Positions 1-64,000 of a stretch of DNA of 64,000 nucleotides are shown here, one piece after another. Origin of the DNA: an uncultured delta proteobacterium (lineage in GTDB: Bacteria > Myxococcota_A > Polyangia > Polyangiales > Polyangiaceae). The stretch is from the NCBI GenBank assembly GCA_963839305.1, contig CAWIUL010000011.1, positions 2,249,561 to 2,313,560 on the forward strand, read 5' to 3'. A model generated the notes under the pieces. That model worked only from the letters and a program-made list of their open reading frames with translations, was not told where the DNA came from and ran no database searches. Made by a program: the position numbers and the translations under genes. Position 1 is the first letter of the stretch. Each line of letters begins with the position of its first letter.

Positions 1-1050
1 GGCATTTCGGCGATCGGCATCGTGCTCGCGCTCGTCGCGCTCGGGCTCGCCGCGCGCGCGAGGATCTTTCCGTTCACGCCTTCGCGCGACGAGCCCGGTC
101 GCGCGCTCACCGCGTTCGCCGCGGTCGTGGTCGCGGCGCGATACGCCCTCGGCGAGCTCGCGCCGTCTTCCGCGCCCGCGGTCTCCGTGGCGCTCGCGGC
201 GTCTTCGGCGATCGCAGCGGCGGCCGCGCTCAAGGATCGCGACGCGCGCGCGCTCCTCGCGGCCGAGATTGGTTTCGCGGGGGCCGGAGTCATCGCGGGC
301 GCACCAGAGGCCGCGATCGTGCACGCAGCGCTCGCGGCTATCGCGTTCGCGCGGCCCCGCGGCGTGCACCCGGCGCTCCAGCTCGCGCTGCTGCCCACGC
401 GCGTCGCGATCGTCGCGGCGTGCGGCGCGCTTCGTTTCGGTGGCGTCGCGGCGGCGGTCGCGCTCGTCGCGACGTGGCTCGCGGCGTGCGCGCTCGCTCG
501 GCTCCCTGCCGCGCGCTCGCGAGGCGCCATGTTCGGTGCGCTCGGTGCGATCGCGGCCGCGTTCGTCCTCGTGGGCGACCCGCGCCTCCTCGGTGCAGCG
601 CGGGGGTCGCTCTCGCACGCGCTCTTCGAGACGAGCTTTCGCGCGCTCTCGCCCTCCGTCGCGCCGCCGCTCGCGCTCACGCTCCTCACGTGCGCGCTCG
701 TCGCCTTCGGTTTCCTCGCGTCGCGGACCACCGCGCTCGATCGCCTCGCGTCTTCTCCGCCCGTCGCGACCGCGTCCACGATCGCGCCGCTCGTCACGCG
801 CGCCTCCGCCGCGGTCGCGCTCGCGTCCGCGTCCGCCCTCTTCGAGCTCGAGGCGCGCCTCTCGGCCGTCGTCGCGTTCGTCGACCGCCTCGTGCGCGGC
901 GCCGCGACGCTCGCGTCCACGCTCGACGAGGTCCTCTTCGTTCGACTGCGCCTCTCCTTGCCGCTCCCGAGCGACCGCGCGACGCGGTTCATCCTGGTCC
1001 CCGCCGCGCTCGTCGCCGCCGGCGTATTCGCGTTGCCATGGCTAAACTAG
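1..1050 (+). CDS. Ala-rich polytopic membrane protein, 5' end truncated by window edge (frame continues from nt 1)
   Basis: ORF 22..1050 is open back to nt 1 in the same frame. Multiple hydrophobic Ala/Leu/Val segments. Its stop overlaps the start of the next gene. Confidence 0.4.
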   Translation, partial: GISAIGIVLALVALGLAARARIFPFTPSRDEPGRALTAFAAVVVAARYALGELAPSSAPAVSVALAASSAIAAAAALKDRDARALLAAEIGFAGAGVIAGAPEAAIVHAALAAIAFARPRGVHPALQLALLPTRVAIVAACGALRFGGVAAAVALVATWLAACALARLPAARSRGAMFGALGAIAAAFVLVGDPRLLGAARGSLSHALFETSFRALSPSVAPPLALTLLTCALVAFGFLASRTTALDRLASSPPVATASTIAPLVTRASAAVALASASALFELEARLSAVVAFVDRLVRGAATLASTLDEVLFVRLRLSLPLPSDRATRFILVPAALVAAGVFALPWLN

Positions 1051-3155
1051 GCGCCCTCTTCGCGTTCTTCATCGCGCTCCTCTTCGCGTGGCCCGCGTTT
1101 GCGGCAGGACACATCGTCGTCCCGCGCGGCGCGCCGCTCGAGCTCAGCCCCATCGTCGGAAACTACGAGGGCGCGTTCGACGTCAAGAACGACTCCGACG
1201 AGCCCCTCTTCGTCTCGCGCATCGCGCCGCGCACGGACACCGACGACGTGCGCCTCCCGCGCCGCGTCTTCGCGCGGTTCGAATCGGGCGCGACGAGCGG
1301 CACGATCCCGCCGCACGGAAGCGGCCGCGTGCGCGTCACGTGGACCCCCGAGCGAGACACGCACGTCCGAGCCTTCTACGGCCACGTGATGATCACGTCG
1401 ACCGACGAGGCCGCCGGAGAGATCGCGGTCGGCATCGCGGTCCACGCCGCGCCGCTCGGCGTCCTCGGCCGTCACCTCCTCTCGTCGATCGTCGCGCTCC
1501 CGCTCCTGGCGGCCGCGCTCCTCGCGCTCTTCGTGGTCGCCGCGGGCGGCGGTCGCACCGGTCGAAGGCCGCGCGTCGCCGCGCTCGTCGCGTCGGTCGC
1601 CGCTGCGCTCCTCGCGTGCGCCGCGTGGGCGATGTTCGACCCCGAGGTCTCGCGCGAGGCCGGCGGCGACGGCATTCAGCTCGTGGAGCGCGTGACGTTC
1701 GTGCGCGCGCTCGGCATCGAGATCTTCCTCGGCATCGACGGCGCGAGCCTTCCGCTCCTCGTCACGTGCGCGCTCGCGGCGCCGTGCGGCGTGCTCGCCT
1801 CGTGGGGACAGCGCAAAAACCCTGCGATTTTCTTTGCACTCTACATGCTCCTCGTCGGCGCGTGCCTCGGCGCGTTCGTCGCGCTCGACGCCGTCTTGTT
1901 CTCGTTCTGCCTCGCGCTCGCGCTCGGCGCCGCGTTCCTCCTCGTCGGTCTCTACGGCCACGGCGAGGCGCGCGTCGCGGCGGGTCGCATGCTCGTCCTC
2001 GCGGGCCTCGGCGTCGTGCTCCTCGCGGTCGCGCTCGGCGCGCTCCACGCCGCGTCCACGCGCACGTTCCTCGCGGACGGCTCGCCGGTGCCGCACGCGT
2101 GGGCGTTCCCGGAGCTCGCGCGCGTCGACTTCGTCTCGTCTCGCGCGCACCTCTTCGGGGCGCCGCTCGTGAAGAGCGCGTTCGTGCTCACGTTCATCGC
2201 GCTCGGACTCGTGGGCGCCGTGTTCCCGTTTCACGCGTGGCTCGCCCCCGTCGTTCGGTGCGCCCCGCCCGCGGCGTCCGCGTTGATCGCGGTGGGCCTC
2301 ACGCGCGTCGCGATGCTCGGGATCTTGCGCGTCGACGTCGCGCTTCTCCCCGAGTCGACGCGATGGGCCGCGCCCGTCCTCGGCGCGCTCGGCGCCGCGG
2401 GAGCGCTCTACGGCGCGCTCGTGGCGATGGGCGACCGCGATCTCGCGTCGATCGCGTCGTTCGGCCTCGTCTCTCTCGGCGGCGCTGCGCTCGTCGGCGT
2501 CGCCGCGAGCACGCCTCAAGGCCTGCTCGGCACGGTCACCGGCCTCGTTACCTCGGGCTGCGCGGTCGCCGCGGCGATGCTCGCGCTCGGCGCCCTCCGC
2601 GAGCGCACCGGCACGCTGGACTTGCGCGAGCTCCGCGGTCTCGGCCTCGAGGCTCCGCTCCTCGCGGGCGCGCTCGGCCTCGCGAGCGCCGCGGTCGGCG
2701 CGTTTCCTGGCACCGGCGGGTTCTGGAGCACATGGCTCGCGGGCGTGGGCGCGATCGTCCGCGAACCCGGCGTCGCGACGGCCGCGCTCGTCTCTGCGGT
2801 CCTCCTCGCGACGTCGCAGGCCATGCCGCTGCTCCGCGTCGTGCGCGGACGCCTGCCGGAGGCGCTCCGCGAGTCTCCCGCGCTCGCGCCCTTCGGCGGA
2901 CGCGTGCCCGATCTCAGGCCTCGCGAGCTCGCCGCGCTCGCGCCGCTCCTCGTCCTGCTCGTCGTGCTCGGCTTCTACCCCGCCGCGCTCACTGCCCGCG
3001 CCGCGAACACGGTCCGCGACTTGAACGAGAGCGTGAGCCCGCCCGGCCCCGATCAGATTTCGCTCGCTAGTCCTCTTCCACGAGCGCACGCAGACGCTCG
3101 ATCTTCTCGTCCCACTGACGAGAAATCCGATCGAGGTACCGTCGCGCTTCGCTGA
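1038..3155 (+). CDS. NuoM/MnhD-like antiporter-module membrane protein with ~150-aa N-terminal non-membrane domain
   Basis: ATG at 1038 (MAKLGALFAFF..) in the frame of ORF 420..3155. Motif GIDGASLPLLVTCALAAPCGVLASW matches the NuoM/NuoL/MnhD signature VDGLSLxxVLLT..xxSW. About 12-14 predicted TM segments follow. The N-terminal ~150 aa is hydrophilic. Confidence 0.55.
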   Translation: MAKLGALFAFFIALLFAWPAFAAGHIVVPRGAPLELSPIVGNYEGAFDVKNDSDEPLFVSRIAPRTDTDDVRLPRRVFARFESGATSGTIPPHGSGRVRVTWTPERDTHVRAFYGHVMITSTDEAAGEIAVGIAVHAAPLGVLGRHLLSSIVALPLLAAALLALFVVAAGGGRTGRRPRVAALVASVAAALLACAAWAMFDPEVSREAGGDGIQLVERVTFVRALGIEIFLGIDGASLPLLVTCALAAPCGVLASWGQRKNPAIFFALYMLLVGACLGAFVALDAVLFSFCLALALGAAFLLVGLYGHGEARVAAGRMLVLAGLGVVLLAVALGALHAASTRTFLADGSPVPHAWAFPELARVDFVSSRAHLFGAPLVKSAFVLTFIALGLVGAVFPFHAWLAPVVRCAPPAASALIAVGLTRVAMLGILRVDVALLPESTRWAAPVLGALGAAGALYGALVAMGDRDLASIASFGLVSLGGAALVGVAASTPQGLLGTVTGLVTSGCAVAAAMLALGALRERTGTLDLRELRGLGLEAPLLAGALGLASAAVGAFPGTGGFWSTWLAGVGAIVREPGVATAALVSAVLLATSQAMPLLRVVRGRLPEALRESPALAPFGGRVPDLRPRELAALAPLLVLLVVLGFYPAALTARAANTVRDLNESVSPPGPDQISLASPLPRAHADARSSRPTDEKSDRGTVALR

Positions 3156-3387
3156 GGCGCTTCGGGCGGATCTGCCAAATGCGCTCGCGCCCCTCGCGCG
3201 TGCTGCGCACGACCCCAGCGTCGGCGAGCGACTCGAGGTGCTTGGTGACCGCCTGCCGCGTGACGTCGAGCCCATCGGTCAGGCGCGCGATCGATTGCGG
3301 TCCCATCGCGCAGAGCCGCGCGACGAGCTCGAGCCGCGTCTCGTCCCCTAGCGCGGCGAAGATGGGAGCTGCGCTGTCGACCTTCAA
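3067..3387 (-). CDS. ArsR/SmtB-family transcriptional regulator
   Basis: 106 aa. Wing-helix region ..LGDETRLELVARLCAMGPQSIARLTDGLDVTRQAVTKHLESLADAGVV.. is typical ArsR HTH. Confidence 0.8.
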   Translation of the reverse strand: MKVDSAAPIFAALGDETRLELVARLCAMGPQSIARLTDGLDVTRQAVTKHLESLADAGVVRSTREGRERIWQIRPKRLSEARRYLDRISRQWDEKIERLRALVEED

Positions 3388-3454
3388 GCGACCTCCAGGT
3401 TGCCCGTACCGTAAGACCGCCCGCGTACAACTGCAACCATACAGTTGCGCTTCT

Positions 3455-4243
3455 TCAACTGCTCGCGGACGTGTAACGCGAGAGCGCGCGACGCCAGACC
3501 GCTCTGGACACGCCGAGCGCGATCACCGCGGCGGCAGCCGCGCCGGCGCTCTCGACCGGGGTCGTGCGGCCGAGGAGCGCGTTCGCCGGGAACGTGGTCA
3601 TGACCCCGAGCGGGATGACGAACGTGAATAGCAAGTGCACGAACCCGCGAAAGACGCTCGAGGGCCATCGCGCCGCGTCGAAGACCGCGCCGAAGAGGAC
3701 CGTCAGGTTGTCGACCTTCACCACGTAGAACGCGAGGCTCACGCCGAGCATCCAGAGCGAATAGAGGATCGCGATCGACGCCGAGAGCATCGCGATCGCG
3801 ATGACGACGTGCGACCCGGCGGGCGCGCGGCCGAGCTTGACGAACCCGTACGCGAAGAGCGCCGCGGCGGTGAGCAGGTTCACCGCGCGCCAGGGCATCA
3901 CGCGCGCCGTCGACACGAGAAATTGAGCGTCTTTTGGCTTGAGGAGGACGAAGTCGAACGTGCCCTTTCGGATCTGCTCGACGACGAGCGTCATGCTCGG
4001 GTTGATCGCGCCCTCGAGCACGCCTTGGAGGAGCGTGAAGAAGCCGGTCACCATGAGCGCCTCGCCGAAGCTCCAGCCGGCGACCGTCGCGCGCGCGCCG
4101 TAGACGACGAACAGCGGCACGAGCGCGGTGATCATCCAGAAGACCTCGACGAAGCCGTCGGTCACGAAGTCCGTGCGGTACTGCATCGCGAGCGCGAGCG
4201 ACGTTCGGAGCTGGAGCCAGAGGAGCTGGGCGTACGAGCGCAC
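3455..4243 (-). CDS. ABC-2 family transporter permease
   Basis: 262 aa with 6 predicted TM segments. Lies downstream of an ABC ATPase and a second permease in the same orientation. Confidence 0.7.
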   Translation of the reverse strand: MRSYAQLLWLQLRTSLALAMQYRTDFVTDGFVEVFWMITALVPLFVVYGARATVAGWSFGEALMVTGFFTLLQGVLEGAINPSMTLVVEQIRKGTFDFVLLKPKDAQFLVSTARVMPWRAVNLLTAAALFAYGFVKLGRAPAGSHVVIAIAMLSASIAILYSLWMLGVSLAFYVVKVDNLTVLFGAVFDAARWPSSVFRGFVHLLFTFVIPLGVMTTFPANALLGRTTPVESAGAAAAAVIALGVSRAVWRRALSRYTSASS

Positions 4244-4244
4244 G

Positions 4245-5048
4245 TCAGCCTCCGTAGGCCGCGAAGCGGCGGACGCCGCGCCGCCAGAGGAGGGTCACGA
4301 CGCCGAGCATCACCGCGGCCATCGCCCACTGACGCAAGACCATCGCGGCGGCGCGCGGCGCGTCGTAGGCGTTCGTCATGATCTCGACCGGCAAGCCCAG
4401 CTGGTACCTGAAAGGCAACCAATCGATTGCGTGTCGCATCGCGGGCGGAAAGAGGTCGACCGGAAAGAGGTAGCCACTGAAGACGAAGTAGAGCGCGAGC
4501 CACACGTCCATGATCTTCGTGCTGCTCTCCACGAAGAGGGCGAGGCAGCCGATCGCGAGGTTCGCGAGGAGCGTGATGAGCCAGCCTCCGAGGATCGACG
4601 CAGCCCACAGGACCCACAGCGCGGGGTCGCGCGTGAGCTGGTCTCCCGCGAACACGACGAGCGCGCAGCTCGCCGCGGGCACGGCGATGAGCCCGCGGAC
4701 CGGGAGCTCGGCTATGGCCGAGACCGCGTACGCGACGAGCGGGTGAAGGGGCCGGAGCATGCGCTGCGCGAGCGTGCCGTCGCGGATCTCCATGTTCATC
4801 AGCCACACTGCCCACGATCCCGTGAGCTGGCGCACGACGAACATGGCGAGGAAATAGCCGACCATCTGCGGCGCGCCGTAGCGCCCGATCGGCGCGTCCC
4901 GCGCGACGGCGTGCCAGAGCGAGAGCATGACGAGGGGCATCGTGGTCGCCGCGATCCACACGATCGTCTCCGCGCGGTACGCGACCGCCTCGGCGACTCC
5001 GACGCGAACGAGCGTCGGGAGCGCGCCGATCGTGCTGCGGAGGCTCAC
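4245..5048 (-). CDS. ABC-2 family transporter permease (GTG start overlapping ATPase stop)
   Basis: Hydrophobic portion of ORF 4245..5534. GTG (VSLRSTIG..) at 5048 overlaps the stop of the upstream ATPase. 6 TM segments. Confidence 0.65.
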   Translation of the reverse strand: MSLRSTIGALPTLVRVGVAEAVAYRAETIVWIAATTMPLVMLSLWHAVARDAPIGRYGAPQMVGYFLAMFVVRQLTGSWAVWLMNMEIRDGTLAQRMLRPLHPLVAYAVSAIAELPVRGLIAVPAASCALVVFAGDQLTRDPALWVLWAASILGGWLITLLANLAIGCLALFVESSTKIMDVWLALYFVFSGYLFPVDLFPPAMRHAIDWLPFRYQLGLPVEIMTNAYDAPRAAAMVLRQWAMAAVMLGVVTLLWRRGVRRFAAYGG

Positions 5049-6019
5049 GACGGCGTCCCCGTGAAGATGTCCGCCATGATCTCCTCGAGCGGCGGATCGG
5101 TCACGTTGAGATCCTCGACCGACATCGACGCGATGGCCTTCGCGACGACGCGGCTCACCTCCGACGCCGGGACCTGGAGCTCGGCGGTCTCGTCGTCGGC
5201 GCGCACGACCGCGCCGAGCGCGTCGAGCGCCGCGCGCTCCACCTTCTGGCCGAAGCGAAACGTGACGCGCTTGTCGGGGCGCGTGCGGTGAACGAGCTCG
5301 CGAAGCTCCCCGTCGAACGCGAGCTTGCCGTGGTTGATGAGGATGACGCGCGGGCAGAGCGCGGTCACGTCGGCCATGTTGTGGCTCGTGAGGATGACCG
5401 TGGCCTCGTGCTCCTCGTTGTAGCGGCGGATGAAGTCGCGAACGATCGACTGCATCGACACGTCGAGCCCGATCGTCGGCTCGTCGAGGAAGAGCACCTT
5501 CGGCCCGTGGATGAGCGACGCGGCGAGCTCGCATTTCATGCGCTCGCCGAGCGAGAGCTGCCGCGTGGGTCGCTTGATCACGTCGCCGATCTCGAGGAGA
5601 TCGACGATCTGGCGCTGCGACTTGTCGAACGACTCGCGAGGCAACCCGTAGATTGCGCGATTGAGCTCGAACGTCTCGGACGGCGGCAAATCCCAGATCA
5701 GCTGTTGCTTCTGCCCGAGGACCAGCGTGATCTTCCTGAGGAACGCCTCGTCGCGTTTGCGCGGCTCGTGCCCATCGACGCTGGCCTCGCCCGCGGTCGG
5801 ATGGAGCAGCCCCGCGAGCATCTTGAGCGTCGTCGTCTTCCCGGCGCCGTTCGGCCCGAGAAACCCCACGCGCTCGCCCGGCGCGATCTCGAAGTCGATC
5901 CCATCGACCGCGCGCACGTCGTCGTATCTCCGCCGCACGAGCGAAGACACCGCGGCCGCGAACCCCGGCTCCCGCCGGTGCACGCGGTAAATCTTCTGGA
6001 GCCCGCGGACCGAGATCAC
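5045..6019 (-). CDS. ABC transporter ATP-binding protein
   Basis: Walker A GPNGAGKTT, signature LSLGERMK, Walker B LFLDEPT, H-loop TSH. 324 aa. Confidence 0.9.
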   Translation of the reverse strand: MISVRGLQKIYRVHRREPGFAAAVSSLVRRRYDDVRAVDGIDFEIAPGERVGFLGPNGAGKTTTLKMLAGLLHPTAGEASVDGHEPRKRDEAFLRKITLVLGQKQQLIWDLPPSETFELNRAIYGLPRESFDKSQRQIVDLLEIGDVIKRPTRQLSLGERMKCELAASLIHGPKVLFLDEPTIGLDVSMQSIVRDFIRRYNEEHEATVILTSHNMADVTALCPRVILINHGKLAFDGELRELVHRTRPDKRVTFRFGQKVERAALDALGAVVRADDETAELQVPASEVSRVVAKAIASMSVEDLNVTDPPLEEIMADIFTGTPS

Positions 6020-6040
6020 GGGGTCAGGGCTCCCCCTTCG

Positions 6041-7003
6041 TCAATCCTTCAGAGCTTCCGCGCCGCCGATGATCTCCATGAGCTCCTTGGTGATCGCAGC
6101 TTGCCTGGCGCGGTTGTATTGGAGCGTGAGGCGCGCGATGGCGTCCTTCGCGTTGCGCGTCGCGGAGTCCATCGCGGTCATCTGCGCGCCGAAGAAGCCG
6201 GCTTGGCACTCGAGGAGCGCGCGGTAGATCGTGATCTCGAGGTACATCGGCGCGAGGCGGTCGAGGACGAGCGTCTTGTCGGGCTCGTAGATGTACTGGA
6301 CCGTGGTCGCCGCGGCCTCGTCGGCGCTCTTCGAGGACGATTCTTCTCCGAGCGGCAGGAGCCGATCGACGAGCGGCTTCTGCGTGATCGCGCTCTTGAA
6401 CTCGCTGAAGACGACGTACACGACGTCGTCCTGCGCGTTGCGGTAGCGGTCCGTCAGCCAGCGGGCGATGCTGCCCGCGTACTCGAGCGAGAGGTCCTCG
6501 CGCCCGCGGACGAAGTTGTGCACGATCTCGCCGCCGCGGCGCGCGATGTAGTCGCGGCCCTTGCGGCCGATCGTCGCGAACCGAACGTTCTTGCCGGCCG
6601 CGACCTGCTCGCGCCAGAGCGCCTCGGCGAGCTTCGAGATGTTCGTGTTGAACGCGCCGCACAGACCGCGGTCGCTCGTCACGAGGACGATGAGCACGTT
6701 CTTCTCGGGCGTGCGCTTGCGGAGCAGCGGGTGCATGCGCCGCGTGCGCTCGTGCTCGATCTGCTCGGTCGTGAGAGGGCGCGCGCCGTCGACGATGCCC
6801 TCGTCGACCACGGCCTCGTCCGCGAACGCGCGCGCGACGGAGCGGAGCATCTCCGCGTTCTTCACCGCGTAGGGACGCATCGCCGAGATGCGCTGCTGCG
6901 CGCGGTTGAGGCGCGCGCCAGCGACCATCTTCATCGCGCGCGTGATCTTCTGCGTCGATTTGACGCTCGAGATGCGCTTACGAATCGTCTTCAGAGACGG
7001 CAT
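6041..7003 (-). CDS. atpG: F0F1 ATP synthase subunit gamma
   Basis: [32 protein letters not shown].. is a canonical AtpG N-terminus. C-terminus ..[18 protein letters not shown]. 320 aa. Confidence 0.9.
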
Positions 7004-7006
7004 GGG

Positions 7007-8762
<1,756 letters not shown>

Positions 8763-8780
8763 GGCTTTCTTTTCTCAGTC

Positions 8781-9323
8781 TCAGTTCGGGAGCAGGGCGT
8801 GCTTGAGGCCGTCGAGGCGCGTCTTGAGCGAGCTGTCGAGGACGAGGTCGCCGATGCGCAGGACGACGCCGCCGATGAGGGCGGGATCGTGTTTCTTGTC
8901 GAGGACGACGCGTTTGTTCGAGAGCTTCTCGAGGGTCGCGAGGAGCTTTTGGTAGAAGCCTTCGCTCAGCGCGACCGCCGTGGTCACCTCGGCGCGGAGG
9001 ATCCCCTTCTTCGCGTCGTTCATCTCGCGGAGCAGCGTCGCGATCTCGGGAAGGAGTACGAGGCGGCGGCGATCTCCGAGGAGGAGCACCGTGTGCTTCG
9101 CGGTCTTGCCGACCCCGAGCTTCTCGCAGAGCTCGCTCACGATCGCCTTCTTCGACGGGAGCGGCACGAGCGGGTTGTCGACCGAGGCGCGCAGATCCGA
9201 GCTGCCCGTGTAGATGTCGGCGACCTTCGTGATGTCCGCGACGAGCGCGTCGAGGTTCTTCTCGGCCTCGCCGAGCTCGAGGAGAGCGCGCGCGTAGCGA
9301 CGGGAGACGTGCGCGGCGATCAC
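8781..9323 (-). CDS. atpH: F0F1 ATP synthase subunit delta (GTG start overlapping atpF stop)
   Basis: VIAAHVSRRYARALLELG... is a typical OSCP/delta N-terminus. 180 aa. GTGA overlap with the upstream gene. Confidence 0.8.
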   Translation of the reverse strand: MIAAHVSRRYARALLELGEAEKNLDALVADITKVADIYTGSSDLRASVDNPLVPLPSKKAIVSELCEKLGVGKTAKHTVLLLGDRRRLVLLPEIATLLREMNDAKKGILRAEVTTAVALSEGFYQKLLATLEKLSNKRVVLDKKHDPALIGGVVLRIGDLVLDSSLKTRLDGLKHALLPN

Positions 9324-10036
9324 TGTCCACCTCCGACCGGGAGGCCCTTTTCGTAGTCGGACGCGAGCCTCGCGATGAACTCTTCGGCGAGGCGCTCCTG
9401 GTCGGCCGTGCTCACGTTCTTCTTGAGCATGTCTTCGGCTTCCCTCGCGGCCTTCTCGACCGTCTCGCGAACGAGATCGATCTTCGTCTGCTTCTTCTCT
9501 TGCTCGAGGATGAAGTCGACGTCGCGCTTGAGGCGCGCGGCCTTCTCCTCGGCGTTGCGGACGATCGCCTCGGCGTCGCCCTTGCCGGTCGAGACCTGCG
9601 AGGCCTTCGCCTCTTCCGCGTCGCCCTCGACCTTCTCGAGCTTCGACCTGTAACGCTTCGCGCGCTGCCTGGCCTCGTTGAGGATCTTCTGCGCGTTCTC
9701 GATCGCGCCCGCGATCGAGAGCTTGCGGTTCTTGAGCCCCTCGGCCACCGGCTTCTTGCCGAAGCGGTAGTAGATGAACACGAGGAGCGCGAAGTTGAAG
9801 AGCATCGCGCCGTACGGCACGTGCGGGTTGTTCAGGAGCTTCGAGTCCCACCACACGATGGGGCCGGGCGGTCCCTCTTCTTCGGCTTCTGCCGGCTCCT
9901 TGCCCCGCTCTTCGTGAGCGATCGAGAGCGTCGGCGCGGGGACCGGATGGACGTTCTGCGGCCTGTGCGTCTGCGCCAGCGCGAGAGCCGGAACGAGCGC
10001 GATCGTGGCGACGAGGAGGTGACGGAGCTTCATCAC
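9320..10036 (-). CDS. atpF: F0F1 ATP synthase subunit b with cleavable signal peptide and N-terminal extension
   Basis: TM ..AMLFNFALLVFIYYRF.. is followed by a long charged coiled coil (ENAQKILNEARQRAKRY...). Preceded by MMKLRHLLVATIALVPALALA signal-like segment. Confidence 0.75.
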   Translation of the reverse strand: MMKLRHLLVATIALVPALALAQTHRPQNVHPVPAPTLSIAHEERGKEPAEAEEEGPPGPIVWWDSKLLNNPHVPYGAMLFNFALLVFIYYRFGKKPVAEGLKNRKLSIAGAIENAQKILNEARQRAKRYRSKLEKVEGDAEEAKASQVSTGKGDAEAIVRNAEEKAARLKRDVDFILEQEKKQTKIDLVRETVEKAAREAEDMLKKNVSTADQERLAEEFIARLASDYEKGLPVGGGQ

Positions 10037-10485
10037 GCCACCTCTCGGCCGAGCACGCGCTTGGCGAAATCCTTCGCGAGCGCCGTCGTGTGAGGGGCGA
10101 GGTCGCTCCGCGTCGCGGCGACTTCCTTCTGGATCGTCGCGCGCTCTGCGTCGACGCGCTTTTGCGTCTCGTTGCGCACCCTGGTGAGGAGGTCGTTCTC
10201 CTTGCGCAGGCCCTCGGCGCGGAGCTTCTCGCGCTCGGTCGCGCCCTCGGCGCGCGCCTTCGAGACGACCTCGTTGTATTGGGTCATCGCCTCGGCCGAC
10301 TCTTCGTCGATCTTGCGGGCGCGCTTGATCGCGCCCTCGATGCGTTTTTCACGCTCCTCGAAGAGCTTGAGCATCGGGTCGAAGAGGACGGGCTTGAGCA
10401 CGAGCCAGAGCACGATGATGAAGCCCACCTGGACGAGCAGGGTGGCGTCGAAATCGAGGTTCACACCGCCCGCAGCGGAGGACAT
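10033..10485 (-). CDS. F0F1 ATP synthase subunit b' (start uncertain: ATG at 10485 or 10548)
   Basis: TM LLVQVGFIIVLWLVLKPVLFDP then a coiled coil (LKLFEEREKRIEGAIKRARK..). It is a second b-type subunit adjacent to atpF. Confidence 0.7.
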   Translation of the reverse strand: MSSAAGGVNLDFDATLLVQVGFIIVLWLVLKPVLFDPMLKLFEEREKRIEGAIKRARKIDEESAEAMTQYNEVVSKARAEGATEREKLRAEGLRKENDLLTRVRNETQKRVDAERATIQKEVAATRSDLAPHTTALAKDFAKRVLGREVA

Positions 10486-10573
10486 AACGTGGCTGGACGT
10501 CAGCGAAAAAGTCGCAAGCATGGGGGACGCGTCGCGGCCAAGTACCACACCGCGCGTCGACTGGGTAGGGCCG

Positions 10574-11146
10574 TTATTTCCCTTGTGCCAGCTTCTTCAG
10601 CGACATGTTTGCGGCGCGCGACCGAGACGGAAGCACGCTCGGCGGCGCAGGCGGAATTCTGGCTGCAATCCGCGCGCGCGGCGGCGGAGGCAGCGGCGTG
10701 CGCGGCGGGATCATCACACCCGAAGACGTGATGGGCCGCTGGAGCTCGAGCGGAAACTCGGACGACGGCGGCGGCGGGATCGAGCTCGTCCGTGCCTGAT
10801 GGATCGGCGTGCGATCCTCGTCCGTGTCGAACTTCGACGCGAGCGGGCGGCGCATGGGCGCGCTTCGGCGATCTTCGAAGCGGAGCAGCGGCGGCGTGCG
10901 AACGAGCCGGACGCGACCCGTCACGGGATCGGTCGCCGCGAAGAGCATCGGGCAACCGACGCGCGGGAAATCCACGAGCGCGCCTTCCGCGTTCACGTCG
11001 AGCGTCGCCAAGTATTGGGCGCCGACGATCCGCTCGGGCACGCACTCGCCGGTTCGACCCGGGTGAGCGACCGCCCAACGGCACACCCCTTCGGCGTCGA
11101 GCATGAAGACGCCGGACTGCGTGTGCGCTGCGTACACGATCTCCAT
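10574..11146 (-). CDS. hypothetical protein with Pro-rich C-terminal region
   Basis: 190-aa ORF. C-terminus PPPPSSEFPLELQRP..PPRTPLPPPPRARIAARIPPAPPS. No recognizable family. Confidence 0.35.
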   Translation of the reverse strand: MEIVYAAHTQSGVFMLDAEGVCRWAVAHPGRTGECVPERIVGAQYLATLDVNAEGALVDFPRVGCPMLFAATDPVTGRVRLVRTPPLLRFEDRRSAPMRRPLASKFDTDEDRTPIHQARTSSIPPPPSSEFPLELQRPITSSGVMIPPRTPLPPPPRARIAARIPPAPPSVLPSRSRAANMSLKKLAQGK

Positions 11147-11191
11147 CGCGCGCGTGAGAGGTGCAAGCCGCGCGCCGCGCCTCAGGCGCGG

Positions 11192-11488
11192 TCAGCGCTT
11201 GTGTTTTCGGGGGTTTCCGCGCCCTTTGGGGGCGTTCGCCCGGGGTCCCGAAGATCCAGGGTTGGATCTCGCGTTCCCGTAAGGTTCTTGTTTGGCTGTA
11301 CGACTGACGACGAGCTGAGCACCCTCGGGACCCATCGCCGGGCGCACGCTCGCGAAGCCCTCGACCTTCGCGAAGCCGGCGAGATCGCCTTTGTGGCTCT
11401 CCATGTGCGCGCTGAAGCGCGCCCAAAAAGCGCGCGCTTCCTCTTCGGGCATCGGCACGCCGTCGACGACCACCGTGAGGCGCGCCAT
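11192..11488 (-). CDS. small hypothetical protein (98 aa)
   Basis: MARLTVVVDGVPMPEEEARAFWARFSAHMESHKG... in ORF 11192..12079. Basic C-terminus. Confidence 0.3.
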   Translation of the reverse strand: MARLTVVVDGVPMPEEEARAFWARFSAHMESHKGDLAGFAKVEGFASVRPAMGPEGAQLVVSRTAKQEPYGNARSNPGSSGPRANAPKGRGNPRKHKR

Positions 11489-11509
11489 CTTCAGGTGCAC
11501 CGCGCCGAG

Positions 11510-12000
11510 GACCGCGATTCGGCTCGATCTCCGCGACGTACTTCGTCGAGGATCGACGGTTCGCATGGATCTTCGGACGTTGCCGTCCTTTCGATGACGA
11601 TCGTCTCGCGCATCTCGATCGTCGCGCCGAGCTTGTCGATGTACTTCGACGCGCACGCCGAACTGGTTAGCGAGCTCGAGCTTCGAGATCGCTCGACGAG
11701 GTGAAACGGCAGCTTGTGGTGCTCGGCGAACGCGCGGTGCGAGTCGTCGTGTCGACCGAGCAGATACCCGAGTCGAGCACGACGCCGCTCTTCTGGTAGC
11801 GTGCCCCGCGTCGCGAGACGCGCTCGGCCTCGTCGCTGCAGCCCGCGGTCGCGTCGTTCGGATAGAAGTAGAGGACGACGGCTTGACGCGCTTGAGCGTC
11901 GCGCTGTCGGGCTTCGTGTCGGTCCGAGGCGACGATGGAGAACGTCGGGCGCGGCGCGTCGCCGACGGCGATCTGGCGCTCGCCGACGCGGGCTCGGCTC
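11510..12000 (-). pseudogene. bcp: Bcp-type peroxiredoxin (thiol peroxidase) remnant with >=3 frameshifts
   Basis: Frame 1: ..GDAPRPTFSIVASDRHEARQRDAQARQAVVLYFYPNDATAGCSDEAE.. (Bcp active site VLVYFYPKDxTPGCT). Frame 2: ..DDSHRAFAEHHKLPFHLV.. (Bcp ..KFAEKxxLPFPLLSD). Frame 3: ..ELANQFGV.. (Bcp ..VCEQFGVW). Back to frame 2: ..RETIVIER... Confidence 0.45.
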
Positions 12001-12085
12001 GTGCCTCGGGCTGCGAGCTCTCCGCGACGCCGCACGCGTGACGATCGGGACGAGCAGCGAGGAGCTGCCGCATGCGCACAACATG

Positions 12086-15000
12086 TCAGAGAATCCCGAA
12101 CTCCTTGAGGCGCCGGTAGAACGTGCGCCGCGGGATTCCGGTGAGCTCCGCGGCCTTCACGCGGTTCCAGTCGCAGGCAGCGAGCGCGCGCAAGATGCGC
12201 TCCTTCTCCGAGTCTTTGTACTCGGCCTCGTTGCGCGCGGGGCGCACGGCGGAGCGCGACGAGCCCGTCGACGAGATGGAGCGGCTGTCCATCGTCGGCA
12301 GCTGGATGTCGCCTTCGCCGAGCTCGCGCTCTTCGCCCATCAGCCACGCGTTCAAGAGGACGTGCTCGAGCTGACGCACGTTGCCGGGCCACTCGTACGC
12401 GCACATGCGGCGGAGCGCGTCGCGCGCGATCGTCTTTCGCTCGCGGCGATAGCGTGACGAGAACAGCGTGAGGAAGTGATCGATGAGCGGCGGGATGTCC
12501 TCGGTGCGCTCGCGAAGCGGCGGCACGCGCACCTCGACGACGTGCAGGCGGTAGTAGAGGTCCTCGCGAAACGTCCCGTCCTTCACCATTTGCTCGAGAT
12601 CGCGGTTGGTCGCCGCGATGATGCGCACGTCGACGGGCTCTTCGGCGGCGCCGCCGACGGGCCGCACCTTCTTCTCCTGGAGCACGCGGAGGAGGCTCGC
12701 TTGCATCTTGATCGGCATCTCGCCGATCTCGTCGAGCAACAGCGTTCCGCCCTCCGACTCGCGGAGGAGGCCCTTGCGATCGCGATCGGCGCCGGTGAAC
12801 GCGCCGCGCACGTGGCCGAAGAGCTCGCTCTCGAGGAGGTTCGCGGGGATCGCGCCGCAGTTGACGCCCGTGAACGATTTCTTCGCGCGCGCGCTCGCCA
12901 TGTGGATCGCGCGCGCGACGACCTCTTTGCCCGTGCCGCTCTCGCCGGTGATGAGCACGGGGACGTCGGCGTCCTTGATGCGATCGACGAGCGCGTACAC
13001 CTTGCGCATCGCGCCGCTCGTGCCGACGAGGCCCGCGTAGCCGAAGTGGCTCTTGAGGCCCGCGCGCGCGCGGCTCAGATCGCGACGAGCCTCTGCGAGC
13101 TGCTCGGTGCGGCGATCGAGCGTCCCCTCGAGGCGCGCGCGCGCTTGCTCGAGCTCCGCGTTCTTCACGGCGAGCTCCTTCACGAGGCGCGCGTTCTCGA
13201 TCGCGATCGCCGCTTGGTCGGCGAACGCGGCGAGGAGTGGGAGCTCTTGCTCGAAGCGCAGGCCGGGGCGGACGCGCGTCTCGACGTAGAGCGCGCCGAT
13301 GGGGCGACCGAGCGGCGGCGCGCCGCGCACCGGGACGCACGCGATCGACTGGATCGCGAGCTGGTGCACGCTCACGGCCTCGGCGAGGCGCGCGTCTTCG
13401 CGCGCGCGCATCGCGACCACGGGCTCGCCGGTCTCGACGACCTTCTCGGCGACCGAGCGCGAGAAGACCGCGTGCGGGTCGTCGCCCTTCCGATCGCGCG
13501 ACGCGTGCGCTTCGAGCGTACCGTCCTCGTTCTCGAGCAAGACGAAGCCTCGCTCTCCGCCGAGAAGGGCGATCGCGTGATCGGTGACCTTGGCGAGGAG
13601 GCGAGGCAGATCGTGCTCGGTCGCGAGCTCGCGCACGATCTCGAGCACGCGCGCGAGCTTGTCCTCGGGCGGCTTCGCGATCGAGAGGCTCGAGAGCGTC
13701 GGCGACTCGAGCTTCGGAGGGACTCGCACGCTCGGCGCCGTGACGTTCACGGCCGTGCGGAGCGCGGCGCGGCGCGGCTCGTCCCAGAAGACCTCGCGGA
13801 GATCGCGCGGGAGCTTCGACGCGGTCTCTTCGAGCATCGAGACGGCGCCTTCGATGTCGCGCCTCGCTTGGACGCGTAGGCCTTGAGCCCCGAGGACGCG
13901 CGCGCGCGCCTGGAGCGCCCAGACGCCGAGCTCTTGCTGCCCCGCGGACTTCGCGCTCGTGACGGCTTCGTCGAGCGCCGTCTTGGCCTTCTCGTCGTGG
14001 CCCGCGCGCGACTCGATCACGCCGCGGACGAGCAGCGCTAGCGCGCGGTGAGCATCGCCCGCGGCGCCCTCGACGGCGTCGAGATCGGCGAGCGAAGGCG
14101 GCTTGGGCTGCGTCGTGCGCATGAAGAGCGCCTCGAGCCGCGATTCGACCGCGTCGAGCGCGCGCCCCTGCTTTTCGTAGGCGATCGCGCACTCCTCGTA
14201 GAGTCGCGCGGACGACTCGACGTCGCCCGTGCGCGCCGCGAGCTCGGCGCGGCACCCGAGGAGCTGCGCGCCCGCGAAGCTCGACTCCGCGAGCGAGCCC
14301 AGGTTCGCGCGGAGCGCGTCGATCGCGGCGCGCGCGCGCGCGTGCCGGCCGAGGTATAGGTCGAGGTTCACGAGGTTCATGCGCGCCTGCTGGACCGCGA
14401 GCAAGCCGCCCGCGCGCTTTCCGAGATCGACGGTGGCCTCGAGGTGCTCGAGCGCGCGCGCGACGTCGCCCTCTTCGCGCGCGAGGCCCGCGAGGTTCAG
14501 CCGCGTCGCCGCCACGGTGCTCGCGTCCCGCGCGCGCTCGGAGAGCTCGAGCGCCTTCTCGTACGCGCCCTTCGCCTCGGACGAGCGGCCCGCGCGCTGG
14601 TGCACGAGGCCGAGCGATCCGAGCGCGAAGCCCTCGCCGCGCACGTCTGCGTTCTTGCGCGCGATCGTGAGCGCGCGCTCGAGGCTCGCCTGCGCCGCCG
14701 CGTCGTCTCCGAGATACGCCTGCGCGACGCCGATCGTCGCGACGGCCTCGATCGCCGCGCCGACGTCGAGCGCGTCTTCGTCGACGAGCGCCGCGCGCGC
14801 CGCTGCGATCGAGTCCGCGAAGCGGCCCGCGCGAAGGAGCGCTCGACTCATCGCGACGTTCCAGGCGCGCGCCTCCGCCCCCTTCGGTGCGGCGCGCTCG
14901 AGCACGGCGATCGCGAGCGACGGCTCGCCGCGCGCCGTGCGCACGCGAGCCTCGGCGATCGCCGCGCGCACCTTCATTTCACGGGAGGACCCGGTGAAAT

Positions 15001-16453
15001 CTGCGCCCGCGAGCTGCTCCTCGGCTTGCGAGACGCGCCCCAGCTCGATGAGCCTCTCGGCGCGCGCGAGCGCCTGCTCGGGCGTCTCGGCGATCGCCGG
15101 CGCGTCTTCCACCGCCTCGTCGATGTCGCTCTCCGAGACCACGGCGCGACCCGCGAGAGCGCGCACCGCCGCGCGCAGCGCGCCTGGCTTTCTTCCGGAG
15201 CGCTCCGCGAGGTGACGCGCGAGCGCGCGCGGGAGCGAGGGCATCGCGCGGAGCAAGAGATCGTCGGTCGTCGCGGCGTCGAGCGGCGGCACCTCGAACT
15301 TCGTGACGCGCCCGCCCCCGAGCGCCTTCACGGTCGCCTCGCTCGACGCGACGACGAGCCGCGCGCCGCCCTTCGTCGCCTCGCGCACGAGCACGCGCGC
15401 GCCCTCTTCGAGCGCGTCGCCGTCGTCGATCACGATCACGGTCTTCGGCGACGGCTTGCTCGCGACCTCGAGCGCGATCGCGTCGCGCCACGCGAGCTCG
15501 GTGCGCGGCTTCTCCGCGAGCACCACGTGCTTTCCCTCGATGCCGAGCGTCCACGCGACGCGCCGGAGGAGCGTGCTGCGCCCCGAGCCGCGCTCTCCCA
15601 CGACGACGAGCACGTCTCCGGCACCGAGCGCGCGCGCCGCGACCGCGAGCTTGTCCGAGACGCCGTCGATGCCTACGACGGGCCAAGCCTCCGCCTCGAC
15701 CGCGGGCGGAAGCTTCGCCGCGAGGCGGATCGCGCTCGCGATCTCGCCCGTGCTCGGGTAGCGCTTCTGCGGATCGTCGTCCTTGCCGCGCGCGGCGATC
15801 TTCGCGAGCGCCATGCGCGGCTCGTCGGGCAGATCCGATCCGCGCCGCGCGAGCCCTTCGGCGAGCGTCGCGGCGAGCGCGTAGACCTCCGCGCGCACCG
15901 TGAGCGGCTCGCCCGCAAGAAGCTCCGGAGCCGCGTATTTCGGCGTGAGCCCGCGCGCGCGCGTCCCGCCTTCGCGCAGCGGCGCCGCGAGCCCGAGATC
16001 GACGAGCGTCCCGCGATGATCCGCGGAGACGATCACGTTCGCGGGCTTCACGTCGCCGTGAAGAAGCCCCGCGCGATGGAGCGCCGTGAGCTGATCGGCC
16101 GCGTGCGCGAGCGGCTCGAGCCACTCGCGCTCGTCTCCCGTCATGACGCTCTGGTCGAAGATTTCGTCGAGGCTCCTGCCCTCGACGAGCTCGCGCACCA
16201 TGTACCTTCGCCCCGCGTTCTCGTCGCCGAGCGTCCCGAACGCGAGCACGCGCGGCACGCCGAGCCCCTCGAGCCCCGAGAGCGCGACGGCCTCACGCAC
16301 GAGCGCGACGAGCTCGAGCTCGCCCGCGTCCTTCGCGAGCACCTTCAGCGCGCAGCGCGTCCCGAGCACGCGATCGCGCACGGCCCACACTTCGCCTCCG
16401 CCGCCCTGACCGAGACGGTGGAGCGCTTCGTAACGCGGCGGAAGCCCCTTCAC
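12086..16453 (-). CDS. multidomain regulator: Ser/Thr protein kinase + P-loop ATPase + TPR + GAF + sigma-54 interaction (AAA+) + Fis-type HTH
   Basis: GTG at 16453. The kinase domain runs from YEALHRLGQGGGGEVWAV...HGDVKPANV...KYAAPE. A P-loop GERGSGRST follows, then TPR-like repeats. The GAF-like region is ..VTDHAIALLGGERGFVLL... The EBP core has GESGTGKE...GAFTGA...ESELFGH. The C-terminal HTH is ..AAELTGIPRRTFYRRLKEFGIL. Confidence 0.8.
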   Translation of the reverse strand: MKGLPPRYEALHRLGQGGGGEVWAVRDRVLGTRCALKVLAKDAGELELVALVREAVALSGLEGLGVPRVLAFGTLGDENAGRRYMVRELVEGRSLDEIFDQSVMTGDEREWLEPLAHAADQLTALHRAGLLHGDVKPANVIVSADHRGTLVDLGLAAPLREGGTRARGLTPKYAAPELLAGEPLTVRAEVYALAATLAEGLARRGSDLPDEPRMALAKIAARGKDDDPQKRYPSTGEIASAIRLAAKLPPAVEAEAWPVVGIDGVSDKLAVAARALGAGDVLVVVGERGSGRSTLLRRVAWTLGIEGKHVVLAEKPRTELAWRDAIALEVASKPSPKTVIVIDDGDALEEGARVLVREATKGGARLVVASSEATVKALGGGRVTKFEVPPLDAATTDDLLLRAMPSLPRALARHLAERSGRKPGALRAAVRALAGRAVVSESDIDEAVEDAPAIAETPEQALARAERLIELGRVSQAEEQLAGADFTGSSREMKVRAAIAEARVRTARGEPSLAIAVLERAAPKGAEARAWNVAMSRALLRAGRFADSIAAARAALVDEDALDVGAAIEAVATIGVAQAYLGDDAAAQASLERALTIARKNADVRGEGFALGSLGLVHQRAGRSSEAKGAYEKALELSERARDASTVAATRLNLAGLAREEGDVARALEHLEATVDLGKRAGGLLAVQQARMNLVNLDLYLGRHARARAAIDALRANLGSLAESSFAGAQLLGCRAELAARTGDVESSARLYEECAIAYEKQGRALDAVESRLEALFMRTTQPKPPSLADLDAVEGAAGDAHRALALLVRGVIESRAGHDEKAKTALDEAVTSAKSAGQQELGVWALQARARVLGAQGLRVQARRDIEGAVSMLEETASKLPRDLREVFWDEPRRAALRTAVNVTAPSVRVPPKLESPTLSSLSIAKPPEDKLARVLEIVRELATEHDLPRLLAKVTDHAIALLGGERGFVLLENEDGTLEAHASRDRKGDDPHAVFSRSVAEKVVETGEPVVAMRAREDARLAEAVSVHQLAIQSIACVPVRGAPPLGRPIGALYVETRVRPGLRFEQELPLLAAFADQAAIAIENARLVKELAVKNAELEQARARLEGTLDRRTEQLAEARRDLSRARAGLKSHFGYAGLVGTSGAMRKVYALVDRIKDADVPVLITGESGTGKEVVARAIHMASARAKKSFTGVNCGAIPANLLESELFGHVRGAFTGADRDRKGLLRESEGGTLLLDEIGEMPIKMQASLLRVLQEKKVRPVGGAAEEPVDVRIIAATNRDLEQMVKDGTFREDLYYRLHVVEVRVPPLRERTEDIPPLIDHFLTLFSSRYRRERKTIARDALRRMCAYEWPGNVRQLEHVLLNAWLMGEERELGEGDIQLPTMDSRSISSTGSSRSAVRPARNEAEYKDSEKERILRALAACDWNRVKAAELTGIPRRTFYRRLKEFGIL

Positions 16454-16457
16454 ATCC

Positions 16458-17363
16458 CTACTTCGGAGTCGACTTCGTGCTCTCGAAGCCGTAGTACGCC
16501 GCGAAGTTGAAGAAGAAGCCGGTGATCGAGAAGCCCGTCTGCAGGCGCATCTCGAGCTGCTTGATCGGCTTGAACCGCAAGCCCAAGATCGGGAGCTCGA
16601 TCCACGGCATGATGTTCGGCACGCTGCCGCTCGGCGAGTCGAACCACATCGGCTCGCGGTGGCCCTTGCCCGCGCCGACCTTGTCCACCGTCGAGTTCTG
16701 GTGCTGGTTCGCGTTGCAGCCGTTCGGTCCCGTCTGCACGCACTGGTAGTACGTCGTGCCGGCCTGGTCCTTGTAGACGTTGCCGCCCGTGTTCGTGTCG
16801 CTGACCCATGTATTATACAAGTCACCGAACACGCCGCCGACGCCGACGGCGAAGCCGAACTCGAAGTCGACCTGACCGGCCTTCGCGATCGGCACCGACC
16901 AGAGCAGGTCGACGGTGAGGTAGACGGCCTTCAGCTCCGAGCTCACGACCGTCGTGTTGCCGACGCCGCTCTTGCCCTTCTCGACGAAGATCGTCGGATC
17001 CATCTGGTAGTTCGTGAAGTTCAGGCCCGGCACGATCGAGAAGTGATCCTTGCGGTAGTCGAGGCTGATCCCGGCCGTGCTCGAGCCGACGAGGTTCGGT
17101 CCCTGGTCGACGAACAGTTGGATGATGAACGCCGGCACGAGCGTGAGCCGGTAGTTCGCGCCGAGGAAGTAGTAGCCGCGCCCCTTCTCTTCGAGGACGT
17201 CGGTGATCTTCTCTTCCGTCGTCGTCGGCGCCGTCGCGTTCGCGTTCGTGTTCGTCGCGCCGGTCGAGACGGTCGTCGTCGCGCCCGTGTCATCCGCGAA
17301 CGCTCGAGGCGCCGCGAGCCCAACCGTCAGAGCCACCAAGCAAGTCAAAGACAGACGTTTCAT
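16458..17363 (-). CDS. secreted / outer-membrane-like protein with signal peptide and Thr-rich linker
   Basis: MKRLSLTCLVALTVGLAAPRAFA signal peptide, then TTTVSTGATNTNANATAPTTTEE. The C-terminus ends in aromatic residues (..FNFAAYYGFESTKSTPK), typical of beta-barrel proteins. Confidence 0.55.
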   Translation of the reverse strand: MKRLSLTCLVALTVGLAAPRAFADDTGATTTVSTGATNTNANATAPTTTEEKITDVLEEKGRGYYFLGANYRLTLVPAFIIQLFVDQGPNLVGSSTAGISLDYRKDHFSIVPGLNFTNYQMDPTIFVEKGKSGVGNTTVVSSELKAVYLTVDLLWSVPIAKAGQVDFEFGFAVGVGGVFGDLYNTWVSDTNTGGNVYKDQAGTTYYQCVQTGPNGCNANQHQNSTVDKVGAGKGHREPMWFDSPSGSVPNIMPWIELPILGLRFKPIKQLEMRLQTGFSITGFFFNFAAYYGFESTKSTPK

Positions 17364-17546
17364 GTGCCATCGCCTCCACGCGCCAGCTCGTGCCACGCTT
17401 CGGTCGATGCTACACTAACGTTTAGCGGCGCACGCAATTTCGTTTTGATTCTCTTCGGTAGGAACGTCGACCAGACCATCGATCGCCACGAGCGGGAGAC
17501 GTTCGTGAAGGAGGTCGTCGTCACCCGTGGGGCCGTGCCGCTCGCG

Positions 17547-18461
17547 ATGGTCCGCAAACGCCTGGCGCGGAACGAGGGCGGGACACGCGGTCTCGTGCTC
17601 TTGGTCCACGGGTTCGGCCAGAACCGGTACGCGTGGCACCTGCCGTCGCGGAGCATGGCGAACTACCTGGCGAAGGCGGGTTACGACGTATTCAACCTGG
17701 ATTTGCGCGGGCACGGACGCTCGCGGCACTTCGGGTCGCGGCGGTCGAAGAGCGTGTGCGACTACGTCGAAGAGGATCTCCCGCGTGCGGTGGAAGAGGT
17801 TCGTGCGATCGCGGGCGATCGGCCCGTGTTCCTCGTGGGGCACTCGCTCGGCGGGCTCGTGAGCTACGCGGCCGCGCCGGGGCTCGCGGGTGCGATCGGC
17901 GGCGTCGCGTCCTTCGGAAGCCCGTACCACTTCGGCCGGGGCTCGACCTCGCTCACCGCGATCGCGACGTTCGTTCGCCTCGTTAACGTGCTGCGACTGA
18001 AGCCGAACCCGCCGGTGCCGCTCCGGCCCGTGGGCCTGACGATGGCCGCGTTCCGCGTGCTCGCCGAGAGCCCGCTCTACCCGATGCCCTGGCGCGGCTG
18101 GCACAAAGGCTCGATGGAGCCCAACGTGCTGAACGAGCATTTGAAGCTCGCGTTCGATCGCGCCGGCCTCGCCGAGCTCGCCGAGATGTTCGAGTGGGCC
18201 GCGCAGAAGCGATTCGGCGGCGACAAAGACTACGGCGAGCGCTTCGAGAAGCTCGACGTCCCGCTCCTCGTCGTCGCGGGGGCGCACGACGATCTCGCGC
18301 CGCCCGAAGGTGTGCAACCTGCCTACGCGCGGAGCCAATCGCGTGACAAAACGTATCGCACGCTGCCACTCGGCCACATCGACTTGTTGGTCGGCCGCGA
18401 AGCGCCGCAGACTACTTGGCCGATGCTCGCCAAATGGATCTCGGGTCGCGTCGAGCGCTGA
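17547..18461 (+). CDS. alpha/beta-fold hydrolase (start possibly upstream, GTG/TTG near 17470-17500)
   Basis: ..LVLLVHGFGQNRYAW...GHSLGG.. nucleophile elbow, ..AGAHDDL.., ..LGHIDLL... Confidence 0.75.
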   Translation: MVRKRLARNEGGTRGLVLLVHGFGQNRYAWHLPSRSMANYLAKAGYDVFNLDLRGHGRSRHFGSRRSKSVCDYVEEDLPRAVEEVRAIAGDRPVFLVGHSLGGLVSYAAAPGLAGAIGGVASFGSPYHFGRGSTSLTAIATFVRLVNVLRLKPNPPVPLRPVGLTMAAFRVLAESPLYPMPWRGWHKGSMEPNVLNEHLKLAFDRAGLAELAEMFEWAAQKRFGGDKDYGERFEKLDVPLLVVAGAHDDLAPPEGVQPAYARSQSRDKTYRTLPLGHIDLLVGREAPQTTWPMLAKWISGRVER

Positions 18462-18530
18462 GATCCCGAACCGCTGACCATTGCCCTTTGAAGAGGGTGA
18501 GCTATGGCTGAATACCTAGGGAGGACTTCT

Positions 18531-20410
18531 TGAACACGCTTAAATTCTCGGTGGCCCTCGTCATCGCGGCGGCCTTTGGTTGCACCACGCAAACGACCGT
18601 CGTCGATCCGCCGACGCCCGTGTCGCCCAATCAGCCCACCGTATTCGCGGGCGCGACGTTCCAGGCGGAGACGCCGCCTGCGCCGATCTCCGGCGGAACG
18701 CTCCTCGCGATCACGCGCCAAGACGGAACCGCCATCGCGCTCGCTTCGGATCCGGACGAGGACGTGGTGAACGTGGTCGCGCTCGGCGCGAATCCGCAGC
18801 TGCTCAACACCGTCGCGCTCCAGCCGGGCGATCAGCCCGGTCGCCTCGTCGTCGACGGTGCGGGTCGCGTGCACGTCGTCCTCCGCGAGGGCGGCGCGAT
18901 CGCGACGCTCGTCCTCGGCCAAAACGGCGCTTCGCTCTTGATGCGTCGATCGGTCTGCAACTCGCCGCGCGGCATCGACTACGACGCGTCGACGGACTCG
19001 ATCTGGGTCGCGTGCGCGACGGGCGAGCTCATGTCGCTCCCGGCGGCCGGCGGTCCCGCGACGATCAGCGTGCAGCTCGACCGCGATCTCCGCGATGTCG
19101 TCGTCGACGGCGACAACTTGTATGTTACACGCTTCCGCTCGGCGCAGGTCCTCACGGTCGACAAGACCGGCGCGGTCCTGAACACGGCGCTTCCGGCGAT
19201 GCCGTCGAGCGTGATGTCCGCGTCCGCTCCCGACGTCGCGTGGCGCGCGGGCAAGCTGCCGAACGGCGGCGTCCGCGTCCTTTATCAAGTGGCGTCCAAC
19301 ACGCCGATCGACGTGGCGCAGCCTCCGGGCGTGAGCTCGTACGGCGGCACGTCACAGAGCACGATCGTCCAAGGCGGCGCGGGCGGCGTCGTCACCGTCG
19401 CGGTCGCCTCGATGGGCGGCAACCAGGGCGCGGTCGCGCTCCACTCGAACCCCGTCGTCGACATGGCGACCTCGCCGCTCGGCGATTTCGAGACCGTGTC
19501 GATCAAGGGCGTCATCGAGACGAGCGGCAACGACGTCCTCGACCCGCAGTTCCAATCGGTGTTCGTCGTCGACGACGGCCTCAGCTCCGGCACGCCGGAC
19601 GAGTTCACCGCGATCGCCGACGCGCGCGGCGCGCAGGTCCCGACGCTCGTGCTTCAGCGTCGCGGCGCAAACCCGGGCCTCATCGTCCTTCGTGCGCCGC
19701 TCAATCAGTCGCTGCAGAGCGCGGCGCTCCTCGGGGTCGTGCAGTTCCACCAGAACAAATCGCACGTCGACACCGGCTTCGACGTGTTCCACATGCCGAC
19801 CGGCGTCGGCATCGCGTGCATGAACTGTCACCCCGAAGGCGGAGACGACAGCCACACGTGGCATTTCTCGCTCGCGAGCGGAGAGCGCGTGCGCCGCACG
19901 CAGTCGCTCCGCGGCGGCGTCGTGACGCCGAGCGCGCCTTATCACTGGGACGGCGACATGGCCGACCTGCAGACGCTCTGCGACGAGGTCTTCACGCACC
20001 GCATGGGCGGCATGGCGATCAGCGCCGCGCAGACGCCCGCGCTCGCGCGCTTCCTCAACTCGATGCCGCGCGTCCCCGTTCGTGCGACGCTCGATCAGAC
20101 GCGCGTCGCGGCAGGCAAGGCGCTCTTCGACGGCGCGGCCGCGTGCGGCACGTGCCACATCGCCGGCGCCGGCACCCGCCCGGACAACCAAGACATCGGC
20201 AAGACCGACTCGCTCGGCGCGACCCCGGCGCTCCAAGTTCCGATGCTCGTCGGCGTCGCGGATCGCGCGCCTTACATGCACGACGGCTGCGCGACCACGC
20301 TGATGGATCGCTTCACGGACCCGAGCTGCGCGGGCTCGAAGCACGGAAACACCGACGCCCTCACCGCGGACGACAAGCAGAACCTCGTCGAGTACCTCGA
20401 GAGCCTGTAG
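18531..20410 (+). CDS. lipoprotein with N-terminal beta-rich domain and C-terminal diheme c-type (cytochrome-c-peroxidase/MauG-like) domain
   Basis: TTG start with AGGGAGGA 6 nt upstream. Lipobox AAFGC. Two CxxCH motifs (CMNCH and CGTCH) about 130 aa apart, as in diheme CCPs. Confidence 0.65.
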
Positions 20411-20455
20411 CTCTTAATCTGCTCCGCGGCTTCGCCGCGATGGTAAAGACGCCGC

Positions 20456-21676
20456 ATGCCAGCGGCGTTCTCGCGCGGAGCACGGCTCGCGGTCATCGTC
20501 GCCGCGCTCGGCTATTTCGTCGACATCTACGACCTGCTCCTCTTCGGCATCGTCCGGAAGACGAGCTTGGAGAGCCTCGGCATCGCCGCGGACGCGCAGA
20601 TCGGTCCGACGCAGCTGCTCCTCAACGTGCAGATGATCGCGCTCCTCATCGGCGGCATCCTCTGGGGGACGCTCGGCGACAAGCGTGGGCGAATCTCGGT
20701 GCTCTTCGGCAGCATCATCCTCTACTCGCTCGCCAACATCGCGAACGGCTTCGTGCACACGGTCCCGCAGTACGCGGCCGCGCGATTCCTCGCGGGGCTC
20801 GGGCTCGCGGGCGAGCTCGGCGGCGGCATCACGCTCGTCAGCGAGTCGCTCGACGAGGAGTGGCGCGGCTACGGCACGACGATCGTCGCGAGCTTCGGCA
20901 TCCTCGGCGCGGTCGTCGGCGTCTTCGTCGCGAAGCTCACCGTCTGGCGCGTCTCGTACTTCATCGGCGGCGGCCTGGGCTTGGCGCTCCTGCTCCTGCG
21001 CGTGGGCGTGCTCGAGTCGGGCTTCTACGAGCGCGTGAAGAAGGACGTGTCGATCGAGCGCGGGAACTTCTTCGCGCTCTTCGCGACGCGCTCGCGCGTC
21101 CGCCGCTACGTCACCGTCATCCTCGTGGGCGTCCCCATCTGGTACGCCGTCGCCATCCTCGTGACGCTCTCGCCCGAGGTCGGCCGCGCGATGGGCCTCA
21201 AGCCCGCGCCGGACGCAGCGTTCGCGATCCTCGTGAACTACGCAGGCCTCGCGCTTGGCGGCTTCGCGAGCGGCCTCTTGAGTCAGCGGCTCAAGAGCCG
21301 AAAGCGCGCGCTGCTCGCGTTCATCCTGATCACGGCGGCGAGCTTGCCGATCTATTTCTTCCTCGGCCGCCACTCGCTCGCGCTCTTCTACGCCGCGAGC
21401 GTCGTGCTCGGATTCGGCACGGGCTACTGGTCGGTGTTCGTGACCGTGGCCGCGGAGCAGTTCGGCACGAACGTGCGCGCGACCGCGACGACCACCGCGC
21501 CGAACTTCGTCCGCGGCTCGGTCGTCCCCGTGACGCTCGCGTTCAACGCGCTGAAGGGCCCGCTCGGCGTCGTAGGCAGCGCCGCGGCCGTCGGCGCGAT
21601 CACGCTCGTCATCGCGCTCCTCGCGCTCCGCTCCCTCCCGGAGACGTACGGAAAGTCGCTCGACTTCGTGGAGTAG
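20456..21676 (+). CDS. MFS transporter
   Basis: 12 predicted TM segments. MFS motifs ..GTLGDKRGR.. (loop 2-3) and ..GLAGELGGG... Confidence 0.85.
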   Translation: MPAAFSRGARLAVIVAALGYFVDIYDLLLFGIVRKTSLESLGIAADAQIGPTQLLLNVQMIALLIGGILWGTLGDKRGRISVLFGSIILYSLANIANGFVHTVPQYAAARFLAGLGLAGELGGGITLVSESLDEEWRGYGTTIVASFGILGAVVGVFVAKLTVWRVSYFIGGGLGLALLLLRVGVLESGFYERVKKDVSIERGNFFALFATRSRVRRYVTVILVGVPIWYAVAILVTLSPEVGRAMGLKPAPDAAFAILVNYAGLALGGFASGLLSQRLKSRKRALLAFILITAASLPIYFFLGRHSLALFYAASVVLGFGTGYWSVFVTVAAEQFGTNVRATATTTAPNFVRGSVVPVTLAFNALKGPLGVVGSAAAVGAITLVIALLALRSLPETYGKSLDFVE

Positions 21677-21737
21677 CTCTCCGAGCTACCCGCGATCGGC
21701 CTGCGCGTAGCTCCAGGGTGGCGCGTTGCCGCGACGA

Positions 21738-22277
21738 TTACCGGAAGCGCTCGATGGCCATTTTCTGCCCGCTCGCGTCCACGTGGCAGAGGGCGTACTC
21801 GATCAGCTTCTGCGTGGTCCCGCTCGAGAGGAACGCGCTGAACGTCTTGTGGTCGCGTCCTTCGAGGCGCGCGTAGATCGCCCACGGGCTCCACGGAAGG
21901 CCGTTCGCGCGCGGGTCGGGCTTGGGCAAGCACATGAAGACGACGATTTGATCCGTGTCGGTCATCTCGACGGGGACCTCACCGCCGAGCACGTCGACGG
22001 GCGCGTCCGAGCCGATCCACGTCGGCGTCCCGAGCACGGCGCGCACGGCCGCAGCGCTGTCACCGGGATGGATGCGCGTGCGAAACGTAGCGAACGCGTC
22101 CGCGCACCGTTCGTCCATCGAGCGCCGTGGATCGTCGGCAATGGCGCGATGCGCCTGCGAGATTGCTGCGTCGCTCCGAGGAGGATCCCCAGCGTCGACG
22201 GGCGCAATCGCGACGGTCGCGGGCGAAGGAGTCGCCTGACACGCGCTGAGAAGGAGAGCGACCGAAGAGAGTCTCAC
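21738..22277 (-). CDS. lipoprotein, hypothetical
   Basis: GTG start giving (M)RLSSVALLLSAC lipobox. 179 aa. Confidence 0.5.
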   Translation of the reverse strand: MRLSSVALLLSACQATPSPATVAIAPVDAGDPPRSDAAISQAHRAIADDPRRSMDERCADAFATFRTRIHPGDSAAAVRAVLGTPTWIGSDAPVDVLGGEVPVEMTDTDQIVVFMCLPKPDPRANGLPWSPWAIYARLEGRDHKTFSAFLSSGTTQKLIEYALCHVDASGQKMAIERFR

Positions 22278-22507
22278 GAGGTCTTCTACGTACGAGGCGG
22301 CACAAATCATCTCTCGGTGTGACGTTCAGGCGGGGAGTATTTTTTTGTGGAGGGCCAATCTCTCGGTGGCCTGAGCTGCCGTCAATGATGGTGAGAACAA
22401 GTTCTTTGCGATGAATCGTTTACGCGCGCGGGCCGGGGCACGGGCTCACGTCCTGCGAGCGTGCCCGATGCGCATGCTGAAGACATTCAGAGCGCGGGGG
22501 TGACAAC

Positions 22508-22852
22508 TCAGTACGCGCAATAGAACCCGTTTGTGAGCCCGCCATCGCCGAAGTCAGTGAGGAACTGGCAATGGAAGAACGAGCAGCCGCCGGCTTTGTT
22601 GCAGTTGATGCCGCATGCTCCGCAATTCTCATTGTCGCTGAGCTTCGTGCATGTGCCATGTTGCGGATCACCGCAGCACGTTTCGCTGCAACACGACCCT
22701 CCACAGCAGTTTTGGTTGGGTCCACATTGTTCGTTGGACGTGCAGCCAGAGCATGCGGTGAGCGTCGATACGACCCGCAACGGCGAGCTGCCGGTCACGA
22801 CAAACACCACAATGAGCGTCGCGACGCCGACTGGCCCACGGCTGCGAAGCAT
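22508..22852 (-). CDS. small secreted cysteine-rich protein (22 Cys in ~75-aa mature part)
   Basis: Hydrophobic N-terminus VATLIVVFVV..STLTAC, then CSGCTSNEQCGPNQNCCGGSCCSETCCGDPQHGTCTKLSDNENCGACGINCNKAGGCSFFHCQF... Flanked by AT-richer non-coding DNA. Confidence 0.5.
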   Translation of the reverse strand: MLRSRGPVGVATLIVVFVVTGSSPLRVVSTLTACSGCTSNEQCGPNQNCCGGSCCSETCCGDPQHGTCTKLSDNENCGACGINCNKAGGCSFFHCQFLTDFGDGGLTNGFYCAY

Positions 22853-23138
22853 TCTGAACGTAGCTTAGCACCCGGTCTAAGGGCTCCAGTACCAAGCCGA
22901 ATCCCGTGTGCGACGGGAGCGCGAACGATGGTCCAACGAAGTTCACCGCACTCTTCACGAGCAGCCGCGAAACTTGATTCGGCAGTAATTCATGTGGCGC
23001 GTTTCGACTCCAGTGAACGCCACATTCGACCCACTCAACCGAAGTGCCGTGTGAGCCCGGCCCGTCAGGGCTGGGCTTACTGCTCCTTTCGCCCAGGCGT
23101 GTGCAAACCGCCACTGCGCTCCGCTGATCTCTCCATGG

Positions 23139-23158
23139 CCCCGGACTTCAGTCCGGGG
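23139..23158. terminator. GC hairpin ccccggac-ttca-gtccgggg immediately downstream of the minus-strand ABC-2 operon
   Basis: Perfect 8-bp stem with 4-nt loop, 50 nt after the stop at 23208. No clear U-tract. Confidence 0.25.
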
Positions 23159-23207
23159 TCACCCCACCACCCATTCTGATCTTCCCGATCTCCCTGTTCA
23201 TTCTCTC

Positions 23208-24803
23208 TCACCCCAGCGCCGCGATGAGCTTCTCCTTGCGGCGACGGAGCAAGTGCGTCGCGTGCGGCAAGAGCGCGCGCTGCGCGAAAACCGAAATCCC
23301 CAAGAGCGCCGCGGCGACGACCGGGCGCCAACCGGGCGCGCTCTTCGCGAGGACCGCGAACGCGACGCCCAGGATTCCGCCGAAGCCGAGCGACATGCCG
23401 AGCGCGATGAGCACCGCGCCGAGCGGGGTCGCGTTCGATTGCATGCGCTTGCGCGGCATCATGCGCGGCATGAGGACGCTCGTCGGACGACCCACGGCGT
23501 TTTGCACGGAGACCATCGCGAAGAAGACGAGCACGCCCGACGCGATCTCCACGATCGACGGGCGCTGGACGAGCACGAGGAAGATCGCGAGCGAAGCGGC
23601 TTGGAGCGTTTGATAGAGCAAGAGGCCGCGTGCCTTGCCACGCCAGATGTCGGCCTCCTCGATGGGCAAGAGCAGGAGCGCCTTCGTGCCGTGGGCGTCG
23701 AGGCCGAACTGATTGAGCTGGAATTGGCTTCCGAGGAGCGCGACGTAGATGAACGCGCCCGGGACGGCCCACGGCGCGCGGCCGACGAGCGCCGTGAGCG
23801 GGCCACGCACGAGGACAACGACCATGAGGGGAAAGACGAGCCCGAAGCGGCCGACGCGGCTGTCCAAGATGGTTGCAAACTGCAACCTTGCGACGCCCTG
23901 CGCGGCCGTGCGGAAGCTCCAGAGGCGCTCGCTCGGTTGATCGCCGGGGGCGTCGCCGGACACCTCGCGTTCGACGAGGTGCGCGGCGAGGCGCGCGAGC
24001 GCTGCGAGCGCCGCAATGGGGATCGCGTGGTACGCGAGCGCTGCGCCGATGCGGCCAGCCGCGAGAGCGCCGAGCGAGCGCGCGGTCCACGTCGTCGGCA
24101 GAAGGAAGGCGGCGCGCTCGAGCAGCCCACGCGCGCGTGACGCGTTCGTCAGCGCCGAGACCATCGGATCCGAAGACTGCGACGCGATAGGCACCATGGT
24201 CGCGAAGACGATGCCGATCGCGAGCACGATGACGAGCACGTTGAGCGCGAGGCGCAGGCGCCGGATGAGTCGCTCGGCGAGCGCGCCGACGAGGAGCTGC
24301 ACGACGAGCGCGGAGGCGACGCCCTCGATCACGACGAGCGGCAAGAGCGGCAAGAGCCGCCAGTTCGCGATGGCGAGGCCTCCGCAGAGCGCGATCGTCG
24401 CGACGCCGAGCACGATGGGCATGAGGTCGGCGGCGCTCGCGACGAGCTCGGCGAGGAAGATGGAGCGGAGCCTCACCGGATACGTTCGATACGACTCCCA
24501 CGTGAGCTGCTTGGCGCCGCTGATCGAGCCGCTCGTCGCGCCGCCGAGGTACGACATGCCGAAGAGGAGCGCGCCGAGGAGCGCCTCGGTGCTCGCGCCG
24601 GGGAGGCTCGCGCCGAACGCCCAACCGAGGCCGAGCATCGCGGCCCAGAGCGGCGCGAGGAACGTCGTGCCGATGAGCGCGAGGAACAACCCGAGCACCC
24701 ACACGCCCGATCGACCGAGCTCGCGCGTCGCGCGGTTGCGCGTCGCCTGGAGGTGAGCCGCGAGGAGCGCGAAGACCGGCCGCGGCGCGTTCACGCGAGC
24801 CAA
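23208..24803 (-). CDS. ABC-2-type exporter permease (polytopic, ~12 TM)
   Basis: 531 aa, highly hydrophobic. Overlaps the upstream ABC ATPase gene by 13 nt. Confidence 0.65.
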   Translation of the reverse strand: MARVNAPRPVFALLAAHLQATRNRATRELGRSGVWVLGLFLALIGTTFLAPLWAAMLGLGWAFGASLPGASTEALLGALLFGMSYLGGATSGSISGAKQLTWESYRTYPVRLRSIFLAELVASAADLMPIVLGVATIALCGGLAIANWRLLPLLPLVVIEGVASALVVQLLVGALAERLIRRLRLALNVLVIVLAIGIVFATMVPIASQSSDPMVSALTNASRARGLLERAAFLLPTTWTARSLGALAAGRIGAALAYHAIPIAALAALARLAAHLVEREVSGDAPGDQPSERLWSFRTAAQGVARLQFATILDSRVGRFGLVFPLMVVVLVRGPLTALVGRAPWAVPGAFIYVALLGSQFQLNQFGLDAHGTKALLLLPIEEADIWRGKARGLLLYQTLQAASLAIFLVLVQRPSIVEIASGVLVFFAMVSVQNAVGRPTSVLMPRMMPRKRMQSNATPLGAVLIALGMSLGFGGILGVAFAVLAKSAPGWRPVVAAALLGISVFAQRALLPHATHLLRRRKEKLIAALG

Positions 24804-25582
24804 GAGAGCTCCCCGACGCGCGCGCCGCCCACGAGCTCCACGAACGCCGCTTCGAGCGTCGTCCCTTTTCGCAGATCTTCGAGCGTCCCGAAGCCGAGGA
24901 GCTCGCCCTTCTCGAGGATCGCGATCTCCTCGCAGAGCTTCTCGACGATCTCGAGGATGTGGCTCGTCAGCAGGATCGTCGTGCCGCGCTTTCGCAGCGC
25001 CGCGAGGATGTCCTTGATCGTGCGGCTCGTGACGGGGTCGATGCCCTCGAACGGCTCGTCGAGGAAGACGATCTCGGGCGCGTGCACGAGCGCCGCGCAG
25101 AGCGCGACCTTCTTCTTCATGCCGAAGCTGTAGTCGGCGATGACCGTGCGCGCGCCTGGCACGAGATCGAGCTTCTCGAAGAGCTCCGCGCGGCGCGCGT
25201 CGACGACGTCGTCCTCGAGGCCGTACATGCGTCCGACGAAGCGCATGTACTGCGGGCCGGTGAGCATCTCGAGGAGCGCCATGTCCTCGGGCATCACGCC
25301 GATGCGGCGCTTCAGCGCGACCGCGTGCTCATCGAAGCTCTGATCGAGCAAGCGGATCGTCCCGCTCGTCGGCGCGAGCAGGCCCGTGAGCATCTTCAGC
25401 GTCGTCGACTTCCCCGCGCCGTTTCGACCGAGGAGCCCGACGAACGCGCCGGGCGCGATCGACAGCGAGAGATCGCGCACCGCGACCGTCTCGCCGAAGC
25501 GCTTGGTCACGTGATCGAGGACGATCGCCGGCGGGCGTGCAGGTAGCACGCCCGCATTCCCTCCCTCCGAGTCGGTCACCAT
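24791..25582 (-). CDS. ABC transporter ATP-binding protein
   Basis: MVTDSEGG.., Walker A GRNGAGKST, signature YSFGMKKK, Walker B VFLDEP, H-loop TSH. 263 aa. Confidence 0.9.
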   Translation of the reverse strand: MVTDSEGGNAGVLPARPPAIVLDHVTKRFGETVAVRDLSLSIAPGAFVGLLGRNGAGKSTTLKMLTGLLAPTSGTIRLLDQSFDEHAVALKRRIGVMPEDMALLEMLTGPQYMRFVGRMYGLEDDVVDARRAELFEKLDLVPGARTVIADYSFGMKKKVALCAALVHAPEIVFLDEPFEGIDPVTSRTIKDILAALRKRGTTILLTSHILEIVEKLCEEIAILEKGELLGFGTLEDLRKGTTLEAAFVELVGGARVGELSWLA

Positions 25583-26412
25583 TATGTGTAGTGTACAACG
25601 AGATCGAACAGCTCGTTCGGCGCGTCGACGTGGATCCAGTGGCCCGCGTTCGGCACGACATGGAGCCACGACGTGTCCGGCCACTGGACCGCGACGCGCT
25701 GCGCGCGCGCCCTCTCGCCGGTGTCGAGCACGTTCGATTTTCCGCCCACGACGAGGTGCACCTTCGTGGTGCGCGCCGGGTCCTCGAGGAGCGACCACAG
25801 ATCGCGCGCGAAATAATCGTCGAGGAGCGCGCGCAGCGCGGGCACGTCGACGCGCATGACGTAACCGTCGCCGTCGTCGGCCTGGCGCACGTTCATCGCG
25901 AGCCACATCGCCATCGAGCGCTCGACGCCTTGTTGCTCGACGTACGCGACGAACGCGTCGCGCGTCTCGAACCGCTCGGGGAGCGAGCCGATCATCTTCA
26001 CGATTTGCACCGTCGACTCGGACCCGCGCCGGTCCGGGCGAGCGCCGGGCGCGGAGTCGAGGATCCACGCGACGTCCAAATCCTTCCGCGCGAAGACGTG
26101 CTCGAGCGCGACCTTGCCGCCGAAGCTGTGGCCGAGGACGCCGTCGAACCGGCCGAGCTCCTCCTCGAGGGCGGCGAGGTCCGCGGCGCACGCCGCGAGC
26201 GTGTGGGGCGGCGGAAAATCTTGCGACGCGCCGTGCTTGCGCAAATCGATCAGCACGGCGCGCCAATCGGGCTTCGCCGCGACGAACCGCTTGGCGAACG
26301 TGCGCCAGTTCGACCCAGACCCGAGGATCCCGTGCAGGAACGCCATCGTCTTCGACGCGCCCCGCTCCTCCACGACCGTGTGGCCCAACATCACGGAACC
26401 TCCCGATTGCAT
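25582..26412 (-). CDS. alpha/beta-fold hydrolase
   Basis: FLHGILGSGSNW.., GHSFGG nucleophile elbow, ..NAGHWIHVD... TAATG overlap with the downstream ATPase start. Confidence 0.8.
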   Translation of the reverse strand: MQSGGSVMLGHTVVEERGASKTMAFLHGILGSGSNWRTFAKRFVAAKPDWRAVLIDLRKHGASQDFPPPHTLAACAADLAALEEELGRFDGVLGHSFGGKVALEHVFARKDLDVAWILDSAPGARPDRRGSESTVQIVKMIGSLPERFETRDAFVAYVEQQGVERSMAMWLAMNVRQADDGDGYVMRVDVPALRALLDDYFARDLWSLLEDPARTTKVHLVVGGKSNVLDTGERARAQRVAVQWPDTSWLHVVPNAGHWIHVDAPNELFDLVVHYT

Positions 26413-26467
26413 GGAGGGGAGCTCGAGGGGCTCGCCCCTCGAACATCAGCGGCCGAGCGAGAGATGG

Positions 26468-26752
26468 TCACTTCTTCTTGGTGCGTTCTTCGCGTTCCTT
26501 GCGCAAGTGCGCGACCTCTTCTTCGAGGGTGCGCACCGTACGCTTGAGGTCGTTCACCTCGTCCTCGGTCGCGAGCGCCATGGCTTTCGCGATCTTCTCG
26601 ACCTGCTCATTTCCGAAGGTCTGCACTTTCCCGGGCATGCTCATGGCCGTCATCACGGCCTTCATGACGCGCGGGTCCTGCATGAGCTTCATGACGCGCG
26701 GGTCGGTCATCAGCTTCATGCCACGATTCATCAGCGACTTTTTCAGGCTCAT
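26468..26752 (-). CDS. small protein with internal repeat and coiled-coil C-terminus, hypothetical
   Basis: MKLMTDPRVMKLMQDPRVMKAVM repeat. C-terminus EDEVNDLKRTVRTLEEEVAHLRKEREERTKKK. Confidence 0.45.
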   Translation of the reverse strand: MSLKKSLMNRGMKLMTDPRVMKLMQDPRVMKAVMTAMSMPGKVQTFGNEQVEKIAKAMALATEDEVNDLKRTVRTLEEEVAHLRKEREERTKKK

Positions 26753-26946
26753 CGATTTGTAAACTTACCCAAAAAACTTGCCAGCGGGCACGCTGCTACA
26801 CGATCGTTCGTTTTGAGAATGGCGAAGCCTGGTCTCAAGACTCGCGAGCGTCGCGCCGCCGTCGATCGGCGCAAGGGCGAGCGCAGGCAATTTCCGCCGC
26901 GTCCCGAGGGGCGAAGGCGCGGCGAAGGGCGTCGCGAGAAGGACGC

Positions 26947-28113
26947 GTGATGAGGCGAGTCGCGGCGCCCGACGTCGCAACCTCGTACCTTCGCTTCGCT
27001 CCGGCCTGCGAGGTTGCATTCGCGATCGCGCTGGTGCTCGGGTGTGGCAGCAAGGACGCCGCGCCGAGGAAACGTCCGCCTCCGCTCGTGGTCGTGGCGA
27101 AAGTGCAGAAGCGCGACGTGCCCGTCGAGGTGCGCGCGCCGGTCGACCTCCGGCCGCTCGCGCAGGCCGACGTCTCCTCCAAGACGCTCGGGTACCTCGA
27201 CGCGGTGCTCGTCGATCGCGGCGACGTGGTCAAGCGCGGGCAGCTCGTCGCGCTCGTGCGACCGAGCGATCTTCCCGATCAGCTCTCGACCGCGCGCGGC
27301 ACGCTCGCGCAGACGCAAGCCGCCGTGCAGCTCGCGCGCGCGAACCTCGAGCGCGCGCAGAAGCTCGCGCCGAGCGGCGTCATCTCGCAGCAAGATCTCC
27401 AGAGCGCGACGACCGCGCTCGCGACCGCAGAGGCTACGCAGTCCTCGGCGCAGGCCCAGGTCGGCGGGCTCGCGACGCGCCTCGGCGAGACGCGCATCGA
27501 GGCGCCGCTCGACGGCGTCGTCTCGGTGCGCAAGCTCGATCCGGGGGCGCTCGTCGGTCCGACGTCGGGTGGCACCGCGATCATGACGGTGGTCCGCGTC
27601 GACGTGCTCCGCGTCTTCATCGCGATCCCCGAGCGCGAGATCAGCGGCATCAGCATCGACAAGGAAGCGCACGTCGAGCTCGACGCGCTCCCCGGGAAAT
27701 CGCTGCAGGGCAAGGTCGTCCGCGTCGCGCCCGCGCTCGACCCGACGACGCGCACGCTCGACGCCGAGGTCCAGCTGAAGAACGACACGGGCGAGCTCCG
27801 CCCCGGGATGTACGGCATCGGCGCGATCGTGAAGGAGATCCACCACGACGTCCCCGTCGTGCCCGCGTCGAGCGTGCAGATCTCCGATCGCAAACACTAC
27901 GTCTACGTGCTCCTCGGCGACAAAGTGGATCGCCGCGAGATCCAGGTCGGCGTCGAGTTGGCCAACACGCTCGAGGTCCTCTCGGGCGTGACGTCGAACG
28001 ACGAGATCGTGACCGCCGGCATCGACGGCCTCTCGCCCGGCGCCGAGGTGCGCGTCACGCGCAACGTGGACCCCTTCACCAAAGCGTCCCTCGACGGCCC
28101 GGACGCGCACTAA
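26947..28113 (+). CDS. RND efflux periplasmic adaptor (membrane fusion protein), lipoprotein
   Basis: Lipobox LVLGC. Coiled-coil hairpin (QLARANLERAQKL...). Beta-barrel and membrane-proximal domains typical of the HlyD/AcrA family. Confidence 0.85.
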   Translation: MMRRVAAPDVATSYLRFAPACEVAFAIALVLGCGSKDAAPRKRPPPLVVVAKVQKRDVPVEVRAPVDLRPLAQADVSSKTLGYLDAVLVDRGDVVKRGQLVALVRPSDLPDQLSTARGTLAQTQAAVQLARANLERAQKLAPSGVISQQDLQSATTALATAEATQSSAQAQVGGLATRLGETRIEAPLDGVVSVRKLDPGALVGPTSGGTAIMTVVRVDVLRVFIAIPEREISGISIDKEAHVELDALPGKSLQGKVVRVAPALDPTTRTLDAEVQLKNDTGELRPGMYGIGAIVKEIHHDVPVVPASSVQISDRKHYVYVLLGDKVDRREIQVGVELANTLEVLSGVTSNDEIVTAGIDGLSPGAEVRVTRNVDPFTKASLDGPDAH

Positions 28114-28116
28114 GCC

Positions 28117-31100
28117 ATGTGGCTCACGCGGCTCGCGCTCCGGAATCCGATCCTCATCTTGATGATGTCGCTCATGGTGCTCGTCCTGGGCGCCGTGTCC
28201 GTGGATCGGCTCTCGGTCGATCTCTTCCCGTCGATCAACATCCCGGTCGTGCGCGTCGCGACCTTCTATACGGGCGCCGGACCTGCTGACATCGAGAAGT
28301 CGATCACGCAGCCCATCGAGCGCGCGGTCGCGGCGTCGCCCGGCGTCGATCGCGTCGAGAGCACGTCGAAGCAAGGCGTCTCGGTCGTCTCGGTCTGGTT
28401 CAACTACGACGTGAACCTCGACAACGCGCAGTTCGAGGTGCAGCAGCGCGTCGGCCAGATCATGAACACGCTGCCGCCGGGGATTCAGCAGCCGTTCATC
28501 CTCAAGTTCGACATCACGAACATCCCCGTCGTGCAGGTCGTCGTGCGCGGCGAGGGGCTCGACGAGCGCCAGCTCTACGATCTCTCGTACAACGTCATCG
28601 AGCCGCAGTTCGAGCGCCTCTCCGGCGTCGCGAGCGCGAGCGTCGGCGGCGGCAAGACGCGCGAGATCGAGGTCATGACGGACCGCGACAAGCTCCGCGC
28701 GCGAAACCTCGGCATCCTCGACGTCGTCAGCGCCGTGCGGAACACGAACCTCCTGCTCCCGAGCGGCGATTTGCGCACGGGCAACCTCGACTACAACGTC
28801 TTCACCAACACGCAGGTCGACTCGGCCAAGCCCCTCGAGGACGTCGTCGTGCAGGCCGCGAACCCGTCGCTCGCGGGCCAGACCGGCGCGTCCGTGCGCA
28901 TCGGCGACGTCGCGAACGTCGAGGACGCGACCGCCGATCAGTTCAACATCGTGCGCGTCAACGGCCAGCGCGGCGTCTACATCCGCGTGCTCAAGCAGCC
29001 CGGCGCGAACACGATCCAGGTCGTCGACGAGGTGCGCGACGCGATCAAGCACCTGCGCAACGTCCCGGCGAACGTGAAGTGCGACATCTCGTTCGACCAG
29101 TCGACGTACATCCGCGCCGCCGTGAAATCGCTCGAGCACGAGGCCGTCCAGGGCGGCGCGCTCGCGATCGCGGTCATCCTCATCTTCCTCTTGAGCGGGC
29201 GCGCGACCGCGATCGTGTCGGTCGCGATCCCGCTCTCGATCGTCGCGACGTTCGTTCCCCTCTATTTCACGGGGCAAACGCTCAACGTCTTCACGCTCGG
29301 CGGGCTCGCGCTCGCGGTCGGGCGGCTCGTCGACGACTCGATCGTCGAGCTCGAGAACATTCACCGGCACCTCGAGACGGATCCGAGCCGCAAGAACGCG
29401 GTGCTCAAGGCCGCGCAAGAAGTCGCGATGCCGATCCTCGTCTCGACGATCACGACGATCGTCGTCTTCTTCCCCGTGCTGTTCCTGCAGGGCGTCCAGC
29501 GGAATCTATTCTTGCCGTTCGCGATGACGATCAGCTTCTCGCTGATCGTGAGCTTCTTCGTCTCGCGCACGGTGACGCCGCTCCTTTGCTACTACGTGAT
29601 GAAATCGCACGTCGACCAGACGCGCTCGGGGATCACGGCTTTTCTCTCGCGCGCGTGGGATCGCATGGACGCGGTGTACGGACGCGCGCTCCGCTTCATC
29701 CTCCACCACCGCGCGATCTTGATCATCTCCGTGTTCGGCGCGTTCGGCGCGTCGTTCCTCTTGATGAAGAAGATCGGCACCGAGTTCTTCCCCGACAGCG
29801 ACGAAGGACAATTCCAGGTGATCTACCGCGCGCCGATCGGCACGCGCGTCGAGCGGACGGAGCAGATCGCCGAGCGCCTCGAGGCGACGGTGTCGAAGGC
29901 GCTCGAGAAGCCGCAAGGCGGCGAGAATTTCACGACGCTCCTCTCGGACAACGGCCTCCCCTACGGGCGCACGGCGATCTTCACGGCGAACACGGGCCCG
30001 CATTCGGGAAACCTCAACGTGAACCTCGTCGCCAAGTCCGAGCGATCCATCAGCGACGTCCAGGCGACCGAGAAGGTGCGCACCGCGCTCGGAAACGACT
30101 TCCCGGGGACGCAGATCTTCTTCTTCACCGGCGGCATCGTGAAGCGCATCTTGAATTTCGGGTCGCCCGCGCCGATCGACGTCGAGGTCGTCGGCTACGA
30201 TCTCGATCAAGCCTCGGTCTACGCGAAGCGGCTCAAGGGGCTCCTCCGGAACGCGACCGACGCGAGCGGAGCGCCGCTGATGGTCGACGTGGACGTGTCG
30301 CGCGAGGAGAACTACCCGGAGCTCGACGTCGTCGTCGATCGCGAGAAGGCCGGCGTGCTCGGGCTCTCCGAGCAGCAGGTCGCGCAGAGCGTCCTCGCGA
30401 CGCTCGCGGGGAGCACGCAGTTCTCGCCGGTTCCGTTCACCGATCCGAAGACCGGAAACGAGTACTACATCAACGTTCGCTCGGACGACTCGCATCGCTC
30501 GAACGTCGAAGATCTCGACGACGTGTTCCTGCGCAGCCCCTCGGGGAGCATCGTGCCGCTGTCGAACGTCTCGAAGGTCACGCGGTCGAGCGGGCCCGTC
30601 ACGATCGCGCGCAAATACCTCCAGCGCATCGTGGACGTGACCGCGAACGTCGCGCCCGGAAAGGACCTCGGCTCCGCGAGCGCGGCCGTGCAGAAGATCG
30701 TCGACGACAACCCACCGCCCGACGGCTTCACGGCGACGCTCGGCGGCCAAACGGCGGCGCAGAAGGCCGCGTTCGCCGGCATCGGCTTCGCGGGGCTCAT
30801 GGCGATCGCGCTCGTCTACATGGTGCTCGCGTCGCAGTTCAAATCGCTCGTCGACCCGCTCGTCATCATGTTCAGCGTCCCCATGGGCATCAGCGGCGTC
30901 ATGCTCACGCTCTTCGTCACGAAGACGACGCTCAGCGTGAACAGCGCGATGGGCATCATCATGATGGTCGGCATCGTCGTGTCCAACGGCGTTTTGCTCG
31001 TCGATTTCGCGAACGTGCTGCGAAGGCGCGGCATGCCGCTCTTCGAGGCCACGGTGCAAGCGGCGCAGACGCGCCTGCGCCCGATCCTCATGACCACGCT

Positions 31101-31299
31101 CGCGACGATCTTCGGCCTCTTGCCGATGGCGCTCGGCGTCGGCGAGGGCAGCGAGGCCAACCTGCCGCTCGCGCGCGCCGTCATCGGCGGCCTCGCCGTG
31201 TCGACCGTCGTCACGCTCTTCTTGATCCCCTCGCTCTACACGCTGCTCGATCGCTTCGCGCGACGCACGCAGCCCGACCAAGACGAGGCCGAGGCATGA
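28117..31299 (+). CDS. RND efflux transporter permease (AcrB/HAE1-like)
   Basis: 1060 aa. MWLTRLALRNPILILMMSLMVLVLGAVSV...; 12 TM plus two large periplasmic loops. Confidence 0.95.
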   Translation: MWLTRLALRNPILILMMSLMVLVLGAVSVDRLSVDLFPSINIPVVRVATFYTGAGPADIEKSITQPIERAVAASPGVDRVESTSKQGVSVVSVWFNYDVNLDNAQFEVQQRVGQIMNTLPPGIQQPFILKFDITNIPVVQVVVRGEGLDERQLYDLSYNVIEPQFERLSGVASASVGGGKTREIEVMTDRDKLRARNLGILDVVSAVRNTNLLLPSGDLRTGNLDYNVFTNTQVDSAKPLEDVVVQAANPSLAGQTGASVRIGDVANVEDATADQFNIVRVNGQRGVYIRVLKQPGANTIQVVDEVRDAIKHLRNVPANVKCDISFDQSTYIRAAVKSLEHEAVQGGALAIAVILIFLLSGRATAIVSVAIPLSIVATFVPLYFTGQTLNVFTLGGLALAVGRLVDDSIVELENIHRHLETDPSRKNAVLKAAQEVAMPILVSTITTIVVFFPVLFLQGVQRNLFLPFAMTISFSLIVSFFVSRTVTPLLCYYVMKSHVDQTRSGITAFLSRAWDRMDAVYGRALRFILHHRAILIISVFGAFGASFLLMKKIGTEFFPDSDEGQFQVIYRAPIGTRVERTEQIAERLEATVSKALEKPQGGENFTTLLSDNGLPYGRTAIFTANTGPHSGNLNVNLVAKSERSISDVQATEKVRTALGNDFPGTQIFFFTGGIVKRILNFGSPAPIDVEVVGYDLDQASVYAKRLKGLLRNATDASGAPLMVDVDVSREENYPELDVVVDREKAGVLGLSEQQVAQSVLATLAGSTQFSPVPFTDPKTGNEYYINVRSDDSHRSNVEDLDDVFLRSPSGSIVPLSNVSKVTRSSGPVTIARKYLQRIVDVTANVAPGKDLGSASAAVQKIVDDNPPPDGFTATLGGQTAAQKAAFAGIGFAGLMAIALVYMVLASQFKSLVDPLVIMFSVPMGISGVMLTLFVTKTTLSVNSAMGIIMMVGIVVSNGVLLVDFANVLRRRGMPLFEATVQAAQTRLRPILMTTLATIFGLLPMALGVGEGSEANLPLARAVIGGLAVSTVVTLFLIPSLYTLLDRFARRTQPDQDEAEA

Positions 31300-32561
31300 A
31301 GCGGCTCGTCGCGTTGGCCCTCGCGCTCGTCGCGCCCGCCGCGCACGCCGCGGAGATCCGCGCGATCTCGTTCGACGACGCGGTGAGGCTCGCGCGCGAG
31401 AACAACCCGAATTCGCAGAAGGCGAACGTCGAGGTGCGGCGCCTCCAGGCCGTCGTCGAGGAGACGCGCGCGGCCTCGCTCCCGACCCTCTCGTTCGGCG
31501 CGCAGTACACGCTGCTCGACGCGAACCGAACCCTCCCCGCGCCGTCGACGACGATCATCTCCGCGCAGAACCAGATCTTCGGAAACCTGCTCTTGAACGT
31601 TCCGATCGTGTCGGCGTCGAACTGGGCGCGGTGGTCGCACGCGGCGGAGAACGTCGACGTGCAGCGGCTCTCGGTGGCGGACACGAACCGCCAGGTGATC
31701 GTCGCGGCCGCGCACGCGTACCTCACCGTGTTCTCGCTCAAGCGCCTGCTCGAGGTCTCCATCACCGCGCGTGACAACGCCAAAGCGCACTACGACTACG
31801 CGCACACGCGCGTCACGGGGGGCGTCGGCAACAAGCTCGACGAGGCGCGCGCGATGAGCCAGCTCGGCTCGTCGGAGGTGCAGGTGCAGGCCGCGATCAT
31901 CGCGCGCGACCGGGCGCGCGAGGCGCTCGGCGTCCTCGTCGGCGTGAACGAGCCGCTCGACGTCAAAGAGGAGCCGCAGCTCGCGGAGCAGATGACGCTC
32001 CCCACGGCGCTCCGCGACGCGGACAGCCAGCGCGCCGACGTGCGCCTCGCGCGCGGACAGCTCACCGCCGCGCGGCACGTCGAGCGCGACAGCTGGACGG
32101 ACTACATGCCGCTCCTCGGCCTCGCGTTCGAGCCCTTCTACCAAAACCCTGCGTCGCTCACGTTCCCGACCACGGGCTGGCAGCTCCAGGCGCTCTTCAC
32201 GTTCCCGATTTACGACGGCGGCTTCCGCTACGGCACGCGCAAGGAGCGCACCGCGATCGTCGACGAGACGCGCATCGGCGTCGACGCGACGCTCCGGCAA
32301 GCGAGCTCCGAGGTGCGCGTCGCGTACTCCGAGGTGCGCACCGCGGAGGACGCCGTGAAGGCCGCGCACGAGGCCGAGTCCGCCGCGAACCACGCGCTCG
32401 AGCTCGCGACGCTCGCCTACCAAGCGGGCGCCATCACGAACCTCGACGTCATCGACGCCGAGCGCCAGGCGCGCGACGCCGCCACGCAAGCGACGATCGC
32501 CGAGGACACCTCGCGCCAGGCGCGGCTCGATCTCCTCGCGGCGACCGGCAAGTTTCCCTGA
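31296..32561 (+). CDS. TolC-family outer membrane efflux protein
   Basis: ATGA overlap with the RND gene. Signal peptide MKRLVALALALVAPAAHA. Two-repeat coiled-coil architecture. Confidence 0.85.
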   Translation: MKRLVALALALVAPAAHAAEIRAISFDDAVRLARENNPNSQKANVEVRRLQAVVEETRAASLPTLSFGAQYTLLDANRTLPAPSTTIISAQNQIFGNLLLNVPIVSASNWARWSHAAENVDVQRLSVADTNRQVIVAAAHAYLTVFSLKRLLEVSITARDNAKAHYDYAHTRVTGGVGNKLDEARAMSQLGSSEVQVQAAIIARDRAREALGVLVGVNEPLDVKEEPQLAEQMTLPTALRDADSQRADVRLARGQLTAARHVERDSWTDYMPLLGLAFEPFYQNPASLTFPTTGWQLQALFTFPIYDGGFRYGTRKERTAIVDETRIGVDATLRQASSEVRVAYSEVRTAEDAVKAAHEAESAANHALELATLAYQAGAITNLDVIDAERQARDAATQATIAEDTSRQARLDLLAATGKFP

Positions 32562-32662
32562 CACCGCGATCACGCGATCGGCCGCGGCACGATCTGACAC
32601 GCGCGGATCTCGCGTAAATCAGCCTATTTCGTGGTGGCGCGCGTCGTGCATTGGCCCGAGGC

Positions 32663-33682
32663 ATGCACGCTCATGGTCTCTCGGTCCTCCTTCGCCGCGC
32701 GATGATCGCGGCCCTCGCCACGCCGGCGCTCGCGTGCGGCGGCACCATCGACAACGGCGACGCGGGCGGCTCCGACGCCGGCTCGGACACGAGCATCGAC
32801 ACGGGCCTGCCCGGGTGCAACGCGCAGGTCATCGACCCCGGCACGGGGCCGTGCAGCAACAAGACCGTGCAGCTCTCGGGCGACATCTCGAAGTGCGCGC
32901 TCGATGGCGACGCCGGATACGTGCCGACCTCGTCGTGCCAGGCGCTCTGCGGCGGCACGCAGTGGGGCTTCTGCACGTTCGACTCGAGCACCGACGTGCT
33001 CACGTGCCAGGGGATGTGCACCGGGCGCCTGCCCGCGAATTTGTTGAACGCACCGACGGAGGAGACGCACGGCTCGGTGGGGGACTACCTCGCGCGCGCG
33101 GCGTACCTCGAGGCCGCAGCAGTGAGCGCGTTTTCAATCCTGGCCGCGGAGCTTCGTGCGCACGGCGCGCCGAGGTCGCTGACGCGGTCGGCGCATCGCG
33201 CTCGGGCCGACGAGGTACGTCACGCGCGCGAGGTCGGAGCGCTCGCGCGCGCGTTCGGCGGCGTCCCGCAGAAGCCCGAGGTGGGCACGGCGCGCGTTCG
33301 TCCCATCGTCGAGATCGCGATCGAAAACGCGGTCGAGGGGTGCGTGCGCGAGACGTTCGGCGCGCTCGTCGCGCAGTGGCAAGGCGAGCACGCGCGCGAC
33401 TTCCGCGTGCGCGCGACGATGAAGCGCATCGCGCGCGACGAGGTTCGACACGCCGCGCTCGGCTGGCGCGTCTTCGAGTGGGCGATGGCGCGGATCACGT
33501 CCGAAGAGCGCGCGCGCGTCGAGGCGGCGATGCTGCGTGCCATCGACGAGCTAGAGGCGTCTTCACACGTCGAGCCCGATCGCGCGCTCGCGCGGACGCT
33601 CGGCCTGCCGAACGCAGCTCAGGCGAGCGCGCTCGTCGCCGCGATGCGCGGCGAGGTGTGGACCTCCGAATTTGCCGCTTGA
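32663..33682 (+). CDS. lipoprotein with Cys-rich N-terminal region and ferritin-like C-terminal domain
   Basis: Lipobox PALAC. N-terminal Cys-rich stretch. C-terminal repeats ..EAAAVSAFSILAAEL.. and ..DEVRHAAL.. (ferritin-like EXXH pairs). Confidence 0.55.
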   Translation: MHAHGLSVLLRRAMIAALATPALACGGTIDNGDAGGSDAGSDTSIDTGLPGCNAQVIDPGTGPCSNKTVQLSGDISKCALDGDAGYVPTSSCQALCGGTQWGFCTFDSSTDVLTCQGMCTGRLPANLLNAPTEETHGSVGDYLARAAYLEAAAVSAFSILAAELRAHGAPRSLTRSAHRARADEVRHAREVGALARAFGGVPQKPEVGTARVRPIVEIAIENAVEGCVRETFGALVAQWQGEHARDFRVRATMKRIARDEVRHAALGWRVFEWAMARITSEERARVEAAMLRAIDELEASSHVEPDRALARTLGLPNAAQASALVAAMRGEVWTSEFAA

Positions 33683-33700
33683 GCGCTATCATCGCGCTCG

Positions 33701-34618
33701 ATGCACAAGCTCGGGCTAGCGCTCTTGTTGGTCGTGGGGTGCGGCGGCGGGACGGCGCAAAACGCTCCGCCGACGGTCGCCGTGCCCGTCCCCGATGGTC
33801 ACGTCCGCATCGTCGTCGGCGGTGACTCGCGTGACGACAGCGCGCACGTGCTCCCGTGGGCGTTTCGCGAAGCGAAGGCGCGCGGCGCGAGCGCGTTCCT
33901 CTTCCTCGGCGACATGGAGCTCACGCCCTCGTTCGACGCGCACTTCCGAAACGAGCTCGACGGCCTCGGCACGGTCTCGTTCTATCCCGTGCTCGGCAAC
34001 CACGAGGTGAAGCTCATCGGGTTCTTCAACCTCGGCGCCGAGGCCGCGCACAGGAGCTTCCGCGCGCACTTCCTCGAGAACGCGCGGACGCCCGTGCGGA
34101 GCACGCTCCGAGGCAAGATCGCGTACTCCGTGAACCTCCCCGGCCACGTCCATTTCGTCGCGCTCGACAACGTGAGCCAGGCCGGCTTCGGCGACGACCA
34201 GCTCGCGTGGCTCAAACGCGATCTCGACGAGGCGCGCTTCGACGCGAACGTGCGCCACATCTTCGTCGGCATGCACAAACCGCTCGCGCACAACGGCGTC
34301 TCGACGCACGGCATGGACGAAGACGGCGCGCGCGGCGAGAAGGACTCCGCCGCCGCGCTCGCGATGTTCCAAGAGGCGCACGTCGAGCTGATCCTCGCGA
34401 GCCACGTCCACCAGTTCATCCGCTTCTACCAAGGCGGCATCCGCAGCTACATCACCGGCGGCCTCGGCGCGCCGCTCAACAAGGCAACGCTCGATCACGC
34501 GTTCCACCACTTCCTCGTCGTCGACGTCGCGGGCGACGCGGTCGACGTGAACCTCGTGCGCTTCGATGGAACCCCGAGCGTGGAGCCGGACAACGTCGTG
34601 GAAGATCCGGGGGATTGA
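33701..34618 (+). CDS. metallophosphoesterase (calcineurin-like) lipoprotein
   Basis: Lipobox LLLVVGCGG. Motifs GDSRDD, FLGDMEL, GNHE, ..HVH. Confidence 0.8.
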   Translation: MHKLGLALLLVVGCGGGTAQNAPPTVAVPVPDGHVRIVVGGDSRDDSAHVLPWAFREAKARGASAFLFLGDMELTPSFDAHFRNELDGLGTVSFYPVLGNHEVKLIGFFNLGAEAAHRSFRAHFLENARTPVRSTLRGKIAYSVNLPGHVHFVALDNVSQAGFGDDQLAWLKRDLDEARFDANVRHIFVGMHKPLAHNGVSTHGMDEDGARGEKDSAAALAMFQEAHVELILASHVHQFIRFYQGGIRSYITGGLGAPLNKATLDHAFHHFLVVDVAGDAVDVNLVRFDGTPSVEPDNVVEDPGD

Positions 34619-34638
34619 TTTTTTTGTGCCCCCTCCCA

Positions 34639-34674
34639 GCCGTGCTCGGGCTCGTGCTCGGCCGTGCTCGCCGC
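34639..34674. repeat. left copy of 35-bp inverted repeat (gccgtgctcgggctcgtgctcggccgtgctcgccg)
   Basis: Reverse complement of 35893..35927 with one mismatch. Confidence 0.8.
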
Positions 34675-34972
34675 CAGTGCGCGGCGCTACACCACACTTC
34701 GGCTGCGCGCGGCTCTGCGCGCGAGCCCTGCGCGCGGCTGCCTCCCCCACGGCGTCGCTCCGCGCCGCCGGGGGAGGTGGGTACGGGAGGGATTGGGCCA
34801 CGACCTTGTAGCGATTCGTGATCGTGATCGGTGTCGAGTCCTGCTTCGCTCACGAGGACGAGCACGAATCCGCGAAGTCACAGCGTGAATCGGTAACCCA
34901 ACTCCACGCCTACGACGGGGCGCTTCGCTTCCGCGCGGGTATGCCAAGCTGAAAGATCAAATTCTCGTGCTC

Positions 34973-34992
34973 GATTCTCGTGCTCGTGCCTC
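34973..34992. repeat. direct repeat ctcgtgctcgtgcctcgtgc (copy 1), immediately 3' of gene 35001..35885
   Basis: Identical 20-mer also at 35862..35881. Confidence 0.8.
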
Positions 34993-35000
34993 GTGCTCGC

Positions 35001-35885
35001 CTACTGCCAATCGATCGTCGCGTTGTCGTATCGGATGCTCCACGCGCCCGTCGTCGGGTGGCCCGTGTAACCCGTCCCCACGCTGACGCGCACGGGGCCG
35101 GGCGCGTAGAGGTTCGATTCCAACGGTTGCTGCGCGGCGGGCTGGCCGTCGAGGGTGACCGTCAGCATGTGCGTCGAGCTCGCGAGATCGACGTCGACCT
35201 CCACGCGCGTCCACGCGTCGAAGCGTGACGTGCCAGAGAGCGGGACATCGTGCGAGGGAACGCCGCCGTCGGCGAGGTACGCCTCGCTCGTGATCGTGCT
35301 CGCCCCCGCGGTGTTGTAGACGCGCAGGTAGAAACCGAACTCGAGCCCGGGCGTGAAGAAATGGATGTAGTTGATCTCGGCGTAGCCGACGGCCGTGTCG
35401 CGCGCGTCGATGCGCATGTCGTACGCCGCGTGGACCTTGCTCTTCGTCGTGGTCGCCTCGAGGTAGACGGTGGCCTGAACGGACGACGACGAAGCGGGCG
35501 ACAGCGCGAGCAGCGCGTTGGGCGACGAACGAAACGCGCTCGTGTCGCGGCTCACGGATCCGCCGTTGCTCGTGAGCGTGTTCGTCCAGCGCGAGAAGAA
35601 ACCTTGATCGTCGAAGTCGTCGCAAAACATCGGCGCGGGCACGAGCGAATCGCACCACCGCCCGCCATCCGCGGCGTCCGCGGCGTCCGCCGCCGGCGCA
35701 TCCAAAACGGTTGGCGCATCCGAAGCGTCCGCAACCGAGCCGTCCGCGGTGCTCGCCCGAGAGCCCATCGAGCGACGGAAAGAGCCCGCACCGAACCACG
35801 ACGAGCGTCGCGAAGAGAAGCGATGCGCGGACGACCCTCGCCATGCCCCGATGCTACCCCAGCCTCGTGCTCGTGCCTCGTGCAC
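35001..35885 (-). CDS. hypothetical secreted protein (possible frameshift near 35760-35790 separating a signal peptide in another frame)
   Basis: Frame A encodes a beta-rich domain: ..WCDSLVPAPMFCDDFDD...YLRVYNTAG...WSIRYDNATIDWQ. Frame B (ORF 34957..35844) starts MARVVRASLLFATLVVVRCGLFPS, which is signal-peptide-like. Repeats bracket the gene at both ends. Confidence 0.45.
   Translation of the reverse strand: MHEARARGWGSIGAWRGSSAHRFSSRRSSWFGAGSFRRSMGSRASTADGSVADASDAPTVLDAPAADAADAADGGRWCDSLVPAPMFCDDFDDQGFFSRWTNTLTSNGGSVSRDTSAFRSSPNALLALSPASSSSVQATVYLEATTTKSKVHAAYDMRIDARDTAVGYAEINYIHFFTPGLEFGFYLRVYNTAGASTITSEAYLADGGVPSHDVPLSGTSRFDAWTRVEVDVDLASSTHMLTVTLDGQPAAQQPLESNLYAPGPVRVSVGTGYTGHPTTGAWSIRYDNATIDWQ
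35862..35881. repeat. direct repeat ctcgtgctcgtgcctcgtgc (copy 2) overlapping the first codons of gene 35001..35885
   Basis: Identical to 34973..34992. Confidence 0.8.
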
Positions 35886-35892
35886 TCAGTTG

Positions 35893-35927
35893 CCGGCGAG
35901 CACGGCCGAGCACCAGCCCGAGCACGG
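35893..35927. repeat. right copy of 35-bp inverted repeat
   Basis: gagcacggccgagcaccagcccgagcacggc is the reverse complement of 34639..34674, with 34/35 identical. Confidence 0.8.
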
Positions 35928-35936
35928 CCAAATGAC

Positions 35937-36770
35937 TTATTTCGCGCAGCGAATCCCGACCACCACGCTGCGATCGGTGATCAGGTTCCCGTTGCGCGTC
36001 GCGACCGCGGCGGTCTTCTCGGTGTACCAGCCGGCGCCGCGGTACATGCGGTACGTGCTCGGGCACTGGTGCTGCGGGTACGTGCAGTACGGGCTCGAGG
36101 TCCACTCGTAGACGTTGCCGGCGATGTCGAGGATCCCGAACGGCGACGCGCCGCGTGGATACGAGCCGACGGGCGACGTCTCGGGGTACCCGTCGCTCCC
36201 GGGGTACATCGCGTGCTTCACCTCGGGCGTCGGGAGCGACGCGGCGTACGAGACGCACTCGTCTCCGCACGCGTTGAGCAGGTGCGCGTTCGGCGGCTGG
36301 TTTCCCCACGGATACTTGCGCCCGTCGCTGCCGCGCGCGGCGTACTCCCACTCGGGCTCGGTCGGCAGGCGCGCGCCGATGTAGTTGCAGTACGTCATCG
36401 CCTGGTTCCAATCGACGCAGTTGATCGGGTGGTTCGCGCGGTTGACGTGCTGCGAGTTGCACTGCGACTCGGTGCCCGTGGGCGTGCAGCTTCCGGCGTT
36501 GATGCACGCCTCGTACTCCGCGACCGTGACCTCGAGGCGCTGCATGCAGAAGCCGGGGAGCGTGAGCGCGTGCTGCGGGTGCTCGTCGGCGTCTCCGTCG
36601 CCGAAGGGCGAGCCCATCATGAACGTGCCCGATGGGACGCGCACGAAGCCGGGCGGGCAGCTCGACGCGATGATGCCGTCGGCGTGGGCCTCGGGCGCGT
36701 GGCCGCGAAGCGCGACCGAGCCAGCGATGATTCCGATCCCCACAGCGAAGAGTTTTCTAGCCCGCGGCAT
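35937..36770 (-). CDS. formylglycine-generating enzyme (FGE/SUMF1)-family protein with signal peptide
   Basis: ..MGSPFGDGDADEHPQH..., EWEYAARG, GNVYEWT, RGGSW-like ..RGAGWY... Confidence 0.8.
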   Translation of the reverse strand: MPRARKLFAVGIGIIAGSVALRGHAPEAHADGIIASSCPPGFVRVPSGTFMMGSPFGDGDADEHPQHALTLPGFCMQRLEVTVAEYEACINAGSCTPTGTESQCNSQHVNRANHPINCVDWNQAMTYCNYIGARLPTEPEWEYAARGSDGRKYPWGNQPPNAHLLNACGDECVSYAASLPTPEVKHAMYPGSDGYPETSPVGSYPRGASPFGILDIAGNVYEWTSSPYCTYPQHQCPSTYRMYRGAGWYTEKTAAVATRNGNLITDRSVVVGIRCAK

Positions 36771-36831
36771 GAGGCCAAAACTATCGAACGACATCGCGGA
36801 CGGCTACGTAATCTTGGGCGCGGACCTTCCC

Positions 36832-38874
36832 TTATTTCAGATTGACCCCGTAGATCGTCGCGTCGCTCTGGCGCAGCTCGACGAAGTGGTTCGCGGGGAC
36901 GTTCGTCCACACGTCCTTCGAGAGCGCCTGGTTCGGCCAGCGCACCTCGATCTTGTCGACCGCGCCGCACGCGCCGAGGCCGAAGAAGAGCACGCCCGGG
37001 TCATCGCTCTCCGAGCCGATTCCGTGCTGCGCGATCATCTGCTGCGTCTGCGTGACGCCGTTCACCGTCACCGAGACCGTCGCGCCGAGGCCGAGCTTGT
37101 TCGTCGCGCCGTCCTGCGAGGCGAGTCGCACCTCGAGCCAGTGGCCGTTCTGCGACGCGTTGTTCGTGAAGATGTGGACCTCGGGGACCTTGTAGCCCGC
37201 GAAGCCCGGGTCCTTGTCTGCGATCGGCTTCCACCCCGTCGCGCAGTCGCGGAACAAGCTGCCGCGCACGATGACGTCGAGGTCGCCGTCGCGATCGTAG
37301 TCGGCGACCGCGAGACCATCCATGCACGGGAAGATCAAACCCCACTGCTGCGCGAGATCCTGGAACGTGCCATCCGTCTGCTGGATGAAGAGGTGACCGT
37401 ACTGGTACGCGTAGTCGCTCCCGCCGTTGAGCACGTCGACGCGGCCGTCGTTGTCCATGTCGACGAGCGACGTCTGCTGGATGCCTTCGTTCCACCCCTG
37501 CGGATCGAGGTGCGGATAGACGATGCCGCTGGTCTGGCTGTCGACGCGCTGGAGCGTGATGTCGCCGCCCGGCGTCGTCTTGTTGAGGAGGATCTGCGGC
37601 GGGTCCGTGGCGTTGCCCGCCCACCAGTGGCGGATGGTGCCCTGGAAGACGTCCGGCTTGCCGTCGCCGTCGATGTCGCGGCACGCGGCGGAGAAGTTAT
37701 TTCCGTTCGCGAGCGCCGGCGCGTCGCTGTAGCCGACGAACCACTGGCTGTCGGCGGGCGCCGGGCACATCACCGCGGGCTTCCCCGCGCCCGCGCAGTA
37801 CGCGTCCGCCGAGTGGAGGGTGCAGTAACAGAGGTAGTATTGGTTGTCTTTGTAGTCGACGATGGTGTCGCCGTCGAAGCCGCCGGGCTGGGGCGTGCGC
37901 GTGAAGCTCCCGGTGCCGTCGTTCTTGTAGAGGAGGTTCGACTGCCCGCCGTACGAGCTCACGAGGAGCTCGGGGTAACCGTCGCCGTCGAGATCGCACG
38001 CGGTCGCGCCGAACGACGGGCGCGAGCTCGTCCCGGCGAGGAGGCTCGCGTTCGTGCCCGTGTTGACCATCTGGAGGCCCGCGGCCTGCGTGATCGACGC
38101 GAACGTGCCGTCGCCGTTTCCGTGAAAGAGCTGCTGCTGCGAGCCGATCGCCGACGTGTTCGTATTTTTGTACCAATACGTGAGGAGCAGATCGAGCGAG
38201 CCGTCGTTGTCGATGTCCGTGTAGACCGCTTGATAACCGGACGACTCGAGGATGCCGCTCGGGTCCGACTGCGGCGCGAACGTGAAGTGGCCGTGGCCGT
38301 CGTTGAGCATGACCTCGTTGCGATCGAGGTTGAACGACGAGGTCTTGTCGGTGTTGTTCGGGTCGGGGTTGATGCCCGTGTAGACGTCGATGTTGCCGTC
38401 GCCGTTGACGTCCGCGAACGACGCGAGCGCCGCCATGCGGTACTCGGTCGTCGAGCCGTCGCGCGTCTGGAAGATGCCGCTCTCCTGGGTCGCGTCGACG
38501 AACGTGCGACCGCCGCCCGGCGCGGGTCGGTTCATGAGCACGAGCACGTCGGGCGACGTGCTGCCGACGGTGCCGCGCTTGTTCTGCGCGCCCGAGAGGA
38601 GCACGACGTCGGGGTAGCCGTCGTGATCGAGGTCGACCGAGTAGAAACCTCCGAGCGCGACGTTCGTGAGGCCGAACGCGGCGGTCGCGTCGGTGAACTG
38701 CGAGGGCGCGCTCGCGTGCGAGTCGCACGTGCCCGCCGTGACGGGCGCGAGCACCGTCAGCGTGTAGTTGCCTTCGTCGACGACGGTGCCCGGCGTGGGG
38801 CCGACCGGCGGCGGAGGCGCGCTGCTGCAACCAAGGGCAAGGATCGAAGCGAGGGCGGTGCGGCTGACGTGCAT
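36832..38874 (-). CDS. FG-GAP repeat / ASPIC-UnbV (CRTAC1-like) lipoprotein
   Basis: Lipobox ILALGC. Repeated DxDGDG / DxDxDG Ca-binding FG-GAP loops (DLDHDGYPD, DVNGDGNID, DIDNDGSLD, DLDGDGYPE, DIDGDGKPD, DMDNDGRVD, DYDRDGDLD). C-terminal UnbV_ASPIC-like region. Confidence 0.8.
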   Translation of the reverse strand: MHVSRTALASILALGCSSAPPPPVGPTPGTVVDEGNYTLTVLAPVTAGTCDSHASAPSQFTDATAAFGLTNVALGGFYSVDLDHDGYPDVVLLSGAQNKRGTVGSTSPDVLVLMNRPAPGGGRTFVDATQESGIFQTRDGSTTEYRMAALASFADVNGDGNIDVYTGINPDPNNTDKTSSFNLDRNEVMLNDGHGHFTFAPQSDPSGILESSGYQAVYTDIDNDGSLDLLLTYWYKNTNTSAIGSQQQLFHGNGDGTFASITQAAGLQMVNTGTNASLLAGTSSRPSFGATACDLDGDGYPELLVSSYGGQSNLLYKNDGTGSFTRTPQPGGFDGDTIVDYKDNQYYLCYCTLHSADAYCAGAGKPAVMCPAPADSQWFVGYSDAPALANGNNFSAACRDIDGDGKPDVFQGTIRHWWAGNATDPPQILLNKTTPGGDITLQRVDSQTSGIVYPHLDPQGWNEGIQQTSLVDMDNDGRVDVLNGGSDYAYQYGHLFIQQTDGTFQDLAQQWGLIFPCMDGLAVADYDRDGDLDVIVRGSLFRDCATGWKPIADKDPGFAGYKVPEVHIFTNNASQNGHWLEVRLASQDGATNKLGLGATVSVTVNGVTQTQQMIAQHGIGSESDDPGVLFFGLGACGAVDKIEVRWPNQALSKDVWTNVPANHFVELRQSDATIYGVNLK

Positions 38875-38909
38875 GATTCTATGTATTCCGAGGTCGGCGC
38901 CGAGGGTCG

Positions 38910-41809
38910 TTACACCGCGTTACTTGCGGTGGAAGCGTCGCAGACGAGCGTGAACGGCTCGTCTCCGAGCTCGTACGACGAGCCACCGAGGATGACGCGC
39001 TCGGGCTTTTTCGGGTCGCTTTCGACGAGCGCGCGGAGGCGGTGCAGCGTGACGCGGATGCGCGTGCCGTCGTTGAGCGGGTGGAAGTTCTTCCGCTGCC
39101 AGACCTCGCGCGCGAGGTCCTCGAACGACGCCGAGCCGTCGTGACGCGCGAGGACCTCGAGCACCTTCGCGAGGAGCGCGTGTCGCGCGAACGAGACGCG
39201 CGTTCCGTCGGGGAGCCACACCGCGCGGCGTCGCGCGTCGAGACCCCAGCCGCGTCGCGGCGCCTTCGAGACGCGAGCGCGCACCACGTCCACGCCGTCT
39301 CTCGCCGCCGCGAGGAGGCGCTCGTCGATCGCATCGAGCGGAGCCGCGCGGTCTCCGAGGATGGCCTTGGCGCGGCGCGCGGCGGTCGGCGAGACGTCCT
39401 CGGCGAAGGCGGCCTCCTCGAGCACGGCGAGATCGAGGCGCGGCTCGTCGAACAGCGCGACGAGCACGCGCGACTCCAAATCGAAGCGCGCCGAGGTCAT
39501 CGACGCGGCGCGCTTGCCGATGGCGCGGGCCTCCGAGAGCGCGTCGCGCGTGTGGCCCGCGACGAACAGCGCGCCCGCGAGGAGCTCGCGCGACTCGCAC
39601 TCGCGCACGCCCCAGCCGTGCGTCTGCGCGAGATCGACCGCGCGCCGCGCGTGCGTGATCGCCACGGACGCGCCTCCGCCCGCGAGCAGCGCGTCGGTTG
39701 CGAGCACGATTTCGCGCACGATCGAGCCCTCGATGTCGATCGCGTCGGGCACGTCGTGTGGCAAGCCGAAGCGCGCGTGGCGAAGGGCGCGGCGAAGCGC
39801 GAGGAGGCTCCGCGCGACAGAGCCGACGGGCGACCCGTCGAGATCGAGCGGCTCGTCGCCGCGGCTGGCGCGGACGAGATCGAGCCGCTCGTTCGTATCG
39901 AGGCACCACGCGTGGACGAGCGCGTTCTGCGCGCGCGTGTCGACCATGAGCTGCTCGAGATCGCGCGGGACGTCACGGAACGCTCCCGCCGCGACGCGCC
40001 GCTCGATGTCGAGCAGGCGCGCGATCGTGTGGTACGTGGATACTCCGCCGACGGGAGTCGCCCGCAACAGCCTCGAAAGGATTCGCTCGGCTTCGTCGAG
40101 CTTGCCGCGCGCGATCGAGAGGTTCGCGATGCCATCGAGCTGCACGTACGACGCGCGGAGGTGATCGTCGACGTCGAGGTCGTCGCGACCCGCGGTGAGC
40201 TCGTCGTGCGCGCGATCGAGGTGGCCGCACTCCATGAACGCGGCCATGCGGTAGTAGCGCACGAAGAAGTCGAGCGGCCCGCCGAGGATCTCGTCCGCGA
40301 GGGCGGTCTCGAGCGGCGCGCGTCGACCGTGTCCGGTGCGCTCGAGCGTGCGCACGGAGTCGTCGATGCGCCCGACCTCCGCGAGCCAGAACGCCGACAG
40401 CGCGACGACGAGCGCGCGTGTCCCGTCGTCGATCGGCTCCGCGGCCTCGAGGAGCGCGAGGCCTCGCGCGGGCCCCGCGTGGACGCGCGCGGCCATCGCG
40501 TGCTCGACCGCCGCCCAGAAGGCGATGCGCGAATCGCCGCTCTTCGCCGCGGCCAGGCAGAGCTTCTCGGCGGCCTTCACGGCCTCTGCGCCGCGCGACT
40601 CGACGAAGAGCGCGCGCACCCAGAGCAGCCGATCGCGGAGCGCGCTCGCCGGGGGCTCGTCGAGGAGCGTCGTGATCTTGATGTCCGCGAGCTGCATCGC
40701 AACGCGCAGCTTGTACGTGCTCCACGCGGCGCCCTCGCGCGTCGCGACGAGCTTCCACAGCGCGCTCGCGTGACCCGCGCGGAGCATCGCGTCGAACGAG
40801 GTCTCGCAGACCGCGAGCGCGCGCTTTTCGTCCTTCGTCTTGAGCGCGAGCCGGAGGCCCTCGAGCGCGTCCGCGTCGCCGCCCGCCGCGAGCGCCGCGA
40901 TCGTGCGGCCGCTCTCGGGCGAGGCCTCGTCGGCGTACGTGTCGACGAGCGGGCGCGCGGCCTCGTGGATGCGATACCCGCCCGCGACGGCTTCGACGAG
41001 CCCGCGGCGCACGAGGTCCGCCACGAGCGCGCGGACGTCCGCGTCGACCGTGCCGGCGAGGGCGCCGCCCGAGATGGGCCGCTCGACCGACGAGAGCGCC
41101 GCGAGGAGCGTCTTTCCCGTCTCGCCGACGTGCTCGCTGCGACCCACGATTTCGCGCACCTTCCACGGCGAGCCCGCGGCTTCCTTGGCGACGCGCGCGG
41201 CCTCGGCGCTCGTGAGCTTCCGATCGACGAGCTTCGCGAGCGACGCGAGGTGCTTCTCGGATAGCGGAACGAGCCGGATGATCTGCCCATCGAGCTCCTT
41301 GGGTATTCGCGACGTCCCGCCGGCGGCGGAATCCGTCGACCGCGGTCGGCGCTTCGCGGCTCGTCGCGAGCCACGAGGCCCGCCGCGCGTAACGCGCGAC
41401 CGCGACGAGCAGCGACGTCGCCTCGGGGAGCGCGTGGTGGATGTCGTCGAGCACGACGAGCGCGCGCTCGGCCTCCGCGAGGTCGATCGCGAGCATCGGC
41501 AAATCCGAGCCTTCGCGCGGCGCCACGTGGCCGAGCGCGCGCACGACGTCGACGAGCGTCTGCGAGAACGGCTCGTTGGGACGCACGCTCACCATCACGG
41601 CTCGAGACGCACGCTTGCCGAAGACGTCGCGCACCGCGGCCGACGCGAGCGCGGTCTTTCCGAGGCCGCCCGCTGCCGCAGAGCACGACGACGGGCCCGC
41701 GCTTCGCCGCCGCGGCGATCGCCTTCATCTCGTCGCGACGTCCGACGAACGTCGCGGGCGCGTTCGGAACGCGAAACGCGAGCGGAACGGCACGTGTCTT
41801 CGCGGACAT
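38910..41809 (-). CDS. P-loop NTPase (STAND-like) regulator with C-terminal OmpR/PhoB-type winged-helix domain; Walker A disrupted by apparent +1 frameshift near 41645
   Basis: The N-terminus MSAKTRAVPLAFRVPNAPATFVGRRDEMKAIAAAAKRGPVVVLCGSG.. changes frame into GGLGKTALASAAVRDVFGKR..LVVLDDIHH... (ORF 39973..41634 frame). Both frames join ORF 38910..41159, whose C-terminus ..VWQRKNFHPLNDGTRIRVTLHRLRALVESDPKKPERVILGGSSYELG.. resembles trans_reg_C. Confidence 0.6.
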
Positions 41810-41859
41810 GTAACGCAGTGTAACGACCTACGGGCCGCGGCGCGCGCTATCCGAACGTC

Positions 41860-42297
41860 ATGGCATTTCGCAGCTTCGCGCACTGGTCGGGCCGCTCCGA
41901 GGCGGCGCCTGCGCGCCGCGTGGTGTCGCGGCTCTGCTGCATCGGCGCGCTCTCGCCGTCCGACGTCGACGATCTGCGCCGAATGAGCGATCTCCGCGAT
42001 CTCACGCTCGAGGGCATCGAGACGTTCCCGCGCGCGCTCTGCGATCTCGTTCAGCTCCGTTCGCTCACGATCAACCGGCGCGGCGAGGATGGCGTGGCCG
42101 AGCTTCCGAGCGACATCGACAAGCTCGTCGCGCTCCGCACGCTGCGCGTCCGCGCCAAGCGCCTCGAGTCGCTGCCGGACTCGATCGCGGACCTCGACGC
42201 GTTGGTCGAGCTCGACCTCCGCCACAGCGGCGTTCAGCGCTTGCCGGCGCGCTTGATGGAGGTCCCGCGTCTACGGCGGATCTACGTCGCCCGCTAA
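41860..42297 (+). CDS. leucine-rich repeat (LRR) protein, small
   Basis: Tandem LxxLxxLxL repeats: ..LRSLTINRRGEDGVAELPSDIDKLVALRTLRVRAKRLESLPDSIADLDALVELDLRHSGVQRLPARL... Confidence 0.55.
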   Translation: MAFRSFAHWSGRSEAAPARRVVSRLCCIGALSPSDVDDLRRMSDLRDLTLEGIETFPRALCDLVQLRSLTINRRGEDGVAELPSDIDKLVALRTLRVRAKRLESLPDSIADLDALVELDLRHSGVQRLPARLMEVPRLRRIYVAR

Positions 42298-42323
42298 CCC
42301 TTCTTCTCGCGTAAAATGAAGCC

Positions 42324-42917
42324 GTGCGACCCCGAGCGCGTGACGCGACGCTGGCAGGCGCGGTCCTCGCGGCCGTGGCTGCGTCGTCGTGCTGCATCGG
42401 TCCGCTCGTCGTGGCCGCGCTCGGGATCGGCGGAGCCGGCGCATTCGCGGCGCTCGCCGCTTACCGTCCCTACGTCCTTGGTGCGACGGCGTCGCTCCTC
42501 GCGCTCGGATTTCATCTGACCTATCGCGCGCCGCGTGCGGCGGACGCGTGCGGCTGCCAACGACCACGGGCGAACCGCGCGGGCCGCATCGGGCTGTGGC
42601 TCGCGACGGCGCTCGTGGCGGGGCTCGCCGCTTCACCGACGCTCTTGGCGGCGATCTCCGCTCGACGGCCCGTCCCCGCAGCGGCCGGCGCCGAGCTCTC
42701 GCACGCGGTCCTCTTGGTGCGAGGGGTCGATTGTCAGGCGTGCGCGATGCCCATTCGCAGAGCGCTGACGAACGTCGGAGGTTTGCACGATGTCACGCTC
42801 GACGTGAGCGCACGAACCGTCGGCGTGACGTACGAGCCCGCTCGCGGCAGGCTCGACGCGTACGTCGCCGCGATCGACGCGCTCGGTTACGAAGCGAGCC
42901 TCGAGAGCTCGTTCTAG
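42324..42917 (+). CDS. merT: MerT-like heavy-metal transporter fused to C-terminal HMA (MerP-like) domain
   Basis: GTG start. TM1 ..AAVAASSCCIGPLVVAALG.. matches the MerT CC motif. C-terminal ..VRGVDCQACAMPIRRAL..VTLDVSARTVGVTYEP.. is an HMA fold with a CxxC pair. Confidence 0.75.
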   Translation: MRPRARDATLAGAVLAAVAASSCCIGPLVVAALGIGGAGAFAALAAYRPYVLGATASLLALGFHLTYRAPRAADACGCQRPRANRAGRIGLWLATALVAGLAASPTLLAAISARRPVPAAAGAELSHAVLLVRGVDCQACAMPIRRALTNVGGLHDVTLDVSARTVGVTYEPARGRLDAYVAAIDALGYEASLESSF

Positions 42918-44488
42918 ATCCCGAAGACGTCACCGTTGGCGTCGACGCCGATCGATTCTGCCCCTGGTTTTTCGGGCAATCCTGGCATCGTGAGCACGTG
43001 GCCCGCGAGCGCGAGCACGTAGCCCGCGCCCGCGTAGAGGCGCACGTCGTCGATCGGAAACGTGAAGCCCTCGGGGCGGTTCACGAGCTTGGGATCGTGG
43101 CTGAGCGACGCAGGCGTCTTCGCGATGCACACGGGGAGCGCGCCGAAGCCGCGTGCCTCGAGCGCGGCGAGCTTGCGCTGCGCGACCTCGCCGAGGTCGA
43201 CGCTCGCGGCCCCGTAGACGCGCGTCGCGACGGTCTCGAGCTTGCGACGCAGGTCCCACGCGAGCTCGTAGATCGGGATCGCCGGCTTCGCGATCGCGAG
43301 CGCGTCGAGCACCGCGCGCGCGAGCGCCTCGCCTCCCGCGCCGCCCTTTTCGTGGACCTCCGAGCGCGCGGTGGGAACGCCGATCGCGCGCGCGCAGTCG
43401 TCGAGCGCGGCGAGCTCGCTCGCGGAGTCGTCGCCGAAGACGTTGATCGCGATGACCGGCGTCACGCCGAAGAGCCGCGCGTTCTCGACGTGCTTCTCGA
43501 CGTTGCGGAACCCCACGCGCACGTCGCCCGCGCCGTGGAAACGGACGGCGCGCGTCGTCACGACGATCACGGCGACCTCGGGCGCGAAGCCCGCGTCGCG
43601 GCATTTCAAATCGACGAGCTTCTCGAGCCCGCAGTCCGTGCCGAAGCCCGCTTCGGTCACGACGACGTCCGCGTGCGCGAGCGCGACGCGATCGGCCACC
43701 ACCGACGAGTTTCCCGTCGCGACGTTCGCGAACGGTCCCGTGTGCACGAGCACCGCGTTGCCCTCGAGGGTCTGGACGACGTTCGGCGCGATCGCGTCGC
43801 GCAAGAGCGCCGCCATCGCGCCGTGCGCGTGAAGCTCGGCCGCGGTCACGAAGCTCGCGTCTTCTCTCGCGCGCGCTCCGACGACCGTGCGCGCGAGGCG
43901 CTGCTCGAGGTCTTCGAGATCGCGCGCGAGCGACAGCGTCGACATCGTCTCGCAGGCGGCCACGATGTCGAACGCGCCCTCGCGCGCGAGCTTCGTCCCC
44001 GCGTTCAGCACGATGCGGCGGAGAGCGCGGTCGTCCATGTCGATCGCGCGGCCGCACCAGACGTCGGCGATCCCGAGCGCGTTCTGGTGGAACACGTGGT
44101 TGTCGGTCATCGCCGCGAGGAGGTTCTGCGCCGCAGCGACCGCGTGAAAATCCCCCGTGAAGTGCAGGTTGATCTCGTCGCTCGGCACCATGCGCGCGAG
44201 ACCCGAGCCCGTCGCGCCGCCCTTCAAGCCGAAGATGGGTCCGAGCGAGGGCTGCCTCAGCGTCGCGAGCGCGCGCGTCCCGAGCCGCGCGAGCGCGTCC
44301 GTGAGCCCGAGCGCGGTCACGGTCTTCCCTTCCCCGTGCGGCGTCGGGTTGATCGACGTGACGCAGACGAGCCGCCCGCGCGCCGCTCCCGCCTCCGCGC
44401 CGCGGATCTTGGCCTTGAAGCGCCCGAGCGCCTCGACGCGATCGCGCGGGAAACCCGCGCTTTCAGCGACGTCTACGATCGGACGCAT
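42914..44488 (-). CDS. fhs: formate--tetrahydrofolate ligase
   Basis: ..MRPIVDVAESAGF..RFKAKI..VTSINPTPHGEGKTVTALGL.. (FTHFS P-loop PTPAGEGKTT). 524 aa. Confidence 0.9.
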   Translation of the reverse strand: MRPIVDVAESAGFPRDRVEALGRFKAKIRGAEAGAARGRLVCVTSINPTPHGEGKTVTALGLTDALARLGTRALATLRQPSLGPIFGLKGGATGSGLARMVPSDEINLHFTGDFHAVAAAQNLLAAMTDNHVFHQNALGIADVWCGRAIDMDDRALRRIVLNAGTKLAREGAFDIVAACETMSTLSLARDLEDLEQRLARTVVGARAREDASFVTAAELHAHGAMAALLRDAIAPNVVQTLEGNAVLVHTGPFANVATGNSSVVADRVALAHADVVVTEAGFGTDCGLEKLVDLKCRDAGFAPEVAVIVVTTRAVRFHGAGDVRVGFRNVEKHVENARLFGVTPVIAINVFGDDSASELAALDDCARAIGVPTARSEVHEKGGAGGEALARAVLDALAIAKPAIPIYELAWDLRRKLETVATRVYGAASVDLGEVAQRKLAALEARGFGALPVCIAKTPASLSHDPKLVNRPEGFTFPIDDVRLYAGAGYVLALAGHVLTMPGLPEKPGAESIGVDANGDVFGI

Positions 44489-44494
44489 GAGGAA

Positions 44495-44570
44495 TGGTGG
44501 GCGAACCGGGACTTGAACCCGGAGCCAACGGATTAAGAGTCCGCTGCTCTACCAATTGAGCTATTCGCCC
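44495..44570 (-). tRNA. tRNA-Lys (anticodon CTT)
   Basis: The reverse complement folds as a cloverleaf. Acceptor GGGCGAA/TTCGCCC, D-arm GCTC..GAGC, anticodon stem GCGGA/TCCGT with loop CTCTTAA, T-arm CCGGG-TTCAAGT-CCCGG. Discriminator A and an encoded CCA. 76 nt. Confidence 0.85.
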
Positions 44571-44652
44571 TGGAACGCCGCGTAGTTATATGTCGCTCGA
44601 AGCCCTGTCAAGCGACGCAGGATGATGACGGCCCGGCTAAGGTGAATCTGAC

Positions 44653-45366
44653 GTGAAGACGACCAGGCAAGCGGTGATTCTCGCGGGCGGGTTGGCGACG
44701 CGCATGCGCCCGCGAACGCTGACCATTCCGAAGCTCCTGCTCGAGGTGCAGACGAAGGACGGGCCGCGCCCATTCGCCGATTTGCAGCTCGAATTGCTTG
44801 CACAGTGCAAGTATCAGAGCGTCGTGATGTGCGTCGCGCACCTCGCCGATCAGGTTCGCGCGTACGTCGGAGACGGCAAACGCTGGGGTCTCGACGTCGA
44901 GTACTCGGACGAAGGAAAAGAGCTCCTCGGCACCGGCGGCGCGCTCCGCATGGCCGCCCCGCGCCTCGAGGACACGTTCCTCGTGACGTACGGCGACAGC
45001 TATTTGCCCTTCGATTACGCCGCACCGCTCGACGTGCTGCGCGCCCACGACGACTGCGACGGCGTCATGAGCGTCTTCGCGAACGCGGGGCTGTGGGACG
45101 CGTCCAACGTCCGCACCGACGGGACCTGGGTCCTCGCGTACGAGAAGGGGACGAAGGATCCGGCGTTCGACCACATCGACTACGGCGCGATCGCGCTCCG
45201 CAAGTCGACCACGCTCGAGCTCCCCGAACGGCAGCGCTGCGGCTTGGATGAGCTCCAAGCGAAGCTCGCCGCACGCGGCCGCTTGCGGGCGTGGGTCGCG
45301 CGTGAGAGGTTCTACGAGATTGGCTCTCCGGAGGGACTCGCCGCGCTCGAGCAGCGGCTTTCGTAA
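44653..45366 (+). CDS. sugar-phosphate nucleotidyltransferase (HddC/GmhD-like heptose-1-P NTase candidate)
   Basis: GTG start. ..AVILAGGLATRMRP.. NTP_transferase motif. 237 aa. Confidence 0.8.
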   Translation: MKTTRQAVILAGGLATRMRPRTLTIPKLLLEVQTKDGPRPFADLQLELLAQCKYQSVVMCVAHLADQVRAYVGDGKRWGLDVEYSDEGKELLGTGGALRMAAPRLEDTFLVTYGDSYLPFDYAAPLDVLRAHDDCDGVMSVFANAGLWDASNVRTDGTWVLAYEKGTKDPAFDHIDYGAIALRKSTTLELPERQRCGLDELQAKLAARGRLRAWVARERFYEIGSPEGLAALEQRLS

Positions 45367-45372
45367 CACCCC

Positions 45373-46368
45373 ATGATCGTCTCACGCGCTCCTGTTCGCT
45401 TTTCTTTGGGTGGTGGCGGCACCGACCTGCCGACGTATTCGCGAGAGCACGGCGGCTTCCTCGTCGCCGCGGCGATCGACAAGTACGTCAACCTCTGCGT
45501 CGCGCCACGCTTCCAGAACAACATCCGACTCGCGTACTCGAAGACCGAGCTCGTCGACTCGGTCGACCAAATCGAGCACCGCATCTTCCGCGAGGCGATG
45601 CGGTTCGTCGGCACGACGAACCCGATGGAGCTCCACAGCCTGGCGGACGTGCCGTCGAACACCGGGCTCGGATCGTCGTCGTCGTTCACGGTCGCGCTCA
45701 TCAACGGCCTCCACGCGTTCAAGCGCGAGTTCGTCGGCACCGAGCAGCTCGCGCACGAGGCCTGCCACATCGAGATCGACATCCTGAAGGAGCCGATCGG
45801 CAAGCAGGACCAGTACATCGCCGCGTACGGCGGGATCACCGCGTTCACGTTCGAGAAGGACGGCTCGGTCCACGCCGAGCGCCTGCCCGTGAAGGACGAC
45901 GTCATCGACGAGCTCGAGTCGAGCCTCCTCATCTTCTACTCGGGCGTCGAGCGCTCGGCGTCGGCGGTCCTCAGCGAGCAAGCCAAGACGGTGAAGGCGA
46001 ACAAGGACGACGCCGTCGCGCGCATGCACCGCATCAAAGAGATGGGCTACGAGACGAAGAAGCTCCTCCTCGAGGGCAACGTCGACCTCTACGGCGAGCT
46101 GCTCCACGAGCACTGGATGAACAAGCGGAAGCTCGCCGCCAACATGACCGACTCGGCCATCGACGAGCACTACGAGGCCGCGCGCAAGGCGGGAGCCATC
46201 GGCGGCAAGCTCATGGGCGCGGGCGGCGGCGGATTCTTCATGTTCTACGCGCGCGCGACCGAGCGCCGCAAAGTGTACGACACGCTCGTCAGCCGCGGTC
46301 TACGCCCCATGCGCTTCCGCTTCGATTTCGACGGCGCGCGCATCCTGGCTAATTTCCATCGTTCTTAG
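45373..46368 (+). CDS. GHMP-family sugar kinase (HddA-like D-glycero-D-manno-heptose-7-P kinase candidate)
   Basis: MIVSRAPVRFSLGGGGTDLP.. then GHMP motif ..PSNTGLGSSSS... Confidence 0.85.
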   Translation: MIVSRAPVRFSLGGGGTDLPTYSREHGGFLVAAAIDKYVNLCVAPRFQNNIRLAYSKTELVDSVDQIEHRIFREAMRFVGTTNPMELHSLADVPSNTGLGSSSSFTVALINGLHAFKREFVGTEQLAHEACHIEIDILKEPIGKQDQYIAAYGGITAFTFEKDGSVHAERLPVKDDVIDELESSLLIFYSGVERSASAVLSEQAKTVKANKDDAVARMHRIKEMGYETKKLLLEGNVDLYGELLHEHWMNKRKLAANMTDSAIDEHYEAARKAGAIGGKLMGAGGGGFFMFYARATERRKVYDTLVSRGLRPMRFRFDFDGARILANFHRS

Positions 46369-46416
46369 TGCTAAAGACATAAGTACAGAGCGACATTTCT
46401 TGGGAGGTTTCGTTTC

Positions 46417-47070
46417 ATGGCCATCTTCATCGACAGCTCCGACCCGAAAGAAATCAAGGACCTCTTCGGTTGGGGCGTGCTCTCGGGCGTCACCACGAAC
46501 CCGCTCATCATCTCGAAGGAGCGCCCCGGCGCGGACCTCGGCGAGGTCGTCCGCGAGGTGCTCGCGGTGAGCTGGGGCGACGTCTCGGTGGAGCTGACGA
46601 CGGAAACCGAGAAGGAGATGATCGAGGAGTCCGCGCAGTATCACGCGTGGGATCCGGCGCGCATCACGATCAAGGTCCCGATGAGCGAGACCGGCCTCCG
46701 CGTGCTCCACCAGCTCGCGAAGAAGGGCGTGAAGACGAACGTCACGTGCCTCATGTCGATGAACCAGGCGTACCTCGCGGCGCTCGCCGGCGCGACGTAC
46801 GTCAGCATCTTCAGCGGCCGCGTGCGCGACATGGGCTACGACGTGAAGCCGATCATCTCCGGCACGCGCAACATCCTCGATCGCGAGAACCTCCCGTCGA
46901 AGATCATCGTCGGCTCGATGCGCCACCTGATGGACGTGAACGAGGCGCTCGAGTGCGGCGCGCACTGCCCGACGATCACGCCCCCGATCCTCCGCAAGAT
47001 GGTGTGGAACCCGCGCACGATCGAGACGATCAACGAGTTCAACACCGCGTGGAAGAACCGCAAGAAGTAG
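46417..47070 (+). CDS. transaldolase / fructose-6-phosphate aldolase family protein
   Basis: MAIFIDSSDPKEIK..GVTTNPL.. is the classic Tal/Fsa N-terminus. Schiff-base Lys region ..ITIKVPM... 217 aa (Fsa/TalC-size). Confidence 0.85.
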   Translation: MAIFIDSSDPKEIKDLFGWGVLSGVTTNPLIISKERPGADLGEVVREVLAVSWGDVSVELTTETEKEMIEESAQYHAWDPARITIKVPMSETGLRVLHQLAKKGVKTNVTCLMSMNQAYLAALAGATYVSIFSGRVRDMGYDVKPIISGTRNILDRENLPSKIIVGSMRHLMDVNEALECGAHCPTITPPILRKMVWNPRTIETINEFNTAWKNRKK

Positions 47071-47283
47071 CGATTGTCCAGCGCTCGGCGTGAGCGATCT
47101 TGTCTTGAGCGCGAGTGGTGATGGAGATGCGGCAGCGTCGACGCCTCCGGCCGGACCGGCACGTGAACCCCGGTGCGCCACTCGCGCGTTGACGCGGCAG
47201 GTGGCGGCGCCGCCGCGAATTTCTCGCTGCCGCGTGTCGACGACAACGACAGCGTGGTCTGGTCGGCCGACGTGAGCTCCTGA

Positions 47284-48139
47284 CTAGTCTTTGACGGCGT
47301 AGGCGACCATGTCGCCCGTCGTGATCGGGAAGCCCGCGCGCATCACGGGCTGCGGCAGCACCTTGCTCGCGGTCCGCATGACGGGCGTGAAGAGCCAGTG
47401 CGGGAACTCGTCGAAGATGTGCGCCATGTAGCGGACGTTCATCGTCTTGAAGAGCGCGCGCGCGCGGTAGTCGTGGAAGCCGTTCTTCGCGAGCAGCGTC
47501 TCGAGATTCTTCTTCCCGAAGTAGAAGAGGTGCTCGACCTTGTAGTTCGTCCAGCGCATGCCCATCGTGCGCTGCGAGAGCGAGCCGACGTGGGGAACGG
47601 TGAGCGCGATCTTGCCGCCCGGCGCGAGGAGCTCGCGCGCCTTCGAGAGGACGCGCCCAGGGTCGCGAACGTGCTCGAGGAAGTCGCACATCGTGATCAC
47701 GTCGAAGGAGCCCTTCTCGAACGGCGCGTCCTCGAGGTGCCCGCGGAACGCGTGGTCCTTGCCGAAGCGCTCGGCGATTTTGTTCGCGCCGAACTCCGAG
47801 AGCTCGACGCCGTACGGGTCCCAGCCCATGTCCTTGGCGTCGCCCATCAGGAAGCCGGTCGCCGCGCCGCAGTCGAGGAGGCGCCCGCGCGGCGTGCCGG
47901 GGATGCCGCGCAGCACGCGGTGGAAGGTCGAGCGCTTCATCTGCTCGACGGCCTGCTTGTCCGTCTGCAGGCCCCACGCGTCGTAGTAGTGCTCGCCATA
48001 GATGCGATCGAGCGTCTCGTCCGTGGGCTGCGGGTCGATGCGCTCGAGCCCGCACTTCGCGCAGCGCACGAAGTGATGCTCGTCCTTCTCGCCGATCGGG
48101 CTGAAATCAGCCGCGCCGCACACTTCGCATGCTCTCATG
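47284..48139 (-). CDS. class I SAM-dependent methyltransferase with N-terminal Zn-ribbon
   Basis: MRACEVCGAADF..VRCAKCGL.. (CxxC..CxxC). ..LLDCGAATGFL.. motif I. ..PGGKIALTVP... Confidence 0.75.
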
Positions 48140-48229
48140 GCGGCGCGAGATAACCATGAGCGGTCTTTCCTGTCGAGCGGGCCTCGGTTGCTTGACGCGT
48201 TCGACCTCGCGAGGTTACCTCGCGGCATC

Positions 48230-50416
48230 ATGCGCTCCTCGCAGGCGAGCCCTGCAGTCGAACGGGCTTGCCGGGCCCTCGCGATGGTCGCGGGCGCGTG
48301 GTTCGTCTTCACGGCGTGGTGGGGCATGGACGCGATGCCCGCCGGCGGCCACCTCGGAAACGGCGCCGTGGGGCAAGCGCTCGCGGCCGAGAACGCCCTT
48401 CGCTGGCACTCGGTCTATCCGCTCTACGACTGGTACAAGCCGATCAACACGTATCCGGCGGGGTCGATCTGCCACCACCCGTTCGGCATTTACTGGCTGA
48501 GCGAGATCCTCGTCGCGCTCTTCGGCCACCGCGACTTCATCGTGAACCTGCCCGCCGTGCTGATGAGCACGGCGATCCCGTTCATCTTGTGGAAGCTCGG
48601 CAAGCACGCGTGGGGAGCGATCGGCGGCGCCGCAGCGGTGCTCGGGTTCTCGCTCCTGCCGATCGCCGTCGGCTACTCGATCTTCCACGGCCTCGAGAAC
48701 ACGACGATCTTCGGCGCGCTGCTCTTCTACATGGGGACGGCGCGCTTTCAGTCGCACGGCCGAAGGCGCGATCTCGCGTTCGCCGTGATCGGCGCGCTCT
48801 TCGCGACCTCGGGGGACTGGGCCGGTTACCTCGCGCTCGCGCCGACGCTCGGGTGGGCGTTCGTGCGCGCGTTCGTGCTCCCGAGCTGGGCGACCGCGCC
48901 GATCACCGCGCGCGTGCGGTACGACCGCTGGTGGGCGCTCTCGGTCGCCGCGGCGGTGTGCACGCTGATGCTCTGGGTCGTGCTCTTTCATCGCGCCGAC
49001 AAGATCAACGACTGGCTCGGCGCGGCGCTCACGCGCGGCGGCGGCAAGGACATCCCGCTGTCGGTCGTGCTCGAGTCGCGCCGCGCGTGGATCGAGTTCA
49101 GCTTCACGCCGCTCGCGATCGCGATCGGCAAGCTCGCCGCGCCGGTCGCGCTCGCGCGATTTTTGTGGAAGCGCGACGACACCGAGGGCTTCTCGCTCTC
49201 GATGCTGTTCGCCGCGACGGTTCAGTACGTGGTCTTCAAGCAAGGCGCCGACGTCCACATCTTCTGGCCGCACTACTTCTGCGCGTATTACGCGCTCGCG
49301 TTCGCGCAGCTCGTCCGCACGATTTGGGACGTGGTCGCGTGGATGACCTCGAGGATCGCGCCGAAGGCGACGCGCGTCGCGCCGGTCGTCGCGATGATCG
49401 CGACGTGCGCGCCCTCGCTGCTCCTCGCGCCCGACGCGTTCCACTCGCTCCGTGTGTGGCGCTCGACCGGCGGCCGCTACGACGACAAGGGCTCGCTCAT
49501 CCGGAGCGGCGCGGATCTCATCTTCGTGCTCCACGAGATCCTGCGCCCGCAGATGCAACCGAACGAGTCGCTCGCCTTCAACGCCGGCGCGCACGTGAGC
49601 TGGGAGCACAGCTGGGGGCTCTTCCGCGACATGGTCGAGAGCGACGGCCCGAGCCCCTCGTTCCCGTTCTGGGTCGCGCGCGCGAGCGCCCTCGGGGGCG
49701 ACCGAATGACCAAGCTCGCGGCGAGCTATCCGCTCTCGATCTACGGCGACGTCGTCGTGGTGAAGCGCGGCGCGCCGCAGGGCCCCACCCTCGCGTACTC
49801 GCTCGACGAGCACGAGCCGAACGTCTTCCAGTGGATGTTCACCAACAACGTCGAGCCCGTGCGCACCGTCCCGACGGCGCCGGATCCTTTTCGCACGTGG
49901 GAGTGGCGCTACCACCTCGGGCAAGCCGCGGAGGAGCCGACGGCGGCGCCGAAGACCCTCGACGAGATCCGCATCGCTCACAACGCCGCGCTCGCGCGCG
50001 GCGACGCGGCGACCGCCGAGCGCCTTCGCGAGCAGATCCTCGCGCAGATCACCCGCGAGCCCGAGGCCCACTTCGACGGTGGTCACGAGCTCATGGGCGT
50101 TCGGGTGACGCGCGGCGTCCAGCCGGTGCTCGAGAGCTGGTTCCAGGCCGGCGGCCCGACCACGACCGACCAGAATTTCCGCGTCCGCACGAAGATCGTC
50201 CGGCGCGGCCGGCTGAGCCTCATCCCGCCCGACGAGTACGATCGCGAGATGGCTTGGCCGCCGCCGCTGTCGACGAAGCTCTGGAAGACCGGGTTCATCT
50301 ACAAATTCGAGACGGTGATGAACCACCGGATCGGGCTCGAGCGGTACGTCGGGTTCTGGACGGGCGGTCCGCCCAAGCACGCGCCAGACGGGATCACCTT
50401 GGTGGAGGTGGAGTGA
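48230..50416 (+). CDS. polytopic membrane protein, GT-C-fold glycosyltransferase-like (ArnT/PMT-like)
   Basis: About 11 TM segments in the N-terminal ~480 aa, followed by a ~250-aa soluble C-terminal domain. Divergent from the MTase gene. Confidence 0.6.
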   Translation: MRSSQASPAVERACRALAMVAGAWFVFTAWWGMDAMPAGGHLGNGAVGQALAAENALRWHSVYPLYDWYKPINTYPAGSICHHPFGIYWLSEILVALFGHRDFIVNLPAVLMSTAIPFILWKLGKHAWGAIGGAAAVLGFSLLPIAVGYSIFHGLENTTIFGALLFYMGTARFQSHGRRRDLAFAVIGALFATSGDWAGYLALAPTLGWAFVRAFVLPSWATAPITARVRYDRWWALSVAAAVCTLMLWVVLFHRADKINDWLGAALTRGGGKDIPLSVVLESRRAWIEFSFTPLAIAIGKLAAPVALARFLWKRDDTEGFSLSMLFAATVQYVVFKQGADVHIFWPHYFCAYYALAFAQLVRTIWDVVAWMTSRIAPKATRVAPVVAMIATCAPSLLLAPDAFHSLRVWRSTGGRYDDKGSLIRSGADLIFVLHEILRPQMQPNESLAFNAGAHVSWEHSWGLFRDMVESDGPSPSFPFWVARASALGGDRMTKLAASYPLSIYGDVVVVKRGAPQGPTLAYSLDEHEPNVFQWMFTNNVEPVRTVPTAPDPFRTWEWRYHLGQAAEEPTAAPKTLDEIRIAHNAALARGDAATAERLREQILAQITREPEAHFDGGHELMGVRVTRGVQPVLESWFQAGGPTTTDQNFRVRTKIVRRGRLSLIPPDEYDREMAWPPPLSTKLWKTGFIYKFETVMNHRIGLERYVGFWTGGPPKHAPDGITLVEVE

Positions 50417-50478
50417 CCGTCGGCGACGGTCCGCCGGATTGATTTGTCGGGGCGAATGAGCTACCGCGAGCGCGACGA

Positions 50479-51333
50479 ATGAAGCTCACTGGCAAAGTCG
50501 TGGTCGTCACCGGCGGCTCGCGGGGGATCGGCTTCGCGATCGCGCGCGCCCTCGGCCGTGAAGGCGCGAAGGTCGCCATCGGCTCGCGCACGGCCAAGGA
50601 GGTCGACGAGGCGAAGGCGAAGCTCGAGGCCGACGCGATCGAGGTCCTCGCTCGTCCACTCGACGTCACCAATCTCGAGGACGTCACCGCGTTCGTCGGC
50701 GCGGTCGTCGCGCGCTTCGGCACGGTCGACGTGCTCGTGAACAACGCTGGCGTCGGCGGCGCGATCGGATTGCTCGAGGAGTGCGACCCGCGCGAGTGGA
50801 TGCGCACGATCGAGATCAACGTCTTCGGCACGATGAACGCGTGCCGCGCCGTCCTTCCGATCATGCGAAAGAACCGCCGCGGCAAGATCGTGAACCTCGC
50901 GGGCGGCGGCGTCGGCGGACCGGCCGTCGCCACGCGCCTCAGCGCCTACACGACGTCGAAGGCCGCCACGGTGCAGCTCACCGAGGCGCTCGCGAAGGAA
51001 GTCTCCGACGCCAACATCCAGGTGAACGCGATCTCGCCGGGCGCGGTCGTCACCGAGATGACCGCAGCGTTCGTCGCCGCAGGCCCCGAAAAGGCCGGAA
51101 AAGAGCTCTACGAGCGCACGCTGCAGCAGCGCCAGAGCGGCGGCGAGTCGCCCGAGATCGCCGCGCGCCTCGTCGTGTGGCTCGCGTCCGACGCGAGCAC
51201 CCTCACCGGCAAGATGCTCAGCGCGAAGTGGGACAAGGTCGAAGAGATCGATCAAGCCGCCGCGAACCGCTCGTCGCTCTTCACGCTGCGGCGCATCGAC
51301 AACGCCCTCTTCGCAGAGGTCCCCAAGAAATGA
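50479..51333 (+). CDS. SDR-family oxidoreductase
   Basis: TGGSRGIG. NNAG. Catalytic YxxxK as S..YTTSKAA. Confidence 0.9.
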   Translation: MKLTGKVVVVTGGSRGIGFAIARALGREGAKVAIGSRTAKEVDEAKAKLEADAIEVLARPLDVTNLEDVTAFVGAVVARFGTVDVLVNNAGVGGAIGLLEECDPREWMRTIEINVFGTMNACRAVLPIMRKNRRGKIVNLAGGGVGGPAVATRLSAYTTSKAATVQLTEALAKEVSDANIQVNAISPGAVVTEMTAAFVAAGPEKAGKELYERTLQQRQSGGESPEIAARLVVWLASDASTLTGKMLSAKWDKVEEIDQAAANRSSLFTLRRIDNALFAEVPKK

Positions 51334-52298
51334 ACGTCGGCATCATCGGCTGCGGGCTCATCGGCGGCAAACGCGCGGACGCACTGAAGGACACGGGCGA
51401 CAAGCTCGTCGCCACCTTCAATCTCGTCGCCGAGCGCGCGAAGGCGCTCGCGAACAAGCACGGCGCGCAGGCGTGCTCGAGCGCCGTGGAGCTCGTCGCG
51501 AAATCCGACGTGGTGGTCGTCGCGGCGACGAACGATCAGCTCGTCCCGCTGACGATGCTCGCGGTCACCGCGGGCAAGCACGCGGTCGTCGAGAAGCCCG
51601 CGGCGCGCCGCGCGAGCGAGCTCGCTCCGGTCGTCGAGACCGCGCGCGCGAAGAAGCTCGTCGTGAAGGTCGGCTTCAACCACCGCTTCCACCCCGGCGC
51701 GCAGAAGGCCCGCGCGATCCTCGACGAGGGCTCGTGCGGCGACGTCATGTTCATCCGCGGGCGCTACGGCCACGGCGGCCGCATCGGCTACGACAAAGAG
51801 TGGCGCGCCGACCCGGAAAAGTCCGGAGGCGGCGAGCTCATCGACCAGGGCGTGCACCTCATCGACCTCGCGCGCTGGTTCGTCGGCGACGAGTTCACCG
51901 ACGTCTTCGGCCGCGCGGAGACTTATTTCTGGAAGATGCCCGTCGACGACAACGCGTTCCTCACGCTCGCGACGCCGAAGCGCCAGGTCGCGCACCTCCA
52001 GGTCTCGTGCACCGAGTGGAAGAACATGTTCTCCCTCGAGATCTACGCGCGCCACGCGAAGCTCCACCTCGAGGGCCTCGGCGGCAGTTACGGCGTCGAG
52101 CGCCTCTACCACTATCAAATGCGCCCCGAGATGGGCCCGCCGGACACGGTCGTCTACGAGTACCCGCCGTTCGACAAATCCTGGGCGCTCGAGTGGGCCG
52201 ACTTCAAGAGCGCGGTGGCCAGCGGCAAGCGCGCGTGCGGCGACGTGATCGACGCGCTCGAGGCGCTCAAGATCGTCGACAAGGTCTACGGGCGCTGA
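51330..52298 (+). CDS. Gfo/Idh/MocA-family oxidoreductase
   Basis: ATGA overlap with the SDR gene. MNVGIIGCGLIGGKRA.. Rossmann N-terminus. ..EKP.. motif. Confidence 0.85.
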   Translation: MNVGIIGCGLIGGKRADALKDTGDKLVATFNLVAERAKALANKHGAQACSSAVELVAKSDVVVVAATNDQLVPLTMLAVTAGKHAVVEKPAARRASELAPVVETARAKKLVVKVGFNHRFHPGAQKARAILDEGSCGDVMFIRGRYGHGGRIGYDKEWRADPEKSGGGELIDQGVHLIDLARWFVGDEFTDVFGRAETYFWKMPVDDNAFLTLATPKRQVAHLQVSCTEWKNMFSLEIYARHAKLHLEGLGGSYGVERLYHYQMRPEMGPPDTVVYEYPPFDKSWALEWADFKSAVASGKRACGDVIDALEALKIVDKVYGR

Positions 52299-52304
52299 GG
52301 GAAC

Positions 52305-53327
52305 ATGGACACGACACGAGTTTTCACCGAAGAGGACGCGAAGAAGCGCTGGTTCGTCACGGGCGGCGCGGGCTTCATCGGGAGCCACGCCGTCGACCTC
52401 CTCGTCTCCGCGGGCTGCCGCGTCACGGTCTTCGACAACCTGAGCCTCTCGACGGACCAGTACATCGCCGAGCACGTCAAGAGCGGGAAGATCGACTTCA
52501 TCCGCCACGACCTCCTCAATCTCGAGGCCGTCACGAAGGCGATGGCGGGCCACGACATCGTCTGGCACCTCGCCGCGAACACCGACATCCCCTCCGGCTT
52601 CAAGAAGCACCGCATCGACCTCGACAACTCCGTCACCGCGACGTGGAACGTCCTCGAAGCGATGACGAAGACTGGCGTCAAGCAGCTGCTCTTCTCGTCG
52701 ACCGGCGCGGTCTACGGCGAGGCGATCGAGGGCACGTTCAAGGAGTCGTCGGGCCCGCTCACGCCGCTCTCGCTCTACGGCGCGGGGAAGATCGCGAGCG
52801 AGGCGTTCATCGCCGCGTACTGCAACCTCTTCGGCATCCAGGCGTGGGTCTATCGCTTCGGCAACGTCATCGGCGAGCGCACGAACCACGGCATCATCTA
52901 CGACTTCATCGCGAAGCTGAAGAAGAGCCCTGCGGAGCTCGAGGTCCTCGGCACGGGCAAGGGCGAGAAGAACTACTTCCTCGTCGAAGAGTGCATCCAC
53001 GGCATGCTGTACACGCACCACCGCATGCCGAACGGGCCGTTCCCGTATCTCGTGAACCTCGGCACCGACTCGACGTCGAAGATCATGGAGATCGCCGCGA
53101 TCATCGTCGAGGAGATGGGACTCGGCGACGTGAAGTACAAGTTCACGGGGACGCCGCGGGGGTGGCCGGGCGATCAACCCGTGGTGCTGCTCGACACGAC
53201 GAAGATCCACGAGCTCGGCTGGTGGGCGAAGCGCACGTCGAACGACGCCGTGCGCAGCGCGACGCGGCGCCTGCTCGGCACCGAGAAATTCATGCTCAAC
53301 ACGAGGACGCTCCATGGCGACGTTTAG
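52305..53327 (+). CDS. NAD-dependent epimerase/dehydratase
   Basis: VTGGAGFIGSH. Catalytic YGAGK. 340 aa. Confidence 0.9.
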   Translation: MDTTRVFTEEDAKKRWFVTGGAGFIGSHAVDLLVSAGCRVTVFDNLSLSTDQYIAEHVKSGKIDFIRHDLLNLEAVTKAMAGHDIVWHLAANTDIPSGFKKHRIDLDNSVTATWNVLEAMTKTGVKQLLFSSTGAVYGEAIEGTFKESSGPLTPLSLYGAGKIASEAFIAAYCNLFGIQAWVYRFGNVIGERTNHGIIYDFIAKLKKSPAELEVLGTGKGEKNYFLVEECIHGMLYTHHRMPNGPFPYLVNLGTDSTSKIMEIAAIIVEEMGLGDVKYKFTGTPRGWPGDQPVVLLDTTKIHELGWWAKRTSNDAVRSATRRLLGTEKFMLNTRTLHGDV

Positions 53328-53913
53328 CGAGACGTTTTTGCAAGAGAGCGCGGCGCTCATCCAAGGGCTCGACGCGCAGATGATCGAGAAGATGGCCGAG
53401 GGCCTCGGCGCGGTTCGCGACGGCGGCGGTCGCTTGTTCATCCTCGGCGTCGGCGGCTCCGCCGGCCACGCGAGCCACGCGGTGAACGACTTCCGGAAGA
53501 TCTGCGGCTTCGAGGCGTACGCACCGACCGACAACGTGTCGGAGCTCACCGCGCGCACGAACGACGAGGGCTGGGAGACGACGTTCATCGAGTGGCTCAA
53601 GACCTCGCGCCTCTCGAGCAAGGACGCGGTGCTCATCTTCTCCGTCGGCGGCGGCAACAAAGAGAAGAACGTGTCCGTGAACCTCGTACGCGCGCTCGAG
53701 CTCGCGAAGGAGCGCGGCGCCAAGGTGTTCGGCATCGTCGGCCGCGACGGCGGCTACACGAAGCAGGTCGCGGAGGCGTGCGTGCTCGTGCCGGTGGTCC
53801 ACAAGGACCGCGTCACGCCGCACACCGAGGGATTCGCGGCCGTCGTGTGGCACCTCCTCGTGAGCCATCCGCGGCTCCAGAAGGCCGCGACGAAGTGGGA
53901 ATCCACGAAGTGA
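53314..53913 (+). CDS. gmhA: SIS-domain sedoheptulose-7-phosphate isomerase
   Basis: ..LFILGVGGSAGHASHAVNDF.. and ..IFSVGGGN.. are GmhA-like. 199 aa. Confidence 0.8.
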   Translation: MATFSETFLQESAALIQGLDAQMIEKMAEGLGAVRDGGGRLFILGVGGSAGHASHAVNDFRKICGFEAYAPTDNVSELTARTNDEGWETTFIEWLKTSRLSSKDAVLIFSVGGGNKEKNVSVNLVRALELAKERGAKVFGIVGRDGGYTKQVAEACVLVPVVHKDRVTPHTEGFAAVVWHLLVSHPRLQKAATKWESTK

Positions 53914-53923
53914 GCTCCTCGCG

Positions 53924-54523
53924 ATGATGAAGGGCGTCGTCCTCGACCGCGACGGCACGCTCGTCGACGTCGTGCGCGACGAGGACACGGGAGTCATCAC
54001 GACGGCGTTTCATCCCTCGCAGCTGCGCATCCTTCCTGGGGTGATCGATGGCCTCAAGGCGCTCGCGGACGCGGGGTTCGTGCTGTCGATCGCGAGCAAC
54101 CAACCGGGCCCTGCGAAGGGACACTTCTCGCGCGACGCGGTCCAAAAGACCAACGACGCGCTCGTCGCGATGCTCGCGAAGGAGGGCGTCGCGATCGCGA
54201 AGGTGGTGGTCTGCATGCACCACCCCGACGGAGGTCCCGGCGGCGACCCGACGCTCGTCGGCCCGTGCGACTGTCGCAAGCCGATGCCAGGGATGTTCCG
54301 CGACATCATCGCGTCGCTCGGGCTCGACGCGGCTCGTTCGTGGGCGATCGGCGACACGACGTCGGACGTGGAGGCGGGACGCGCGGCCGGCTTGAAGACG
54401 GCGCTCTTGTTCGACACGAAGCGGTGCGAGCTGTGCCCGCTCCGAAACGGCCCAGCGTGCACGCCCGACGTCCACGCGGCGAAGTTCGAGGCGCTCGCGA
54501 AGGCGATCCTCGCGCAGGGCTAA
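53924..54523 (+). CDS. gmhB: HAD-family D,D-heptose 1,7-bisphosphate phosphatase
   Basis: VVLDRDGTL (DxDGT motif). Zn-binding CxH...C.C (CMHHPDG..CDCRKP) as in GmhB. ..GDTTSD... Confidence 0.8.
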   Translation: MMKGVVLDRDGTLVDVVRDEDTGVITTAFHPSQLRILPGVIDGLKALADAGFVLSIASNQPGPAKGHFSRDAVQKTNDALVAMLAKEGVAIAKVVVCMHHPDGGPGGDPTLVGPCDCRKPMPGMFRDIIASLGLDAARSWAIGDTTSDVEAGRAAGLKTALLFDTKRCELCPLRNGPACTPDVHAAKFEALAKAILAQG

Positions 54524-54528
54524 TTCGT

Positions 54529-55139
54529 TCACGGGCAGGACGACAGTCGGTACGTCGGGTTTCGGCCGTTCGGGCCCGGGACGTTGTCCGTGTAAGGACC
54601 GTCCGCGAGCCACAGCCCGAGCTCGCCGCCCGCGAAGTCGAATTCGTAAGGCGCGTCGCTCGCGAGGTTCGCGTTCACGCACGCGTCGAAGCTCGTGAAG
54701 CCGCCTTGGTTCGGGTAGAAGCCTACGGTGCCCGGCACCGGCGCGATCACCGTGTTGCCGCTCGTCACGAGGTAGAGCGTGTCAGGCCCGTTGGCGTACG
54801 CGTTCACGGTCCACGCCTGCGACGACGAGTACTTCATGCAGCCGTCGACGTAGGTCACGCGGTAGTGCCCGGCGGGAAGGGGCGCCCCGTTGTTCCAGCG
54901 CGTCGTCGCGCCGAGCGCATCGGCGACGAGCGTGCCGTAGTCGCAGAGGGGCAGTGGCGGGCTCACGTCGGGCGCCGAGTCGACGGCGGCGTCGTGGACG
55001 TCCGGAGCGCCTGCGTCGTGGACGTCCGGAACGCTCGAGTCGAACGAGGCTGCGTCGAGCTCGAGCACGTCGAGCTCGGTGCGCGCGCCGCACGCGCACG
55101 CGAAGCTCGCGACGAGCGTGAACACCTCGCGCCTCATCT
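54529..55139 (-). CDS. secreted hypothetical protein
   Basis: MRREVFTLVASFACACGA signal peptide, then acidic repeats (PDVHDAGAPDVHDAAVDSAPDV) and a ~130-aa domain with 6 Cys. Confidence 0.45.
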
Positions 55140-55235
55140 TGCGTATTCTACCGCCACGACATTGGGCATCGCCGACGTTTTCTTCCTGCGAAGCGCGCGT
55201 GAAAAAGTCCGCGCGCGCCCACCCGAGCGGCACGC

Positions 55236-56121
55236 GCTCGTGCGCCGCTGGTGGAGGGTCGCGCGCGAGCGCCTCCGCGTCGCGGAGCGGCTCGATCCGC
55301 AGCTCGAGAGCGCCGCGGCGTGGCCGCTCTATCGAGACGGCGTGCGCGCGCTGGCGTGCGCGGCGGTCGCTGCGGTCTCCGGCGAGGTGAACGAGGCGGA
55401 CGGCGCAGACGTCGAGTCGGCGTGGGCCGCGCTCGAGCGCGTCTGGCCAAAGCTCGACGCGCCCGCCGCGCTGGAGGCGTTCGCGGCTGGGCGTGAACTG
55501 CTCCGCGAGCGACCCACGCTCGACGCGCCGAGGCCCGATCGCGCGACCGCGACCGCCGCGTGTCAGGCGATCGATCGGCTCGCGCGGTGCGTCGAGCGCG
55601 CGATCGAGCCGCGCACGATGCGCCAGGTGCAGACCGCGAGCGTCCTTCGCGTCGCGCCGATCGTGATCGCGCCGATCGCGCTCGCGGCGTGGCTCGTCCC
55701 GCCGATGTTCGCGCCGAAGAGCCTCGCGCTCCACAAGCGCGTCGCCGTGAGCTCGAGCCGTGAGTCGGAGGCGCCGCCCGGCGGTGGCGACGTCGTCAAC
55801 GGCGTCATCGAGCACACGTACGGGATGCAGACGAACGAAGAGGACAACCCCTGGGTGCTCGTCGACCTCGAGCGGCCGACCTACGTCGCGCGCGTCGTCG
55901 TCTACAACCGCGGCGACGGTTGGTTCGACGACTGCTTGCCGCTCGTCGCCGAAGTGGGCAACGACGAGAAGGCGCTTCGCGTGATCGCGACGCGTGACAA
56001 GCCCTTCTCCCAGCACCGCCCGTGGGAGCTCCCGCTGCACGACACGATCCGCTTCATCCGCCTCTCGAAGAAGGGGCACGGCTACATCACGCTCGCCGAA
56101 ATCGCGGCGTACGCGAAGTAG
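55236..56121 (+). CDS. membrane-anchored discoidin (F5/8 type C)-domain protein, paralog 1 (start uncertain; TTG 55163 or GTG 55236)
   Basis: Helical cytoplasmic N-terminal region, a single TM LRVAPIVIAPIALAAWLVPP, then a C-terminal ..WVLVDLERPTYVARVVVYNRGDGWFDDCLPLVAEVGNDEKALRVIATRD...IRFIRLSKKGHGYITLAEIAAYAK. Confidence 0.55.
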
Positions 56122-56123
56122 AT

Positions 56124-57710
56124 CTAACGATCGCGCGCGAGGACGAGCGCGTTGAAGCGGCCGCCCCACATCGGCGTGATCGCGAAATTGTGCTCGTACG
56201 GGTTGCACTCGAAATACGCGACCGCGTGGTACCCGGGCACCTCACGGAACGGCCAGAGATCGCCCGCGTGGCCGAACACGTCCGGGTACGACGCGACGAG
56301 CACGTAGTCCGGGTGGCGTCGCGCCGCGTCGTCGGCGCTCGTGACGTCCGGTGTGAACACGAGGTGCGACCGATCGCGCGTCGGTCGTAGGTCTTGGCGA
56401 ATGCCCATGACGTCGGCGATGACCGTGTTCGTGCACGCCACGGTCGTGGTCTTCGAGACGCGCGCCGCGATCCAGTCGAGCGCGCGCGTTCGTGCGTCGA
56501 CCGAGAGCGTCTGCGCGCGCGCTGCCTGGACGATCGACACCACGACGAAGAGCCCGATGAACGCCGCGGCGAGGAGAGCACGCGCGCTCGTCGCGAGCCG
56601 AACGCGCGACGCCTCCGCGTGGAGCCACGCCATCGAGAACCCGATACCGATGCAGAGGATGGGCGCTGCGCCGAGGTAGTTGCGGAACAGGAACGCGCGG
56701 CTCGTGAACGCGAATCCGAGGAGCAAGAGCGCAGCCTGCGTCGTCCCGAGGACGACGATGACGCTTCGCTGACGCCACGCGAGCACCAAGCCCGAGACGG
56801 AGAGCGCTCCCGCGATGCCAGCCGCCCACGGCCACCGATGAAAGAGCTGAAAGAGGAGCGCGTGGGCCTCGCCGGCGAGGTGCTCTGGCCCTGGCCATCG
56901 GAGGAGGAGCTCCGGGACGCCGCCGTCGACGGTCTGGTTGACGCGCAGGCGGATGTCGCGGACCGCGAGGCTCGCGTGAAGGAGGAAGTGCGGGTTCAGC
57001 GCGTAGAACACGAACGCCGCGAGGGGTATGGCCCAAGCGAACCGAAGCGCGCGCTGGCGCCACGTGCCCGCCTTCAGAGCGAGCAGCACGATCGGGACGA
57101 GGAGCGTCAACGTCGCGGTCAGCTTGAAAGCCACCGCGAGCGCCGCGAACGTGACCGTCGCGATCGCCCACCGCGTGCGGCCGCCGCGGACGTACAGCGC
57201 GCCGAATGCGAGCGTCCACGCGCTCAACGCGACGAGGTTCGCGTCGGTCGCCGCGTATCGCCCGTGGGTGACGAGCTCCGCGCCCGCGGCGTACGCGAGC
57301 GCCGCGTAGATCGCGCGAGGACGCGCCCAGCGATCGCCGAGGGTCGCGAAGCGCGCGGCGACGTAGATCGCGAACGCCCCAGTCGACGAGATGATCGCCG
57401 TGACGTCACGACCGATGACGCGAAGGAGCACGCCGTCGGTCGTGTCGAACACGCGCTCCGGGTGCAGTGCGCGCAATGCCAGGATGACGAGCGCCGCGAT
57501 CGTCGAAGGGGGCGCGCCGTACTGATACGTCTGCGGCATCCACGCGCTCGTCTGAAGCATGTGGGCCGTGTTGTCGGTGACCCAGCCCTCGTCCCAGTGG
57601 TGGTAGTAGGGCAAGCCCAAGCGGATGCCGAGGTAGCGCAGCACGAACGCGAGCACGACGATCGCCGAGGCCGCGAGCCAGTCGACGCGATCGAACGCGT
57701 TCGCCCTCAT
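56124..57710 (-). CDS. GT-C-fold membrane glycosyltransferase-like protein (ArnT/PMT/GT39-83-like)
   Basis: MRANAFDRVDWLAASAIVVLAFVLRYLG.. About 12 TM segments and a C-terminal soluble domain. ATGA overlap with the upstream discoidin gene. Confidence 0.65.
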   Translation of the reverse strand: MRANAFDRVDWLAASAIVVLAFVLRYLGIRLGLPYYHHWDEGWVTDNTAHMLQTSAWMPQTYQYGAPPSTIAALVILALRALHPERVFDTTDGVLLRVIGRDVTAIISSTGAFAIYVAARFATLGDRWARPRAIYAALAYAAGAELVTHGRYAATDANLVALSAWTLAFGALYVRGGRTRWAIATVTFAALAVAFKLTATLTLLVPIVLLALKAGTWRQRALRFAWAIPLAAFVFYALNPHFLLHASLAVRDIRLRVNQTVDGGVPELLLRWPGPEHLAGEAHALLFQLFHRWPWAAGIAGALSVSGLVLAWRQRSVIVVLGTTQAALLLLGFAFTSRAFLFRNYLGAAPILCIGIGFSMAWLHAEASRVRLATSARALLAAAFIGLFVVVSIVQAARAQTLSVDARTRALDWIAARVSKTTTVACTNTVIADVMGIRQDLRPTRDRSHLVFTPDVTSADDAARRHPDYVLVASYPDVFGHAGDLWPFREVPGYHAVAYFECNPYEHNFAITPMWGGRFNALVLARDR

Positions 57711-58618
57711 CGGACGGGGCGCCCGCGGACCTCGAGCTCGTTCAGTCCGATCGCGCACGTCGCGTTGCAGCGAAGGCGCACGCCGCGCACCCACGCGCCC
57801 TTGTCCTTCGGCACGTCGTACGTCCACGTCCTGAAGTGATCGCGCCGCTTGACGACGGGCGTCCAGTGCTCGCCGTCGACGGTGAGCTCGATCCAGAACG
57901 GCAGCGCCGCGTCGAAGTTCTGGTCTTGGCGGTTCACGAGGCGGACGGTCGTCACTTGGTAGTTCGTTCCGAGATCCACCGCGAGCCACGAGCCTGCGCC
58001 GCTCGTCGTCGTCACGGCCTTGCGCGCCTCGGTCACGCCGTCGACGAGCGTCTCCGGGGTGGCCGAGTCGTACCCGAAGGCGCTCGCCGTCACGGGCCGG
58101 TGCAGCGCGACGTTCGGCGGCGTGATCACCTCGCGCGCGACGTGAAAGATCGCGAACGACACGAGCAGCGCGAGCGCCGCGTGGCGGAGCTGGCGCGTCA
58201 TCCGAATCACGGAGACGCTCCGCGACTCCACGGCGCGCGCACAAGCGCGCTCGACGCGCTCGAGCGAGTCGCGCATCGCCTCGAGCTCTTCGCGCGAGAG
58301 CGCTTCGAGCGCGGCGTCCTCAATCGCGAGGACGCGCTCGGCGCACGCCCGATCGGCCGCGGCTATCGGGAGGCCGTCCAGCGACGCGCGCGCGTCCTCG
58401 GCCTCGCCGCGCGCGACTCGACCCGCGCGCAAGCGAAGCTCGATTGCCTCGCGTAGCAGCGCGACCGCGCTCGCGTCGTCCCGCGGGGCGTGGAGCTCGC
58501 GCGCGACCTTGGCGCGCGATTGAGCCGCCGCGGCGAGCACGCCGATGCGCTCCGCCTGCTCCACGGTGTACTTCGCCGCGCGCTGCTCGGCCTCCGCCAG
58601 CAGAAGCCGCTCCCTCAA
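57707..58618 (-). CDS. membrane-anchored discoidin-domain protein, paralog 2
   Basis: Helical N-terminus, TM LRHAALALLVSFAIFHV, then a C-terminal ..WLAVDLGTNYQVTTVRLVNRQDQNFDAALPFWIELTVDGEHWTPV...VRGVRLRC..IGLNELEVRG. Confidence 0.6.
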   Translation of the reverse strand: MRERLLLAEAEQRAAKYTVEQAERIGVLAAAAQSRAKVARELHAPRDDASAVALLREAIELRLRAGRVARGEAEDARASLDGLPIAAADRACAERVLAIEDAALEALSREELEAMRDSLERVERACARAVESRSVSVIRMTRQLRHAALALLVSFAIFHVAREVITPPNVALHRPVTASAFGYDSATPETLVDGVTEARKAVTTTSGAGSWLAVDLGTNYQVTTVRLVNRQDQNFDAALPFWIELTVDGEHWTPVVKRRDHFRTWTYDVPKDKGAWVRGVRLRCNATCAIGLNELEVRGRPVR

Positions 58619-58700
58619 AGTGCGAGGGGGGGAGCACGGTGCTCACGTTCTTGCTGGTATTCCGTTTCGCGCGCGCTTGCAAACCGCAGCGCAAACACCG
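58619..58700. promoter_or_regulatory. divergent promoter region between two glycosylation operons
   Basis: 82-bp gap between divergently oriented starts (58618 minus strand, 58701 plus strand). Confidence 0.3.
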
Positions 58701-60008
58701 ATGCTGCCGCGGTTCATGACGCTCGAGCGCCTCCGCAAGCTCGCCGTGACGCTGCCGTTTCGCGCGATCGTGGCTTGCCTCTGCTTGTGGCTGCACCTCC
58801 AGGCGTTCGAGAAGCTCGGTCGCGAGCGTTTCGACTTCGAGGTTTTCCAAGCGCCGAACACCCACGCGCCGGGGTTCGTGACCGAGCGGGATCTCGTGCC
58901 GCGCGACTGGTCGCGCCTGCTCGTGTCGCGATGGGACGCGCAGCACTACATGGAGCTCGGCCTCCGCGGCTACAAGGAGTGCAAGAACAAGGCTGATCTC
59001 AAGCCCGACGAGTACCCGGACGACGAGCCGCGCTGCCAGCTCAACTTCTTCCCGACCTACGGCCTCATCGGCGCGTGGGTCGGCGAGAAGCTCGGGTGGG
59101 CCATCGACTGGTCGCTCTTCGCCGTTTCGATCGTCTCGAGCTTCGTCTTCCTCATGCTCTTCACGAGCCGCGTCGTGACGAAGCCGCTCGGCGTCGGCAC
59201 GACGTACCTCGCGCTCTTGCTCTTCAACACGTTCACGACGGGCTTCGCGCTCGTGACCGTGCAGACGGAGCCCATCTTCCTCGCGACGGCCATGGCGACC
59301 TACTACTGCTTCGCGAGGCGCTGGCTGCTGCCTGCGGCGATCCTCGCCGGGTTCGCGAGCGCGATCCGCATCACGGGCGTGGCGGTGGGATTCGCGTATT
59401 GCGTCGCGCTCTTGATGCTCACGCTCGCCGAGCGCCCGCGCGTTCGCGTTTGGGCGCTACGCGCCGTCTACGCGGCGATCTCGGGCTGGGGGATCCTCGT
59501 CTTGATGGCGTACTTCCAGCACAGGTTCGGCGATCCGCTGATCTACTCCCACGCCCACGGCCGCGCGTACCACCACGATCCGAACATCGACCTGATCATC
59601 CACCCCGACACGCGCCTGCTCATGCAGTCGATCTGGGGCGAGCCGCACGACGGCGTCTTCTTGGGCGGGAGCCTGCTCTGGTTCGGGCTCGGCCATCGCA
59701 AGGCGCTCGAGCGCTTCTCGATCCCGGCCCAGGCGTTCTTCTACGTGCTCTTCGTCTCCGTCATCGGCATCGCGATGATCGGCTCGTCCGAGTACGCCTA
59801 TGGCGGCCTGACCCGCTACCTCCTCGGCGCGCTCCCGCTGTTCTTCGCCATGGCGGCGATGATGCGCAATCGCCCGGTCGTGCTCGCCATGTGGCTCTAC
59901 ATGAGCCTCGCGCACTACTGGGGCGGAGATCTCTGCGATTACGTCGGACTGACCGAGGGCAGCCGCATCGAGCGGTGCGGGTTCGCTCGGCACTTTACGT
60001 CGAATTGA
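58701..60008 (+). CDS. polytopic membrane protein, GT-C-like (putative glycosyltransferase)
   Basis: About 10 TM segments. Conserved-looking acidic loop ..DEYPDDEPRC... Confidence 0.55.
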   Translation: MLPRFMTLERLRKLAVTLPFRAIVACLCLWLHLQAFEKLGRERFDFEVFQAPNTHAPGFVTERDLVPRDWSRLLVSRWDAQHYMELGLRGYKECKNKADLKPDEYPDDEPRCQLNFFPTYGLIGAWVGEKLGWAIDWSLFAVSIVSSFVFLMLFTSRVVTKPLGVGTTYLALLLFNTFTTGFALVTVQTEPIFLATAMATYYCFARRWLLPAAILAGFASAIRITGVAVGFAYCVALLMLTLAERPRVRVWALRAVYAAISGWGILVLMAYFQHRFGDPLIYSHAHGRAYHHDPNIDLIIHPDTRLLMQSIWGEPHDGVFLGGSLLWFGLGHRKALERFSIPAQAFFYVLFVSVIGIAMIGSSEYAYGGLTRYLLGALPLFFAMAAMMRNRPVVLAMWLYMSLAHYWGGDLCDYVGLTEGSRIERCGFARHFTSN

Positions 60009-60027
60009 CGGTCACCTACGTTGCCGC

Positions 60028-60928
60028 CATGTCGGCCGTGCGCGCGTTCTTCGTCGGCCTGCGCGAGGTCTTCACGCTCGAGCGAGCCGAGGCGCGAGCG
60101 CTCTCGCTCGACGACGCCGAGCGCGCGCGGCGAAAGCGCTTCGTCCGCGCGTCGCGTGACCGCTGGAACGCGGCGAACAAGCTCGCGAGCCCGATCGCGG
60201 CGATCGTCCTCTTGCGCGAGTCGCTCGCCCTCGCGCTCGAGGCCGCGAGCAACGCGCCGCTCGCAGACCTCGTCGCGGCGCACGTCGCCGACGAGGACAT
60301 CGCGCGTGCCGAGCGATTCCTCGCGCCGATCGCGCCGCTCTCCATCGACGAGCTCCCGTTCGCGGAGGTCGAGGCCGTGCGCCTCTCGCTCGAGCGCTGC
60401 GTCGCGGCGGTGCTCCGCGCGGTCGACACGCGCACGGTCGTCGCGGTGCGCGCGCTCCGCATCGCGCGGCCCATCGCGGTGCTCGCGTTCGTCGCGTGGC
60501 TCGTCGTGCCGTACGCGCGGACGCACTGGATGATCCACGACGTCGCGCTCGGCAAGGTCGTCACGAGCAGCCCGCTCCGCGGCGAGTCGCCGTCGGCCGA
60601 TCACGTCGTCGACGGCAAGACCCGCGGGACTTTCGACATCGCGACCGTGATCACGGATCACGCGTTCGTCATGGTCGACCTCGGCGAGACGTACGCGATC
60701 GACCACGTCCGCGTCGTGAACCGTGGAGACGGCTGGTTCGACGACATCCTGCCCGTCTCTCTGGAAATCTCCGAGGACGGCGCGCAGTTCACGAACGTGG
60801 CGCGCAAGGACGACCACTTCGAAACGTGGACCGTCGCGCTCGGCGGCCGCCGCGCTCGATTCGTTCGCTTGATCAAGCCGGACCACGGCTACATCGCGAT
60901 CAACGAGCTCGAGGTGTACGCGCGATGA
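60028..60928 (+). CDS. membrane-anchored discoidin-domain protein, paralog 3
   Basis: Helical N-terminus, TM LRIARPIAVLAFVAWLVVP, then a C-terminal ..FVMVDLGETYAIDHVRVVNRGDGWFDDILPVSLEISEDGAQFTNV...ARFVRLIKPDHGYIAINELEVYAR. Confidence 0.65.
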
Positions 60929-62757
60929 CCGACCCTCGCCGCGAGCCGCGCTGGCGTTTGTGGGTCAACCGCGGCCTCCTCGTCTTCTCGTTCATTCTCG
61001 TGATGGGGATGATCGCGCTCGTCACGGCGCCGATCTGGAGGCCGCTCGACACCTACGGCATCCACGACTGGGACGCGATGCAGGCGTACCGGTTCATCAC
61101 GGTCAAGACGCTCAAGGACTACCACCAGCTGCCGTTCTGGGACCCGTACAACTGCGGCGGCCACACGTGGTGGGCGGGCTACGAGAGCGGCTCGAACCTC
61201 GTCTCGCCGTGGCTGCTCGGGTACCTGCTGCTGCCGTTCCCGATCGCGCTGCGCGTCGAGGTCGCCGGCGCGGCGCTGCTCGGCGCGGCGGGCACGTGGG
61301 CGCTCGCGGGGCGCTTCACGAAGAGCCCGGGCGCGCGCCTCGCGTGCGCCGCGGTCTTCTTGAGCAGCCGCTGGGGCCTTCAGACCTCCGTCGGCCACAT
61401 GTGGCACTTGTATTATGCATGGACTCCGTGGGCGCTCTTCTTCCTCGATCGCGCGCTCGCGATGCGCCCGCCCGTGACCACTTCTCAGCGGCGCGACGTC
61501 ATCCTCCTCGGCGCGACGCTCGCGATGATGGTCTACACCGGCGGCATCTACCCGCTGCCGCACACGGTCATCCTCCTCGGGATCTACGCGGCGTACCACG
61601 CGATCGTCGCGCGCTCGTGGCGACCGATCTTGCTCCTCGGCGGCGCGGGCGTGCTCTCGGTCGCGTTCTCGGCGCCGCGTCTCCTTCCGCTGATCGACAT
61701 GCTCCGGCGCTTCCCTCGCCTCGTGAGCTCGACGGAGGCGCTCGATCTGACGGGGCTCGTGGGCGTCTTCACGTCGTCGTCGCCCGAGACTCGCCCGGCC
61801 GTGACGCCGTGGGGCTGGCACGAGTGGGGCATCTACACCGGGTGGTTGCCGTTCGTCGGCATGTTCGCCGCGATGATCTTCGCACGGCGCGTGCACGAGC
61901 GAGCGCTCGTCCTCGCGGGGGCGATTTGCATGCTCGTGGGCATGGGTCGATTCAGCCCGTACGCGCCGTGGGGGCTCATGCACGACTACATCCCGATCTT
62001 CGAGTCGCAGCACGTGCCCTCGCGCTGGCTGTACCCGGCGTCGATCGTCCTGTTCGTCGCGATGGTCGCGATCATCGAGCGCTGGCTCGCGCGCGTCGAG
62101 CGGCGCACGTGGCTCGAGGTCGCGTTTCTGTTCGTCGGTGCGTACATCGCGCTCGACATCGGGCTCGAGGCTCAGAAGCCTCTGGTCGGCTCGTTCGTGC
62201 GCCACCTGAACAACGTCCAGGACAGCACCGGCCCGTTCCACATGGAAAAGACGGCGCCACCGAACGCGCGCTACGACATGTCCGATTGGGCGGCGACGTC
62301 GATGCCGCCGATGCTCGTGAACGTCGGCACGAAGGACTGCGCGACCTTCCCGGGCCTCCACACCTACTTCTGGGATCGCAACGGCCACATGCCCGGCATC
62401 GGCGCGAAGGCCGTCGGCGAGCCGGACTACCGCGGCGAGGCGTACACCGCGAGCGGCACGGGCGTCGCGGACGTCATCGCGTGGTCGCCGAACGCCGTGA
62501 CGGTCAGCTACCGCGGCGCCAACCCGGGCGACGTGCTCGTGCTCAACCAGAACTGGGACCCCGGCTGGCGCGCGCAGGGCTCGGCCGTGGTGAACTTCCG
62601 CGACGCGGTCGGCACCACGATCAAGACGCGCGACGGCGAGGTCACGTTTCGCTACGTGCCGCGCTTCCTCTACGTCGGTTGCCTGATGTGCGCGGTGGCG
62701 ATCGCGGTGCTCGTGTGGATGTGGCGCGCGAAGGTCCGCGTGCTCAGTACGGCGTGA
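60925..62757 (+). CDS. YfhO-like / GT-C-fold membrane glycosyltransferase-like protein
   Basis: ATGA overlap with the discoidin paralog 3 gene. About 12 TM segments plus a C-terminal beta-rich extracytoplasmic domain and a final TM (..VGCLMCAVAIAVLVWMW). Confidence 0.65.
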   Translation: MTDPRREPRWRLWVNRGLLVFSFILVMGMIALVTAPIWRPLDTYGIHDWDAMQAYRFITVKTLKDYHQLPFWDPYNCGGHTWWAGYESGSNLVSPWLLGYLLLPFPIALRVEVAGAALLGAAGTWALAGRFTKSPGARLACAAVFLSSRWGLQTSVGHMWHLYYAWTPWALFFLDRALAMRPPVTTSQRRDVILLGATLAMMVYTGGIYPLPHTVILLGIYAAYHAIVARSWRPILLLGGAGVLSVAFSAPRLLPLIDMLRRFPRLVSSTEALDLTGLVGVFTSSSPETRPAVTPWGWHEWGIYTGWLPFVGMFAAMIFARRVHERALVLAGAICMLVGMGRFSPYAPWGLMHDYIPIFESQHVPSRWLYPASIVLFVAMVAIIERWLARVERRTWLEVAFLFVGAYIALDIGLEAQKPLVGSFVRHLNNVQDSTGPFHMEKTAPPNARYDMSDWAATSMPPMLVNVGTKDCATFPGLHTYFWDRNGHMPGIGAKAVGEPDYRGEAYTASGTGVADVIAWSPNAVTVSYRGANPGDVLVLNQNWDPGWRAQGSAVVNFRDAVGTTIKTRDGEVTFRYVPRFLYVGCLMCAVAIAVLVWMWRAKVRVLSTA

Positions 62758-64000
62758 CGACGACCGGGTTGCCCGAGGCGCGGTAGATCGCCCGGTCAGG
62801 GAAGCTCGCGCGGATGCACTGCGTGTACTCGGGCTTGCGCTCGATCGCGATGAGCACGTCCTGGTTCGGGTAGAGATCGATCGGGTAGTTCTCGGTGAGA
62901 TCCAGCGGGTCGAAGCCCGTCGCGCCGACCTGCGCCATGACGACCGCGTGGTGGATCCCCGTCTCGCGGATGCGCTCGTTCAGCGAAGCGTGCTGGTGCA
63001 CGTGCGCATAGATGCCCGGGTAGAGCAGCGGCCAGAGGCGCACCGTCGTGACGACCATCGTCGCGATCGCGACGGCGAGCGGCCCCCCCGCCCAGAACGC
63101 GCCGTTCGGCGAGCACCGCTTCATCGCGGACTGCGCGAGCGATCCGAACGCGACGCCCGCGCCGATCGCCATGAGGACGATGAACGGCGTCTCGTAGCGC
63201 GGGCCGTAGCCCCAGTCGAAGCCGCGGCCGAGCGCGAGGTACTGATAGTGAGCATCGAAGACGAACAGACCGATGAGCGTCATCACGATCACGCCTCGCG
63301 CGCCGCGGCGGAGCGAGACGACGCCGGCGAAGCCGACGGCGAGCGAGCACGGAAACCACGCGTAGCTGCCGGTCGCGAGCGGCATCGCGAACTTCCACTC
63401 GCTGGACCGCGGCCAGCCGTACTTCACCGTGTCCCAGGTGTGGATGAGCGAATAGATCGAGTAGCCCGTCTTGAACCACTCGCCGAGCTGCGCGCGCAGG
63501 ATGACGAGGCTGAGCACGCCCCAAAAGAGGAACGCGGCGAGCGCGCCGAAGAACGCGCGCTTGCCGATGCGCCGCTTGAACAGCGAGTACACGAAGTAGA
63601 CGGCGAGCCCGACGGAGAGCGTCGCGCCGTCGGCGGGACGCGCGGCGCCCATGAGCGCGATGAACGAGCCGAGCGCGACGCCCCACTTGAGCTCGTCGTG
63701 CGGCGAGGGGCGGCCTTTGCAGATCACGAGGAGCGCTTCGATCGACCACGCGAAGAGCGCCGCGACGAACACGTGCGCGTAGCGCGAGGCGCCGACGAGG
63801 AGCGTTGTGGTCGCGAACGTCGCGACGCCGGCCGCGATGAAGCCTGCAGCGGCCGCGCCCGCGCTGTTGCCGCGTCCGTCGAGCGCCATCGAGCGCCTCG
63901 CGACGCGCGCGACGCCGACCGCCATGAGGCCGTGCGACACGGGGCCCGCGAACCACGGCACGCCGAGCGCCACGAACGGCGTCATGAACAGCGGCCAACC
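62744..64000 (-). CDS. polytopic membrane protein (GT-C-like), N-terminus beyond window edge
   Basis: ORF open to the window end. Multiple TM segments plus a C-terminal soluble domain. Convergent with, and overlapping, the YfhO-like gene. Confidence 0.5.
   Translation of the reverse strand, partial: GWPLFMTPFVALGVPWFAGPVSHGLMAVGVARVARRSMALDGRGNSAGAAAAGFIAAGVATFATTTLLVGASRYAHVFVAALFAWSIEALLVICKGRPSPHDELKWGVALGSFIALMGAARPADGATLSVGLAVYFVYSLFKRRIGKRAFFGALAAFLFWGVLSLVILRAQLGEWFKTGYSIYSLIHTWDTVKYGWPRSSEWKFAMPLATGSYAWFPCSLAVGFAGVVSLRRGARGVIVMTLIGLFVFDAHYQYLALGRGFDWGYGPRYETPFIVLMAIGAGVAFGSLAQSAMKRCSPNGAFWAGGPLAVAIATMVVTTVRLWPLLYPGIYAHVHQHASLNERIRETGIHHAVVMAQVGATGFDPLDLTENYPIDLYPNQDVLIAIERKPEYTQCIRASFPDRAIYRASGNPVVVTPY

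Follow-up and report, generated by a model that had tools for sequence, protein, structure and literature searches.

A Hanks-type kinase, a STAND module, and a NifA-type sigma-54 activator in one polypeptide of Polyangia, and a candidate promoter upstream of an ATP synthase gene cluster

We found that a single gene in 64 kb of DNA from an uncultured delta proteobacterium (the window, meaning the whole stretch of 64,000 nucleotides that was analyzed) encodes a 1455-aa regulator in which a Ser/Thr kinase, a STAND-type NTPase, a TPR sensor, and a complete sigma-54 activator module are joined. We propose that it is a STAND-switched, kinase-bearing bEBP that activates an operon consisting of an orphan gene, MEIVY, and ATP synthase genes via a TGGATC enhancer, and we consider the chances of this proposal to be about even. 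No transmembrane segment was found in the 1455-aa sequence, and the regulator is one soluble cytoplasmic polypeptide.

Domain architecture of the regulator

The gene was delimited by its ORF and translation, Pfam and NCBIfam scans, and homologues. It starts with GTG at 16453 and stops at 12086-12088. The longest mechanical ORF reaches 16825, but we rejected a start there; the added stretch runs into the upstream gene and lacks an equivalent in the homologues, which all start with MxxLPPRYE. The Pfam scan gave Pkinase, STAND NTPase, MalT-like TPR, GAF, sigma-54 AAA+, and Fis HTH in this order within the one chain, confirming the domain fusion claimed by a first-pass annotation, and the motifs it quoted (GQGGGGEVW, HGDVKPANV, KYAAPE, and GAFTGA) are all there. 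The gene and its domains are as follows.

12086..16453, minus strand: STK-STAND-TPR-GAF-sigma54 AAA+-HTH regulator gene
15704..16453, minus strand: Hanks-type Ser/Thr kinase domain, residues ~1-250; non-RD (HGD), with DLG replacing DFG
15104..15676, minus strand: STAND-type P-loop NTPase, residues ~260-450; nSTAND_NTPase5 match, five-stranded alpha/beta model
13739..15091, minus strand: TPR-like superhelical sensor domain, residues ~455-905
13193..13618, minus strand: GAF domain, residues 946-1087; Pfam match, aligns with the GAF domain of A. vinelandii NifA
13031-13192, minus strand: predicted coiled-coil linker after GAF, residues 1088-1141
12299..13030, minus strand: sigma-54 interaction AAA+ domain and lid, residues 1142-1385; Pfam, motifs, and PDB matches
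12089..12214, minus strand: Fis-type helix-turn-helix DNA-binding domain (HTH_8), residues 1414-1455

Judged by its sequence, the C-terminal effector is a NifA-type bEBP with all its parts (GAF, sigma-54 AAA+, and Fis HTH). The complete sigma-54 activator with a Fis HTH described by the first-pass annotation was recovered as matches to Sigma54_activat (residues 1142-1308, E = 3.7e-71), AAA_lid_14 (1314-1385, E = 7.8e-20), and HTH_8 (1414-1452, E = 1.1e-12), preceded by GAF_2 (946-1086, E = 1e-12) and GAF (E = 9.5e-12). The AAA+ motifs, namely Walker A GESGTGKE, an intact GAFTGA, Walker B LLLDEIGE, the R-finger region FREDLYYRL, and sensor II NVRQLE, are invariant among the homologues, as is PRRTFYRRLK in the HTH, and the AAA+ region matched NtrC1, FleQ, ZraR, and PspF in the PDB with E values of 1e-50 to 1e-80. 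GAF, linker, sigma-54 AAA+ with GAFTGA, and Fis HTH are also the components of the GAF-type bEBPs NifA, NorR, and FhlA, and an end-to-end alignment with A. vinelandii NifA (PDB 9qq6_C, E = 1.3e-78) covers the C-terminal 525 residues. Unlike NifA, however, the regulator has 930 extra N-terminal residues (kinase-STAND-TPR), lacks a nif context, and has no TGT-N10-ACA UAS that could be found near the candidate promoter described below. Because its TIGR01817 score of 362.6 bits is under the cut-off of 528.85, we rejected the regulator as a NifA orthologue.

The second domain had been annotated as a Walker-A ATPase. It is indeed a P-loop NTPase, but this description was incomplete: the domain is of the STAND type (nSTAND_NTPase5, residues 272-372, scoring 37.9 bits where the cut-off is 34) and its Walker A mostly has Arg for Lys. 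The regulator reads GERGSGRST (286-294) at Walker A and VIVIDD (339-344) at Walker B, and the modeled alpha/beta core has five strands. Among 30 homologues, Walker B D343 is invariant and Walker A follows GxxGSGR[ST]T, with Arg at position 292 in 25 and Lys in 4. With Arg standing in for the Walker A Lys in most members, a canonical ATP-hydrolysis switch in this module appears doubtful. The sensor gave TPR_12 (574-639) and TPR_MalT (541-714), the latter at 35.6 bits, under the cut-off of 45; all other Pfam matches of the regulator exceed their curated cut-offs.

A STAND module of P-loop NTPase and TPR sensor placed between two effectors recalls MalT and PknK. Unlike MalT, the LAL family, and AfsR/SARP-STAND proteins, the regulator has a sigma-54 AAA+ EBP as its output and not a LuxR- or SARP-type sigma-70 activator, carries an additional N-terminal kinase, and combines the Arg-type Walker A with a short NOD of ~190 residues. 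Compared by description, its N-terminal two-thirds (Hanks kinase, P-loop NTPase, and MalT-like TPR) are like Mycobacterium tuberculosis PknK. PknK targets separate transcription factors, whereas the regulator has a transcription factor fused on its own chain.

The conserved locus and a candidate target promoter

The adjoining gene on the upstream side encodes the Thr-rich protein that the first-pass annotation took for a divergent neighbor and a candidate target of the regulator. It is instead co-directional and directly upstream, its TAG stop lying 4 nt ahead of the regulator GTG on the same strand, and it adjoins the EBP gene in 12/12 genome loci; the two genes are co-transcribed, conserved operon partners.

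16458..17363, minus strand: partner gene; signal-peptide protein with Thr/Asn-rich linker and predicted outer-membrane beta-barrel (sequence, AF2, and Foldseek)
17407..17419, minus strand: conserved GTTAGTGTAGCAT with a sigma-70-type -10-like box, lying ~45 nt ahead of the partner gene
17547..18461, plus strand: alpha/beta-hydrolase gene (translation), the true divergent neighbor of the partner-regulator operon

In every fetched locus, the gene at the position orthologous to the hydrolase matched Abhydrolase_1 and Hydrolase_4. The 13-mer GTTAGTGTAGCAT is identical in the window and in loci L001, L002, and L003, and 17407..17419 is likely the promoter region of the operon. Upstream of the partner gene, a simple sigma-70 consensus scan found no canonical hexamer pair, and no canonical sigma-54 element was found. 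The partner has 102 homologues, all called hypothetical and many sharing contigs with EBP homologues. Two Cys are invariant in the partner family, whose C-terminus carries a ...GFFF..YGF motif; a Pfam scan gave no match. Its AF2 model (pLDDT 81.5) had OmpA-TM, OmpX, NspA, and Ail as top Foldseek matches (E = 3e-5 to 2e-3, TM 0.6-0.74 relative to target), and we predict an OmpA/OmpX-like outer-membrane beta-barrel with a disulfide-bearing loop. The partner resembles these eight-stranded barrels in its predicted fold, its signal peptide, and an aromatic, beta-signal-like motif at the C-terminus, but differs from them in its sequence (identity at most ~12%), its longer strands, the large loop with the two Cys, and the N-terminal Thr/Asn-rich linker.

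Downstream of the regulator lies a conserved ATP synthase locus. The order of divergent hydrolase, OMP (partner), EBP, intervening genes, small100, MEIVY, and atpF'FHAG is kept in 12/12 genome loci, among which EBP identity is 57-80%. The OMP-EBP pair lies 0.5-7 kb upstream of small100-MEIVY-atp, and the genes in this variable interval are unrelated.

11192..11488, minus strand: small100, orphan ORF of 98 aa, conserved between a redoxin gene and MEIVY, with the UAS in the 3' end
11253..11268, strand unassigned: candidate enhancer (UAS), perfect palindrome GATCCA-N4-TGGATC, within the small100 3' end
11162..11177, minus strand: candidate sigma-54 -24/-12 element CGGCGCGCGGCTTGCA, ending 15 nt ahead of the MEIVY ATG
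10574..11146, minus strand: MEIVY gene, 190-aa orphan protein, first gene downstream of the candidate promoter
10033-10548, minus strand: atpF' (ATP-synt_B, matched twice across atpF'/atpF, Pfam)
9320-10036, minus strand: atpF (as above)
~8781-9326, minus strand: atpH (OSCP, Pfam)
6978-8762, minus strand: atpA (ORF; ATP-synt_ab at orthologous loci)
6041-7003, minus strand: atpG (ORF; ATP-synt (gamma) at orthologous loci)

The ATP synthase genes span 6041..10548 and have the same order at orthologous loci. In the MEIVY protein, a conserved N-domain of ~95 aa is followed by a Pro-rich linker and a basic tail; Pfam and NCBIfam scans of the protein gave no match, and its 89 homologues, all hypothetical, are from Polyangiaceae. 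The small100 ORF is present in 12/12 genome loci and most metagenome loci.

The first-pass annotation had suggested a search for sigma-54 promoters near the neighboring genes, and this search located an element ahead of MEIVY and not ahead of the partner. With a scan background of 2.2e-4 per nt per strand, the element was found in 10/11 genome loci and 38/52 metagenome loci (48/63 evaluable, ~2 expected), counts that overstate the number of independent observations as many loci are phylogenetically related. Among the loci that lack it, L003 has AG where the -24 GG is expected and 14/52 metagenome loci scored under the threshold. In the pooled matrix of 48 loci, positions that the scan left free agree with the sigma-54 consensus (C4 43/48, C6 39/48, G7 42/48, T12 47/48, T13 48/48, and W16 45/48). 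Loci with a 50-nt leader have an AAGGA Shine-Dalgarno sequence; the clade of the window has a ~4-nt leader and no Shine-Dalgarno sequence, and its start site is predicted to give a near-leaderless MEIVY mRNA.

The palindrome occurs once in the window, 76-91 nt upstream of the element. Over 11 loci, 18 TGGATC/GATCCA half-sites fell within 120 nt upstream of the element against 0.62 expected (~30-fold), and half-sites were present in 48/52 metagenome loci. Their distances to the element cluster at -82, -92, -102, and -113 nt, one helical turn per step, so that the spacing is helical phasing. The enhancer sits in the small100 coding region, and coding constraint could explain part of its conservation, although the clades differ in reading frame across the motif. 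As a target candidate, the MEIVY-atpF'FHAG promoter/enhancer is much better than the Thr-rich neighbor. It is synteny that suggests the link between regulator and enhancer; Myxococcota carry dozens of EBPs, and conserved proximity is the one tie between this regulator and the TGGATC motif.

The promoter and enhancer might also be real and served by another EBP, with the regulator controlling unlinked genes and the synteny reflecting inherited gene order. The many EBPs of Myxococcota (PMC12316311), the variable spacer with its unrelated genes, and the fact that the HTH sequence alone permits no binding-site prediction leave room for this alternative, which we nevertheless regard as unlikely. 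Among loci with > 7 kb of upstream sequence, 16 had both EBP and element, three had the EBP without the element, two had neither, and none had the element without the EBP, so the EBP is upstream in 16/16 element-bearing loci with enough flank. The out-of-context MEIVY paralogues L068 and L073 lack small100, half-sites, element, and, where the flank allows, the EBP. A third paralogue, L075, lacks small100 and half-sites too; a single sigma-54-like match, different from the element, lies 101 nt upstream of it. Furthermore, the OMP, EBP, small100, and MEIVY families are confined to one narrow phyletic range common to all four.

Modes of control

In the proposed mechanism, a ligand or partner on the TPR sensor and the nucleotide state of the NTPase would release an autoinhibited monomer, as in other STAND proteins. 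The released regulator would self-associate into the AAA+ hexamer required for remodeling of sigma-54 RNA polymerase, and self-association may also juxtapose the kinase domains and so allow phosphorylation of one another or of other substrates. A second, NifA-like control layer would come from the GAF domain and coiled-coil linker. The HTH would bind the enhancer at 11253-11268, and the enhancer-bound regulator would activate the sigma-54 promoter at 11177-11162 and with it MEIVY-atpF'-atpF-atpH-atpA-atpG, ~1 kb downstream.

The first-pass annotation had favored a different gate, autophosphorylation, with the Thr-rich neighbor as a candidate target. In this model, the kinase would phosphorylate its own polypeptide, in cis or within an oligomer, and thereby switch the sigma-54 AAA+ domain on or off. 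The N-terminal region does match a kinase HMM above the curated cut-off (Pkinase, residues 8-202, E = 2.7e-22), none of its catalytic elements (K37, E54, D134, K136, N139, and D152, with the Gly-rich loop and APE motif) varies across 30 homologues spanning 57-100% identity, and kinase and EBP are covalently joined in every family member. In myxobacteria, EBPs with FHA domains tie Ser/Thr phosphorylation to sigma-54 activation; in Myxococcus xanthus, Pkn kinase cascades reach sigma-54 activators through phospho-Thr-binding FHA-domain EBPs. The regulator similarly wires a Ser/Thr kinase to a sigma-54 EBP, but it has no FHA domain and bears the kinase on the same chain, whereas kinase and EBP are separate proteins in M. 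xanthus. Wiring of eukaryote-like kinases to sigma-54 enhancer-binding proteins is a theme of the lineage, for which PMC4880591 gives background.

We hold autophosphorylation gating to be improbable because the kinase belongs to the non-RD class (HGD), its activation loop conserves no Ser/Thr but the structural P+1 Thr170 (T164 varies as T/A/S), and ~700 STAND-TPR residues, modeled as a compact unit together with the kinase, separate it from the GAF domain. In non-RD kinases, activation-loop phosphorylation is generally not needed. The supposed target is, as described above, an abutting upstream operon partner with no sigma-54 element ahead of it. The STAND NTPase-TPR region between kinase and EBP is a more obvious gate than autophosphorylation.

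Another reading would make the N-terminal domain a pseudokinase or nucleotide-sensing scaffold next to a degenerate STAND P-loop, and the regulator a NifA-like EBP whose large sensory and scaffold arm is catalytically inert. HGD in place of HRD, DLG in place of DFG, a Pfam match limited to profile positions 1-192 of 263, and the Walker A Arg in 25/30 homologues point in this direction. However, all residues required for phosphotransfer are invariant, the entire kinase fold was modeled with 228 residues aligned to PknB, and active examples are known among non-RD kinases and DLG variants; we consider this reading very improbable.

Gene integrity and family distribution

That the ORF arose by chance in GC-rich DNA, or from a sequencing error fusing two genes, is effectively ruled out. 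The adjacent bcp/AhpC-TSA gene is spread over three reading frames, so frameshifts or misassembly are present locally, but the regulator ORF has no internal stops and a GC3 of 0.87 throughout. Different assemblies yielded > 120 independent homologues that equal the regulator in length, domain order, and Pfam set at 98-100% coverage, in line with the single gene of the first-pass annotation. These full-length homologues come from Polyangia MAGs and all their annotations are automatic; the family is large in Polyangia and appears to be without any dedicated study. The fusion, which had been thought unusual, is therefore not so within its lineage, where a second Myxococcota family of ~1700 aa has an identical architecture. 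Many homologues are called 'PknK' by JGI, and relatives lacking the output module are 1107-1190 aa long.

The regulator gene and its conserved neighbourhood

The regulator, an enhancer-binding protein (EBP) of 1455 aa that combines a kinase, a STAND NTPase, TPRs, a GAF domain, a sigma-54 AAA+ domain and an HTH, is encoded on the minus strand; its gene starts with the GTG at 16453 and ends with the stop codon 12086-12088. A mechanical extension of the ORF to 16825 would run into the upstream gene in a different frame, and the homologues all start with MxxLPPRYE and contain nothing that matches the extension. We compared 12 genome loci (the window together with the orthologous loci L001-L007 and L015-L018), in which the EBPs share 57-80% identity. 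Deep synteny was found: 12/12 loci, which as relatives are not independent observations, have a hydrolase gene divergent from a gene for an outer-membrane barrel (the partner), followed by the regulator gene, a variable stretch, small100 (an ORF of ~100 aa), MEIVY (a gene for a 190-aa protein with the N-terminus MEIVYAA) and atpF', atpF, atpH, atpA and atpG. The variable stretch measures 0.2-6 kb and usually ends in an AhpC/TSA redoxin. The contig of L007 stops within the regulator gene, and MEIVY is absent from L017. Both MEIVY and small100 are orphans, for which no Pfam or NCBIfam match was obtained at permissive thresholds.

Features of the window around the regulator gene
6041-10548, minus: atp cluster (b', b, delta, alpha and gamma genes only)
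12086-16453, minus: regulator
16458-17363, minus: partner, outer-membrane barrel
17407-17419, minus: conserved 13-nt box GTTAGTGTAGCAT
17547-18461, plus: alpha/beta hydrolase

The first-pass annotation had described the partner as a divergent Thr-rich neighbour. It is instead co-directional with the regulator gene and directly upstream of it, its TAG stop lying 4 nt before the regulator GTG (0-60 nt in the orthologous loci), and the true divergent neighbour is the hydrolase gene. In the partner protein, a signal peptide is accompanied by a linker rich in Thr and Asn, by two invariant Cys and, at the C-terminus, by the ...GFFFNFAAYYGF motif, GFSxTGFFF...YGF; the most distant homologues of the protein end in YGL, YGF or FGFGG. 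The AF2 model is an antiparallel barrel (pLDDT 81.5), and every one of its best PDB matches is a small barrel protein of the outer membrane (OmpA-TM, OmpX, NspA and Ail). Signal peptide, modeled fold and aromatic beta-signal together indicate a small outer-membrane beta-barrel. No Pfam or NCBIfam match to the partner was found, even at permissive thresholds, and the 102 members of its family, all annotated as 'hypothetical', share the narrow phyletic range of the regulator and often lie on the same contigs. One partner homologue, AKJ09_00716, is encoded by the cultivable Labilithrix luteola. In L017 (7797-8898) the barrel gene is represented by two ORF calls (235 + 125 aa), and both MEIVY and the redoxin are absent; a frameshift or rearrangement in the assembly is the probable cause, and the locus was counted neither for nor against.

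The box GTTAGTGTAGCAT lies ~45 nt upstream of the partner gene and is conserved in four loci (besides the window, L001 at ~6960-6972, L002 at ~6964-6976 and L003 at ~6948-6960), the intergenic DNA around it being otherwise diverged. The box probably represents the -10 region of the partner-regulator operon promoter. Simple sigma-70 and terminator scans around the operon gave nothing useful. Scanning the window with the sigma-54 consensus (TGGCACG-N4-TTGCW, up to 3 mismatches) gave no element upstream of the operon and no enrichment overall (51 matches vs 80 expected). A 'TGGCAC' upstream of the partner was rejected, as its spacing to any GC is wrong and it is conserved in neither L001 nor L003. 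Beyond the hydrolase gene are a gene for a protein of ~626 aa whose C-terminal region resembles di-haem cytochrome c peroxidases (18530-20410, plus) and an MFS transporter gene (20447-21676, plus), a pair kept in L001, L002 and L015.

At the other end of the conserved block, the window atp cluster is followed by none of the beta/epsilon (atpD, atpC), a and c genes, and the remaining ATP-synthase subunits must be encoded elsewhere. Genes of the Proton_antipo_M type (Nuo/Mrp-type) lie beyond atpG (window 3-3155, plus), likewise in L003, L015 and L017. The bcp/AhpC-TSA peroxiredoxin gene of the window (11490-12084, minus), in which VVLYFYPxDxTxGC is still visible, is split over three frames and is either a pseudogene or the product of local assembly errors; it is intact in orthologous loci such as L001 (14573-15166).

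A candidate promoter and enhancer before the ATP-synthase genes

The spacer between small100 and MEIVY in the window contains a sigma-54-type -24/-12 element, CGGCGCGCGGCTTGCA, at 11177..11162 on the minus strand. Defining an element as GG-N10-GC with at least 9/12 consensus positions (background rate 2.2e-4 per nt per strand), we found equivalents in 10/11 MEIVY-carrying genome loci. Among 60 metagenomic loci with MEIVY homologues (33-94% identity), 52 were evaluable, and 38/52 have an element no more than 170 nt from the start codon, against a chance expectation of ~2; the score threshold is missed by L003 and by 14 of the metagenome loci. In the 48 pooled elements, the positions that the scan did not impose also agree with the sigma-54 consensus TGGCACG-N4-TTGCW.

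Agreement of the 48 pooled elements with the consensus at positions not imposed by the scan
Position 4, C: 43/48
Position 6, C: 39/48
Position 7, G: 42/48
Position 12, T: 47/48
Position 13, T: 48/48
Position 16, W: 45/48

Where the element is 60-69 nt away from the start codon, an AAGGA Shine-Dalgarno sequence is present, and in the clade of the window the gap is 15 nt, with a predicted leader of ~4 nt and no Shine-Dalgarno sequence.

Upstream of the element, every genome locus carries TGGATC/GATCCA half-sites, which form a candidate enhancer. In the -160..-40 intervals of 11 loci, 18 half-sites were counted vs 0.62 expected; within the ~20-kb loci, clusters of at least two occur only there, save one trivial overlapping pair in L002, and half-sites are present in 48/52 metagenome loci (again counts over related loci). 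The window has a perfect 16-bp palindrome, GATCCA-N4-TGGATC (11253-11268), which occurs nowhere else in the 64 kb and lies 76-91 nt upstream of the -24/-12 element. The distances from the promoter-proximal TGGATC to the element fall into four classes one helical turn apart: -81 to -83 (11 loci), -90 to -94 (9 loci), -100 to -102 (8 loci) and -112 to -113 (11 loci), with one further locus at -120. The motif is situated within the 3' end of the small100 ORF, and the frame across it varies by clade, GCGAGATCCAAC being read as ARSN in one and GCGAAGATCCAG as AKIQ in another. Because the frame differs in this way, the pattern argues for selection on the motif as DNA rather than as protein. No NifA-type upstream activating sequence (TGT-N10-ACA) occurred in the 400 nt preceding the candidate promoter of any of 10 loci, and another palindrome in small100, TCGCGAA-N10-TTCGCGA, was discarded since it coincides with the conserved peptide FAKVEGFAS. 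A second exact repeat, TGGATC-N7-GATCCA, occurs at 27926-27944 (plus) in the 3' part of an HlyD-type membrane-fusion gene, 170 nt before an AcrB-type RND pump gene (28114-31299). This repeat, which encodes VDRREIQ and is not followed by a sigma-54-like element, could be due to chance or be a second binding site.

The conserved element and its phased half-sites lie ~1 kb downstream of the regulator gene and are putative targets of the regulator. Among loci with >7 kb of upstream sequence, regulator and element are both present in 16, the regulator occurs without the element in 3 and neither is found in 2, and in no locus does the element occur without the regulator. Three MEIVY paralogues from metagenome loci (L068, L073 and L075; ~41% identity) lie outside the regulator/atp context and are natural negative controls: L068 and L073 lack small100, half-sites and element, and L075 lacks small100 and half-sites and has a different sigma-54-like match 101 nt upstream. 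We infer a circuit in which the regulator would bind the TGGATC enhancer and from there activate the sigma-54 promoter, and with it MEIVY and the ATP-synthase genes that encode the stalk, alpha and gamma subunits. We give this circuit nearly, and at most, an even chance. In its boldest form, to which we give somewhat less than an even chance, the regulator would be a dedicated activator that places core bioenergetic capacity under a eukaryote-like-kinase/STAND/sigma-54 switch.

The circuit has several weak points. The loci counted are related to one another, the motif taken as the enhancer falls in coding sequence, L003 and 14 metagenome loci have no element above threshold, the Walker A position of the regulator's STAND NTPase is mostly Arg, and the circuit does not account for the outer-membrane partner. 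In addition, another EBP may serve the promoter and enhancer: Polyangia encode many other EBPs, and set against this reading are the co-occurrence of element and regulator and the paralogous loci. Should the link between regulator and promoter fail, the regulator would be an ordinary further member of a catalogued, unstudied family of multidomain regulators.

In the literature that we searched, such control of ATP synthase is not described for any bacterium. Deletion of rpoN is lethal only in M. xanthus (PMC12316311), and the circuit, if true, might bear on the indispensability of sigma-54 in at least one myxobacterium; no rpoN lies within the 64-kb window. The 16-bp palindrome, the sigma-54 element and a target operon whose ATP-synthase genes offer an obvious read-out make up a compact test system, and the further question arises whether core energy metabolism of these soil bacteria is under sigma-54 control.

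Domains of the regulator and their possible roles

A Pfam scan resolved the following domains, and no transmembrane segment was found in the regulator sequence.

Pfam domains of the regulator (residues)
8-202: Pkinase, E 2.7e-22
272-372: nSTAND_NTPase5 (PF25199), 37.9 bits (cut-off 34)
541-714: TPR_MalT + TPR_12
946-1086: GAF + GAF_2
1142-1308: Sigma54_activat (PF00158), E 3.7e-71, profile positions 1-167/168
1314-1385: AAA_lid_14
1414-1452: HTH_8 (PF02954), Fis-type DNA-binding HTH, E 1.1e-12

The output half has the features of a bacterial EBP (bEBP). In its sigma-54 AAA+ domain, Walker A (GESGTGKE) and Walker B (LLLDEIGE) are invariant in the homologues, the GAFTGA loop (residues 1217-1222) is invariant or nearly so among 30 homologues and the R-finger region and sensor II are intact; the Fis-type HTH follows. 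A predicted coiled coil of ~50 residues joins GAF to AAA+. NCBIfam gave strong but sub-threshold matches to NifA, NtrC, NorR and others (362.6 bits for the NifA equivalog TIGR01817, cut-off 528.85), and the regulator is thus a generic bEBP rather than an orthologue of a named one. NifA of A. vinelandii (9qq6_C) aligns end-to-end with its last 525 residues (E 1.3e-78), and the regulator is like NifA in architecture only.

In textbook bEBPs, gating is the task of receiver, GAF, PAS, V4R or PRD domains. The regulator has, besides GAF, a region that matches the STAND profile PF25199 and is modeled as an alpha/beta core with five parallel strands, and this P-loop NOD is followed by a C-terminal repeat sensor (TPR), as in STAND proteins. 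Its Walker B (hhhhDD) is conserved. In place of the canonical Walker A GxxxxGK[ST], the family has GxxGSGR[ST]T (window 15574-15600, residues 286-294), with Arg at position 292 in the regulator and 25/30 homologues and Lys in 4/30. Nucleotide handling is probably atypical because this position is mostly Arg, and the substitution suggests that the nucleotide is bound but not hydrolysed in the normal way, or else that the switch is degenerate. The STAND-TPR module may gate activity through self-association, which would assemble the active bEBP ring and also juxtapose the kinase domains, and GAF and the coiled coil could add NifA-like control. Whether STAND-driven assembly of an AAA+ EBP ring occurs, and what the fused kinase contributes, are questions opened by this arrangement.

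The reading of the N-terminal region as a kinase domain is supported: its Pkinase score exceeds the gathering cut-off, it has a kinase fold and the catalytic motifs are intact. In an alignment of 30 family members, which is the basis of our residue counts, G15xGxxG20, K37, E54, D134, N139, D152 and A175-P176-E177 are either invariant or conserved to at least 90%, and the Gly-rich loop GxGGGGEVW, K136, T170 and R231 are also invariant or nearly so. HGD replaces HRD and DLG replaces DFG in 30/30 homologues; since the Arg of HRD is replaced by Gly, the sequence places the kinase in the non-RD class, a class compatible with activity. The first-pass annotation had suggested that autophosphorylation gates sigma-54 activation. 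Such a gate may exist as an added layer, but the sequence offers no specific support for it. Within the activation segment, only one Ser/Thr is conserved, the P+1 Thr170, which is structural.

Distribution of the kinase-EBP fusion

The databases contain >120 homologues, 1414-1562 aa long, which share 56-81% identity with the regulator over 98-100% of its length and have the same Pfam set. The regulator is therefore a single gene, and the notion of two genes or a frameshift artefact is ruled out; the first-pass coordinates, single ORF and multidomain fusion all stand, with the strand now assigned as minus.

When residues 1-930 were compared exhaustively by HMMER with 1.84 billion cluster representatives, only 168 matches had E <= 1e-30, and these form three groups. 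Group 1, with ~30 representatives of 1420-1530 aa, is the regulator's own family; group 2 consists of proteins of 1600-1715 aa with ~30-34% identity and, in the same order as in the regulator, the Pfam domains Pkinase, AAA_16, TPR, GAF, Sigma54_activat and HTH_8; and group 3 is PknK-like (1107-1190 aa) without an output domain. Named members are annotated as 'sigma 54-interacting transcriptional regulator' (in MAGs of Polyangiaceae, Myxococcales or Myxococcota) or as 'PknK' (JGI). With >120 full-length members and a second family of 1600-1715 aa, the fusion is not unusual in its lineage but forms an established, catalogued and uncharacterised family of Myxococcota, and the fusion alone is not novel. 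Our full-text literature search returned no description of a kinase-EBP fusion, nor of sigma-54 control of myxobacterial atp genes. Kinases with sigma-54 activator domains have reportedly been mentioned for Sorangium So ce56. The design, in which a NifA-type activator carries a whole STAND switch together with a Hanks kinase, is common in Polyangia. Group 2 belongs to Myxococcota and includes P0303, P0305 and about 25 others, in which the NTPase region is larger.

What the first reader, a model, noticed from the sequence alone, without database searches (positions are those of the whole stretch)
34620..35935. Gene precisely bracketed by 20-bp direct repeats and an outer 35-bp inverted repeat (cassette/MITE-like structure)
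Seen in sequence:
- gccgtgctcgggctcgtgctcggccgtgctcgccg at 34639-34674 is the reverse complement (34/35 identical) of 35893-35927.
- Inside these, ctcgtgctcgtgcctcgtgc occurs at 34973-34992 (8 nt after the stop of gene 35001-35885) and at 35862-35881, where it actually encodes the first codons (MHEARARG) of the same gene.
- The intervening 300-bp spacer (34675-34972) is non-coding and contains GC hairpins (cctccccc..gggggagg).

This geometry resembles a mobile cassette or MITE-like insertion carrying a secreted-protein gene, or a recombination/inversion (shufflon-like) site.
Basis: seen in the sequence. Interest (0 to 1): 0.55.

Follow-up and report, generated by a model that had tools for sequence, protein, structure and literature searches.

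The report
Inverted-repeat-bounded gene insert in variable slot
A 1.3-kb stretch carrying one decaying lipoprotein gene lies exactly between the stop codons of two conserved convergent genes and is bounded by a 38-base inverted repeat. Close relatives have this slot empty, filled with other genes, or holding part of the insert the other way round, so it is a small variable and probably flippable segment, not a proven mobile element.

Summary
The repeats are real. The inverted repeat (IR) is 34639-34676 / 35891-35928, 36 of 38 bases, and is by far the best IR in the 64-kb window.

The gene starts at ATG 35844, so DR copy C is in the leader rather than in codons. The gene also carries a 1-nt frameshift near 35742-35749.

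All repeat blocks are built from the heptamer GTGCTCG.

Relatives (uncultured Polyangiaceae) show that window 34619-35936 is an indel lying exactly between the stops of a metallophosphoesterase gene and an FGE-sulfatase gene. The slot is empty in L139, holds other genes in L141/L143, and holds a DUF1963 gene next to a homolog of arm A in L142. In L144 (93% identical flank) the T-run, GC box, arm and spacer follow the FGE-sulfatase gene instead of the metallophosphoesterase gene, which is the opposite orientation.

There is no target-site duplication, no attC core, no transposase or recombinase domain in the genes scanned, and no further copy in the sequence held. Copy number in the source genome could not be measured.

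Best reading (confidence about 0.45): an IR-bounded insert in a hypervariable slot that has flipped by recombination between its arms. Rivals are a passenger-carrying non-autonomous transposon and plain local duplication.

The parts
33701..34618 (+). Flank gene 1: metallophosphoesterase lipoprotein, conserved in relatives. Its stop TGA (34616-34618) is the left edge of the insert.
   Evidence: Pfam Metallophos. Orthologs at 78-92% aa in L139-L142. Homology to relatives ends at the stop codon.
34619..34638 (+). T7 run plus GC box (TTTTTTTGTGCCCCCTCCCA), directly after the stop codon. This is the outer part of the end module.
   Evidence: The same T7-8 plus GC box follows the gene 1 stop in L142 and the gene 3 stop in L144. 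It is one of only two T7 runs in the window.
34639..34676 (+). IR arm A: GCC-GTGCTCG-GGCTC-GTGCTCG-GCC-GTGCTCG-CCGCCA.
   Evidence: Homologs in L142 and L144. Does not fold on its own (z +0.6).
34677..34963 (.). Non-coding spacer. It contains a 12-mer repeated three times (CTGCGCGCGGCT, 34703-34739), a GC hairpin at 34737-34781, and a small IR at 34813-34830 / 34853-34870 made of the same CGTGCTCG-type motif.
   Evidence: Homologous to L144 760-971. No Rfam hit.
34964..34999 (+). Block B: three GTGCTCG heptamers at 13-nt spacing, a diverged direct copy of the arm. It contains DR copy 34977-34996 and ends 2 nt from the gene 2 stop codon.
   Evidence: In the predicted fold it pairs with 34850-34870.
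35001..35844 (-). Cargo gene 2: lipoprotein with a ConA-like beta-jelly-roll domain. It has a 1-nt insertion near 35742-35749, which is either a pseudogene mutation or a sequencing error.
   Evidence: gene model and frameshift. AlphaFold2 model, pLDDT 84. Foldseek best hits PL20, GH16 and PL7. No Pfam family.
35864..35883 (+). Block C: 20/20 direct copy of the end of block B, in the 5' leader of gene 2.
35891..35928 (-). IR arm D: 36/38 reverse complement of arm A, 8 nt after the stop of gene 3.
35937..36794 (-). Flank gene 3: FGE-sulfatase family protein, conserved in relatives. Its stop (35937-35939) is the right edge of the insert.
   Evidence: Pfam FGE-sulfatase. Orthologs in L139, L141, L143, L144 and L145.

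Best explanation
Window 34619-35936 is a lineage-specific insert that fills the zero-length gap between two convergent conserved genes, a metallophosphoesterase gene (gene 1) and an FGE-sulfatase gene (gene 3). This gap is a hypervariable slot in uncultured Polyangiaceae.

The two ends of the insert are inverted copies of one short non-coding module: a T-run, a GC box, and three GTGCTCG heptamers spaced about one helical turn apart. The interior holds a structured spacer and one lipoprotein gene that looks to be decaying. Blocks B and C and the small inner IR are further, degraded copies of the same heptamer motif.

Shown: the indel and its exact borders; the different contents of the slot in relatives; the arm homologs next to either flanking gene; and the opposite placement of the spacer in L144.

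Inferred: the interior has been turned round by recombination between the inverted arms, either RecA-type or by an unidentified site-specific enzyme. The same exchange (gene conversion) would keep the two arms of one genome more alike (95%) than orthologous arms of relatives (80-86%). Flipping would move the cargo gene from downstream of gene 3 to downstream of gene 1.
For: - Borders. Homology to L139 and L141 stops exactly at both stop codons. In L139 the two stops overlap (CTAA) with nothing between them.
- Other slot contents. L141/L143 carry a CAP-domain gene plus an 80-aa gene. L142 has T7, GC box and arm, then a DUF1963 gene. L140 has no gene 3. The P0002 contig has the same gene order as the window.
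- Orientation. In L144 the gene 3 stop is followed by T8, GC box, arm and a spacer homolog. Identity is 74% over 262 columns; alignment score 149 against 12.6 +/- 7 for shuffles. In the window that series follows gene 1.
- Arm similarity. A vs D is 36/38. The module is 86% identical between window and L142 and 80% between window and L144, while the adjacent coding sequence is 90.5% and 93% identical.
- The IR stands far above the window background, and heptamer clusters occur only at this locus.
Against: - Both orientations were seen only between lineages, on one 971-nt contig (L144) that ends before any gene 2. Nothing shows flipping within a population.
- In L144 the T-run and GC box lie on the gene 3 side, whereas the window's gene 3 side has only GTCATTTG. 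A simple exchange inside the 38-nt arms therefore does not give the L144 state, unless the IR once included the T-run and GC box on both sides.
- The L144 arm is degenerate: its third heptamer is lost.
- No recombinase domain was found in the 15 genes scanned between 23 and 48 kb.
- 38 bp is short for homologous recombination.
- No functional consequence of flipping has been demonstrated.
Confidence: 0.45

Rival explanations
1. A non-autonomous transposon carrying a passenger gene (mobile insertion cassette, or oversized MITE). The 38-bp arms are terminal inverted repeats bound by a transposase encoded elsewhere. The element has entered the same permissive site in either orientation in different lineages.
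For: - Terminal IR of 38 nt.
- Presence/absence and orientation differences at one site.
- Without gene 2 and one DR copy, the element would be about 400 bp, which is MITE-sized (from the sequence).
- The cargo family occurs in unrelated contexts elsewhere.
Against: - No target-site duplication beyond CA.
- No second copy in the 64-kb window or in about 1 Mb of fetched loci.
- No transposase domain in the 15 genes scanned between 23 and 48 kb.
- In L142 an arm homolog adjoins a different cargo gene, and more distant gene 2 homologs have no such repeats.
- The arms are three direct heptamers, unlike the transposase-binding ends I know of (own knowledge).
Confidence: 0.2
2. No mobility mechanism tied to the repeats. 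The heptamer blocks are fast-evolving local duplications (slippage, template switching, gene conversion) in 3'-flanking DNA of a plastic region. The IR is a by-product. The slot varies by ordinary illegitimate or homologous recombination in the flanking genes. Any function would be structural, either at mRNA 3' ends or as protein-binding sites.
For: - The spacer is full of short tandem repeats: a 12-mer three times, a 13-mer three times, and the heptamers.
- (CTCGTG)n hexamer arrays are common in unrelated GC-rich genomes.
- The spacer folds better than shuffles (z -2.9 and -3.9), and the hairpin is kept in L144.
- The wider region also differs in gene content between relatives.
- The heptamers are not conserved in L142 or L144.
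Against: - Slippage does not make a 38-nt inverted copy 1.2 kb away with the same internal spacers.
- It does not explain why the T-run, GC box, arm and spacer series sits on the opposite flank in L144.
- The arms themselves do not fold, and no terminator-like site is present.
Confidence: 0.25
3. A site-specific cassette slot. The end modules are recombination sites for a dedicated recombinase encoded elsewhere, which inserts, swaps and flips single-gene cassettes. This would be comparable in logic to integron attC or Xer-dependent dif modules.
For: - Several different cargos occupy one slot in genomes whose flanks are 87-95% identical.
- An arm homolog lies next to a different cargo in L142.
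- The junctions are tight, at the stop codons.
Against: - No attC core sites.
- The arms are not built as 11-6-11 Xer-type sites (from the sequence).
- No integrase domain in the genes scanned.
- Slot states without any arm also exist (L139, L141/L143, L145).
Confidence: 0.1

Closest known systems
Mobile insertion cassettes (MICs) and passenger-carrying MITEs, for example the Tn3-family MICs of Xanthomonas (PMC4337579) and IS231-related MICs of Bacillus cereus (PMC6542083)
   Same: One or a few passenger genes and no transposase, bounded by terminal inverted repeats of a few tens of bp. Presence/absence polymorphism.
   Different: Here there is no target-site duplication, no known matching IS element, and no second copy found. 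The arms are three direct heptamers, and an arm homolog is linked to the flanking gene with another cargo in L142.
Invertible DNA segments (invertons, shufflons)
   Same: Inverted repeats flank a segment that is found in both orientations.
   Different: Known systems have a dedicated recombinase, usually adjacent, and switch a promoter or gene ends within a population (own knowledge). Here no recombinase was found, both orientations are seen only between lineages, and no expression switch is evident.
Xer-dependent dif modules of Acinetobacter plasmids (own knowledge)
   Same: Single-gene modules without their own recombinase, bounded by inverted sites and found in different contexts and orientations.
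   Different: The arms lack the 11-6-11 XerC/XerD site architecture. The context is chromosomal, in Polyangiaceae.
Chromosomal integration hotspots between conserved core genes (own knowledge)
   Same: The same pair of conserved genes brackets different accessory genes in close relatives.
   Different: Hotspots are usually kilobases long and linked to integrases or tRNA genes. Here the slot is the zero-length junction of two overlapping stop codons, and one state has IR ends.

Membership tests
MITE / mobile insertion cassette | Terminal inverted repeats | tested here: met
   38 nt, 36/38; the best IR in the window.
MITE / mobile insertion cassette | Target-site duplication flanking the IRs | tested here: not met
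   Only a CA dinucleotide is shared. None at the inter-stop borders.
MITE / mobile insertion cassette | Multiple dispersed copies in the genome | tested here: inconclusive
   No other copy in the 64-kb window or in the fetched loci.
MITE / mobile insertion cassette | Ends matching an autonomous element or transposase | not testable with these tools
   No transposase domain in the 15 genes scanned between 23 and 48 kb. The rest of the 3.65-Mb contig was not available.
Invertible segment (inverton / shufflon) | Segment observed in both orientations | tested here: inconclusive
   The spacer and end module are on the gene 1 side in the window and on the gene 3 side in L144. This is between lineages only; L144 ends after 268 nt, and there is no read-level evidence.
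Invertible segment (inverton / shufflon) | Site-specific recombinase encoded nearby | tested here: not met
   Pfam scan of 15 genes between 23 and 48 kb found none.
Integron gene cassette | attC site with RYYYAAC / GTTRRRY cores, and an intI gene | tested here: not met
   No GTTRRRY at either border, one stray RYYYAAC at 34896. No integrase.
Xer dif module | 28-bp sites made of two 11-nt arms around a 6-nt centre | tested here: not met
   The arms are three direct heptamers with 5-nt and 3-nt spacers and no dyad symmetry.
REP / BIME elements | Palindromic unit that folds into a hairpin | tested here: not met
   The arms fold no better than shuffles (z +0.6 and +0.2).
Intrinsic terminator | GC hairpin followed by a U run | tested here: not met
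   No site in 34300-36300. The T7 run precedes the structured part rather than following it.

The most novel reading that the evidence does not exclude
The short end module (T-run, GC box, three GTGCTCG heptamers) is the recognition site of an undescribed recombination system in Polyangiaceae. That system would capture, exchange and flip single-gene cassettes exactly at the abutting stop codons of convergent genes, alternately attaching the cargo to one or the other flanking transcription unit.
Probability: 0.1. Interest if true: 0.75.

Novelty: new variant of a known kind. Interest (0 to 1): 0.4.

Why it matters
If the arms really drive flipping or exchange of cargo, this would be a very small cassette slot, sitting at overlapping stop codons and encoding no enzyme of its own. 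It would lie in a group of large-genome, uncultured myxobacteria whose mechanisms of gene turnover are hardly known. It would also give a concrete site to test with long reads.

If the arms do not drive anything, the locus is simply a clear example of how fast accessory genes turn over between two conserved genes, and of within-genome homogenisation of short repeats.

Tried and rejected
- Genome-wide copy number. It returned mostly (CTCGTG)n hexamer arrays in unrelated GC-rich taxa, and the source genome was not among the 120 loci. This pattern was too loose, and the question stays open.
- Source contig. Exact look-ups of window proteins and of P0001 found nothing.
- The closest syntenic relative (the P0002/P0143 contig) has no DNA available, and the metagenome scan did not return it.
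- More distant gene 2 homolog loci (L001-L018) have neither the repeats nor the synteny.
- The roughly 70-nt direct repeat around the homolog in L001 turned out to be the N-termini of small tandem paralog genes, not a target duplication.
- Known RNA families: none. Promoter-like or terminator-like sites: none.
- Coding remnant in the spacer: tblastx gave only compositional noise. A 45-aa ORF at 34818-34952 is not conserved in L144.
- The C/D hairpin as a terminator: z is only -1.6.
- Similar DNA in plasmids, phages or IMG/VR: two hits of about 45 nt inside Burkholderia regulator genes in plasmids, none in phages or IMG/VR.
- Retron, retroposition, sigma-54 promoter and response-regulator box readings were considered from the sequence and dropped. 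There is no reverse transcriptase and no TSD, the GG-GC spacing is wrong, and the heptamers are not conserved in relatives.

Full report
**Observation.**
- The inverted repeat exists. Its arms are 34639-34676 and 35891-35928, 38 nt, 36 of 38 complementary, 1214 nt apart.
- In a scan of the whole window for IRs up to 6 kb apart, it is the only pair above 85%.
- The 20-nt direct repeat is exact, but lies at 34977-34996 and 35864-35883. A third, 3-mismatch copy lies at 34964-34983. That is 3 matches against 0.10 expected.
- All blocks are built from one heptamer, GTGCTCG. Each IR arm has three copies (spacing 12 and 10 nt). Block B (34964-34999) has three copies at 13-nt spacing. Block C is a partial copy. 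The small inner IR at 34813-34830 / 34853-34870 uses the same motif.
- Clusters of the heptamer occur nowhere else in the 64 kb.

**Gene model.**
Homologs start MARV...(lipobox Cys)...LFPSLDGLSGE. In the window this is read from ATG 35844, in a different frame from the rest of the ORF.
- ATG 35844 to the stop at 35001 is 844 nt. Deleting one base near 35742-35749 gives a 280-aa protein 85% identical to P0002. The gene is therefore frameshifted, either as a pseudogene or through a sequencing error, and DR copy C is in its leader.
- The protein has no Pfam family.
- An AlphaFold2 model built from 21 homologs (first sequence P0002; pLDDT 84) is a ConA-like jelly roll. Its nearest structural matches are PL20, GH16 and PL7 enzymes.
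- Its composition is native-like (GC3 0.88).

**Position of the arms.**
- Each arm lies just after a stop codon and in the same orientation relative to the gene it follows.
- Gene 1 is a metallophosphoesterase gene on the + strand. Its stop at 34618 is followed by T7, a GC box, and then arm A.
- Gene 3 is an FGE-sulfatase gene on the - strand. Its stop at 35937 is followed by GTCATTTG and then arm D.

**Relatives.** They are uncultured Polyangiaceae, going by the source names of homologs.

| Locus | Relation to window | What lies in the slot |
|---|---|---|
| L139 | gene 1 80% aa | Stops of gene 1 and gene 3 overlap (CTAA); nothing between |
| L141 and L143 (one lineage) | gene 1 86% aa; gene 3 89% nt | A CAP-domain gene and an 80-aa gene, with no non-coding DNA and no arm |
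| L140 | gene 1 78% aa | Gene 3 absent |
| L145 | gene 3 82% aa | Unrelated sequence after the stop |
| P0002/P0143 contig | gene 3 96% aa; gene 2 81% (85% after frameshift correction) | Same order as the window, with gaps of 191 and 454 nt; DNA could not be read |
| L142 | gene 1 90.5% nt | TGA, T7, GC box, an arm homolog (GTGCTCG, GTACTCG, ATGCTCG), then a different cargo, a DUF1963 gene |
| L144 | gene 3 93% nt | TAG, T8, GC box, a degenerate arm, then a homolog of the window's spacer including the CCTCCCC...GGGGAGG hairpin |

- Alignments show that homology between the window and L139/L141 stops exactly at both stop codons. Window 34619-35936 (1318 nt) is therefore an indel.
- For L144, the match to the window's spacer is 74% identity over 262 columns, with alignment score 149 against 12.6 +/- 7 for shuffles.
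- In the window that series follows gene 1. In L144 it follows gene 3. The segment therefore exists in opposite orientation relative to the flanks.

**Arm similarity.**
- The two arms of the window are 95% alike.
- The orthologous modules are 86% (L142) and 80% (L144) identical to the window's, although the adjacent coding DNA is 90.5% and 93% identical.
- This points to recent duplication, or to continuing exchange between the two arms of one genome.

**What it is not.**
- No target-site duplication beyond CA, and no attC cores.
- The arms do not fold (z +0.6 and +0.2), and there is no terminator-like or sigma-70-like site.
- No Rfam family.
- No transposase or recombinase domain among 15 genes scanned between 23 and 48 kb.
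- No further copy of the module in the window or in any fetched locus, by nhmmer.
- Nothing similar in IMG/VR or phages, and only two hits of about 45 nt inside Burkholderia regulator genes in plasmids.
- More distant homologs of the cargo gene sit in unrelated contexts without these repeats.

**Interpretation.**
- Best supported: an IR-bounded insert in a hypervariable slot between two convergent genes, whose interior has been turned round by recombination between its inverted end modules. Gene conversion would keep the arms alike. Blocks B and C are decayed copies of the same motif, and the cargo gene may be decaying.
- Shown: the indel, its borders, the alternative slot contents, and the opposite placement in L144.
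- Inferred: the recombination mechanism, and any consequence for expression. Flipping would move gene 2 from downstream of gene 3 to downstream of gene 1.
- Weak points: L144 is a single 971-nt contig. In the window the T-run and GC box are missing on the gene 3 side. No enzyme was found.
- Rivals: a passenger-carrying non-autonomous transposon inserted in either orientation (0.2), local duplication in fast-evolving 3'-flank DNA with no repeat-driven mobility (0.25), and a dedicated site-specific cassette system (0.1).

**Limits.**
My one genome-contig scan used a pattern that was too permissive. It was swamped by hexamer microsatellites and did not reach the source genome.

**Verdict.**
- The structure is real, and it is more than chance.
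- The mobile or invertible reading is partly supported by comparative evidence, but membership in any named family fails or is untestable.
- Interest is moderate (0.4). It is a new variant of known kinds: an IR-bounded cassette or invertible segment.

Noticed in passing
window 35742-35749: The cargo gene has a 1-nt insertion relative to all homologs. The public annotation calls only a 255-aa product (P0001) starting at an internal Met. The lipobox is also atypical (VVVRC, against VGVGC in P0002). This is either pseudogenisation or an assembly error.
   Followed up: yes
window 22309-22369 and 22311-23207: The only other T7 run in the window (22340-22346) is also followed by GTG. It sits between two exact 11-nt direct repeats, ATCTCTCGGTG (22309 and 22358), at the edge of a lower-GC island (59.6% against 68.8%). 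The island carries a small Cys-rich secreted-protein ORF (22508-22852, - strand). It may be another small insertion.
   Followed up: partly
L001 9359-10925: The 70%-identical homolog of the cargo gene sits inside a tandem array of small paralogous genes (87-89 aa). A truncated third copy of their N-terminal region lies just after the homolog, which gives an apparent 63-75-nt direct repeat around it.
   Followed up: partly
L139 8831-8834; L141 1053-1056 and 2010-2015: In relatives the convergent genes of this slot are packed with zero intergenic bases. Their stop codons overlap as CTAA or CTAG, or abut as TGA-TTA.
   Followed up: no
L139 8831-9600: The FGE-sulfatase ortholog is split into a 90-aa call and an opposite-strand shadow call. 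This suggests a frameshift or pseudogene in that relative.
   Followed up: no
L111 1-125, L093 1583-1664, L090 109-190 and others: Long pure (CTCGTG)n hexamer tandem arrays occur in many unrelated GC-rich genomes (Actinomycetota, Planctomycetota, Myxococcota). I did not check whether they are coding.
   Followed up: no
window 34703-34739: A tandem 12-mer, CTGCGCGCGGCT, repeated three times (middle copy CTGCGCGCGAGC) inside the spacer. Only the last unit is conserved in L144.
   Followed up: no
window 33701-46368 compared with L139 and L140: The whole stretch between the metallophosphoesterase gene and the NTP-transferase/GHMP-kinase pair differs in gene content between relatives. The window has FG-GAP, LRR, MerT-HMA and FTHFS genes. 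L139 has a peptidase S8 and a phosphodiesterase. L140 has a phosphodiesterase, a Fapy glycosylase and a MORN protein.
   Followed up: partly

Follow-up and report, generated by a model that had tools for sequence, protein, structure and literature searches.

Gene content of the locus

The window (the whole 64-kb stretch of DNA analysed) contains ten genes at positions 44653-54523, and all ten genes listed in a sequence-only reading of this DNA are confirmed by a strong third-position GC bias and significant Pfam matches. The first three genes lie on the forward strand and encode a sugar-1-phosphate nucleotidyltransferase (44653-45366, 237 aa; Pfam NTP_transferase, 1.3e-13), a GHMP kinase resembling HddA-like anomeric sugar-phosphate kinases (45373-46368, 331 aa; Pfam GHMP_kinases_N and GHMP_kinases_C), and a short transaldolase of about 220 aa from a cassette-linked subfamily (46417-47070; Pfam TAL_FSA, 2.6e-34). 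A SAM methyltransferase whose N-terminus bears a CxxC...CxxC zinc ribbon is encoded on the reverse strand (47284-48138, 284 aa; Pfam Methyltransf_23, 1.5e-21); its longest ORF extends to 48327, and the start at 48138 fits the homologues of 283-291 aa. The next forward gene, GTC1 (48230-50416; longest ORF from 48137), encodes a PMT_2 GT-C glycosyltransferase (34.7 bits, cut-off 26.1) and lies inside the locus; GT-C genes do adjoin the sugar genes, as had been claimed. Behind a 62-bp spacer (50417-50478) follow five forward genes, for a classical SDR (50479-51333; Pfam adh_short, 1.3e-53), a Gfo/Idh/MocA oxidoreductase (51330-52298; Pfam GFO_IDH_MocA and C3 domains), a GalE-like NAD-dependent nucleotide-sugar epimerase of the extended SDR type (52305-53327; Pfam Epimerase, 1.5e-41), a SIS protein with the GmhA fold of ketose-phosphate isomerases (53314-53913; Pfam SIS_2), and a GmhB-like HAD-IIIA phosphatase with a CxH...CxC zinc motif (53924-54523). 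The intergenic distances from the SDR through the HAD gene are -14 to +10 bp, an operon-like arrangement.

Distribution of the cassette

In GTDB species-representative genomes, tblastn confirms 363 matches to the nucleotidyltransferase-GHMP-SIS-HAD cassette, which is conserved in Polyangia. The best 80 of the 363 matches are all labelled myxobacterial or "delta proteobacterium" except three MAGs, which are labelled Acidobacteriota or Pseudomonadota. Among 29 well-flanked loci, the transaldolase is found in 25, the epimerase in 24, a GT2 in 22, and GT-C-like proteins in 12; a nucleotidyltransferase homologue occurs in 31 of 34 well-flanked related loci. Fusions tie the parts together (kinase::GT2, kinase::SIS, kinase::Gfo, and transaldolase::kinase). 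A 42% GC CPR-like contig and an Omnitrophota contig carry transaldolase, SIS, GHMP, HAD, nucleotidyltransferase, small GT2, methyltransferase, and PMT_2 genes, and a Woesearchaeota contig carries the same module parts, but no PMT_2 gene within 16.6 kb. Because several relatives (L001, L019, L024, L025, and L040) have the cassette alone and no transferase lies within 10 kb of it, the link between sugar and GT-C genes is frequent, not obligatory.

Kinship of the sugar-activating enzymes

The sequence-only reading proposed a heptose route of the alpha-anomer (GHMP-kinase) type, and all four of the enzyme classes it requires are present. The assignment of specific enzymes fared less evenly. Heptose enzymes are the closest characterised or structurally solved relatives of the kinase, the isomerase, and the phosphatase, but none of the HddA, gmhA, GmhB, and HddC candidates reaches its NCBIfam equivalog cut-off, and every substrate named below is for that reason a predicted one. 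The kinase scores 164.5 bits against HddA (cut-off 600) and matches PDB entries 3k85 (171 bits) and WcbL 4usk (151 bits); its homologues in Polyangia are 76-93% identical, and it has 13,024 representatives in a 50%-identity library. The isomerase scores 52 bits against gmhA (cut-off 209), and its AF2 model (pLDDT 85) has GmhA chains as its 26 top Foldseek matches, with TM of about 0.72. The phosphatase scores 119 bits against PRK08942 (GmhB; cut-off 178), passes TIGR01656 (114 bits versus 84), and aligns with GmhB 3l8e (70 bits) across the DxDGT, SNQ, CRKP, and GDxxxD motifs.

The nucleotidyltransferase does not share this kinship. Its top NCBIfam match is MurU (96 bits, below cut-off), and HddC is the fourth-best match, with 52 bits against a cut-off of 300 and over the N-terminus only. 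The top PDB matches are likewise MurU (8hhd and 4y7t), and HddC 6jq8 scores 42 bits. Because the enzyme is closer to MurU and mannose-1-phosphate guanylyltransferase than to HddC, the earlier specification of a GDP-sugar is not demonstrated.

The transaldolase and the nature of the sugar

The transaldolase shares about 38% identity with the transaldolases of B. subtilis and T. acidophilum; it keeps the Asp, the Glu, the Schiff-base Lys, and the Phe that stands where FSA has Tyr. Cluster genes are found in 30 of 33 transaldolase-anchored metagenome loci of at least 4 kb. The cassette transaldolases fall into two unrelated clades, with 28-30% identity between them, and share changes beside active-site residues (TCLM versus TLIF/TLVF, and S(I/L)F versus SPF). 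The enzyme had been regarded as an optional supplier of sedoheptulose-7-phosphate. The results show instead that the cassette has a dedicated transaldolase, conserved in Polyangia as well as in a CPR-like bacterium, Omnitrophota, and a Woesearchaeote. In one case (P0271) this enzyme is fused to the kinase, and it is accompanied by an altered isomerase. The phosphate loop of the isomerase reads SVGGGNKEKNVSVN where E. coli GmhA has ISTSGNSAN, and the loop is remodelled in all transaldolase-linked cassettes examined, which lack the GmhA S-T-S-G-x-S, whereas kinase::SIS fusions without a transaldolase keep it.

To our knowledge, the lincosamide enzymes LmbR/N/P/K/O, which make a GDP-octose, form the only characterised pathway with all five enzyme classes, and we therefore keep both a heptose and an octose as candidates. 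We give about even chances to the canonical GDP-D-glycero-alpha-D-manno-heptose route (GmhA, HddA, GmhB, and HddC), in which the transaldolase would merely boost sedoheptulose-7-phosphate from fructose-6-phosphate and erythrose-4-phosphate. The heptose kinship of the kinase, isomerase, and phosphatase argues for this route, as do the HddA and GmhA annotations that JGI/IMG pipelines place on these proteins. The same kinase subfamily (40-45% identity) is also found in L088, a transaldolase-less, Wzy-type polysaccharide cluster resembling an ordinary heptose cluster, and the GT2s of relatives are closest to the GDP-mannose-using Dol-P-Man synthase, which suits a manno-configured GDP-sugar. Against it stand the scores far under the equivalog cut-offs, the fourth place of HddC, and the loss of the GmhA loop. 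The transaldolase itself also weighs against this route, as it recurs across the related clusters, in two unrelated clades, in a kinase fusion, and in both the bacterial and the archaeal forms of the module. Transketolase already produces sedoheptulose-7-phosphate in the ordinary pentose-phosphate pathway, so a dedicated transaldolase is not obviously needed, and we know of no characterised heptose cluster that contains one.

An NDP-octose is a somewhat less probable product, yet one to be taken seriously. The transaldolase would then join a C3 unit, donated by fructose-6-phosphate or sedoheptulose-7-phosphate, to ribose-5-phosphate (or arabinose-5-phosphate), and the modified isomerase, the kinase, the phosphatase, and the nucleotidyltransferase would convert the octulose 8-phosphate into an NDP-octose for envelope glycosylation. 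The next steps of the Lmb pathway are taken by the GalE-like epimerase LmbM and the Gfo/Idh/MocA enzymes LmbL and LmbZ; both classes are present in the locus, and by enzyme class LmbR/N/P/K/O matches the gene set found here. The dedication of the transaldolase to the cassette, its fusion to the kinase in P0271, its shared changes near the active site, and the confinement of the altered loop to transaldolase-linked cassettes are also consistent with an octose. However, the correlation of loop and transaldolase may reflect mere common descent of the module, the locus has no aminotransferase, we know of no aldo-octose in bacterial envelope glycans, and the prior lies with heptose.

Tailoring enzymes

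The sequence-only reading named a 6-deoxy sugar among the possible products of the tailoring enzymes. Because the NAD-epimerase/dehydratase-family protein is GalE-like, with GalE 3ehe as its best PDB match (261 bits) and the motifs SSTGAVYG and YGAGK, a 6-deoxy product is not supported. The Gfo/Idh/MocA protein, which occurs elsewhere fused to the kinase (P0143), is closest in the PDB to DgpA and levoglucosan dehydrogenase, both sugar 3-dehydrogenases, and is probably a sugar C-3 or secondary-alcohol dehydrogenase. The classical SDR is a probable sugar ketoreductase, with homologues (68-73% identical) in type-B clusters and L099. The methyltransferase has a 67% identical homologue at the equivalent position in L099 and matches the zinc-ribbon/methyltransferase half of a methyltransferase::GT2 fusion in L005 (24% identity, E 5e-8).

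GT-C and discoidin proteins

GTC1 consists of a PMT_2/ArnT-like N-terminal membrane domain and a C-terminal domain of about 300 aa, and its homologues (46-67% identical) are found in type-A clusters. Downstream of the ten genes lies a reverse-strand gene for a secreted-looking protein of 202 aa (54529-55137), which has no credible match in Pfam or NCBIfam; a 195-aa ORF occupies the same place in L160. Three genes for membrane-anchored discoidin (F5/8 type C) paralogues are interspersed with membrane-protein genes. The first paralogue (55162-56121, forward), with one TM segment, stays just below threshold (F5_F8_type_C_2, 26.6 bits versus 27.8), is about 35% identical to the third, and matches the second weakly (23%, E 3e-4). 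The second (57707-58618, reverse; Pfam F5_F8_type_C, 3.5e-9) is encoded by a gene that overlaps the upstream membrane-protein gene by 4 bp, and the third (60005-60928, forward; F5_F8_type_C, 6.6e-10) precedes U2 in a pair (F58-U2) that recurs in L004, L008, L010, L011, L022, L028, L097, and L160.

U2 (60925-62757, forward) is predicted to have a GT-C fold of the YfhO/ArnT-like kind. Its AF2 model (pLDDT 91.4, pTM 0.91) has ArnT 5f15 as its best Foldseek match (E 4.5e-6), followed by AftD, AglB/STT3, AftA, PglB, and Pmt4, and two clusters of its homologues carry a precomputed Pfam YfhO assignment. The polytopic protein at 56124-57710 (reverse), with at least seven hydrophobic segments, is a possible GT-C with a sub-threshold PMT_2 match (20.7 bits versus 26.1). 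Polytopic U1 (58701-60008, forward), also with at least seven hydrophobic segments, has no match in Pfam, NCBIfam, or the PDB, and its homologues adjoin cassettes in L005, L093, and L115. U3 (62744-63985, reverse), polytopic by its hydrophobic segments and the end of the cluster by synteny with L160, has no match in Pfam or NCBIfam, and its homologues adjoin cassettes or kinase copies in L056, L072, L090, L097, and L101. Pfam finds no GT-A, GT-B, Wzx, or Wzy domain in any gene called in the window, in agreement with the sequence-only reading. The further statement of that reading that only GT-C-type proteins are present needs qualification: GTC1 is a GT-C by Pfam and U2 by fold, the protein at 56124-57710 is a candidate, and U1 and U3 fall into no assigned family.

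Absence of the GT2 gene

L099 and L160 share the gene order of the window, but in both a gene for a fusion of about 500 aa, a methyltransferase-like domain joined to a DPMS/ArnC-like GT2, stands directly after GTC1, at the position of the 62-bp spacer. The GT2s of relatives have Dol-P-Man synthase 5mlz (116 and 49 bits) and ArnC as their nearest matches. With the GT2 proteins of relatives as tblastn queries, no GT2 remnant is found in the window, nor does the window contain a GtrA-like flippase. Judged by comparison with L099 and L160, its closest relatives, the absence of a GT-A enzyme is a loss in the lineage of this copy. The GT-C-only combination, earlier called unusual, is real in the window but is not a property of these relatives, whose GT2 explains how the GT-C enzymes would get their sugar. 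Here the loading step must come in trans, or the cluster is impaired.

It is unlikely that this copy is decaying and has no glycosylation left. Such decay would fit the loss of the GT2, which is absent within 10 kb in just one of 12 related clusters having GT-C-like genes, and of a UDP-glucose/GDP-mannose-dehydrogenase-family gene, which lies between the transaldolase and methyltransferase genes in L099 and is missing from the window. However, the remaining genes are all intact, strongly codon-biased, and tightly coupled, and a public protein matches the called kinase with 100% identity. Some genomes have the cluster twice (as L007 and L009 of one MAG), so a GT2 could work in trans, and instead of a net loss of genes the window shows a gain of extra GT-C/discoidin modules.

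Proposed route

Given the observed gene content, family and fold assignments, conservation, linkage, and GT2 absence, we consider it reasonably probable that the locus supplies and transfers the sugar in a periplasmic glycosylation system that depends on a lipid carrier; this carrier, the flipping, the acceptor, the nucleotide, and all substrates are putative. The most likely route would run from an NDP-sugar through a polyprenyl-phosphate sugar to periplasmic GT-C transfer. As predicted from the enzyme classes, the dedicated transaldolase would make or replenish a ketose phosphate, the GmhA-fold isomerase would convert it into an aldose phosphate, the HddA-like kinase would phosphorylate C-1 as in the alpha-anomer route, the GmhB-like phosphatase would take off the terminal phosphate, and the nucleotidyltransferase would yield an NDP-activated higher-carbon sugar, most likely a manno-configured heptose, with a lincosamide-type octose as the serious alternative. 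The GalE-like epimerase may then act on this sugar, Gfo/Idh/MocA oxidation followed by SDR reduction may amount to a net epimerisation, and the methyltransferase may O-methylate it. In relatives, the Dol-P-Man-synthase/ArnC-like GT2, usually fused to the methyltransferase-like domain, would attach the sugar to polyprenyl phosphate. Once flipped, the sugar would be passed to an envelope acceptor by GTC1, U2, and probably other GT-C enzymes, which are paired with the membrane-anchored discoidin proteins. For CsbB/GtcA/YfhO and related systems, the three-component logic of GT2, flippase, and GT-C is established (PMC8035078, PMC5836110); the window contains GT-C without a GT2 or GtrA-like flippase. 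The cluster of this soil myxobacterium (Polyangiaceae) is a copy of a widespread, unstudied module, whose sugar would have seven or possibly eight carbons.

RESULTS

Gene content and host of the cluster

The GC content of the window is about 69%, and genes were called by third-position GC bias because raw ORF lists at such GC are full of artefacts. All ten genes named in the sequence-only reading were found, each with a significant Pfam match. They encode a nucleotidyltransferase (NTP_transferase; 44653-45366), a GHMP kinase (45373-46368), a TAL_FSA protein (46417-47070), a zinc-ribbon SAM methyltransferase (47284-48138, minus strand), the PMT_2 GT-C protein GTC1 (48230-50416; PMT_2 score 34.7 versus a cut-off of 26.1), a classical SDR (50479-51333), a Gfo/Idh/MocA protein (51330-52298), a GalE-like extended SDR (52305-53327), a SIS isomerase (53314-53913), and a HAD-IIIA phosphatase (53924-54523). 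The genes from the classical SDR through the phosphatase are tightly coupled. The cluster extends to the right edge of the window with three discoidin paralogues, a weak PMT_2-like membrane protein, and the polytopic membrane proteins U1 (58701-60008), U2 (60925-62757), and U3 (62744-63985), of which U1 and U3 have no family assignment. The host is a diderm, since the window also carries genes for an RND efflux pump and an outer-membrane factor. Close homologues of the kinase come from Polyangiaceae and other Myxococcota MAGs, and a public protein on a 3.65-Mb contig is 100% identical to it.

Several further features were recorded around the cluster. A tRNA-Lys(CTT) gene (44495-44570, minus strand) lies between a formate-tetrahydrofolate ligase gene (42914-44488, minus strand) and the first cluster gene, and in the syntenic relatives L004 and L011 the region upstream of the cassette showed neither gene. 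A 202-aa protein with a hydrophobic Cys-rich N-terminal leader and no family match is encoded at 54529-55137 (minus strand), and an ORF of similar size is kept at the same place 3' of the phosphatase gene in the related locus L160. A 1434-aa fusion at 12086-16390 (minus strand) combines a Ser/Thr protein kinase, STAND NTPase, TPR, GAF, and a sigma-54 activator with an HTH_8 domain. A single frameshift near ...GQIFLES|DLFYSG... splits the ATP synthase alpha-subunit gene (about 7007-8560, minus strand), whose two halves are read in separate frames. An indel error in a long-read assembly is the probable cause, which makes small frameshifts possible at other places in the window.

Core enzymes are of the heptose type but score below equivalog cut-offs

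The GDP-D-glycero-alpha-D-manno-heptose pathway (GmhA, HddA, GmhB, and HddC) proposed for this locus is known from the Aneurinibacillus S-layer glycan, the Campylobacter capsule, and the Burkholderia pseudomallei capsule (WcbL/WcbN/WcbM). The window shares its four enzyme classes and its alpha-anomer logic with a GHMP kinase, and the nearest solved structures are 3k85, WcbL (4usk), GmhA, and GmhB. However, the enzymes of the window all score far under the NCBIfam equivalog cut-offs. The best family for the kinase is HddA (NF049969), at 164.5 bits versus a cut-off of 600. Its nearest PDB entries are 3k85 (171 bits), a structural-genomics kinase deposited as D-glycero-D-manno-heptose 1-phosphate kinase, and WcbL (151 bits). 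A search of 1.84 billion representatives gave over 150 uncharacterised 50%-identity clusters whose representatives reach 243-480 bits to the kinase, above any solved heptose kinase. By sequence, the kinase is a member of a large uncharacterised subfamily. One homologue, P0249 (716 aa), contains an intein that carries a LAGLIDADG endonuclease domain. An HldE-type (beta-anomer, ADP-heptose) route was ruled out: the kinase is GHMP-type, and neither ribokinase-like nor cytidylyltransferase-like HldE domains are present.

The phosphatase passes the HAD-IIIA and histidinol-phosphatase domain models (114 versus 84 and 82.6 versus 44.6) but not the GmhB equivalog PRK08942 (119 versus 178) or the alpha-specific model (56 versus 250). 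It keeps the HAD motifs and the zinc-binding Cys/His motif of GmhB (CxH...CxC insert). The nucleotidyltransferase, in contrast to that of the heptose pathway, is MurU-like and not HddC-like. It scores 52 bits to HddC (NF049965) versus a cut-off of 300, over the N-terminal half only, less than to MurU (96 bits) or mannose-1-P guanylyltransferase (75 bits). None of the three scores reaches its cut-off, and the PDB ranking agrees. Because it is nearer to these two families than to HddC, the nucleotide is not established. The proposed heptose pathway held for the heptose-type set of enzymes, with kinase, isomerase, and phosphatase having heptose-type nearest relatives, and for the presence of real GT-C neighbours, but not for the identity of the sugar, its nucleotide, or its 6-deoxygenation.

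The isomerase carries an altered phosphate loop

The isomerase scores 52 bits to TIGR00441 (gmhA) versus a cut-off of 209, and its top 26 Foldseek matches are all GmhA chains (TM about 0.72). The metal and catalytic positions of GmhA (His, Glu, Gln, and His) are His, Asp, Glu, and His in this protein, and the S-T-S-G-x-S phosphate loop of GmhA is replaced by SVGGGNKEKNVS. A phosphate-loop insertion is present in the isomerases of all transaldolase-linked cassettes examined; relative to GmhA it has 6 residues in the window and 9 in other phyla. The loop reads SVGGGNKEKNVSVN in the isomerase of the window and SVHGGSGxDKAGxWSQN in other phyla, compared with ISTSGNSxN in E. coli GmhA. ISTSGNSxN is also retained in kinase::SIS fusions that lack a transaldolase, for example that of the Wzy-type cluster L088. 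The correlation between loop and transaldolase in these sequences could reflect shared ancestry of the module.

A dedicated transaldolase is linked to the cassette

Compared with 3r8r and 3s0c, the TAL_FSA protein retains D6, the E of VSVE, the K of ITIKVP, the F of SIFSGR, the R, and the S/R. Its conserved Lys, Glu, and Asp, together with a Phe in place of the FSA Tyr, mark it as a protein of the true transaldolase type. The FSA (aldolase) reading was ruled out by this Phe at the diagnostic position, and the NCBIfam fsa_talC equivalog is not reached (161 versus a cut-off of 246). The protein is about 38% identical to the short decameric transaldolases B. subtilis Tal and T. acidophilum Tal, and the active-site Asp, Glu, Lys, Phe, Arg, and Ser/Arg are conserved with these. 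It differs from the short transaldolases in subfamily-specific substitutions near the active site and in the location of its gene, which lies inside a sugar-nucleotide cassette and is not a housekeeping gene.

A transaldolase gene is found within 10 kb in 25 of the 29 well-flanked, kinase-anchored Polyangia loci. In the reverse test, 30 of 33 transaldolase-anchored metagenome loci of at least 4 kb have cluster genes beside the transaldolase. One representative of the kinase subfamily, P0271, is a transaldolase::kinase fusion, and kinase::SIS, kinase::GT2, and kinase::Gfo fusions also occur. The gene neighborhoods and fusions argue for the transaldolase as an integral part of the pathway. The Polyangia clusters contain two unrelated transaldolase clades with a mutual identity of only 28-30%. 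The clade that differs from that of the window (L018, L067, L072-L074, and L077; for example, L072 4119-4781) lies beside the same SIS isomerase in some of these clusters, and this looks like a non-orthologous replacement of the transaldolase.

Tailoring enzymes do not indicate a 6-deoxy sugar

The 6-deoxy tailoring suggested from the sequence did not stand. The best PDB match of the extended SDR is 3ehe (GalE; 261 bits), and it carries the GalE-type motifs SSTGAVYG and YGAGK, which together rule out its reading as a dehydratase. Because the enzyme is GalE-like and not a 4,6-dehydratase, it gives no indication of a 6-deoxy product. Among solved structures, the Gfo/Idh/MocA protein is nearest to sugar 3-dehydrogenases. 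This protein and the SDR could epimerise a secondary alcohol through oxidation and then reduction.

GT-C enzymes are present and the polyprenyl-phosphate glycosyltransferase is missing

GT-C fold transferases are present in the window as GTC1, by its PMT_2 score above cut-off, and U2, by its model. The AlphaFold (AF2) model of U2 (pLDDT 91) matches ArnT, AftD, STT3/AglB, AftA, PglB, and Pmt4, which predicts a GT-C fold. Profile-profile comparison of U1, U2, U3, and a 650-aa membrane protein of the type B layout with GTC1 gave no signal. The alignments were shallow, so this null is no evidence against a GT-C fold, and U2 was assigned to GT-C by its modelled structure. The three discoidin (F5/8 type C) paralogues (55162-56121, plus strand; 57707-58618, minus strand; 60005-60928, plus strand) have a common architecture, in which a helical N-terminus in the cytoplasm is joined through one TM segment to a discoidin domain in the periplasm. 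A polytopic membrane protein adjoins each paralogue, and the pair of discoidin and U2 is kept in many relatives. Acceptor recognition is one possible role for these proteins.

Of the genes called in the 64 kb, none showed a GT-A, GT-B, Wzx, or Wzy domain, and a GT2 polyprenyl-phosphate glycosyltransferase (GtrB/ArnC/DPMS-like) is absent from the window. The possibility that a GT2 persists as a pseudogene or in an alternative frame was ruled out, since tblastn with the GT2s of the related loci L004 and L005 gave only chance-level matches in the window. A GT2 just past the edge is unlikely to judge from L160, where the genes 3' of the U3 homologue are unrelated and the cluster ends. The cluster contains a GT2 in 22 of 29 related loci, and among the loci that have GT-C-like genes it is missing from just one. 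In L099 and L160 a GT2 of about 500 aa directly follows GTC1; the window has 62 bp there, without a remnant. The lack of GT-A enzymes, which the sequence-only reading had regarded as an oddity of the locus, is thus real in the window but is better described as the loss, in this lineage, of a DPMS/ArnC-like GT2 that the module normally includes. With this gene missing, the loading step would have to be supplied in trans, or else this copy is impaired. Two copies of the cluster (L007 and L009) occur in one MAG.

The GT2s of the relatives usually have a fused methyltransferase-like N-terminal domain. Among solved structures they are closest to Dol-P-Man synthase (5mlz) and ArnC, which points to polyprenyl-phosphate sugar synthases. 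Such synthases supply GT-C transferases in three-component systems, which consist of a GT2 polyprenyl-phosphate (Pren-P) sugar synthase, a GtrA-type flippase, and a GT-C, as in GtrA/B/V, CsbB/GtcA/YfhO, ArnC/ArnT, and Ppm1/Pmt (PMC8035078, PMC5836110). The present system resembles them in its GT-C enzymes (PMT_2 in GTC1 and a predicted ArnT/YfhO-like fold in U2) and in the DPMS/ArnC-like GT2 of the relatives. It differs in that the donor would be a C7 or C8 sugar from a dedicated pathway, that the GT2 of the relatives is usually a methyltransferase-like fusion, that the GT-C genes are paired with membrane-anchored discoidin proteins, and that the window has neither a GT2 nor a GtrA-like gene. 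No GtrA_DPMS_TM match was found in the window; one GtrA-family gene lies near the cassette copy of L005, in a different sub-cluster. Beside that copy (L005 271-6795) are genes for a CDP-alcohol phosphatidyltransferase, a GtrA-like protein, a class-III aminotransferase, PAP2, PgpA, and MMPL. This lipid-type set might produce or export a modified lipid that has a link to the glycosylation system.

The module recurs in Polyangia and candidate phyla

The unusual split gene order of the window (NTase-GHMP-TAL-MT(-)-GTC1-...-GFO-EPI-SIS-HAD, where MT, GFO, and EPI are the methyltransferase, the Gfo/Idh/MocA protein, and the GalE-like epimerase) is common to L099 and L160. The epimerase and isomerase of L099 are 87% and 90% identical to those of the window, and U2 of L160 is 81% identical. 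L099 has a UDP-glucose/GDP-mannose-dehydrogenase-family gene between transaldolase and methyltransferase that the window lacks. Two main layouts are seen in Polyangia, type A (cassette-GTC1-GT2-EPI-discoidin-U2-TAL) and type B (cassette-TAL-EPI-GFO-SDR-(MT)GT2-650-aa membrane protein-SDR), and the window, like L099 and L160, mixes features of the two. A bare five-gene cassette without a nearby transferase occurs in some genomes. In the cultured Polyangium spp. (L083-L085), the closest kinase is 65% identical and adjoined only by the nucleotidyltransferase, with no SIS, HAD, or transaldolase gene within 10 kb. The full cluster has so far been found mainly in uncultured lineages.

The module recurs in a 42% GC CPR-like contig (L086), an Omnitrophota contig (L158), and a Woesearchaeota contig (L159), in each case with transaldolase, SIS, GHMP, HAD, nucleotidyltransferase, a small DPMS-like GT2, and a methyltransferase. 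A PMT_2 GT-C gene accompanies it in L086 and L158, and none was found within the 16.6 kb examined of L159. Radical-SAM and B12-binding radical-SAM enzymes are encoded in the modules of L158 (5543-10000) and L159 (3356-4903), together with a DegT aminotransferase in L158, which suggests that the same sugar is C-methylated or aminated there.

DISCUSSION

The cassette differs from the known GDP-heptose pathway in that a dedicated transaldolase is part of it. Transketolase ordinarily yields sedoheptulose-7-P, so it is not obvious that a heptose would require a transaldolase of its own. To our knowledge, the sole characterised pathway in which all five enzyme classes are clustered, transaldolase included, is LmbR/N/P/K/O, and all five are together in the window. 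In this pathway, the transaldolase forms octulose-8-P with ribose-5-P as the starting sugar. The pathway yields GDP-octose, which is then acted on by a GalE-like epimerase and Gfo/Idh/MocA enzymes (PMC4351081, PMC5854111, PMC12945683). The steps are catalyzed by the transaldolase LmbR, the isomerase LmbN, the kinase LmbP, the phosphatase LmbK, and the guanylyltransferase LmbO, followed by LmbM/LmbL/LmbZ (PMC4351081, PMC5854111). The likeness of the window, which extends to the GalE-like epimerase and the Gfo/Idh/MocA protein, is one of enzyme class. The lincosamide pathway is a Streptomyces antibiotic pathway, whereas the present cluster is of the envelope type and is conserved in Polyangia and several candidate phyla, and the window lacks an aminotransferase, mycothiol/ergothioneine chemistry, and NRPS-like genes.

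We consider the chances evenly balanced that the product is a heptose. An octose, or another sugar not derived from sedoheptulose-7-P, is a serious possibility that falls short of an even chance, and any other outcome is improbable. We tentatively propose that the cassette, usually with a DPMS-like GT2, a methyltransferase, and a GT-C, could be a widespread primary-metabolism counterpart of LmbR/N/P/K/O. It would make a nucleotide-linked and then lipid-linked aldo-octose (or a different sugar that does not come from sedoheptulose-7-P), which would serve Polyangia, CPR bacteria, Omnitrophota, and DPANN archaea in periplasmic or surface glycosylation.

The partners of the GDP-heptose pathway are GT-A/GT-B enzymes with Wzx/Wzy or ABC export, while here they are a Pren-P GT2 and GT-C enzymes. 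The literature searched contained no relevant description of a transaldolase, GHMP, and SIS cassette or of heptose in Polyangia or Sorangium, and lipid-carrier and GT-C delivery of heptoses or octoses was not found described there. The locus is best regarded as a new variation on known systems, in which an NDP-heptose/octose pathway is joined to a Pren-P/GT-C glycosylation system. The automatic names "HddA" and "GmhA" for these proteins have no equivalog-level backing, and the dedicated transaldolase and the altered isomerase loop provide a concrete, testable handle on the product. If the model is true, many soil myxobacteria, several candidate phyla, and DPANN archaea would decorate their envelopes with a dedicated C7 or C8 sugar, delivered via a lipid carrier and GT-C enzymes. 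If the sugar is a heptose, Pren-P-heptose with GT-C transfer would be a new mode of delivery; if it is an octose, a chemistry for which lincosamide antibiotics are so far the sole known case would turn out to be widespread as an envelope pathway.
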